Below are positions 1 to 20,000 of a stretch of DNA of 20,000 nucleotides, piece by piece. Every line of letters starts with the position of its first letter. The first letter of the stretch is position 1. Under the pieces are notes generated by a model. The model was given only the letters and a program-made list of their open reading frames with translations. It did not search any database and had not been told where the DNA came from. The position numbers and the translations under genes were made by a program. This stretch comes from Psammoneis japonica (Eukaryota), in assembly GCA_008632985.1 (NCBI GenBank), contig QPGO01000083.1, forward strand, positions 336,428 through 356,427, in the 5' to 3' direction.

Positions 1-1
1 T

Positions 2-518
2 GACATGGGGAAGCAGGCGGTTGGCATGCAGGTGGAAGCCATGGCATCCAAGGCGTTGCGATGCTTGGCTCTCGCGTACAAGGAGGAAACGGGAGTCCTT
101 GCCAAGTACAATGGTGAGCGTAATCATGAAGGTCACAAGGCTTTGAGTGACACGGCGGGATATGCCGACATTGAATCCGACTTGGTCTTTTGTGGTTTGG
201 TTGGTATGCTGGACCCGCCGAGACCCGAGATTGCTCCCATGATTGAAGTTTGTCACACGGCCAATATTCGGGTCATTATGATTACGGGTGACAACAAGCT
301 TACGGCTGAATCGATTTGCCGTATGGTGGGAATCTTTGGAGAGTCGGAATCCTTGGATGATGTTTCCTTTACAGGCGGAGAATTCTTTAGCATGCCTGAA
401 GCCAAGCAGCAAAAGATTCTATCCGGCGGTGGACTGGTGTTTTCGCGCACCGAACCCAAGCACAAGCAGCAGCTAGTGCGACTCCTGAAACGTCATGGTG
501 ATATTGTTGCAATGACGG
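2..518 (+). CDS. SERCA: P2A-type (SERCA/ECA-like) Ca2+-transporting ATPase, internal exon (gene starts upstream of the window)
   Basis: Motifs ALRCLALAYK, GMLDPPR, VIMITGDNKLTA, FSRTEPKHK, VAMTG. Donor G|GTAAGC at 518/519. Confidence 0.95.
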
Positions 519-1575
<1,057 letters not shown>

Positions 1576-2332
1576 ATGTGGATTCAACACTGTTGGGGAC
1601 CATAACTGGAAGATGATTGTGCTAGCAATTCACATGCATGTTTCTGTTGGTGTAGTTTTTAGATTGTTTTTAACCTGAGGGAGGAAATCATTTGGACGTC
1701 TGCCATTGTATTCCACGACCTGTTTGATACATTTCTAGCCTTTCTCAGTCTTCCACCAAGATTGCACTTCGTTAAGCCGCATTTTGGATATGGGTTCGAT
1801 GAAGGTTCAGAGAGATTGCCTCTTACCGTACGCCCGTAGTTGTACAGAAGGCTGCGCTCTAGCTAGTTGCGTGCTCACCACGAACCTGAACGTGCGCGAC
1901 CAACTAGCCCTACCCCGGCTAACTCACAAGTAAATATTTTTTGTTAAAATACAAACATATCAAAAAAAACGAGTGAGATAGTGAAACAAAAGATCAATAC
2001 GATTGGATTGCAACAGAGAGCGAAAATGAGTATCGAATCGTGGTGTAAATGCAAAATCCATTTTTCATCTTACAATTGGCCGTTTACCTTTCAACACAAG
2101 CAATGTATCTTCATTCTATATGACTAGTAGATAGCGTTGGTATTGTTGAAAGGATTGGAAATAGTCTAAAAAGCCGCTCCGATTCTCATGGTGTGTGGTG
2201 TTTTGAGTTTGGAGGTATGATGCGCACACGTGACTGATGAGTCCCGTCTAACATGACAGCGCGAAAGCTCAGTGCAGCAGTGATGATGTACCGGTACGAA
2301 TTTTTGTACTATGTACAACATGTGCCTGTACG

Positions 2333-2337
2333 TCTTA
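2333..2337. repeat. 5-bp target site duplication, left copy (TCTTA)
   Basis: TCTTA directly precedes the LTR at 2338 and recurs directly after the other LTR at 9607-9611. Confidence 0.95.
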
Positions 2338-2613
2338 TGATAGAAATTGAAGGCAAATGGCAAGAATTCAAACAATAACTCCTTGCTGCTGTCTAAATAG
2401 CAGATGAGTCTCCGCTCAGAGACCGTCACAGGAGCCGAAGGACGTGCAAGTCGGCATAATCGGGCTACTGTCATTATTCTTGTGAGCCTTGTGGCTCGAA
2501 AGCAAACCACATCGCGCGTGAACGCGCGGAACTAAAGCACACAAAACTGTGCACGGTAAACTAAACAGCGCGCGATGCTTCGCGCGCACCTAAATCCTGT
2601 TCAAATCCTGTCA
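2338..2613 (-). repeat. 3' LTR (276 bp)
   Basis: TGATAGAAAT...ATCCTGTCA. 265/276 identical to 9331-9606 by hand alignment, no indels. Confidence 0.97.
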
Positions 2614-2619
2614 CTCCCC
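2614..2619 (-). other. Polypurine tract (GGGGAG) abutting the 3' LTR
   Basis: Minus strand reads AAACTGGGGAG|TGACAGG, directly upstream of the 3' LTR start. Confidence 0.8.
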
Positions 2620-2948
2620 AGTTTGCTTGAGGAGCCACAGAAACAGATTCGACTTCGGATGGAATGAAGTTCCAGAACATGAGGGGGCGGAGAAGGTCCC
2701 AGATTTGGGAGTGACCCCAATGCTTGCTGAGAATGTCAGCAGGGTTGCGGGAGCCTTCGATGAAGTGGAACTCAAGGTGACCAGAGGCAATTGCCTCACG
2801 CACACGGTGGAATGACAGTGCGGTGTGTCGCTTGTGTAACTTGGAGTGCGGGATGGTGGCACTGTCTGCAACCGACTTGTTGTCACCGAACATGTGACCA
2901 ACGTTGCGGATCGGGACGCCAAGGCAGCGCAGGGTGATGCGCAGGTCG

Positions 2949-3271
2949 ACAATCTGCTCAACACAAGTCCTTGCGGCAACAAATTCAGACCCGCAGGTCG
3001 CAGTCTCCACGGTGGCTTGTTTCTCAGAGAACCAATCAGCCGGGAATTTGTTGAGGAAGTGGAGCATTCCCATGACAGAGCGTCCGGTGAGCATGCAATG
3101 GCACAAGAAAAAACAATCTGCTCAACACAAGTCCTTGCGGCAACAAATTCAGACCCGCAGGTCGCAGTCTCCACGGTGGCTTGTTTCTTAGAGAACCAAT
3201 CAGCCGGGAATTTGTTGAGGAAGTGGAGCATTCCCATGACAGAGCGTCCGGTGAGCATGCAATGGTGCAAG
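2949..3271. repeat. Tandem duplication of 159 bp (2949-3107 and 3113-3271) with an AAAAA spacer
   Basis: The copies differ at 3 positions (3025/3189, 3102-3103/3266-3267). The net +164 bp shifts the RNase H frame. Confidence 0.95.
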
Positions 3272-4587
3272 TTTGCATCGACGTAGTGGGTGGCAGTGAC
3301 GAACTTGCCAAGGGGCGGTGGAGCGTCCTTCGGGATCATCTCTTCTGCTTCACCACACACGGAATGCATCCATTCATGGGCCGGAGCAGGGAGATCCGAA
3401 TGGTCGGGCTCTTCCGTGCGAACGCGGAGAGCACCGTGTCGCATCTTGGAGAGGCACCCACAGACGCGCTTGGCACGATCCAAGTGGCCTTGACGGGGCG
3501 CAGCTCGGAAGCTAGAGAGTGACATGACGGCCGTGGCAATGTCAATTCGACCAAGGGACACTGCCCATTGGAGTGAACCAACAAGAGACTGGAACTTGTG
3601 GATGCCATCGGGTCCCAGCAGTTCGGAAGTGTCCAGTTCGGGGTGGTCACCCTTCTCTAGAGGTGACAGGGCGTTGGTGGCAGGTTTCTCCCCAAACAGT
3701 CGGGCACAGCTGTCGACCATGCGCTCGATGTACTTGCGCGGAGACAGGCACAAGGTTCCGTCGGGTTCCCGGGAAAAGTCGCAACCCAGATGGAACTCAA
3801 TGGGTCCCGCACCCTTGAGCTTGAACTTGTGCTTTTCCGTGAGGGTGTCGACGAAAGATTGAGGGTCCTTCATGGCAATGGCGAGGTCATCCACATAAAC
3901 GGCAATGCATTCACAGTGGTCGCCGTTCCTGCACATCCAAATGTGGGGTTCGGCGCGGCAGGGGAAGAAGCCTTCAGCTCGCAGGCAGTCGGCGAAGCGC
4001 TCGTGCCAGCGGAGACCGGAGCTGCGCAGTCCATGCAGTGCCTTGTGGATGACAAGGATGTGTCCTTCGAGTTTGCCGAACTCGGGTCCAGCTGCAATGT
4101 AAAGCTTCTCCTTGGTGGTGGCTTCAAGGTGGGCATTGCCAATGTCGGTGGCCCATGTCTCCAACTCGTTGAGTTCGGCCAGGAAAATCATCAGCCGAAG
4201 GCCACGGAGGGAGACTGCTCCGGAGTGGACACTGTCGACAGGCACGTCCGTGAGGTGCCCGTCGGCTACGAGTCGTGCCTTGTGGCGACCGTCGTGTTTC
4301 ACGTCGCACACCAGGTGCACTTGGATCTTCTTGTGTCCCGCAGGAGGAGTGGAAGACTTGAAGGGCCCGCAGTCATGGAAGACTTCGTACTCGTCGAGTT
4401 GGTCCATCTCGAGATTAGTTGCGTCTCCCCACTTGCGGTTGCCGTTGCGTTCGTCCAGTGACATGGCATGTTTGCAGTTCCGGGGAACTTCGTGTCCACA
4501 CTTGCAGCGAGGTGCAGTGCGGAAGGAGCGAAGCTTGGCTTGGTTGGCCATGCGAAATGGCTTCTTTTGGCGCCTCGCGATGGTGCG

Positions 4588-4797
4588 GAACCGCTTCCAG
4601 CCATCCGTGTCGAGGAGTCCGTTCTCTCGTGCATAGATGGCACAGGTGACGGGGTCGTCCTTGGCGATGATGGCAAGAGGCTCGGACGTGATCTCCCCAC
4701 TTTCCCATTCAAGCATGATGTTGTAGCTGGAGCCTTTCCAGGTTGGGTCGTGAGGCTTCAGAGGTCCTTCGTGTGACACGATGCGTCGAAATTTCCA
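4588..4797 (-). other. Chromodomain-like module at the integrase C-terminus
   Basis: WKFRRIVSHEG...SSYNIMLEWESGEITSEPL...YARENGLLDTDGWKRF fits the chromo/chromoshadow pattern. Such modules are reported for diatom CoDi copia elements. Confidence 0.65.
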
Positions 4798-7700
4798 AAC
4801 AGTGGTGTCTTCGTCTTCTTGCTCAATGTGATTCATGATGTCATTGCAGGCAAGGACTTCCTCGCATTCGTCATTGTTGACAGAGCAGACGAACTTAGTG
4901 AGCTCGGGATTGCCGTTCACTTTCCATTCGTGGTCTTCGACGGCCTTGACGATGCGAGCTCTGTGGCGTTGTCCGTCCTCTTGTGGCTGCATGAGGAAGG
5001 CACGTCCAATGATGTCTTGCGGATCGAAAACTGGCATCTTGGGTGTCCTGATCTCCCCATCAGGAGAGTCGACGGGGTTGTCGTCATGGCGAGATTTGAT
5101 GATGGGTTCAGGTGGCTCCCCATCAGGAGGATCAAGACGCAGGTTTCGGACGGCAGGATCGGGGGTGGCGGAGCGGACGTTGGACCGGCAGAGGATCTTC
5201 TGATTCTCATCAGATAGAATCTTGAAGGTCATCTGGTGGCCGACGTGCTCAGCAATGCCAACGAAGCGTCCACGCAACTCACGGGATTCGGACGGCCAAT
5301 CGGAGTCATCGAGGTGGAAGCACACGGGTTCCCACCAGTGAAAGCGAAGCAATGGGCTGATGTCCGGGGTGGAGCCAGTGAGAGTCTCAAGGGGCATGTG
5401 CCAGTGGAGACGTGGGGACGCTGCATGGTTGAGCATGAAGCACACGCACATGAGCGCCAGCAGCCATGCATGGGCGGGCGAACCAAAACGATCCATGACA
5501 GTGTTCGCCATGCGCTTCACGGTCTGGTGTCGACGCTCGGCAAAGTTTTGGTGTTGCTGGTGAGGCTCACTTTGCCAGCTAGAGATGAAGAGGGCGCGCA
5601 GGATCCCGAGCACTTTGTTGCTGATCTCAACTTGAGCACGGTCGCTAATGAGTTTGGATGGGGCACCACGTTCACGGATCTGATCCTCGAGTGTGTTGAC
5701 AAACTCTTTGTCCGTCTCAGTGCCGCAGACGTCAGTGACGGTAGACTCGGTGCCAACAAACAGTTGGGCGCTGGTGCAACCAGAGTCGACGGCCGGGGTG
5801 TCGGCACAAACGGTGTCAGTGGCGACAGGCTCGTTGCGGCGGTGCACATTAAGGGCGGGGTTGGGTGATTTGTGGGCCTTGCGAAGGTGTGCACCGGCGG
5901 GCATGCGGGCGCACTGCGTGGTGCAGTCAAAAGTACGACGGACCGCATCGGCAGGTGGGAAGCCAAAGCAAGGCCGAAGAGACTCGAAGGGGGGGTCCTT
6001 GGGCTGTACAGTGCGCTCCGGAGGTGGAACATCATCGCCCTGGGGGCCAATCGCATGCAGATGACACTCGTAGAACACGTCGTCGTTCGGAATGAGGTGA
6101 TCATCGAGGGCGGACGCGTGATCGGCAGACAAGGAAGCGGACATGATGGTCTCGTTGACAACGACACGATGACGGCAGTTGCCGCATTCGTCAAATAGGT
6201 TGGCAGTGGGATCGTCCTGCAGGTCAGAGATCGCGTCGCACCACTGGTCGTCGTCAGTGACAGAGTGATCGAGGACGGAAGGGTCCCATGTGTCATCACC
6301 GGTGAGGATGACATGGGGCAGGGTGTCCCATTCGGCGTCAGTGCAAGGTCGCATGGCAACACAAGGCAGGCCAGCCTTGATGTCAATGGGGATGACACAG
6401 CCATCAGGAGTGGCAACACGTTGCAAGCCGTTGGGCACCTTGACAGAGCGATCGTTGACATCCTGTTTGTGCCATTCGAGCTGGCCGCAGGAATGGATGG
6501 TCTTGCCCTTGCCCGTGCATGCGCACTGATGGAGTGTGGCGATGACGGGACCACGCTGGGTCTCAATGACGGCACCAGCGGTGACAATGGGGATGTCCAC
6601 CAATTGATGATCGTCAATGCCCTGAACGTCGACTTGGCGAGAGGTGCGTGCAATGACGCGAACGTCGTCGCCAGCAATGCCGCCGTTGGCCCCACGATCG
6701 ACTAGAGCGCCAGTGCGTGTGGAGCGATGAGCAGAAGCAGAGTGAATGACATTGTGGTTGTTGACGCGGCGGCAAGTGCGACCGTCAAGTTCCATGTCAT
6801 CTGCAGAAGCTGGTGGGGTAGAGGAAGCGGCGGATGGCCCCGGTCGACTGGCATTGGGGGCTTGGTTAGGAGACAACAGACGTTGCAGATCACCGGGTGG
6901 CAGTGGCTTGCACTTGGTGAGGTGCGCCAGGATGGGATCATCCGAAGTGGCGTCCACATGTGGAGCGGAGTCACCAGAGTCAGCAGGAGTCGTGTTGGAC
7001 AAGTTGACATCACCGTCACTCCCAAGGCGTTGGTCATGAAGGTTGGCCGTAACAGACTCATGGCAGTTGCTGGCTCGCGGGTTGCAGGGAGGTGGACGAG
7101 AATGCTCAAGGATGATCGCCTTGGAGGAATCGGGCAACGAATCCCAGAGCCGTTGGTGGTCGGGAGGGAGACGTCTCCATTGGACACCGGCGAGGCTGGG
7201 ACCGCGGGTGCAGGCAGCATTGGCTTGAAGGACGTCAACGTTGCTGTCAATGTCGTAGAACACATCGTCGGACGGTTCCTCGGAGTGGACGTCGTGTGCG
7301 TGTGTGGCGCATCGGGGAGCTCGAGGTGTCGTCTTGGGTTGAAATGTGCTGTCGCACTGAGCTGCGGCGGAGAGGAGCAAGCCACAGTGTTGATCGCATG
7401 TGAGGCTCTTGCCACTCTGTGTACGATGCTGATCAGCTTGGTTCTTGACAGCACGGAGTTCCTCGACAGGGTGCACGGCATTCTCGAGCATGACGCGCTT
7501 CTGTCCTTCAGAGAAGTGGTCACTGGCCGGGATGAGTGCCTCGCACTTGCGCAACTGATCTTGCCAATGAAGGATGAACCCGTGGGTCAGACCTTTCCAA
7601 GTGCCATCACCAAGACACGCGGTGGTGAGGCACGTGAGCAGGGTGGAGGACTCGACAGATGCGCGGGTGGAGGCAAGCGCGTGCTCAGACAAGGAGCGGC

Positions 7701-8464
7701 AGACGGTCTGTGCGTCAGAAGACCCCACATTTTCGCGAATGAGAGCCTTGCCCTTGTCGGTGAGAAGGATGCGTTCGAAGACGGCGAACATGCACTTTTG
7801 CTGTTCAGCAAAGAGCAGTTTGTCTTCGGGGCTGGTCGGTTTGTACGACGAGTCTAGAATGCACTTGACGTCTTGGGCACGGGCTTGTGCCACAAGTGAG
7901 GTGTGCCAAGTGTGCCACTGCTTGTCAGATTTGAGAGCCGTGAAAGTGGGATCACGCTTGATGCCTCGCTTGAAGTCCCGCACCGGGTCGCGTGCCTTGG
8001 TCGAGTTGGTGACATGTGGAGGTGCAAGGGGTGAGCTGCCGATGGACACAGAAGACATGTGGTCGGGGCTGAGGCGGCAGGCAAGGAACTCGTCATGCGT
8101 GAACAAAGAGGAGTCGTTGGCAACGTCAAGACCTTTGTGTGCTTTGACAATGTACAGACTGACTGGTGCTGCTAACATGTTCTCATAACCACGGGGCAAA
8201 GGGATTGCATTGGCGCCGTTGTCGCACTCAAGCGAGTCGATTTGGGACGGCATGAATGTGAACAGTTCCTGATGCGAGTCTGTGCCGTCTTGGGCCAAAG
8301 CCAAACGAAGAGGACTCCCAGCACCTTGGGCAAGCACGGTTCCAACCACGTGCTCGAAACCATCGGTTTGTTGCTGACGAGTGAGAACCATGGTGGACAA
8401 AGGTGGTGTCAGGACAATCAATTCTGGTTGGGAAGCGAAGGTAGACTCGAAACTTGGGTGAGAG

Positions 8465-8496
8465 TGGACTTGACTTGAAATGGACTTGACTTGAAA
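8465..8496. repeat. 2 x 16-bp tandem repeat TGGACTTGACTTGAAA in the retrotransposon 5' leader
   Basis: Exact copies at 8465-8480 and 8481-8496, followed by a further CTTGAA unit. Confidence 0.85.
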
Positions 8497-9315
8497 TCTT
8501 GAACTGTCTTAAAATCAGAAGTCGCCGGGCTTTGTTGTCCCGTTCGTTGTCAAGTGCTAAACTTCCCATCCGGTCCGTAGAGTTGTGCCGGCACGTCCGA
8601 ACCCGCAGCTGGTGGCGCTTTGGGTTGCTTGCGAGTGGAGCAGCGGGTTGCAAACCCCTGCAGGCAAGCTGACTGGAGGTGGACAAGACCCCCGAACCGT
8701 TCTCATTTTGTGTCGGTTGGATTTCCCGATCAGGCTGGCCAGTTGACGCAGGCGTTGGGCGCTGTGGACGAACGAACAAACGCGGGAAAGCACCCTCGCC
8801 CCAACGCAGGCTGCAATCACGGCCACCTGCTCTCACAGTCGTCCTCGTGGACCTGGCAGAACTGTAGAGCACCAGCAGTCCGGGGCAGATCAGGTGCAAT
8901 GGACTCGGTGTGCTTGTAGAGTGGCAGCAAAACCGCAGTCCGAAGAGTGGACAAAGGTTCTTGGCCGTGAAGACATGTACACACACACATGTCTTCAGCG
9001 ACTAAGATCCTTGAACATGTGGGGTTCTTGACCGTTAACCGAGGAACAGGTATATCAAGGGATGTTGATCAAGGATAGACTTGGATATGACCGTTGAATG
9101 TAAGTCTTCAGCGATCAAAGGTAGTGCAATCAATCCAGATGTCCAGCGGCAAGGAGACTTGACGGTGACGTTAACTTCCTGCCGATGCCCTGGTGTTGAA
9201 TGCGCGTAGACTTGCCGATGTATGTAGAACACATACGGAGGTCCACGTAGAATTGAAATAGCGTCGTTGGTAAATCAACGACGACGATGGCGGTTGCTCA
9301 ATGGGTTGACAATGA

Positions 9316-9330
9316 GCAAGACTGTTAATC
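9316..9330 (-). other. Putative primer binding site complementary to a tRNA-Asn(GTT) anticodon arm
   Basis: Directly after the 5' LTR the element reads GATTAACAGTCTTGC, with no TGG. Its complement GCAAGA-CT-GTT-AA-TC has the form of a tRNA-Asn anticodon stem-loop. Confidence 0.6.
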
Positions 9331-9606
9331 TGATAGAAATTGAAGGCAAATGGCAAGAATTCAAACAACAACTCCTTACTGCTGTCTAAATGGCAGATGA
9401 GTCTCCGCTCAGAGACCGTTGCAGGAGCCGAAGGACGTGTAAGTCGGTGTGATCGGGCTACTGTCATCATTCTTGTGAGCCTTGTGGCTCGAAAGCAAAC
9501 TACATCGCGCGTGAACGCGCGGAACTAAAGCACACAAAACTGTGCACGGTAAACTAAACAGCGCGCGATGCTTCGCGCGCACCTAAATCCTGTTCAAATC
9601 CTGTCA
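9331..9606 (-). repeat. 5' LTR (276 bp)
   Basis: Direct repeat of 2338-2613 with TG..CA ends. Confidence 0.97.
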
Positions 9607-9611
9607 TCTTA
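9607..9611. repeat. 5-bp target site duplication, right copy (TCTTA)
   Basis: Matches 2333-2337. Confidence 0.95.
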
Positions 9612-12600
9612 CGTGCTCTGGTGGCACTTTGACAGCGACTCCCTCCAACACTGACGTGCTGAGTTTCTCACAAAAAAACACACACAAGCAACCATGAGCA
9701 GCCCTGTGAATGCTGCAAGCAGCTTGGTGTCTCCCATGTGGTGTGGCTGGGCTTGTCCATTCTTCGAAGCACAGCAGCTGTGTTTGCCATGTGACAAGCA
9801 TCCGGTCGGTTGCTGTTTCGACTTTAAACTGTGGTGTCTGACAGGCATTGTTCTTGAACAGTGAATTAAACAGCTGTCAAATTGTCCCTGTCACCCTTTG
9901 TGGGCACTGGGGAATGTGGGTCTGCTGCTGTGGGGTCGGTCCTGATCAACTTTTCTGCCGCACTCAACCGGTGCACTGGAAATGTGGGTCAGCTGGCGCC
10001 GGCACAGCCAACAACAGCTCAGTGGAACTTAAAACACAGATTTGGTTTTTCTTTAATTGACAATCTGTGCACATTGTCAGGAGTTGTGTGTGTCCACCCC
10101 ACTGAGAAACTGTCATCGAACAGGTTGATGGGCATGCAAAGATGACCGGCAGACACTTCAACAGTGTCGCCCCATTGCTTCAGCTTGACCTTGCTCTGTT
10201 GTTGACATGGATTTGTTTTCTTGTGCAGAGCTTTCATCCTGCCATCATCCATGGGCAGTCAACACATGAGATCAATGGAAAACACAGAGAACGTCCCTGC
10301 CAAGCAGAGATTCGCTGGTGTGGTGCTGCAGATGATGGTTTGGCAGTGAGCGCAACAGGTTTGTGGAGCTGTTGGAACAAGCAAGAGCCAGAAAAGTTGT
10401 AGGTTGATGTTGGTGAGATGGTGCTTCATGAAGACTGGCCTCAGAAACTCCAAGAGGAGCACAACAAATGCGCTGGAAATGCCAGCCAGCTGTGCAACAA
10501 CCCCCAGCTGTGTCCCCAGAGAGTGCACTTGACTGTTTTCAGTCAGCCCGGCTTTTCCATTGCATCGTTCTGAGATGCTTGAATGTGGAGCTTGAACCGC
10601 TGGGTTGTCCTCAGAAAAATGCTTCTGATCCAGCATTCGTTGATGGCTTGCATTGTTGCCATGTGTTTCATGATGAGGTCCAAGACCCAAGTTGACATTT
10701 CTCAATGCTTCCTTGTGGCACATCTCTGAGCTTCCTCTTCCACATTCAGAGCTCAATGGAGCTGCATTTCTGAAACTCCCTGAGTTGCACCATGCCAGCA
10801 CTGCTGAGTTCCTGCAATCCAGCAACATTTGTCCATCGCAGCAGGCTTGGGAATGTTTCTCTCTTCACCCCAATGATGGTGCTGGATGCAGAGCACACAG
10901 CAGTGGTGTGCGCATTGGCTGAAACCAGCAGTGCATGAAGCACAACAGCTTTCAATCACTCCTCCCACAATGCGTCCAAGATTGTGCCCATCTTTTGCAG
11001 AGGTGGTTGGCTGAGTCGTTTTTTTCTGCCAAACATCTTTTTTTTTTGCTGGTGGCCTTGCTGCTGAGAATGGTGGGCAGATGATGCACAAAGCGGCAGC
11101 CACGCTAACTCAACAAGCACGACTTAGTTTCAGCACTGCAAATTCGCCGTTAAAATGCCGTGGCTGGAAACTGCAGAAACCAACACACCATGGCGACTCT
11201 ACGGTCGCTGTTTCCTCAACGGCATCACCTTCAAGAGCCACAACAAAGAACAACATTTCACATCTCGTGAACTTGTGTGTGGCAGAATTGACACATGCAA
11301 GTGCAATGGGCTCATTGTTGACTCATGCAGTCAAAAAACGATGGGAAAAAAATTGAACATTTTTCAGCTGTTTTCACTGCGATCAATCAACATCAAAGCA
11401 CAGCAAGGCACACACATGTGAAATGAATTGCACGACATTGATGTGTGTCAGTGTTGTGGTGAGTTCATGGCTGTTGATGGAGTGCATTGCATTCGCGGTC
11501 GCCATTGTCGTTGCGTTTCAACAAGTCGTGGAAAATTTGAAATCCAGAACATTTGTGTGTGCAGGCATGTTGTCACTTGTGGGATTTAAACATTGGACAT
11601 TGCTCTGTGCACAGAGCATTTGCATTTTTCACTTGTTGCAATCTCATGTGTGCACAAGGTGTTGGCATTGATTGCCCAATGTGACACACATCAATGTCCA
11701 AATGTAAACATCAGACTTGCCGCCAGCAAAAAAAAAGGTGGGGGTGGTTGTTGGCTTGACTTGCAACACCATAAAAACAAGGCACCGATGGAGTTCTTTT
11801 CACTCCCCTTTCTCCACCCTCTCTTTCTGATTCTTGTTCATTGTTGCCAATTGTTTGAATGGCATGCAAAGTTTTGTCTTGTCATCTGAGAATGCAATCG
11901 CGTGAAGCTTCAATTTTTCAGTCCAGAGCCCATTGGAGGGCCCTCCCGATGGTCTTCTGGCACTTGCTTTCACCAATGTAGCCATGGCACTTGTGAACAA
12001 AAGAATCAGCAAGTTCAGGGCTTTCAATTGCAATGACTTCAAACTTGGCAAGAAACTTCCCCTGGAGCAAAGGTCACAGCACATTTTCAGCTCGCATTTC
12101 ACAACTTCTCGTGCTCTCTTTTCTCTGAAAGAAATCCACAGTCATGAGATTCTCAAGTGGTTCGTGAATTTTCACTCGCGGGTCTCCAGCATCAATGGCA
12201 AAGAAGGAACCAGATGTTCCTTTGTCCCGGTTGAAACCTTGGACGAGATGAGGTGCCTCTGCCTCAAGAGAGACAAAGCCTTTTGAAGGGCTCCAGTCCT
12301 GGGTGGGACTCTGTGTGCGGTGTGTGACATTTGGCATTTGGCGGGCCCACAGAATTCTGCGTGCGAGCTCCGCAACAAATTTGTCAAGCAATGAAAATGT
12401 AAATGATGACAGAAACATCCTTGCCACAACCGCCCCGCTCAAATCTGAATCTCTGTCATGCCAGTCTCTAGCTAGAGCAGAAGTGCTGTGGCATGTGCAA
12501 TGCATGTGCGTTGTCAAACAGCTGCAATGGCCACCGCGACTGTCAACATTCTCAAGCAGCAGGGGAAGAAAGTGAAGTTTGGCAAAGTCGATGATGACGA

Positions 12601-14720
12601 CATTGATTTTGGGTGCAAAGAGAAGAAATCGCGGCGGCGTTGGAATGTCATCAAAGATGAAAAGGTGAGTCAACAGACTGATTGTAGATTGTCGACAAAG
12701 TGCAGTGTTGTTCATCCTCTTGACTCGCCTGGTTTTGTTTTCTTTTTCTTTTTTTTTTCCGTCGTTGCCTTGTCTGCGCTGCACCAGGAGAAGAAAAAGA
12801 AGATGAGTCACGGTGCGCACACTGTCAACTCTGCTGACGCTCCTTCCACCGCTCTTTGGATTTTTCGTTTTTGCAGCTCCTTTGTGTTTCTCTTGAATGC
12901 TTTTTCTCATCTGTTTTTTTTTTTCCCACAAACAGAGCAACACGTTCTCTGTGTGCAGCTTGATGATCCGGCGAATGCCAACGTGCTTTCACAGTGGTCC
13001 AATCTTAGCGTTTTTGAAACAATTGCAAATCTTTTTTTCCGAGAAGCTGGTGTCCCCAATGCGAGTGCCAACAGTTTGCAAGGCAACCTTGATTCGTTGC
13101 GCACTGTCCCATTTGGAAGCTTGAGTGCAAATGCTCTCAAACATTTGCAAGTTTTGATGGACATTGTGAAGAGGAGGGCCGGCTGGTCCACAGCGAAACT
13201 TGTGATGCCAACCAATTCTCCGAACAATCGTCCCAAACCTGGCGGTTGTGGCAGAGCCGGCAGCAGTGGCGGACTCGGAAGCAAGGCTTGCATTGTTGGG
13301 GAACAACAAAAGAAATGTGCAGTTGTTGAATTTGTCGCCAAGGAAAATCCTTTTGAGCGGAAATCACTTTTCTGCAACAACAGCTGTGCTCACTTCTGTC
13401 ATTGGGGGGAGATTCGTTGCCATGGTGGAGATGAGTTGTGGGGTTGGCAGTGCGAGAAGATGACATGATGCTGCACTGCACATCTCTCTCCCCCATGTTG
13501 AACACGGCAATTGTTGCACAATTTGTATGAAGTGTCCAAGCTAGATGCAAGAAAATGGGGTAGACAACGCAAAGACAATTGACAGCATGCAGTGGCAGAC
13601 AATGGTGAGCTCAAAACAAATGACACAAGTTCAAGCAGTTGCAGTTGCCTGAATGTCTGGGGAAATCGGACTCCAAAATGCAACTACAAAGGAGATTGGT
13701 GATGCAAACAATCTGCCGAGCATTGTCCTGGACTTTCTTTCTGCTTTCATTGAAAAAGAAAAGAAAAATGCAAAAGATTTGTCTGCTTTGAATGGGATTC
13801 ACCGTTTTGGTGGGAATCAAGATTTGGCTCATTCTTTTTGGATGGTCTGCTGTGAGATCATCAACATCTAAGAGATGGACAGACAAGTTTGCGCTGCACT
13901 TTTTGTTGCTGCAGCTGCGGGTTTGACATTGAGATGAGGTTTGTGAGATGACAGCCATTGCCACAACTGCTGAAACAATCAGCACGAACCTGCTTGGTGC
14001 AAATGACAAACATTGGAGAACTGGCAGAGGCAGTCTCTTTTTTTTTTCAGTTGGCAAGAACATGCTTGGACCGGCTGTGTGTGGGGTGGAATGCTCTTGC
14101 ATGGTCACCATGCAAAAGTGAATGACGTTCCTTGCCATGCAGTTGGCTCAAGAGTGAATTTCAAACATTGCAGTGGGTGTGGTTGCAGAGCAAGACCATG
14201 AATGTCCATGAGCAAGAAACCACCACAAACACATGTGACAGCTCTTTCTGCATGACAAAACATTCAAAAAGTTGCCCTGCTCCAGCTGCATTTTCATGCA
14301 AAGCAAGATTGTGCTTCAACAATGTGCCCAAAGCAATGGGAGCCGAGCGTGGGATTTTGGTGGGTGCCTTGGCCAGCTGAGTCGGCACTGTGCCAAAGCG
14401 TGTGTGCAATGCCACACCTTTTCACTGTGCTTTGCTTTCAGAAAAGTGGGGCACCAGCAGAAGAAACAAGCCATGGCATTGAGCTGAGTGTAGAAATGAA
14501 GATGCGTTGGCTCAAGCTGCGAGCTGGATGTTCTTTGGGGGGTTCCCCCGCTCCCCCGCCCCTGTTGGTTTTCGCTCTTGAGCCTCTTCAGATGCTCCTC
14601 TATCCTTGCATTCTGTGGCACAAAAGGTTCATCACCAAGTGAGTCAAAACAGCAGTTTATGACTGCAAACAGCGGATTTTTGGCCACTGAGTTGGCAACC
14701 AATTGGTGAAAAAGGGTTTC
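9612..14720. other. Degenerate block depleted of both TpA and CpG, probably relics of repeats or pseudogenes of unknown family
   Basis: No TA seen between 10402 and 11105; about 9 CG in 10441-11040; strong TG/CA excess; Cys/His-rich ORFs in all frames; no recognisable domain. Confidence 0.75.
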
Positions 14721-14928
14721 CGACCGCGACCCAAAAGATCAGGATGTGGCCACGGTCAGACGGGAGGATCACACGAGGCGCACACGCACGAGAACACTTC
14801 GACACGGCACCTTCGATCTTTCGGATCGCCCATTGTCTTTATCTTGAGTCCAAACTGTTATTGCTCCACTGTCCTTGGCGCTAATGAGCCTAATTTCAGG
14901 CTACCAGATGAAGGAAAATCTTTATCGC

Positions 14929-15849
14929 ATGTTGAAGTACCGGAGTGCTCTTTTTCTTTTTGCATTCCTCCTGTTCACAGCGACTTCCTCGTCGCCGTTT
15001 CCTGCTGGTGTTTTTCGCAACCTCGCTCGAGGATCGGCACTAAAATGCATGGGAGATTTATGCGGGGGCTTACCTTTTGAGGTTTGGAAATCATCGGTAG
15101 TCATGGAGCATATTCGTGCCAGCGATGTGGGAAGAAAGGCCCAGGGAGATTTGGCCGTGTTGAGACAATTGCTTCAAGAACGAGGTCCAAGAGCCCTGTG
15201 GTCGGGATGTTCGGCAAGAATGGTGGAGGGCTTCTTTAGTGGCGCAGTACTGCTTGCGGGGAAGGAAACGATTCGGAAAACGCTTTGCGCGTCTCCGGTT
15301 ATTACAAGCCGGGTGTCGCCTGCGCTGATTGGTTTTGTGGCTGGTGCCGGCGGAGGCGCAGCTCAAGCAATAGTCATGGCCCCTTGCTCACTACTAGTCA
15401 CAGCCACAACGGCTAATGGTGGCTCTGTACTAGAAGCAGCAAAAGACGTTTGGTCTCGTCACGGATTGCGGGGTATCTACCGTGGGTCTCCAGCCGTGGC
15501 TGCTCGACAAGCTACAAATTGGGCGTCTCGTCAAGGCTTCACAGAGATGGTGCGTCCCCGAATTGGTGTTGCTGGAATTGGCGGTGAGATTCTTGCGGGA
15601 TGTCTTGGAGGGACATTGTCTTCATGGAATACGCCCTTTGAGATTGCAAGGATAGAGACACAGTCACGCACGTTTGCCAATCACAAAAACAGTCAAGACA
15701 AGCACCACATGAATCTGTTTCAATCGATGCAGTACGTGGCGAAGGAACGAGGAGTTGGAGAACTATACACTGGGCTATTTCCGAGGATATGTCAATCCTG
15801 CTACCAGACTGTGTTTCTAGTTTGCATTCCTCGTATTTTGGATTCATGA
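14929..15849 (+). CDS. Mitochondrial carrier family (SLC25) protein, Yhm2 citrate/oxoglutarate carrier-like, with a hydrophobic N-terminal extension
   Basis: Three-repeat layout with PFEVWK and PFEIAR signatures. GIYRG...RQATNWASRQGF and WNTPFEIARIETQS resemble yeast Yhm2. Alternative in-frame ATGs at 14884 and 14908. Confidence 0.85.
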   Translation: MLKYRSALFLFAFLLFTATSSSPFPAGVFRNLARGSALKCMGDLCGGLPFEVWKSSVVMEHIRASDVGRKAQGDLAVLRQLLQERGPRALWSGCSARMVEGFFSGAVLLAGKETIRKTLCASPVITSRVSPALIGFVAGAGGGAAQAIVMAPCSLLVTATTANGGSVLEAAKDVWSRHGLRGIYRGSPAVAARQATNWASRQGFTEMVRPRIGVAGIGGEILAGCLGGTLSSWNTPFEIARIETQSRTFANHKNSQDKHHMNLFQSMQYVAKERGVGELYTGLFPRICQSCYQTVFLVCIPRILDS

Positions 15850-16048
15850 GGTGAACATCTCGACATGATTAGACCAGAGACCACCTCGTGACAGCAATGT
15901 CGGTGTTTTCTTTTGAGAAACCTCACATCCTTGAATTTCTATTTCCGTTTTTATTTATGCAGGTTTCTCTAGTCTTTCTCTTTTTCTCCTCATCTTTCTG
16001 CAAGCGAGAAGTGTGGCGTCGTTTTGCTTGGTTTCGGCGGATTTTGGT

Positions 16049-16175
16049 TTTCCCGCCGTTGTGCTTTCGCGCGCATTCGCGCGACGGCCTTGCCGTCGAA
16101 CGTGACGTAGGATCAGTACTCACTACGACGTAAGTAGAACCTACGACATGTCTCAGTACATTCGAAAATTCAAAA
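16049..16175 (+). promoter_or_regulatory. Candidate E2F sites (TTTCCCGC 16049-16056, TTTCGCGC 16065-16072) and CHR-like motifs (TTCGAA, TTCAAA at ~16161-16174)
   Basis: Exact matches to TTTSSCGC about 240-260 bp upstream of the ATG at 16308. Function is inferred from the consensus only. Confidence 0.35.
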
Positions 16176-16307
16176 ATCCCGCGGCGGCGGCGGCGGAAGC
16201 TCATTTCGCTCGCTCCATCGAAACACTCTCGACGTTGATGACTCTGCCGTCGCTGCCGTTGCATATCAAACGACGCCTTCCTATATCGACTCAGCAAGTG
16301 ATTGATA

Positions 16308-17174
16308 ATGTCGGGCTTTGCTAGGAACTCGCTATTATTTCACGGAGGCTTCGGCGGAAAGCGAAAGAAGAATCGGAACGACGGGTCATCGCGGAAGAAT
16401 CGTGGTGTTGGTGGCGGAAGCAACAAATCTGCAAATCCGATTCAAACGCCTCTTCGATCGAATGTAGTGCATACCTTCAACGGCAATGTCCACCCGGACG
16501 ATACGGCAAACGGAAAGCAACTCCTCGCGTCAGAGACGGACGCAACCAGGCATGTACAGTCGGTCCCGCCTCCCCCGTACACTCACGTACAAAACCCACG
16601 CATGACGTCACATCATGAGCCCGACTTTGACAATGGCTGCCTGTCACAGCTCACCATGTCGCAATTCAGCAACGGATCCCAAGATTATTCATCCCGATCG
16701 TCCTCGTCGCAGCCGAGTGGGTCGTACCAGCATAATATCCATTCCGTGAGTTCCAACTGCAGCACCGCCGCGGAAAGTCAAGGCTCGTATCCAAACAACC
16801 ATTTTGCTACGAACCGATCACCTCCTCCTACCAACGGTGTGGGGAACTCTTGGAGCAAGCCACGGAGCAGCGGTGGCTCGGTCGGAGGACAGTCTCGAGT
16901 GTTTCCTGGACAAGGTTTGAATCCGAGCCAAAATAGCGTCGGTCCACCAAGTCGCTGGAATTTTGCACAAGCGAGCCGCAGTCTCCAACCAGCTGCTACT
17001 CCGGCACGACGATCCATTCATAGCATCGCTGCGACGCCACGAGTATGGATGAAGAATCTGCTCAAGCCGCCCTTTCGTGTCTCGCTGCGTTCCCACGAAG
17101 CGAGCCAAACGGACGCGCCAAGAGTCGTCGACAAGACTCCTCCGACTGAGGCTCGTGATGATGAAGCCACAAAG
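16308..17174 (+). CDS. Uncharacterised protein, exon 1 (disordered, Ser/Pro/Gln-rich, SQ cluster)
   Basis: Long ORF with normal dinucleotide composition. Donor AAG|GTATGT at 17174/17175, phase 0. Confidence 0.7.
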
Positions 17175-17278
17175 GTATGTCTTCGTATAAGCTGTCGCTG
17201 TCCAAGCAAATACTCGTCGTCATATCTGAAGTGAATAACCATTGAGTCTACTTTCTTCTCTCACTTGTGAACAAGCAG
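17175..17278 (+). other. Spliceosomal intron (104 nt, or 101 nt with the upstream AAG acceptor)
   Basis: GTATGT...CTTTCTTCTCTCAC...AAGCAG. Either AG keeps the two flanking ORFs in frame. Confidence 0.7.
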
Positions 17279-18892
17279 ACCAGCCACCGCTCCACGACGT
17301 CATGTGCCGACGAAGAAGCCTCCAAGCCCCCCAAGGCCAAATCAAGCGCAATCTCTCCAGGTAGCATTACCCAAACTCGGTTCGAGACGCACGATTTAGC
17401 TTCTCGTGAAGCGAAGGTGAAGGAGGAACGGGAGGCCTTGGAGAAACTGTCCTCTTCGGTTGCTGGCCAGATGGAACGATTCCAAGCGTTGGCCAAGGAG
17501 ACGGAATCACAATTGGAGCAGCAACGAGCGACTGAAGAGAACATGAAGCAGCAGCAAGCGGCTCTCGAGGCACTGTCATCATCTGTCGCGACGCAGATCG
17601 AGAAGCTAGAAGAGCTCAAGAATGCGACGAATACGAAACCAGCAGAGATCCAAGAGCTTGCGGACAAGGTGACGGAATCGAAACTGGCCATTCTCCAGGA
17701 AAGTGCAGATGCCGCCGTTGCCCGAATCAACAAGGTCGAAGAAGAAGCGCGCGCCAATATTACCGAAAGGCAGCTTTGTCGGACCGACTTGAACCTCACT
17801 TCACCCCAGTTGCACATGCTACAGGCGATTTTGCCGGCGATTCGAAACGCAGCTTCTCACGCCGCGACTGAGCTTGCACAGAAAGAGGCGCAGAATGCAA
17901 TTAACGATATCGAGAAACTCGCAATCACTCCTTACGAGCGGCATACCAAGGACGGAGACCCAAAGGTCCGCAATCAGAAAACACTTGCTGCTCAGGACTC
18001 GCCTACCAAAACAACACTCGTCTTGGAGCTCACCGATTCACCAGCACAGCCAAAGGCTCGTCGAAGCTTTTCAACTATAAAGGTTCGGGTCAAGTCAACG
18101 CCAGCGCAGCCTACCAAAGACACACCAGAGCCGGCTAGTGATGATGAAGACCACGCCTTGACTGCAGTCGTACCGGACCCCGTGGGCTCTTCGTTTATCC
18201 CTCAATTCTTGAGGGCAGCCGGTGCTTTAGTAGTGGAAAAAGTCTCCGGGATTTCCCCTCCTCGAACTAGATCTGGCAAGAGGCGACTTGAACCCAGTCG
18301 CCCGGTCACGCGGAGAAGCAAGCGAAAGAAGCTCAATTCAGGTGATAAGGCCGAGTCGGAGGACGGAATCACGACAGCTCCAACGGAAATGGCTGCAGAG
18401 AAAGATAACGCGACGCCAATCACTCGAGATGAGGTTCTATTGGATTCTCCAAGTGAGAAGCCTGCTCTCCCTTTGGCGTTGGTTCAGAAAACGACCAAGA
18501 AAGCCACTACCAAGCCCCACAAGGGAGCCCGACGTGGCAAGCGCTCGAAGACAAGTCAGCCCCGGGCAGTGCTCAAGCCACTAAACATTTGCATCACCCC
18601 TCCAAGACGCACGCAAACATCAGAGTCTTTATCTGCCAAGGACGACGGGCGGGATGTTCCAGATGAAGATTGGGGCTGTGGTCCCAGTCGCTCGCTGTTT
18701 TCGTCTCCCGTCGTAGATCTCTCTGCTGCCAAGAAGCCCGACAAGGTGAACCGAATCCCCGCCTCGTCAACAGCGCGCTTCAAATTATCTATGAAGTCTT
18801 CTCGAAAGAGAAAGAAGAGTCGTACGGACAAGAAGAATCGCGGAAGCATGACCGCCATTGGAAGGGATTATGTGGATTTCAGCTTCATGTAG
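17279..18892 (+). CDS. Uncharacterised protein, exon 2 (coiled coil, then a disordered basic tail with NLS-like stretches)
   Basis: About 538-codon ORF. E/Q/K/A/L heptad-rich segment at ~17390-17920; RRSKRKK and RKRKKSR; ends RDYVDFSFM*. Confidence 0.75.
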   Translation, partial: TSHRSTTSCADEEASKPPKAKSSAISPGSITQTRFETHDLASREAKVKEEREALEKLSSSVAGQMERFQALAKETESQLEQQRATEENMKQQQAALEALSSSVATQIEKLEELKNATNTKPAEIQELADKVTESKLAILQESADAAVARINKVEEEARANITERQLCRTDLNLTSPQLHMLQAILPAIRNAASHAATELAQKEAQNAINDIEKLAITPYERHTKDGDPKVRNQKTLAAQDSPTKTTLVLELTDSPAQPKARRSFSTIKVRVKSTPAQPTKDTPEPASDDEDHALTAVVPDPVGSSFIPQFLRAAGALVVEKVSGISPPRTRSGKRRLEPSRPVTRRSKRKKLNSGDKAESEDGITTAPTEMAAEKDNATPITRDEVLLDSPSEKPALPLALVQKTTKKATTKPHKGARRGKRSKTSQPRAVLKPLNICITPPRRTQTSESLSAKDDGRDVPDEDWGCGPSRSLFSSPVVDLSAAKKPDKVNRIPASSTARFKLSMKSSRKRKKSRTDKKNRGSMTAIGRDYVDFSFM

Positions 18893-19601
18893 ATGTCGCC
18901 GGACCAAACGCATCTGGTGTTTCATGGCTATTACGCAGCCATGCATTTACTGTGAGAATCAGTCATATGTGGAGAGTAGTCCTATAACGTAGAGATCTCG
19001 TTGTACACGGAGTGATCTAGATTGTAAAATAGGATCCAAAACTACCTGGGTAACATACTGCTGTACTTAGTGCCGGGACATGACACCACACTATGGCATG
19101 TCCTCGGAAGAAAGACATGAGTTGGAGTTGGAAGCTATGACCCGAAAACGTCGGTCTTGGGAACGTGCGGAGACGAAATTATGAGTTTGTGCCTCGAGTA
19201 TGAAGATGACGGTACGAGCGCAGAAACAAAACTACATAATGGAAATGATTCTGCAAGCTCAAGGATATGAAAGCGATGGCAAGAGGGGGAAATCATTGGA
19301 TCAGTTCTTTACTTCCACGAGAGGACAGTGGCAGTCCACTATGAGCAGCTTCGAAAGAGATTGATGCAGGAAAATGATGGAAAAGAATCAGAACGAGAGC
19401 GATGATGAAAAGAAGAATACAGTGGGGATTGATAAATGCTTCTTAAACTTTTGTTGTTTTGGTTTGAATCTACACATTTCCCTTGCGGCACAACTTCAGC
19501 GAAAGATGATCAATAATGAATTGGTAAATTACTTAGGTATGGTACGTTCCTATTCATGTTATATGCCTTCTACTGTGTATCTTCTCGCGTCCTTTCTATT
19601 T

Positions 19602-20000
19602 TCACTTTTTCCTTGGCTTTTCTCGAAGGCGCATGCCCGCTTTATGCCATGCATCGTCAATGTGCATAACGTAATAGACACCTTCAACATTCGGTGCCTT
19701 GGCAAGGAACCGCCCTCCATATCCATGAACCTTTTCCACAAGTTTGCGACTGCAAGCTTCCTTTTTCTTTTTGTCCTTGTGCGGAATTGCCTGGTACTCT
19801 TCCCTGAATTGTGCCACCACTGATTGAAGGGTCTTATTGCCTGTATGGTTGATGACAGCTCCGCCTCGCCCCGGAAGGACATCAAGCTCGCCAACGTCTT
19901 TCTCCTCAACAAACGTGCGGACAGAATTTTTTTTCGTACTAATGTTCTTTGTTGGAACGTTCCTGGAAGACTTGTGAGGGATCTTCTCGGTCCTTTTTAC
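19602..20000 (-). CDS. DUF6824-domain protein, 3' part (5' end beyond the window)
   Basis: The frame is open from 20000: ELDVLPGRGGAVINHTGNKTLQSVVAQFREEY...SRKLVEKVHGYGGRFL...AWHKAGMRLRE. This fits the diatom-expanded DVLxGRG..N.H.GN...GGRFL pattern. Confidence 0.8.
   Translation of the reverse strand, partial: VKRTEKIPHKSSRNVPTKNISTKKNSVRTFVEEKDVGELDVLPGRGGAVINHTGNKTLQSVVAQFREEYQAIPHKDKKKKEACSRKLVEKVHGYGGRFLAKAPNVEGVYYVMHIDDAWHKAGMRLREKPRKK

Follow-up and report, generated by a model that had tools for sequence, protein, structure and literature searches.

Evidence for TpA hypermutation of a Copia-type LTR retrotransposon and adjoining non-coding DNA in the diatom Psammoneis japonica

Introduction

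RIP in ascomycetes and the RIP-like TCG hypermutation of basidiomycetes introduce context-specific transitions into transposons and repeats. ADAR, a metazoan enzyme, edits one RNA strand per molecule and has a mild neighbour preference, and APOBEC3 edits LTR-proximal regions less than the remainder of its targets. Thymine hydroxylation with a preference for TpA occurs in dinoflagellates and kinetoplastids, and we know of no TpA-specific modification in diatoms. To our knowledge, TadA acts on DNA only in the form of engineered base editors. Editing of retroviral and LTR-retrotransposon cDNA by APOBEC3 is described by Knisbacher and Levanon 2016 (PMC4866542), and retroviruses with A-to-G hypermutation have been recorded (Kim et al. 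1996, as cited in PMC3185545). According to PMC11156358, mRNA A-to-I editing by ADAT2/ADAT3 (Tad2/Tad3) in filamentous fungi strongly needs U at position −1, and action of ADAT-type enzymes at UpA is covered in PMC11156358, PMC11087585 and PMC10962958.

We searched the literature and found no description of TpA to TpG/CpA hypermutation in any organism. Here we analyze a window of 20,000 nt from P. japonica (contig QPGO01000083.1, positions 336,428–356,427 of the forward strand; all positions given below are relative to this stretch), the one locus from which our evidence for TA loss derives. A targeted rewriting of TA in a transposon and in adjoining non-coding DNA, with genes left untouched, is a pattern for which we found no precedent.

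Structure of the locus

The window contains a retrotransposon (E1), a non-coding block (E2) and two host genes:

2..1575, plus strand: host gene for the C-terminal part of a P-type cation ATPase (Pfam Cation_ATPase_C, 2.6e-46, and Hydrolase)
2333..2337: left target-site duplication TCTTA (identical 5 bases at 9607-9611)
2338-9606, minus strand: E1, a complete Copia-type LTR retrotransposon (LTR pair, target-site duplication, RVT_2)
2338..2613, minus strand: 3' LTR of E1, 276 nt with TG...CA ends (direct repeat, 96% identical to 9331-9606)
2611..8508, minus strand: P0001, 1965-codon open frame for a hypermutated gag-protease-integrase-RT-RNase H polyprotein (Pfam RVT_2)
2614..8865, minus strand: TA-depleted E1 interior, comprising polyprotein coding sequence and ~470 nt of non-coding leader (TA counts)
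2949..3271, minus strand: 164-nt tandem duplication within E1 (repeat comparison)
8866..9330, minus strand: 5' part of the E1 leader, adjoining the 5' LTR, of ordinary TA density (TA positions)
9331..9606, minus strand: 5' LTR of E1 (direct repeat of 2338-2613)
9607..9611: right target-site duplication TCTTA (identical 5 bases at 2333-2337)
9612..14720: E2, 5.1 kb, non-coding, depleted of TA and CpG (dinucleotide o/e)
14848..15849, plus strand: host gene for a mitochondrial carrier, TA ordinary (Pfam Mito_carr)

E1 is a Ty1/Copia LTR retrotransposon of the diatom CoDi-like type. Its LTRs have the termini TGATAG...CTGTCA and are flanked by the 5-bp target-site duplication, and its polyprotein P0001 contains a Copia-type reverse transcriptase (RVT_2 at residues 1389-1600, E = 7.5e-24). 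P0001 is 56-57% identical to its relatives across ~1750 residues (tblastn) and collinear with full-length relatives of 1845-1933 aa. An integrase-like segment upstream of the RT, at residues ~940-1000, was recognized by reading the translation and is without a Pfam match. The start codon lies near 8394, and residue 1 of P0002 was matched to 8391. As the 164-nt period of the tandem duplication is not a multiple of 3, the frame is shifted, and the tblastn alignment switches segment at 3106-3112. The E1 family is hugely amplified, with a summed depth of 70,000-120,000 vs ~56 in the contigs of run X1.

No Pfam family above the cut-off was found among 32 ORFs in E2, which is also without Copia homology, Rfam match or LTR-like repeats. 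The left 3 kb of E2 are moderately repeated (summed depth of 287-5922 at 10006-12673 vs ~56 in the flanks), and the right 2 kb are near single-copy at a likeness of at least 80% (60-82 at 12674-14674 vs ~56). For the mitochondrial carrier, the best named relatives were diatoms, which places the host in this group.

Extent of the TA depletion

Across 2338-14720, dinucleotide counts gave an observed/expected ratio (o/e) of 0.15 for TA, 1.45 for TG and 1.57 for CA, whereas TA o/e in the flanks was 0.61 (1-2337) and 0.52 (14721-20000). Hand counts in an earlier note on this DNA, which had reported 22 TA in 601-1200, 3 in 6001-6600 and none in 10402-11105, were exact. TA was ordinary in the P-type ATPase gene (o/e 0.39-0.64), and the mitochondrial carrier has kept 3/3 conserved Tyr. 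As a general feature, TA is under-represented across the whole window, with o/e values of 0.5-0.6 even in the host genes.

The depletion within 2338-14720 was not uniform and formed two separate blocks, 2614-8865 in the E1 interior and 9612-14720 in E2. The first block contained 38 TA in 6251 nt (TA o/e 0.13, CpG o/e 0.89, GC 0.57), corresponding to 6.1 TA per kb, compared with a density of 47.8 per kb among 29 relatives; measured against the relatives, ~87% of the expected TA are gone. The G+C content of E1 exceeded the relatives' mean by 9 points, of which TA loss accounts for only about half. TA density was ordinary in the 3' LTR (11 TA in 2338-2613) and in the rest of the leader together with the 5' LTR (30 TA in 8865-9606), and the edge of the depletion at the junction of 3' LTR and polypurine tract (2613/2614) was sharp. 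In E2, 26 TA were counted at 9750-14700, with a TA o/e of 0.03-0.13 per 500 nt, and TG and CA reached an o/e of 1.3-2.4. CpG o/e in the same part of E2 ranged from 0.2 to 0.9 and was 0.2-0.5 across much of the block; CpG decay is a minor second process beside TpA loss and is strong only there. The TA depletion goes beyond chance or family habit. It is sharply bounded, is restricted to DNA that is either transposon or non-genic, and spares the adjoining genes.

The earlier note had also proposed a genome defence directed at repeats, which is conceivable but does not sit easily with two facts. E1 is highly repeated and 10006-12673 moderately so, but the near single-copy stretch 12674-14674 is TA-poor as well, and within E1 itself the depletion is much weaker in the LTRs and in 465 nt of leader.

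Direction and context of the substitutions

We examined 49 alignment columns with Tyr in at least 70% of 47 relatives. At these columns, P0001 had Tyr 8 times, Cys 23, His 10, Phe 5 and other residues 3 times, and the remaining conserved residue types were kept at 67-100%. Ten columns with Cys or His in P0001 were 100% Tyr in the relatives. P0001 contains 0.66% Tyr and 3.51% Cys, and the 120 relatives listed contain 2.86-4.52% Tyr. All 79 of 79 metagenomic relatives had at most one Cys and at most two His at the Tyr columns, compared with 22 Cys and 10 His among 44 such columns in the window, and the TA o/e of their coding DNA averaged 0.72 with a minimum of 0.29. The relative L046 had a TA o/e of 0.29, yet had not lost Tyr.

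Polarisation by outgroup proteins of single-nucleotide changes at 904 conserved columns yielded 102 changes. A>G (37; 33 after T and 1 after A) and T>C (15; 14 before A) predominated, the ten other classes numbering 1-8 each, among them G>A (6; 5 after C), C>T (3; 3 before G) and the transversions A>C (7) and T>G (2) vs G>T (6) and C>A (6). Outside TpA there was no general drive from AT to GC (4 A>G without a preceding T; 1 T>C without a following A). The spectrum, together with the replacement of Tyr by Cys and His, bears out two claims of the earlier note, namely that both TA to TG and TA to CA occur and that the direction is the reverse of RIP, since TpA falls and A>G plus T>C outnumber C>T plus G>A. 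That note had further considered that relatives might be equally TpA-poor with Cys or His at the same positions, or that the changes might run from CA/TG to TA; the relatives retain Tyr and have no such shortage of TpA, and the polarised changes run from TA to TG/CA.

Survival of TA depended on the flanking bases, A-T-A and T-A-T being almost always hit and C-T-A and T-A-G being most resistant. Observed/expected TA were 0/75 for ATAN vs 5/93 for NTAT, 20/86 for CTAN vs 9/42 for NTAG, 8/73.5 for GTAN vs 18/109.5 for NTAC, and 10/64.5 for TTAN vs 6/54.5 for NTAA. In E2, only 4/26 surviving TA lay within ATA/TAT. The two strands were approximately symmetric in TpA hits, and measures of strand bias conflicted: Tyr codons showed more sense A>G than T>C (23 vs 10), whereas the dinucleotide excess over the relatives was larger for CA (+16.0/kb) than for TG (+7.9/kb).

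Timing of the changes

The two LTRs differed by 11 nt in 9 dinucleotide sites, 7 with TA vs TG/CA and 2 with CA vs TG. All differences were at TA-derived sites and nothing else differed, with 20/20 CpGs shared. Private hits in sense orientation were A>G 4 and T>C 1 in the 3' LTR, and A>G 2 and T>C 4 in the 5' LTR. Because the LTR copies differ solely at TA-derived sites, the process must have acted at least partly after their duplication, and on both strands. The copies of the 164-nt tandem duplication likewise differed in 3/3 cases by CA/TA or CA/TG, and both comparisons uphold, at least in part, the earlier suggestion of action after insertion. LTR loss since insertion amounts to only about a third (11 hits in an inferred 16 sites × 2 copies), so that the interior would have to owe the greater part of its loss to inheritance.

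Other genomic copies of E1 carry independent hits. TG in the window corresponds to CA in 45-68% of the remaining depth at 3401/3402, 3377/3378 and 3830/3831, and at 2899/2900 and 2925/2926 the window has CA and other copies TG. At 2779, 2868 and 2896, TG in the window corresponds to TA in 85-100% of the other copies. Tyr column 1703 (3400-3402) encodes His in the window and Cys in 60% of the other depth. Changes of CG to CA/TG private to the window were few in E1 (2813 and 3933). The variant places in run X1 comprised 837 transitions and 229 transversions.

Possible explanations

These results support hypermutation of TpA. The locus was probably shaped by a TpA-specific transition process (TA to TG/CA) in transposon-derived or silenced DNA that leaves adjacent genes untouched. 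In such a process, either base of the palindromic TpA step could be the one hit, A:T becoming G:C in both cases. It would presumably act mainly on integrated double-stranded DNA, with hits building up over time. Mutated E1 copies may still be copyable in trans, because TA to TG/CA never creates an in-frame stop, and the E1 interior would therefore combine inherited parental hits with its own. LTR and leader sequences needed in cis would stay less mutated in lineages still transposing. As to the chemistry, either a TadA/ADAT-like deaminase might convert adenine to hypoxanthine at TpA, or a base modification placed symmetrically on TpA in silenced chromatin might decay mutagenically, mirroring the decay of 5mC at CpG. 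ADAT/TadA-like enzymes have T/U directly 5' of the target A, as found here for 33/37 A>G and, on the opposite strand, for 14/15 T>C. A Pfam scan of 40 ORFs in the window found no deaminase domain and no candidate for the responsible enzyme, as the earlier note had stated. Its third suggestion, repair synthesis of the pol-eta WA to WG type, fits poorly, as A>G would be expected at TA and AA and only 1/37 A>G follows A. The LTRs and the 465 nt of leader, ordinary in TA and abutting an interior nearly emptied of it, speak against this reading; the sharp edge at 2613/2614 is expected of single-stranded cDNA editing and not obviously of a chromatin-wide process. The modest loss in the LTRs, the TA-poor but near single-copy 12674-14674, the conflicting strand bias and the G+C surplus of E1 also weigh against it.

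A possible but rather unlikely alternative is editing tied to retrotransposition. A deaminase that is packaged together with the replication intermediate, or encounters it, would convert A at UpA/TpA, giving sense A>G when the substrate is the genomic RNA and sense T>C when it is single-stranded minus-strand cDNA. Hits would accumulate across copying cycles, similar to the action of APOBEC3 or ADAR on retroviruses. Hits of APOBEC3G on HIV cDNA follow the profile of single-strand exposure, which the spatial profile of E1 resembles: the LTRs escape, as do the 465 nt that follow the 5' LTR, and the interior is near saturation up to the junction of polypurine tract and U3. The huge amplification of the E1 family and the agreement of the UpA context with ADAT-type RNA editing also favor this scenario. 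However, LTRs from one reverse-transcription event would be expected to be near-identical and their private hits strand-specific, and each LTR has private hits of both strand types, which counts against it. Context survival is strand-symmetric, and retained Tyr are commoner towards the 3' end (7/26 in residues 1262-1899 vs 1/23 earlier), opposite to a gradient peaking before the polypurine tract. Finally, E2 bears the same signature without retroelement features.

CpG decay by 5mC deamination or GC-biased gene conversion as the source of the TG/CA excess is very unlikely. The low CpG o/e over much of E2, the few private CG to CA/TG changes in E1 and the G>A after C and C>T before G in the polarised spectrum point to some CpG decay, but a loss of TA follows from neither process. 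CpG o/e in E1 is close to 0.9 and the LTR CpGs are intact (20/20), in line with the earlier note, which had pointed out that 5mC decay removes CpG and not TpA, and there is no general AT to GC drive beyond TpA.

Systematic base-calling or assembly errors at modified bases in heterochromatic TA steps, the true genome having TA, are even less probable. The earlier note had asked whether raw reads support the substituted bases. Contigs of a public run agreed with the window, with 0 differences in 601 nt at 13064-13664 and 3 in 1918 nt at 1-1918, although this run may come from the sample used for the assembly of the window, the four supporting runs representing one sample of one study with a library type not on record. 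The TA-poor sequence recurs in the k-mer contigs of run X1, and the occurrence of TA, TG or CA at the same site across copies and the differing LTRs fit fixed mutations and not a systematic miscall. Least credible is an intrinsic avoidance of TA by the family (through codon usage, RNA stability, or nuclease or restriction-like activity) without any mutation process, for which the low TA o/e of the host genes and of L046 could be cited, but which is at odds with Cys or His at 33/49 conserved Tyr columns, TA in other same-genome copies at the window's TG/CA sites, LTR differences only at TA sites, and depletion of the non-coding E2 and 470 nt of leader.

Comparison with known systems

With RIP and RIP-like TCG hypermutation, the diatom process shares context-specific transitions in transposons or repeats, sharp edges, the sparing of genes, action on both strands and, presumably, integrated DNA as the substrate. 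In contrast, RIP attacks C, creates TpA from CpA/TpG and yields many stop codons, whereas the diatom process attacks A or T, destroys TpA and yields none. RIP targets genome duplicates and depends on a RID/DNMT4-type enzyme and a premeiotic stage. Duplication might play a part here too, with E1 highly and 10006-12673 moderately repeated, 12674-14674 near single-copy and the E1 LTRs less mutated than its interior. RIP itself was rejected as a candidate, as C to T, chiefly CpA to TpA, and a rise in TpA with a fall in CpA/TpG would be expected and TpA o/e was 0.13-0.15 with TG/CA increased; with a cytosine methyltransferase-like enzyme, the change of A:T to G:C would be left unaccounted for.

Decay of 5mC at CpG likewise turns a palindromic dinucleotide into TG/CA on either strand, preferentially in silenced transposons. 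It hits CpG, whereas the diatom process hits TpA and leaves the CpG of E1 untouched; in E2, CpG and TpA decay are both present.

ADAR hyperediting and retroviral A-to-G hypermutation resemble the diatom process in changing A to G in a retroelement with T/U favored 5' of the edited A. Unlike these, E1 has T>C (14/15) beside A>G (33/37) on the same strand in a near-absolute context. ADAR-type hyperediting fossilised by reverse transcription was rejected on this lack of one-strandedness and on the 11 LTR-LTR differences, identical LTR edits being expected. ADAT2/ADAT3 and bacterial TadA share the T/U-A context, but ADAT2/ADAT3 editing affects hairpin loops in RNA and is not genomic, whereas the diatom changes lie in the genome.

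APOBEC3 offers a parallel in that integrated LTR elements preserve, as fossils, a context-specific hypermutation inflicted by the host. It deaminates C to U on minus-strand cDNA and leaves strand-biased G>A, which, like C>T, was rare among the 102 polarised changes (6 and 3, respectively), so that APOBEC-type cDNA editing was rejected; the diatom process instead changes A:T to G:C on both strands.

TpA depletion and anatomy of the affected DNA

The TA counts that an earlier note had made by hand (22 in 601–1200, 3 in 6001–6600 and none in 10402–11105) were exact on recount. Across 2338–14720 the observed/expected (o/e) ratios were 0.15 for TA, 1.45 for TG and 1.57 for CA, and the flanks had TA o/e values of 0.61 and 0.52. 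A sliding profile resolved the TA-poor DNA into two separate blocks rather than one: the interior of E1, a Copia-type LTR retrotransposon on the minus strand, and E2, an adjoining non-coding block. TA density was ordinary between the blocks (8866–9611) and in 2338–2613. A further dip of TA o/e to 0.21 was seen at 17251–17750, and CpG o/e was unusually high (1.35–1.69) at 15751–16750.

Features of the window
2–598 and 589–1575, plus strand: host gene, P-type ATPase (Pfam)
2333–2337 and 9607–9611: 5-bp target-site duplication TCTTA, flanking the E1 LTRs
2338–2613 and 9331–9606: E1 LTRs, direct repeats of 276 nt, 96% identical, with TG...CA ends
Between the LTRs, minus strand: P0001, the polyprotein open frame of 1965 codons, with the Copia-type RT domain RVT_2 (Pfam)
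2614–8865: TA-poor block 1 (E1 interior), GC 0.55–0.61, CpG o/e ~0.9
2949–3271: 164-nt tandem duplication, which shifts the P0001 frame towards its 3' end
9612–14720: TA-poor block 2 (E2), GC 0.43–0.52, CpG o/e 0.2–0.9, TA o/e 0.03–0.13
16302–17234 and 17246–18892, plus strand: two long open frames (310 and 548 codons), neither of which matches a Pfam family
Right flank: host gene, mitochondrial carrier (Pfam)

The paired LTRs, the TCTTA duplication and an RVT_2 frame that is collinear with full-length relatives identify E1 (2338–9606) as a complete Ty1/Copia LTR retrotransposon. Its start codon lies near 8394, and the TA-poor block therefore takes in ~470 nt of the non-coding leader; TA is not depleted in the other 465 nt of the leader or in either LTR. 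The left end of E2 coincides exactly with the E1 insertion site. A Pfam scan of E2 (6 + 26 ORFs) yielded no family above the cut-off and three sub-threshold matches at chance level (E 0.016–0.83), tblastn against three Copia relatives gave no match, and no terminal repeats, Rfam family or tandem array were found in the block. Before the insertion, the TA-rich DNA at 2031–2337 (22 TA) directly adjoined TA-poor DNA (0 TA between 9610 and 9825); the position of E1 at this edge may be due to chance or to a tendency to integrate at the margin of silenced DNA.

The best named relatives of the carrier are diatoms (Seminavis robusta, 66%; MMETSP ‘Thalas...’ transcriptome, 66%; Cyclotella cryptica, 54%). 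The P-type ATPase spans two overlapping frames, which could reflect a short intron or a frameshift near 589–598.

Direction of change in the polyprotein

With residues 850–1800 of P0001 as query, 1382 relatives were obtained, and the best 120 of these 1382 were compared; all but one were 58–70% identical to P0001.

Amino acid content of P0001 and of its best 120 of 1382 relatives
Tyr: P0001 0.66%; relatives, mean 3.84%, minimum 2.86%
Cys: P0001 3.51%; relatives, mean 0.96%, maximum 1.61%
His: P0001 4.68%; relatives, mean 3.49%, maximum 4.62%

We aligned P0001 with the 47 numbered relatives (among P0002–P0061) that exceed 1600 aa, and defined Tyr columns as those with Tyr in at least 70% of the 47. 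At these 49 columns, P0001 has Tyr 8 times, Cys 23, His 10, Phe 5, and Trp, Pro and Leu once each. Every other conserved residue type is retained in 67–100% of its columns. Ten of the lost Tyr residues are invariant in the relatives, and the Tyr of the YVDD motif is retained.

Changes were polarised against the nearest inferred ancestral codon at 904 conserved columns, leaving out 58 changes that require two or more nucleotide substitutions and 12 that were ambiguous. The spectrum was dominated by A>G (n = 37, with T on the 5' side of 33) and T>C (n = 15, with A on the 3' side of 14), and the ten remaining substitution classes had 1–8 changes each, among them G>A (n = 6, C on the 5' side of 5) and C>T (n = 3, G on the 3' side of all 3). 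The replacements I>V, T>A, N>D, K>E and M>V were first-position A>G changes following T-ending codons, which shows that the TpA context crosses codon boundaries.

Comparison with metagenomic relatives

Among 193 confirmed metagenomic relatives the best 80 of 193, representing 79 loci, were kept, and matched coding DNA was compared. TA o/e at these 79 loci averaged 0.72 (minimum 0.29) and was 0.13 in the E1 interior; GC averaged 0.48 (maximum 0.54) and was 0.57 in the E1 interior. At the Tyr columns none of the 79 loci had more than one Cys or two His, compared with 22 Cys and 10 His at 44 columns in the window. The host carrier gene retained 3 of 3 conserved Tyr. The TA depletion of E1 is not a trait of its family.

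At one locus (L046, match 3–2539) TA o/e was 0.29 and GC 0.53, and 21 of 26 conserved Tyr were retained, with no Cys and two His; low TA without Tyr loss thus occurs in the clade. Three further loci (L004, L022 and L038) combined CpG o/e of 0.21–0.24 with TG of 1.57–1.70 and TA of 0.45–0.48 and lacked the Tyr-to-Cys/His signature. These are methylated copies in other hosts that have undergone the usual decay of CpG.

Changes since insertion

The two LTRs differ by 11 nucleotides at nine dinucleotide sites, seven of which pair TA with TG or CA and two CA with TG. Elsewhere in the 276 nt they are identical, including 20 of 20 shared CpG. Given that every LTR CpG is intact, the most plausible origin of the CA/TG pairs is a separate change in each LTR at one ancestral TA. 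On that reading ~16 TA sites were present at insertion, of which five have since changed in one LTR and six in the other. Each LTR carries both TG-type and CA-type changes, with an opposite lean (left, 4 CA : 1 TG; right, 4 TG : 2 CA) that is based on small numbers. All three differences between the copies of the 164-nt tandem duplication fit the same TA-derived pattern. By the usual LTR clock E1 would be 4% diverged, and no change lies off the TA-derived sites; this divergence is hypermutation, not slow decay.

Sequence preference and strand

As a baseline for context we used 29 long relatives, hand-picked out of the 79 metagenomic loci; these contain 47.8 TA per kb and E1 6.1. Survival varied with the neighbouring bases, and reverse-complementary contexts were nearly equal.

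TA survival in E1 (observed/expected) by context, with the complementary context
ATAN 0/75; NTAT 5/93
CTAN 20/86; NTAG 9/42
GTAN 8/73.5; NTAC 18/109.5
TTAN 10/64.5; NTAA 6/54.5

The surviving TA in E2 likewise avoid ATA and TAT (4 of 26, compared with roughly 45% in the flanks), which suggests that both blocks were shaped by one process. Tyr codons showed a strand bias of 23:10 favouring sense A>G. This ratio is contradicted by the dinucleotide excess over the relatives (CA +16.0/kb, TG +7.9/kb), which depends on the assumed family baseline. Strand-coordinated clustering of Cys- and His-type changes was not significant in a hand count (12 runs over 33 ordered sites, 14.9 expected; z ~−1.2).

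Other copies in the same sample

Four public sequencing runs (X1–X4), which derive from one sample of one study and are possibly the source of the assembly itself, provided contigs that were placed on the window at a likeness of at least 80%. Depth was ~56 in the unique flanks, and the summed depth over E1 (2002–10005), which is not a copy number, reached 70,000–120,000, with 15,384 contigs placed in X1. Three tiny runs of the sample assembled almost solely this element within the window, so the E1 family probably ranks with the commonest repeats of the genome.

Variant places in X1 comprised 837 transitions (A>G 211, T>C 218, C>T 212, G>A 196) and 229 transversions. The copy-level comparison in E1 drew on 40 of 1080 variant places. 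Among these listed places, the window has TG and most others TA at 2779, 2868, 2896, 2906, 4094 and 9126; the window has TG and 45–68% of the other depth CA at 3377/8, 3401/2 and 3830/1; and the window has CA and the others TG at 2899/2900 and 2925/6. The site 3400–3402 corresponds to Tyr column 1703, where the window encodes His and 60% of the other depth Cys. A few CpG losses are private to the window (2813 and 3933 among the places listed). At 2576/2577 both window LTRs carry TG and about half of the other depth CA, and the LTRs are thus not immune.

In E2 the summed depth was 287–5922 at 10006–12673 and 60–82 at 12674–14674. The earlier note had proposed repeat-targeted hypermutation; the hypermutation of TpA stands, and repeats are only a candidate target, as 12674–14674 is near single-copy at a likeness of at least 80%. 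This stretch may be an ancient remnant whose sister copies no longer reach 80% likeness. Within 12007–12673 a short piece has ~100-fold higher summed depth (5922) than its surroundings, and many contigs end at 12343 and 12407; this piece probably derives from a different high-copy repeat that lies nested in E2. Two contigs of depth 38 each cover 13064–13664; one equals the window and the other, with 63 differences and two gaps in 600 nt, could be a divergent haplotype or a second copy.

Possible mechanisms

The mixed-strand private changes in the LTRs, the strand-symmetric context dependence and the signature in E2, a block without retroelement features, lead us to favour, with some reserve, a process that acts on both strands of integrated DNA and is confined to transposon-derived or silenced DNA. 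One observation does not sit easily with it: TA is at ordinary density in the LTRs and in the 465 nt of leader nearest to the 5' LTR, the adjoining interior has lost ~87% of its TA, and the transition at the 3' LTR is abrupt. If RNA and single-stranded cDNA were edited in the course of retrotransposition, exactly such a spared LTR and leader beside a depleted interior would be expected. However, this rival predicts neither changes of both strands private to single LTRs, nor the signature in E2, nor a Tyr retention that rises towards the 3' end (7/26 vs 1/23), and we regard it as unlikely. If integrated DNA is the target, changes could pile up over several copying cycles in which trans-complementation rescues mutated interiors, and selection for transposability would preserve the LTR and leader sequences that act in cis.

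A more specific proposal, which we put forward tentatively, is transposon-directed A:T→G:C editing of DNA at TpA in diatoms, or in this diatom, through a natural DNA adenine deaminase or a decaying symmetric modification. A TadA/ADAT-like enzyme might deaminate adenine at TpA, or a symmetric modification on TpA might decay mutagenically; both routes fit the palindromic TpA target. PMC11156358 describes ADAT-family editing as requiring U at −1. The proposed DNA editing would inactivate elements via the loss of Tyr codons, TATA boxes and AATAAA signals, with their frames remaining open. The G+C of E1 exceeds what TA loss alone accounts for; the surplus is probably family composition, because, TpA sites apart, no drive from AT to GC is visible among the polarised changes.

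Consequences for open reading frames

Under the genetic code, A>G at TpA yields TGA from TAA only and T>C yields no stop, so that no in-frame stop is ever introduced and TAA and TAG are removed. For this reason a dead polyprotein gene is open over 1965 codons, although 33 of 49 conserved Tyr have been replaced by Cys or His, and E1 and E2 contain many long spurious ORFs in all six frames. Hypermutated elements consequently resemble intact genes, and in such genomes the annotation of genes and transposable elements, estimates of ‘active’ transposon content and LTR-based dating would mislead.

Comparison with known systems

To our knowledge, the known systems of transposon-directed point hypermutation either target cytosine (RIP, APOBEC) or work on RNA (ADAR). 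No account of transposons hypermutated from TpA to TpG/CpA was found in the main texts of the freely available literature searched, and a term search of three papers on diatom transposable elements, Maumus 2009 (PMC2806351), PMC8147415 and bioRxiv 10.1101/2025.10.24.684338, turned up neither hypermutation nor deamination nor dinucleotide bias. We rate the specificity as unprecedented within transposon-directed point hypermutation, on the basis of one locus and read-level support from one sample. If true, the loss of TpA from transposons already integrated would amount to a mutational force of a new kind, and would imply that a major marine algal group has an undescribed enzyme, possibly one that naturally edits adenine in DNA, or an undescribed base modification.

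CpG decay does not account for E1. Errors of polymerase eta, raised earlier as a WA→WG candidate, include an AA component that is nearly absent here, and ADAR and APOBEC editing is marked by a restriction to one strand that the process seen here does not share. RIP is similar in being context-specific, local and written into the genome, but the process seen here runs against its defining direction; the polarised changes from TA to TG and CA bear out the earlier description of an opposite of RIP. TpA editing, if real, would be the mirror image of both RIP and CpG decay.

What the first reader, a model, noticed from the sequence alone, without database searches (positions are those of the whole stretch)
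2338..9606. All 11 LTR-LTR mismatches fall at TpA-derived sites, so mutation happened after integration
LTRs are identical at insertion. Mismatches (left/right): 2376T/9369C, 2385G/9378A, 2399A/9392G, 2427-28CA/9420-21TG, 2447C/9440T, 2455-56CA/9448-49TG, 2458A/9451G, 2475T/9468C, 2508C/9501T. Seven sites are TA versus CA or TG. Two are CA versus TG, consistent with an ancestral TA hit on opposite strands (CG is also formally possible). There are no transversions, indels or CG-versus-TG/CA differences, although the LTR is CpG-rich. Inference: the element is young, the process is much faster than background mutation, it is not RT error or RNA editing, and standard LTR dating (4% divergence) would overestimate age.
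Basis: partly seen in the sequence, partly recalled or inferred. Interest (0 to 1): 0.85.

Follow-up and report, generated by a model that had tools for sequence, protein, structure and literature searches.

The report
TpA-specific hypermutation of a Copia retrotransposon
A dead jumping gene in a protist genome has been peppered, after it inserted, with one kind of DNA change only (TA turned into CA or TG), a signature first reported in 2026 in one alga and seen here in what looks like a different organism.

Summary
The LTRs (2338-2613, 9331-9606; 276 bp, TG..CA, 5-bp target duplication TCTTA) differ at 11 bases in 9 sites. All are transitions: seven TA vs CA/TG and two CA vs TG. None of the 20 CpGs differs; chance is about 2e-6.

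The direction TA->CA/TG is supported independently:
- Interior TpA O/E is 0.19, against 0.55-0.6 in host genes.
- Of 38 tyrosines conserved in 60 relatives, this copy keeps 7; 19 are Cys (TGY) and 8 His (CAY).
- The reverse, RIP-like step explains 0 of 80 protein differences.
- A 164-bp tandem duplication shows the same mismatch types.

The family is very high-copy, and its copies differ mainly by transitions. I could not determine the family state at the nine LTR sites. Majority consensus would mislead in any case.

This is not new in kind. A 2026 preprint (10.64898/2026.01.13.699255) measured TpA-only A/T->G/C hypermutation of integrated viral DNA in Bigelowiella natans. This window looks like a second instance, in an LTR retrotransposon and probably another host. 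It adds LTR-pair evidence, strand-coherent tracts and a flanking-base preference. The enzyme is unknown.

The parts
2333..2337 (.). Target-site duplication TCTTA (left)
   Evidence: Read directly. The same 5 bases follow the right LTR at 9607-9611.
2338..2613 (-). 3' LTR in element orientation: 276 bp, TG..CA, 11 TpA, 20 CpG
2376..2508 (.). Span holding all 9 mismatch sites of the left LTR (partners 9369-9501). The 7 TpA shared by both LTRs lie at 2341, 2394, 2466, 2533, 2557, 2562 and 2591, and 6 of the 7 are in CTA/TAG context.
2614..2624 (-). Purine-rich run (AAACTGGGGAG on the element strand) abutting the 3' LTR: polypurine-tract-like. It fixes the orientation.
   Evidence: Read from the alignment. 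The function is inferred.
2611..8421 (-). Open frame of 1936 aa, a gag-pol-like polyprotein. It is open, but 27 of 38 conserved tyrosines are replaced by Cys or His. TA->CA/TG cannot create stop codons, so openness is no sign of function.
3709..4344 (-). Reverse transcriptase domain (Pfam RVT_2, aa 1360-1571, E = 7e-24)
2949..3271 (-). Tandem duplication (159-nt units 2949-3107 and 3113-3271, period 164) that shifts the frame at the C-terminal end of pol. The units differ at 3 bases in 2 sites: 3025 C / 3189 T (CA vs TA) and 3102-03 CA / 3266-67 TG.
2614..9000 (-). TpA-depleted interior: 41 TpA in 6387 bp, TpA/ApT 0.15, GC 0.57
9001..9330 (-). Leader next to the 5' LTR with near-normal TpA (17 TpA in 330 bp, TpA/ApT 0.65)
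9331..9606 (-). 5' LTR in element orientation: 276 bp, 10 TpA, 20 CpG
9607..9611 (.). Target-site duplication TCTTA (right)
9607..14800 (.). A second block, unrelated to the element, into whose edge the element inserted. TpA O/E is 0.05-0.16 per kb and CpG O/E 0.23-0.67, with a CA/TG excess and no Pfam match. It is partly repeated in the genome.

Best explanation
The feature is one insertion of a Ty1/Copia-type LTR retrotransposon on the minus strand, from a very high-copy family. Its protein is dead. After integration, its DNA was hit by a hypermutation process that changes only T:A to C:G, and only at 5'-TA-3' (TpA becomes CpA or TpG, depending on the strand). The process spares the neighbouring host genes. 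It acts in tracts in which one strand is hit repeatedly. It prefers TpA flanked by A/T (ATA/TAT) and tends to spare CTA/TAG. This is the same signature that a mutation-accumulation experiment measured directly in integrated viral DNA of Bigelowiella natans (preprint 10.64898/2026.01.13.699255). Shown here: the LTR pair and target duplication, the mismatch contexts, the direction in the coding part, and the restriction to selfish DNA within this window. Inferred: the direction at the nine LTR sites and action on chromosomal DNA. The agent is also inferred. The preprint's own hypothesis is a TadA/ADAT-type polynucleotide adenosine deaminase, whose natural substrate A34 always follows U33. How the agent is guided to selfish DNA is unknown. 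It need not sense repeats, because the B. natans target is single-copy.
For: - LTR pair: 9 of 9 sites are of the TA type, with p about 2e-6.
- A second internal pair, the tandem duplication, has 2 of 2 sites of the same type, one of them CA vs TG.
- Direction from composition: Tyr is 0.66% of the protein, against 3.79 +/- 0.30% in 90 full-length relatives. Cys is 3.50% against 0.94 +/- 0.17%.
- Direction from conserved tyrosines: of 38 Tyr columns conserved in 60 relatives, 7 are kept, 19 are TGY and 8 are CAY.
- Direction from all protein differences: 36 of 80 differences at conserved columns are explained by one TA->CA/TG step. The reverse step explains 0 of 80 and CpG decay explains 6 of 80.
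- TpA O/E is 0.11-0.20 per kb in the interior, against 0.53-0.59 in flanking host DNA. It is 0.32-0.79 in 17 of 17 related Copia loci from other sources.
- Both strands are hit in each LTR. In element sense, the 5' LTR has 4 CA and 2 TG, and the 3' LTR has 4 TG and 1 CA.
- Strand-coherent tracts: 36 inferred events fall in 9 runs, p = 0.015.
- In the LTRs, 6 of 7 surviving TpA are in CTA/TAG context, against 2 of 9 mutated ones (Fisher p = 0.04). Surviving interior TpA show the same bias. Their 5' neighbour is A in 6%, against 27% in host DNA.
- Family data: 13,852 contigs laid. Places by kind of change are A>G 183, T>C 183, C>T 186 and G>A 168, against 14-27 for each transversion.
- At 4 of 6 interior CA/TG double sites, TA must be present in at least 12-22% of the depth.
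- Both LTRs share G at 2440/9433, where 99% of family depth has A.
- The preprint reports 230 of 231 mutations in its two hypermutable regions as A->G or T->C, all of these on TpA. The rate is about 6e-7, against a baseline of 3.5e-10.
Against: - The family state at the nine LTR sites could not be tabulated. The read-laying table was truncated, with 838 rows not shown.
- The few glimpses do not show TA. One other copy reads CA at sites 5, 6 and 7 and TG at site 2 (loose ends at 9452 and 9374). Plain parsimony at sites 2 and 5 would therefore make TA the derived state. Parallel hits are expected under saturation, but this is not proof.
- The LTRs (TpA O/E 0.6) and the leader 9001-9330 are far less depleted than the interior (0.19). 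A simple uniform post-integration process does not explain this. Part of the interior load may predate this insertion.
- Sense-strand A->G outnumbers T->C: 19 vs 8 at Tyr (p = 0.05) and 27 vs 9 overall (p = 0.004, though detection differs by codon position). This leaves room for an RNA-level contribution.
- The shared rare G at 9433 excludes only typical family members as gene-conversion donors, not members of the same small subfamily.
- No genome is held. The enzyme, the genome-wide pattern and the host identity are therefore untested.
- The best DNA run may be the sample the assembly was made from, so it is not independent support.
Confidence: 0.75

Rival explanations
1. RNA editing plus gene conversion. 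An ADAR- or ADAT-type enzyme edits U-A sites in retrotransposon RNA, and reverse transcription fixes the changes in new copies. The LTR-LTR differences were imported later by gene conversion from other, differently edited copies of this very abundant family.
For: Sense-strand A->G is in excess (19 Tyr->Cys vs 8 Tyr->His; 27 vs 9 overall). The family is very high-copy, so donors abound. The LTR and leader are less depleted than the interior.
Against: Editing of the genomic RNA gives only sense A->G. Yet 8 of 27 Tyr changes, 9 of 36 inferred events and 5 of 11 LTR changes are sense T->C. Both LTRs keep a rare shared G at 2440/9433, 7-13 bp from mismatch sites on either side, where 99% of family depth has A. 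A conversion tract from a typical donor would have erased it. About 18 of the 40 family differences I could read from the output's best-supported rows are not of the TA type, so 9 of 9 by import is unlikely. In B. natans the same signature arises in single-copy chromosomal DNA during clonal growth.
Confidence: 0.1
2. The same DNA-level process with a different chemistry. Thymine in TpA is modified (5-hydroxymethyl- or formyl-uracil, or base-J-like, made by a JBP/TET-type dioxygenase) and miscoded as C. Adenine is not deaminated.
For: TpA is its own complement, so T->C on one strand cannot be told from A->G on the other. From recall, with no call: base J in trypanosome telomeres and 5hmU in dinoflagellates sit at T followed by A.
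Against: Nothing in the sequence speaks for modification. No such mutagenic pathway is documented in the papers I searched. The preprint's authors favour adenosine deamination and found an ADAT2-like candidate.
Confidence: 0.12
3. RIP-like cytosine mutation. CA and TG are ancestral and TA is the product (C->T at CpA), as in fungal repeat-induced point mutation.
For: Seven of the nine LTR sites taken alone are the classic RIP pair (TA vs CA/TG). At sites 2 and 5 another copy shares the non-TA state.
Against: TpA is depleted, not enriched. TpA/ApT is 0.15 in the interior, whereas RIP is called at 0.89 or more (threshold as quoted in PMC7884421). The RIP-direction step explains 0 of 80 protein differences. 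Conserved Tyr codons became Cys/His codons. The ORF has no stops, although RIP makes TAA and TAG. The CA-vs-TG sites would need two steps each.
Confidence: 0.02
4. Artefact. Base modification in silenced DNA makes the sequencer miscall TA as CA/TG, so the 'mutations' are assembly errors.
For: Systematic miscalls at modified bases are known for some long-read platforms (recall). The only DNA runs found come from a single sample and study and may be the assembly's own data.
Against: Contigs of run X1 hold 71% of the sampled 31-letter words of window 1-10000. Single-copy parts have depths near 60, and pieces identical to the window were laid (for example 13064-13664 with 0 other letters). The changes are stable enough to define alternative contigs. 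They replace 71% of conserved tyrosines coherently.
Confidence: 0.03

Closest known systems
TpA-specific hypermutation of integrated NCLDV and virophage DNA in Bigelowiella natans (Mettrop et al., bioRxiv 10.64898/2026.01.13.699255, 2026). I read the abstract, Introduction, Results, Discussion and the Methods section 'Dinucleotide analysis'. The supplements are closed.
   Same: Changes are almost exclusively A/T->G/C transitions, all at TpA (TpA->TpG or CpA). They are confined to integrated foreign or selfish DNA while host genes stay normal. The long-term trace is TpA depletion with CpA+TpG gain. TpA-depleted CDS there are enriched in reverse-transcriptase and DDE domains.
   Different: There it was measured as de novo mutations in clonal lines, in single-copy viral inserts. 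Here it is read from an LTR pair, a tandem duplication and protein comparison in a very high-copy LTR retrotransposon. The preprint's text mentions LTRs or retrotransposons 0 times. The host here looks different. Its SERCA matches best at 81%, to an unnamed protein, and at 75-79% to oomycetes. Its genes carry few introns. Depletion here is deeper (TpA O/E 0.05-0.20, against Rho 0.45 for their NCLDV region).
Repeat-induced point mutation (RIP) of Neurospora and other fungi
   Same: A host process riddles integrated selfish DNA with one kind of transition in one dinucleotide context. It works on both strands, in strand-coherent tracts, hits many sites per copy, and leaves a dinucleotide skew.
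   Different: The direction and base are opposite (C:G->T:A at CpA, raising TpA and lowering GC). RIP creates stop codons, and this process cannot. RIP needs duplicated sequence, whereas the B. natans target is single-copy and part of the depleted block here has single-copy depth.
ADAR-type A-to-I hyperediting of retroelement or viral RNA, and fungal ADAT2/3-dependent mRNA editing with U at -1 (recalled knowledge; the ADAR 5'-U preference is also stated in the preprint's Discussion)
   Same: A->G transitions come in clusters, with a preference for U/T before the edited A.
   Different: RNA editing fixed by retrotransposition gives sense-strand changes only and identical LTRs. Here both strands are hit and the LTRs differ. 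TAG, with G after the A (by recall a context ADARs favour), is among the best-surviving contexts here.
APOBEC3 editing of retroelement cDNA, and CpG methylation decay in transposons
   Same: Context-specific deamination inflates the divergence of LTR elements and misleads LTR dating.
   Different: These act on cytosine, not on A:T pairs, and in GG/GA or CpG contexts. Here 0 of 20 LTR CpGs differ. The one-type-per-LTR pattern expected from cDNA editing is not seen.

Membership tests
TpA hypermutation of integrated foreign DNA (B. natans type) | Almost exclusively A/T->G/C transitions | tested here: met
   11 of 11 LTR mismatches and 3 of 3 tandem-duplication mismatches are transitions. The direction is shown in the coding part: 27 of 38 conserved Tyr became Cys/His, and one forward step explains 36 of 80 differences against 0 of 80 for the reverse. 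The direction at the LTR sites themselves is inferred.
TpA hypermutation of integrated foreign DNA (B. natans type) | Every change falls on a TpA (TpA->TpG or CpA) | tested here: met
   9 of 9 LTR sites and 2 of 2 tandem-duplication sites are TA vs CA/TG or CA vs TG; p = 1.7e-6.
TpA hypermutation of integrated foreign DNA (B. natans type) | Confined to integrated foreign or selfish DNA; host genes normal | tested here: met
   TpA O/E is 0.11-0.20 (element interior) and 0.05-0.16 (block 10001-15000), against 0.53-0.59 in 1-3000 and 15001-17000 and 0.41-0.59 in 17001-20000. This covers one 20-kb window only.
TpA hypermutation of integrated foreign DNA (B. natans type) | [quoted passage not shown] | tested here: inconclusive
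   11 of the 12 windows from 3001 to 15000 pass the TpA cut-off. Only 5 also pass the CpA+TpG cut-off, and never 3 in a row. The cut-offs are 5% tails of the B. natans genome, not of this one.
TpA hypermutation of integrated foreign DNA (B. natans type) | Rate orders of magnitude above background | tested here: met
   There are 11 changes at the 64 bases of the 16 inferred TpA x 2 LTRs, against 0 at the other 488 bases. The factor itself cannot be measured here.
TpA hypermutation of integrated foreign DNA (B. natans type) | Heritable change of chromosomal DNA arising during growth of clonal lines | not testable with these tools
   Only the LTR logic speaks for DNA-level change. No lines, no pedigree and no genome are held.
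TpA hypermutation of integrated foreign DNA (B. natans type) | ADAT2/TadA-like deaminase as agent (a hypothesis in the preprint, not shown there either) | not testable with these tools
   No genome is held for this window.
Fungal RIP | C:G->T:A transitions at CpA (or another CpN) | tested here: not met
   The RIP-direction step explains 0 of 80 differences. Tyr codons were lost, not gained.
Fungal RIP | [quoted passage not shown] | tested here: not met
   The interior gives 0.15 and 1.32, and the right block 0.10 and 1.83. Thresholds are as quoted in PMC7884421.
Fungal RIP | Triggered by sequence duplication; RID-type methyltransferase; premeiotic | not testable with these tools
   The element is very high-copy. 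However, 12684-14800 is depleted at near single-copy depth. No genome is held.
ADAR-type RNA hyperediting fixed by retrotransposition | Changes only A->G on the transcribed (sense) strand; LTRs of one insertion identical | tested here: not met
   8 of 27 Tyr changes and 5 of 11 LTR changes are sense T->C, and the LTRs differ at 9 sites.
Ty1/Copia LTR retrotransposon (the element itself) | LTRs ending TG..CA and a 5-bp target duplication | tested here: met
Ty1/Copia LTR retrotransposon (the element itself) | Copia-type reverse transcriptase (Pfam RVT_2) | tested here: met
   E = 7.3e-24, 85 bits against a cut-off of 31.6. 1378 relatives have E <= 0.001, and all 120 listed carry PF07727.
Ty1/Copia LTR retrotransposon (the element itself) | Integrase upstream of RT; protease, gag, primer-binding site | tested here: inconclusive
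   Pfam finds only RVT_2 even at E <= 10. No primer-binding site was recognised. There is a purine run next to the 3' LTR.

The most novel reading that the evidence does not exclude
The TpA-hypermutation pathway just found in one chlorarachniophyte would also operate in a second, distantly related protist, whose host genes look stramenopile. There it would be the main killer of a retrotransposon family with very many copies. Its strand-coherent tracts, strict 5'-T requirement and flanking-base preference would point to a processive, single-strand DNA adenine deaminase guided to selfish DNA. That would be a natural counterpart of laboratory adenine base editors and a widespread, GC-raising mirror image of RIP.
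Probability: 0.4. Interest if true: 0.85.

Novelty: new member of a known kind. Interest (0 to 1): 0.62.

Why it matters
If the reading holds, three things follow.

1. A genome-defence-like mutator seen so far in one alga, in one preprint, has a second and independent record. This one is in a different kind of selfish DNA (an LTR retrotransposon) and probably in another lineage. That makes a broad distribution among protists a testable idea.

2. LTR dating fails badly in such genomes. The naive 4.0% divergence would date this insertion at about 5.8e7 generations using the B. natans background rate. At the TpA rate measured in B. natans, the same 11 changes need only about 4e4 generations. That rate comes from another organism, so this is an illustration only.

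3. The process leaves ORFs open, because it cannot make stop codons, and it raises GC. Dead elements therefore pass as intact genes, and Tyr-poor, Cys/His-rich 'proteins' may pollute gene sets.

LTR pairs and tandem duplications also give a cheap way to screen any assembly for this process without mutation-accumulation lines.

Tried and rejected
- **Family state at the nine LTR sites.** Read laying allows one call, and its table of other letters was cut (838 rows not shown). Only 9433 and a few loose ends fall in the LTR.
- **LTR pattern in metagenome contigs.** A 20-letter LTR pattern gave 120 stretches. BLAST of the element against the 120 stored loci gave no hit, so these are chance matches in unrelated contigs.
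- **Same-family proteins.** Two searches, one full-length and one with a 281-aa RT piece, gave nothing above 74% and 69% identity. The family is not in that collection.
- **Other collections.** Viral contigs: 73 pattern matches, 0 relatives. Genome contigs: 17 related Copia loci on contigs binned with bacterial MAGs, used only as composition controls.
- **L121 repeat as a control.** Its 137-nt repeat is coding sequence of two adjacent copies, not an LTR. Of its 9 mismatches, 2 are TA-type and 3 are transversions. This is a weak control.
- **Hidden repeats.** A purine/pyrimidine-recoded search of the window for direct repeats that differ only by transitions found only the LTRs and the tandem duplication. 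Inverted repeats were not searched.
- **CA vs TG counts along the element.** Raw counts are uninformative without an unmutated baseline, because the strands differ in G and C content.
- **Block 9607-14850.** A Pfam scan of 20 of its 40 open frames of at least 70 aa gave nothing below E = 0.01.
- **RNA.** No RNA holder was listed among the sequencing runs, so expression and RNA editing could not be examined.
- **cDNA-editing model (deaminase acting during reverse transcription).** It predicts sense A->G only in the 5' LTR and sense T->C only in the 3' LTR. Observed: 4 CA + 2 TG and 4 TG + 1 CA respectively. Rejected.
- **CpG hub for the two CA/TG sites.** Rejected, p about 0.001.
- **Earlier findings of this scan.** Five look-ups gave nothing on this genome or sequence. 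The 8 of 41 'TpA' notes that were shown concern phages and bacterial tpa genes.
- **Literature.** Ten full-text searches. Only the B. natans preprint describes this signature. Maumus et al. 2009 on diatom Copia elements (PMC2806351, term search only) has 0 mentions of RIP, dinucleotide or point mutation.

Full report
**What is there.** The window holds two 276-nt direct repeats, 2338-2613 and 9331-9606, at 96% identity. They begin TG and end CA. The same five bases, TCTTA, flank them at 2333-2337 and 9607-9611. Between them runs a 1936-aa open frame on the minus strand (2611-8421). Its only Pfam match is the Copia-type reverse transcriptase RVT_2 (E = 7e-24). A purine-rich run abuts the LTR at 2614, so 9331-9606 is the 5' LTR and 2338-2613 the 3' LTR. 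Relatives at 65-74% identity in the RT region are abundant in environmental assemblies (1378 with E <= 0.001). The element is therefore one insertion of a Ty1/Copia-type LTR retrotransposon.

**The host.** Neighbouring genes are a P-type Ca2+ ATPase (two exons, 8-520 and 598-1572, split by an intron of about 77 bp) and a mitochondrial carrier (14875-15849). The ATPase matches best at 81% to an unnamed protein and at 75-79% to oomycete proteins, with diatoms near 70%. The host is thus a protist whose own proteins are not in that collection and which looks stramenopile.

**The observation.** They fall in 9 sites. Seven are TA against CA or TG, and two are CA against TG. There are no transversions and no indels, and none of the 20 CpGs in each LTR differs. 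A random transition is of this type at 22.8% of LTR positions, so nine independent sites give p = 1.7e-6. None of 200,000 simulations reproduced the pattern.

**Direction.** Taken alone, seven of the nine sites are the classic pair of fungal RIP, in which TA is the product. The interior settles the matter the other way:
- TpA O/E is 0.19 in 2614-9330 (0.11-0.20 per kb), against 0.53-0.59 in the flanking host DNA (1-3000 and 15001-17000; 0.41-0.59 in 17001-20000). It is 0.32-0.79 in 17 of 17 related Copia loci from other sources.
- The protein has 0.66% Tyr, against 3.79 +/- 0.30% in 90 full-length relatives. It has 3.50% Cys against 0.94 +/- 0.17%, and 4.75% His against 3.55 +/- 0.34%.
- Among 38 alignment columns where at least 80% of 60 relatives have Tyr, this copy keeps Tyr in 7, has Cys (TGY) in 19 and has His (CAY) in 8. 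Every other residue type is kept in at least 72% of its columns.
- Of 80 differences at conserved columns, one TA->CA/TG step explains 36. The reverse step explains 0 and CpG decay explains 6.

TA was therefore ancestral, and CA and TG are products. Such changes cannot create stop codons, which explains why a dead copy still has a 1936-aa open frame and why long ORFs litter all six frames here.

**The two CA/TG sites.** A TA hub needs one step in each LTR. With 16 inferred ancestral TpA (7 shared plus 9 sites), of which 5 were hit in one LTR and 6 in the other, 1.9 double hits are expected and 2 are seen. A CpG hub would need both LTRs to hit the same 2 of 22 CpGs, on opposite strands, while the other 20 stay untouched. 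The probability of that is about 0.001.

**An independent internal clock.** A tandem duplication (units 2949-3107 and 3113-3271, period 164) shifts the frame near the end of pol. Its units differ at three bases in two sites: CA vs TA (3025/3189) and CA vs TG (3102-03/3266-67). Both sites are again of the TA type.

**The family.** Contigs of four runs from one sample were laid on 3300-15000.
- Summed word depth over the element is 64,000-124,000 and 317,000 over the LTR, against 49-83 in the bins from 12684 to 15000. The family is therefore very abundant. The tool warns that these sums are not copy numbers.
- Places where other copies differ from this one are A>G 183, T>C 183, C>T 186 and G>A 168, against 14-27 for each transversion.
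- I could read only the best-supported rows (838 more are not shown). Six interior sites among them are double differences of the CA/TG kind. At four of these, TA must be present in at least 12-22% of the depth, while CG is not required. Each copy thus seems to carry its own set of hits.
- The nine LTR sites are not in the visible rows. Loose ends show one other copy reading CA at sites 5, 6 and 7 and TG at site 2. Site 7 therefore has three states (TA, TG, CA), which needs TA as the hub. At sites 2 and 5, however, the outside copy shares the non-TA state.
In a saturated family the majority state can be a product.

**After integration, and on DNA.** Reverse transcription makes both LTRs from one template, so RNA editing leaves them identical. 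Editing of cDNA could make them differ, but only by sense A->G in the 5' LTR and sense T->C in the 3' LTR. Observed in element sense: 4 CA + 2 TG in the 5' LTR and 4 TG + 1 CA in the 3' LTR.

Gene conversion from other copies is the remaining route. Two results argue against it:
- Both LTRs share G at 2440/9433, which 99% of family depth does not have. This G sits 7-13 bp from mismatch sites on both sides.
- About 18 of the 40 family differences I could read are not of the TA type.

Donors from the same small subfamily cannot be excluded.

**Finer anatomy.**
- The 36 inferred events along the ORF fall into 9 runs by strand. One run has 15 consecutive sense TG at aa 633-1316, followed by 5 consecutive CA at aa 1363-1463. 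Fewer runs than this arise in 1.5% of shuffles. One strand seems to be worked on at a time.
- Sense A->G outnumbers T->C by 19 to 8 at Tyr codons (p = 0.05).
- Surviving TpA are poor in ATA/TAT. Their 5' neighbour is A in 6%, against 27% in host DNA. They are rich in CTA/TAG. In the LTRs, 6 of 7 surviving TpA are in CTA/TAG context, against 2 of 9 mutated ones (p = 0.04).
- Unexplained: the LTRs (O/E 0.6) and the leader 9001-9330 (17 TpA in 330 bp) are much less depleted than the interior. Part of the interior load may predate this insertion.

**A second depleted block.** Right of the element, 9607-14800 is even poorer in TpA (27 in 5194 bp; TpA/ApT 0.10). It is also CpG-poor (O/E 0.23-0.67 per kb) and has no Pfam match. 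Its left part is repeated (depths 200-9,700), but 12684-14800 has near single-copy depth. Copy number alone may therefore not be the trigger.

**Comparison with what is known.** Ten full-text searches found one paper with this signature, Mettrop et al. 2026 (bioRxiv 10.64898/2026.01.13.699255). In mutation-accumulation lines of Bigelowiella natans:
- 231 of 302 nuclear point mutations fell in an integrated giant-virus region and a virophage region.
- 230 of those 231 were A->G or T->C, and all of these fell on TpA.
- The rate was about 6e-7 per site per generation, against 3.5e-10 elsewhere.
- The giant-virus region is single-copy.
- TpA-depleted CDS were enriched in reverse-transcriptase and DDE domains.
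- An ADAT2-like deaminase was proposed as the agent.

The window shows the same signature. The fungal RIP indices are failed outright (TpA/ApT 0.15; (CpA+TpG)/(ApC+GpT) 1.32). The preprint's B. natans cut-offs are met for TpA in 11 of the 12 one-kb windows from 3001 to 15000, and for both measures in 5.

**Age.** With 0 differences at 244 non-TpA bases per LTR, true background divergence is below 1.2% (95% bound), against the naive 4.0%. As an illustration only, borrowing the rates of another organism: the 11 hits would need about 4e4 generations at the B. natans TpA rate. The naive LTR clock gives about 5.8e7 generations.

**Verdict.** The phenomenon is real but no longer new in kind. This is a second record of it, in a retrotransposon and probably in another lineage. 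It adds LTR-pair evidence, strand tracts and a flanking-base preference. The enzyme and the targeting rule remain inferred.

Noticed in passing
window 9607-14800: A block unrelated to the Copia element is even more TpA-depleted (O/E 0.05-0.16 per kb) and also CpG-depleted (0.23-0.67), with CA/TG up to 1.9. It has no Pfam match in the 20 frames scanned. The Copia element sits exactly at its left edge, and the DNA left of the element has normal TpA.
   Followed up: partly
window 12829-13664: Two versions of this stretch were laid at equal depth (about 38 each). One is identical to the window. The other has 63 differences in 601 bases (and 29 differences plus 8 gaps in 250). These may be diverged alleles or a two-copy repeat inside the depleted block. 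I could not see the kinds of difference.
   Followed up: no
window 12293-12683: There is a depth spike (9,710, against about 80-500 in the two bins either side), with skipped repeats at 12722-12764. A short high-copy repeat seems embedded in the depleted block.
   Followed up: no
window 9001-9330 and both LTRs: The leader and the LTRs keep near-normal TpA (TpA/ApT 0.65-0.77), while the rest of the element is at 0.15. This is unexplained. Possible causes are earlier hits inherited by the interior, recombination during reverse transcription, or uneven targeting.
   Followed up: partly
window 2949-3271: A 164-bp-period tandem duplication shifts the pol frame. The frame stays open for about 160 more codons, because the sequence is almost free of TAA and TAG.
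   Followed up: yes
window 3601, 3844, 4078, 4081, 4390, 5068, 8402, 9433: At eight places, 90% or more of family depth has A or T where this copy has G or C, outside a TpA context. These may mark a subfamily or be further A:T->G:C changes. The direction is unknown.
   Followed up: no
window 8-1572 (+): This is the C-terminal part of a SERCA-type Ca2+ ATPase in two exons (8-520 and 598-1572), with a GT..AG intron of about 77 bp. It matches best at 81% to an unnamed protein and at 75-79% to oomycete proteins, so the host species is not in the protein collection.
   Followed up: partly
window 16001-17400: This stretch is CpG-rich (O/E 1.36 in 16001-17000; 28 CpG in 16001-16200 against 15 expected). 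It overlaps ORFs 16302-17234 and 17267-18892, which have no Pfam match.
   Followed up: no
L121 (7200 bases), 1-137 and 7027-7163: A contig binned with a bacterial MAG carries a related Copia element. Its ends repeat a gag-like coding piece, so there are two adjacent copies or a circular assembly. Of the 9 mismatches, only 2 are of the TA type and 3 are transversions.
   Followed up: yes

Follow-up and report, generated by a model that had tools for sequence, protein, structure and literature searches.

The question raised by this locus is how the gag-pol frame of a copia-type element can have stayed open over kilobases while losing nearly all of its tyrosine codons. The window, a stretch of 20,000 nt analysed in its entirety, carries a complete Ty1/copia LTR retrotransposon on the minus strand (2338-9606; Table 1), flanked by genes which mark the host as a stramenopile, probably a diatom. 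The element has two direct LTRs with TG..CA ends, the 5-bp target-site duplication TCTTA was read at both of its ends, and the match to Pfam RVT_2 (PF07727) scored 85.1 bits against a cut-off of 31.6. It belongs to a high-copy family, the summed contig depth reaching 68,000-120,000 in the element bins versus about 56 in the flanks. A total of 15206 library proteins matched the ORF at E <= 1e-10, the sole named diatom relative, from Cylindrotheca closterium, showing 62% identity across the RT region. The homologue alignment spans 1070 residues upstream of the RT as well as the RT itself, and the rve domain was absent from the Pfam results for the ORF and for all four full-length homologues scanned. 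In its RVT_2 domain, single gag-pol frame, 5-bp target-site duplication and TG..CA LTRs, the element resembles the CoDi copia elements of diatoms (Maumus et al. 2009, PMC2806351), the searched text of which makes no mention of TpA, dinucleotides or deamination. Four long ORFs in the adjacent tract, which is partly at single-copy depth, were also scanned, and none returned a Pfam family. The explanation favoured here, with a probability of roughly 0.68, is that the copia element was hit as integrated DNA by a TpA-specific A:T>G:C hypermutation.

Table 1. Positions of the features of the element and its surroundings within the window.
Feature	Positions	Strand	Basis or property
Target-site duplication TCTTA, left copy	2333..2337	.	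LTR alignment; same 5 bases as 9607-9611
3' LTR, TG...CA ends	2338..2613	-	276-nt direct repeat; TpA o/e 0.64
Frame with the true pol C-terminus (RNase H end)	2561..3121	-	Agrees with C-terminal consensus of homologue alignment; 0 Tyr in 187 codons, 17 of which extend into the LTR
164-bp tandem duplication, 159-nt copies 2949-3107 and 3113-3271	2949..3271	-	pol frame shifted +2
gag-pol ORF as listed, 1936 codons, first ATG 8391	2611..8421	-	TpA o/e 0.13, GC 0.575
Reverse transcriptase domain, Pfam RVT_2, ORF residues 1360-1571	3709..4344	-	E = 7.3e-24, 85.1 bits; positions converted from residue numbers
Distal 5' leader, TpA-depleted	8422..8864	-	TpA o/e 0.19, 4 TA
LTR-proximal leader, TpA near normal	8865..9330	-	TpA o/e 0.67, 20 TA
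5' LTR	9331..9606	-	276-nt direct repeat; TpA o/e 0.58
Target-site duplication TCTTA, right copy	9607..9611	.	Read at right end
Adjacent non-coding tract, not recognisably copia	9612..14500	.	TpA o/e 0.07, CpG o/e 0.44, TG 1.69, CA 1.74

The initial annotation had estimated about 12 tyrosines in some 1760 in-frame residues, and a count of the 1762 residues encoded between the first ATG (8391) and the junction of the duplication (3107) gave 12 Tyr, 60 Cys and 87 His. Over the entire listed ORF the corresponding proportions were 0.67% Tyr, 3.56% Cys and 4.65% His, compared with means of 4.24% Tyr (sd 0.93) and 1.31% Cys in 269 homologues. All 17 of the peptide strings quoted as bearing the substitutions were located, 14 in the main frame and three (LRCLGVP, GHMFGDN and SVADS) in the frame running from 3121 to 2561. 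That conserved tyrosines now read as cysteine or histidine was confirmed by alignment with 90 homologues, in which the 28 columns with a Tyr consensus were occupied in the window by 4 Tyr, 8 Cys and 7 His; retention of the consensus residue in these columns (4/28) was far below that for all other residues (406/520; Fisher p = 6.7e-12). At the DNA level the substitutions were traced to TA->TG/CA, the conserved Tyr codons reading TGY or CAY.

The codon-table argument advanced at the outset, that no sense codon becomes a stop by TA->TG/CA, is valid, and for this reason the long frame is still open. The associated claim that the ORF has stayed open was borne out for the listed 1936-codon frame but not for pol itself, the frame of which is broken by the 164-bp duplication, past which the final ~165 codons of the listed ORF lie in the wrong frame. 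It is scarcely credible that the protein nonetheless remains intact because transcripts are recoded to Tyr codons by RNA editing, or because TGY and CAY are read differently: the broken frame argues against it, non-coding sites in the LTRs and leader have changed too, and host ORFs in the window use TAY for Tyr, at 2.0-3.1% of residues in four of the five, which likewise gives no indication of a variant code. Two homologues, from unrelated metagenome contigs (L060 and L065), carry the same His and Cys residues; because both are TA-depleted, and L060 contains stops, they are fellow victims of TA loss and not active counter-examples.

The loss is a property of the TpA dinucleotide. Values of TpA o/e were 0.13 in the ORF and 0.58-0.64 in the LTRs, as against 0.60 and 0.53 in the host flanks, while ApT in the ORF stood at 0.96, AA/TT at about 1.0 and CpA/TpG at 1.57/1.32. 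Depletion is confined to the two repeat tracts (0.13 and 0.07, versus 0.53-0.60 in the flanks), and host genes are spared. When the RT region was compared with those of 10 relatives (489 pooled TA positions), the window retained TA at 9% and read CA at 33% and TG at 27%; retention of the remaining 15 dinucleotides was 29-61%. Equivalent data for the 139 sites with TA in at least 30% of aligned relatives gave 50 CA, 45 TG, 15 TA and 29 other, and the two principal outcomes were interspersed (46 runs versus 48.4 +/- 4.9 expected, P = 0.35). The changes are thus restricted to TpA and yield TpG and CpA in balance between the strands. Within the interior about 6-20% of inferred ancestral TA was kept in every 250-codon bin, no 5'->3' gradient of loss being seen across the ORF in these bins, and the surviving TA occurred preferentially in YTAR contexts. 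Since 78 of 80 metagenome relatives lay at a TpA o/e of 0.46-1.01, low TpA is not a clade-wide trait.

Fungal RIP, which makes many stop codons, is similar in that it disables repeats and transposons through dense transitions in a particular sequence context of chromosomal DNA, for which a dinucleotide footprint is diagnostic. It was rejected on the basis of the depleted TpA (0.13) and enriched CpA/TpG (1.57/1.32): RIP, as described in PMC2621366, changes C to T at CpA and enriches TpA, whereas the copia element shows the opposite, with TpA lost, CpA/TpG gained and no stops made. Decay of 5-methylcytosine at CpG was also rejected for the element, in which CpG o/e was 0.89 in the ORF and 1.2 in the LTRs; it fits only the tract 9612-14500, with its value of 0.44.

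The LTR pair and the tandem duplication served as internal comparisons. Between the two LTRs 11 nt in nine sites were unlike, every one of the TA versus TG/CA type and with no other position affected (P about 1.7e-6 for nine out of nine under random transitions), while none of the 20 LTR CpGs differed between the copies. The copies of the tandem duplication differed by 3 nt in two sites, either TA versus CA or CA versus TG. When polarised from TA, all 11 LTR differences and all three in the duplication were A>G/T>C. Two of the LTR sites read CA in one copy and TG in the other, which in the absence of any CpG difference supports TA as the ancestral state. LTRs may also come to differ in the late steps of reverse transcription, and differences between them are no absolute proof of post-integration change. 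As the LTR differences are all TA-type, the 11 events in 32 TA copies represent a loss of about one third, and the rest of the 2 x 276 nt shows no change; the TA changes would accordingly have arisen after insertion, over a period in which the background left the same LTRs without change.

Four independent lines (the Tyr codons, other family copies, the CA/TG sites of the LTRs and TA depletion itself) upheld the direction TA->TG/CA proposed in the initial annotation. In a sequencing run which contains the window and may be the assembly's own data, hence not independent, TA was carried at positions 2779, 2868, 2896 and 2899 by 85-100% of the remaining copies; the TG or CA of the window is private to this copy. 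Among 40 of about 1080 variable places, classed by eye, 14 places within the element were listed at which at least 85% of the depth was unlike the window: five were TA-type (the above four and 3378), two CpG-type, five other A>G/T>C and two transversions. The differences of this copy from its family are therefore not all TA-type. At 3377-3378, 3401-3402 and 3830-3831 the window reads TG, the first base being C in 45-68% and the second A in 45-85% of the depth; shared older changes exist at these places, and in some instances an ancestral CG is possible.

These data bear on two further explanations, both of which are highly improbable. The first holds that poverty in TpA (and CpG) is a selected or inherited composition of the family, serving for example to avoid UpA-directed RNA decay, and that no damage has occurred. 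Suppression of UpA and CpG is indeed known in RNA viruses and cytoplasmic RNAs, as reported in PMC3829696, and the right-hand tract is low in both; set against this are the loss of Tyr at columns conserved in 90 homologues, the ordinary TpA of 78 of the 80 relatives, the TA found at several of these sites in most copies of the same family, and differences within the LTRs and duplication that point to ongoing neutral TA loss in this very copy. The second attributes the pattern to sequencing or assembly, on the view that modified bases at TpA in silenced DNA were miscalled as TG or CA. The sole run with the window may be the source of the assembly, and the window base at 8402 was supported by no contig, but contigs of that run matched the TA-poor single-copy part 13064-13664 with 0 differences and homologous sites were called differently in the two LTRs. 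Moreover, the same pattern was found in both L060 and L065, and the Bigelowiella natans lines described in bioRxiv 10.64898/2026.01.13.699255, sequenced on Illumina NovaSeq, had real de novo changes.

A further alternative, less easily set aside though still unlikely, places the damage before integration, with an adenosine deaminase editing genomic RNA and/or minus-strand cDNA during retrotransposition in the manner of APOBEC3, each new copy being born dead. The minus strand of a retrovirus is single-stranded longest beside the PPT and shortest at the LTR and leader, and the sparing of LTR and leader looks like an APOBEC3 gradient. The heavily mutated interior ends in a sharp edge at 2613/2614, the PPT/3' LTR junction, as editing of single-stranded minus-strand cDNA would predict, and most other copies still have TA at several sites mutated here, as if the masters were intact. 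The uneven loss (about one third in the LTRs, an o/e of 0.67 in the leader 8865-9330) counts against the favoured reading, since a uniform chromosomal process predicts otherwise. A minus-strand target, however, predicts almost exclusively sense T>C (Tyr>His), in contrast to the 45 TG and 50 CA interspersed in the window and the 8 Cys against 7 His in the Tyr columns, and the ORF lacks a 5'->3' gradient. The RT of L065 is TA-depleted in its 5' half and not in its 3' half, the opposite of a PPT-directed gradient, and the same TpA loss extends to the tract 9612-14500, not recognisably a retroelement and partly at single-copy depth. APOBEC3 and ADAR likewise involve a deaminase mutating mobile-element nucleic acid, but such editing is strand-specific and clustered, and that of ADAR not restricted to UA, whereas the changes in the copia element are strand-balanced, unclustered (46 runs versus 48.4, P = 0.35) and TpA-restricted, and its LTRs are unlike each other. 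In B. natans, according to the preprint cited above, it is chromosomal DNA derived from DNA viruses that acquires the signature.

On the favoured reading, hypermutation of integrated DNA, the element would first have become chromosomal DNA and then been exposed to a process that turned A:T into G:C almost exclusively at TpA. The dinucleotide being palindromic, the A of either strand could be altered, giving TpG or CpA, whereby TAY (Tyr) would become TGY (Cys) or CAY (His) and GC content would rise. TadA edits in the UAC context of an anticodon loop. The candidate agent would be a DNA-acting adenine deaminase (ADAT2/TadA-like), as proposed for B. natans, which may function as a targeted defence.

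The precedent is provided by Mettrop et al. 2026 (bioRxiv 10.64898/2026.01.13.699255), in whose mutation-accumulation lines of B. natans integrated viral DNA was directly seen to undergo TpA hypermutation. By their account, two regions of viral DNA in the genome acquired 231 de novo mutations, of which 230 were A>G/T>C, all of them TpA -> TpG or CpA; reverse transcriptase and DDE domains were over-represented among low-TpA CDS; and the authors suggest that foreign DNA is countered by an adenine deaminase acting on DNA (ADAT2/TadA-like), the Discussion adding that ADAR and ADAT/TadA enzymes favour U before the edited A. Common to that system, as there described, and the copia element are the near-exclusive A>G/T>C change at TpA giving both TpG and CpA, the confinement to foreign-DNA tracts, where the rate greatly exceeds the background and outside which host genes show an ordinary spectrum, and the long-term signature of low TpA with high CpA+TpG. 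By way of contrast, B. natans is a rhizarian and the present host a stramenopile; the main target there was a single-copy giant-virus insert and here a high-copy LTR retrotransposon; depletion is far deeper here (o/e 0.13 and 0.07 versus a Rho of 0.45 in the B. natans NCLDV region); in the copia element loss is comparatively slight in the LTRs and leader, and YTAR contexts survive preferentially; and changes seen de novo in B. natans are known here from a sequence footprint. The main text of the preprint uses none of the terms 'diatom', 'stramenopile', 'LTR', 'retrotransposon' and 'context'.

The locus would add a second, independent instance of TpA-specific hypermutation of foreign DNA, the first resting on one 2026 preprint and one chlorarachniophyte, and if true it would bring a further lineage of eukaryotes, and retrotransposons as well, within the range of the process. 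A broader proposal, offered tentatively and at somewhat less than even odds, is that of a TpA-directed adenine-deamination defence, an 'inverse RIP', operating in diatoms or other stramenopiles and in chlorarachniophytes: an old and widespread system of the SAR clade, which would kill retrotransposons without making stops, spare promoter-like LTR and leader DNA, and obey a duplex context rule under which YTAR is refractory. Strand balance, lack of clustering, spared LTRs and leader, and refractory YTAR sites together constrain the mechanism, and a comparison of genomes with and without the footprint could point to the deaminase. LTR pairs and the tandem duplication provide an internal clock in which TA sites change and nothing else does. 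Because TA loss leaves the frame open, dead elements keep kilobase-long frames, pass ORF-based annotation and are recorded as intact. Their age will be overestimated from LTR divergence, which is 4% here and lies entirely at TA, so that LTR dating in such genomes would be badly wrong if this reading is true.

Three copia features were found in the element, namely an RVT_2 reverse transcriptase within the gag-pol ORF (Pfam, E = 7.3e-24), paired LTRs and a 5-bp target duplication; an integrase (rve) domain was recorded by Pfam neither in the ORF nor in four of four full-length homologues. Searches with the ORF returned 15206 copia-type relatives at E <= 1e-10, the best match having 58% identity over 1070 residues, and one named relative originated from the diatom Cylindrotheca closterium. 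The Pfam RVT_2 score was uninformative as a measure of damage, because the 85 bits recorded for the window lay within the 82–97 bits of four undamaged homologues. The flanks, which also encode a host mitochondrial carrier, contain SERCA-type Ca-ATPase and DUF6824 genes that, as judged from sequence matches, identify the host as a stramenopile, probably a diatom. The lineage signals of these two genes diverge, the Ca-ATPase being nearer to oomycetes and the DUF6824 gene pointing to diatoms.

Features of the element and of the adjoining host genes
Feature	Position	Strand	Remarks
3' LTR	2338-2613	minus-strand element	276 nt, TG..CA ends
5' LTR	9331-9606	minus-strand element	276 nt, TG..CA ends
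5-bp target duplication TCTTA	2333-2337 + 9607-9611		flanks both LTRs
Single gag-pol frame	8421 -> 2611	minus	1936 codons, first ATG 8391
Host SERCA-type Ca-ATPase C-terminus	1-1575		top named matches oomycetes 74-79%, diatoms 69-74%
DUF6824 protein gene	19602-20000		nearest Atlas clusters most frequent in Bacillariophyta

The initial annotation had reported that only about 12 Tyr residues persist in the gag-pol product, and precisely 12 were counted among the 1762 residues between the ATG and the junction of a 164-bp tandem duplication at the RNase H end of pol (2949–3107 and 3113–3271); all 17 of the peptide strings that it had quoted were located, three of them in frame with the true C-terminus. 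Tyr makes up 0.67% of the ORF and Cys 3.56%, the corresponding means for 269 homologues being 4.24% (sd 0.93) and 1.31%. When aligned with 90 homologues, the 28 columns with a Tyr consensus held Tyr in 4 cases, Cys in 8, His in 7, Phe in 5 and other residues in 4, whereas for the remaining consensus residues the window agreed at 406 out of 520 columns (Fisher p = 6.7e-12); an initial alignment with 19 homologues gave Tyr kept in 5 of 25 columns, with 11 Cys and 5 His. In the window, Cys is encoded at these columns by TGY and His by CAY. The claimed replacement of Tyr by Cys or His is thus confirmed as an observation, and its interpretation as the outcome of TA to TG/CA change is supported. Damage was scored by column and by dinucleotide against relatives in place of a blanket reversion of TG/CA to TA, because native and derived TG/CA are indistinguishable.

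The loss acts on a dinucleotide and not on an amino acid as such. The ORF has an observed/expected ratio (o/e) of TpA of 0.13, the two host flanks have 0.60 and 0.53 and the LTRs 0.58–0.64, with the ApT, AA and TT ratios of the ORF all being ~1. When the RT region was codon-aligned to that of 10 relatives (64–69% nucleotide identity), TA in the relatives, at 489 pooled positions, corresponded to TA in the window in only 9% of cases, to CA in 33% and to TG in 27%, each of the other 15 dinucleotides being kept in 29–61%. Throughout the whole ORF, the 139 sites with TA in at least 30% of the aligned relatives read CA at 50, TG at 45, TA at 15 and other dinucleotides at 29, and the 60 sites with TA in at least 50% of relatives read TG at 30, CA at 16, TA at 8 and TT at 6; of 84 consensus differences that one nucleotide change would explain, approximately 22 were A>G or T>C changes within TA. 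A general AT>GC bias outside TA was considered and found no support at non-synonymous sites, where the values were ~5.5 for A>G/T>C and 14.3 for G>A/C>T.

The LTRs of one element are identical at insertion. The present pair differs by 11 nt at nine sites, seven of them TA versus TG/CA and two CA versus TG, with zero differences elsewhere and all 20 CpGs common to both. Random transitions would be of this type in 22.8% of cases, giving P ~1.7e-6 for nine sites out of nine. Both CA/TG sites require an ancestral TA or CG and, as there is no CpG decay in the LTRs, TA is the parsimonious ancestor; each LTR would then have held 16 ancestral TA, of which 5 and 6 respectively were lost. The two copies of the tandem duplication differ by 3 nt at two sites, both of them former TA sites.

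Depth data from 15,384 contigs of the one sequencing sample holding the window (run X1) showed that the element is highly repeated, summed contig depths in element bins being 68,000–120,000 compared with ~56 in the single-copy flanks, summed depth not being equivalent to copy number. At 2779, 2868, 2896 and 2899 the window carries TG/CA against TA in 85–100% of depth, and its changes at these places are therefore derived and private. Copies in run X1 exhibited transitions at 837 of 1066 variable places. From 40 displayed of ~1080 variable places, 14 within the element had at least 85% of depth differing from the window, and these were classed by eye as five TA-type, two CpG-type, five other A>G/T>C and two transversions; 3377–3378 is among the sites at which most copies carry CA. 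The non-TA-type places and CA-majority sites count against a simple TA-only picture.

By the codon table, no sense codon can become TAA, TAG or TGA through a change from TA to TG/CA, and this property, together with almost no other post-insertion change in the LTRs, accounts for the 5.8-kb open frame. TA loss would not trivially leave such a frame open, since 18–84 TGA codons remain in the other frames of the element. The initial annotation was thus correct that a long ORF stays open, but not in respect of pol, the frame of which is broken by the +2 shift that the 164-bp duplication introduces: the true C-terminus lies in the frame running from 3121 to 2561, with 0 Tyr in 187 codons, and the listed ORF continues in the wrong frame. 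At its end (2561–2630) the true frame crosses the polypurine region and 17 codons of the 3' LTR ahead of a TAG at 2563–2561; at a guess, stops that once contained TA may survive as the CAA at 2629 and the TGG at 2620.

The TG (45) and CA (50) outcomes are balanced and interspersed, forming 46 runs compared with 48.4 ± 4.9 in shuffles (P = 0.35), and when the ORF was divided into eight bins of 250 codons, every bin had kept 6–20% of its inferred ancestral TA, without a gradient. Strand-coordinated (kataegis-like) clusters found no support, and the discordant sites (26 versus 23, p = 0.78) did not support a strand-specific rule in which the +1 base determines which A changes. Of 69 surviving TA, drawn from the interior (2614–8860), the right tract beyond the element and seven shared LTR sites with contexts read by eye, 31 were in YTAR, the flanks having 43 such sites among 265 (p = 2.4e-6), and NTAT was present at 0 of 38 interior survivors (plus strand) compared with 83 of 265 in the flanks. 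These figures give hints of a tetranucleotide context rule for TA survival, part of which coding context may confound.

TA density is normal through the 3' LTR, falls abruptly at the LTR/interior junction (TA at 2591, the next at 2837), stays low until ~8578 and is normal again from 8865 through the 5' LTR, the TpA o/e of the leader being 0.19 at 8422–8864 and 0.67 at 8865–9330. Near-normal values (0.58–0.67) are thus found in both LTRs and in the initial ~470 nt of the leader, although tracts of strong depletion adjoin them on either side. The LTRs are also CpG-rich (o/e 1.2, with GCGCGC runs). Editing of replication intermediates before integration, the main rival explanation, would give a neat account of the spared LTRs and leader and of the sharp PPT edge. 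However, it predicts one-sided, graded changes where balanced, ungraded ones are observed, leaves the neighbouring tract at 9612–14500 unaccounted for, and is considered improbable. Three further rivals, namely selection for low UpA, a base-calling artefact and RNA recoding, are all rated unlikely. The non-coding right tract at 9612–14500 has a TpA o/e of 0.07, a CpG o/e of 0.44 and TG and CA ratios of ~1.7. No similarity to copia was detected in the tract by blastn or by tblastn with 270 proteins (P0001–P0270, best E = 0.019), and none of its four long ORFs contained a Pfam family. Contig depth was that of a repeat at 10006–12673 and near single copy at 12674–14674. The tract may represent an older, unrecognisable insert that was a target of both TpA hypermutation and CpG decay.

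Among 80 metagenome loci encoding relatives, 78 had a TpA o/e of 0.46–1.01 and a GC content of 0.37–0.54, and two were depleted. One of the latter, L060 (1–2766), had a TpA o/e of 0.02, a CpG o/e of 0.44 and an RT in which 2 stops and a single Tyr accompany 12 Cys and 20 His; the other, L065 (depleted at 1–1250), had a TpA o/e of 0.33, 7 Tyr in RT and an abrupt switch to normal near base 1180, mid-RT. The undamaged loci L001, L002 and L005 had 21 Tyr each in RT. Only 10 of 1326 1-kb windows had a TpA o/e <=0.25, all from L060 and L065. Several proteins in the libraries have a low-Tyr, high-Cys/His make-up like that of the element, the low-Tyr examples including P0080 (0 Tyr, 6.3% Cys), P0133, P0242, P0045 and P0094. 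With few relatives depleted and the great majority ordinary in TpA, the footprint is therefore not a clade trait; the sequences indicate that it recurs sporadically, at the same conserved Tyr positions. Six whole loci (L005, L009, L021, L044, L052 and L055) have a strongly reduced CpG o/e of 0.10–0.25 and ordinary TpA, so that within the clade of the element the footprint of CpG decay can be told apart from that of TpA loss.

A full-text literature search, judged from its listings, returned this signature only in a 2026 preprint on the chlorarachniophyte Bigelowiella natans (bioRxiv 10.64898/2026.01.13.699255), with none for diatoms or retrotransposons, and terms for TpA and deamination gave no hits in PMC2806351, a paper on diatom copia elements. 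According to the preprint, the mutation rate of two integrated viral regions in mutation-accumulation lines of B. natans is ~1000-fold that of the remaining genome, with A>G/T>C accounting for 230 of 231 changes, all on TpA to TpG/CpA; reverse transcriptase and DDE domains are enriched among low-TpA CDS of that genome, and a DNA-acting ADAT2-like adenine deaminase with a defence role is proposed (10.64898/2026.01.13.699255). The terms diatom, stramenopile, LTR, retrotransposon and context are absent from the main text of the preprint (10.64898/2026.01.13.699255).

RIP proceeds in the opposite direction to the change in the window, and its expected feature was not found; APOBEC/ADAR-type editing carries an expectation of strand bias and clustering, both absent here; and CpG decay is contradicted by the intact CpG of the copia element. 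Every testable feature of B. natans-type hypermutation was found in the window, de novo change having been seen in B. natans only. It is accordingly considered probable, at roughly two chances in three, that the window is a new instance of the B. natans-type process, acting on the chromosomal DNA of a stramenopile retrotransposon. Beyond the precedent, the window offers a retrotransposon target, another lineage, an internal clock, strand balance, LTR sparing and YTAR survival, and this added detail makes the mechanism easier to test.
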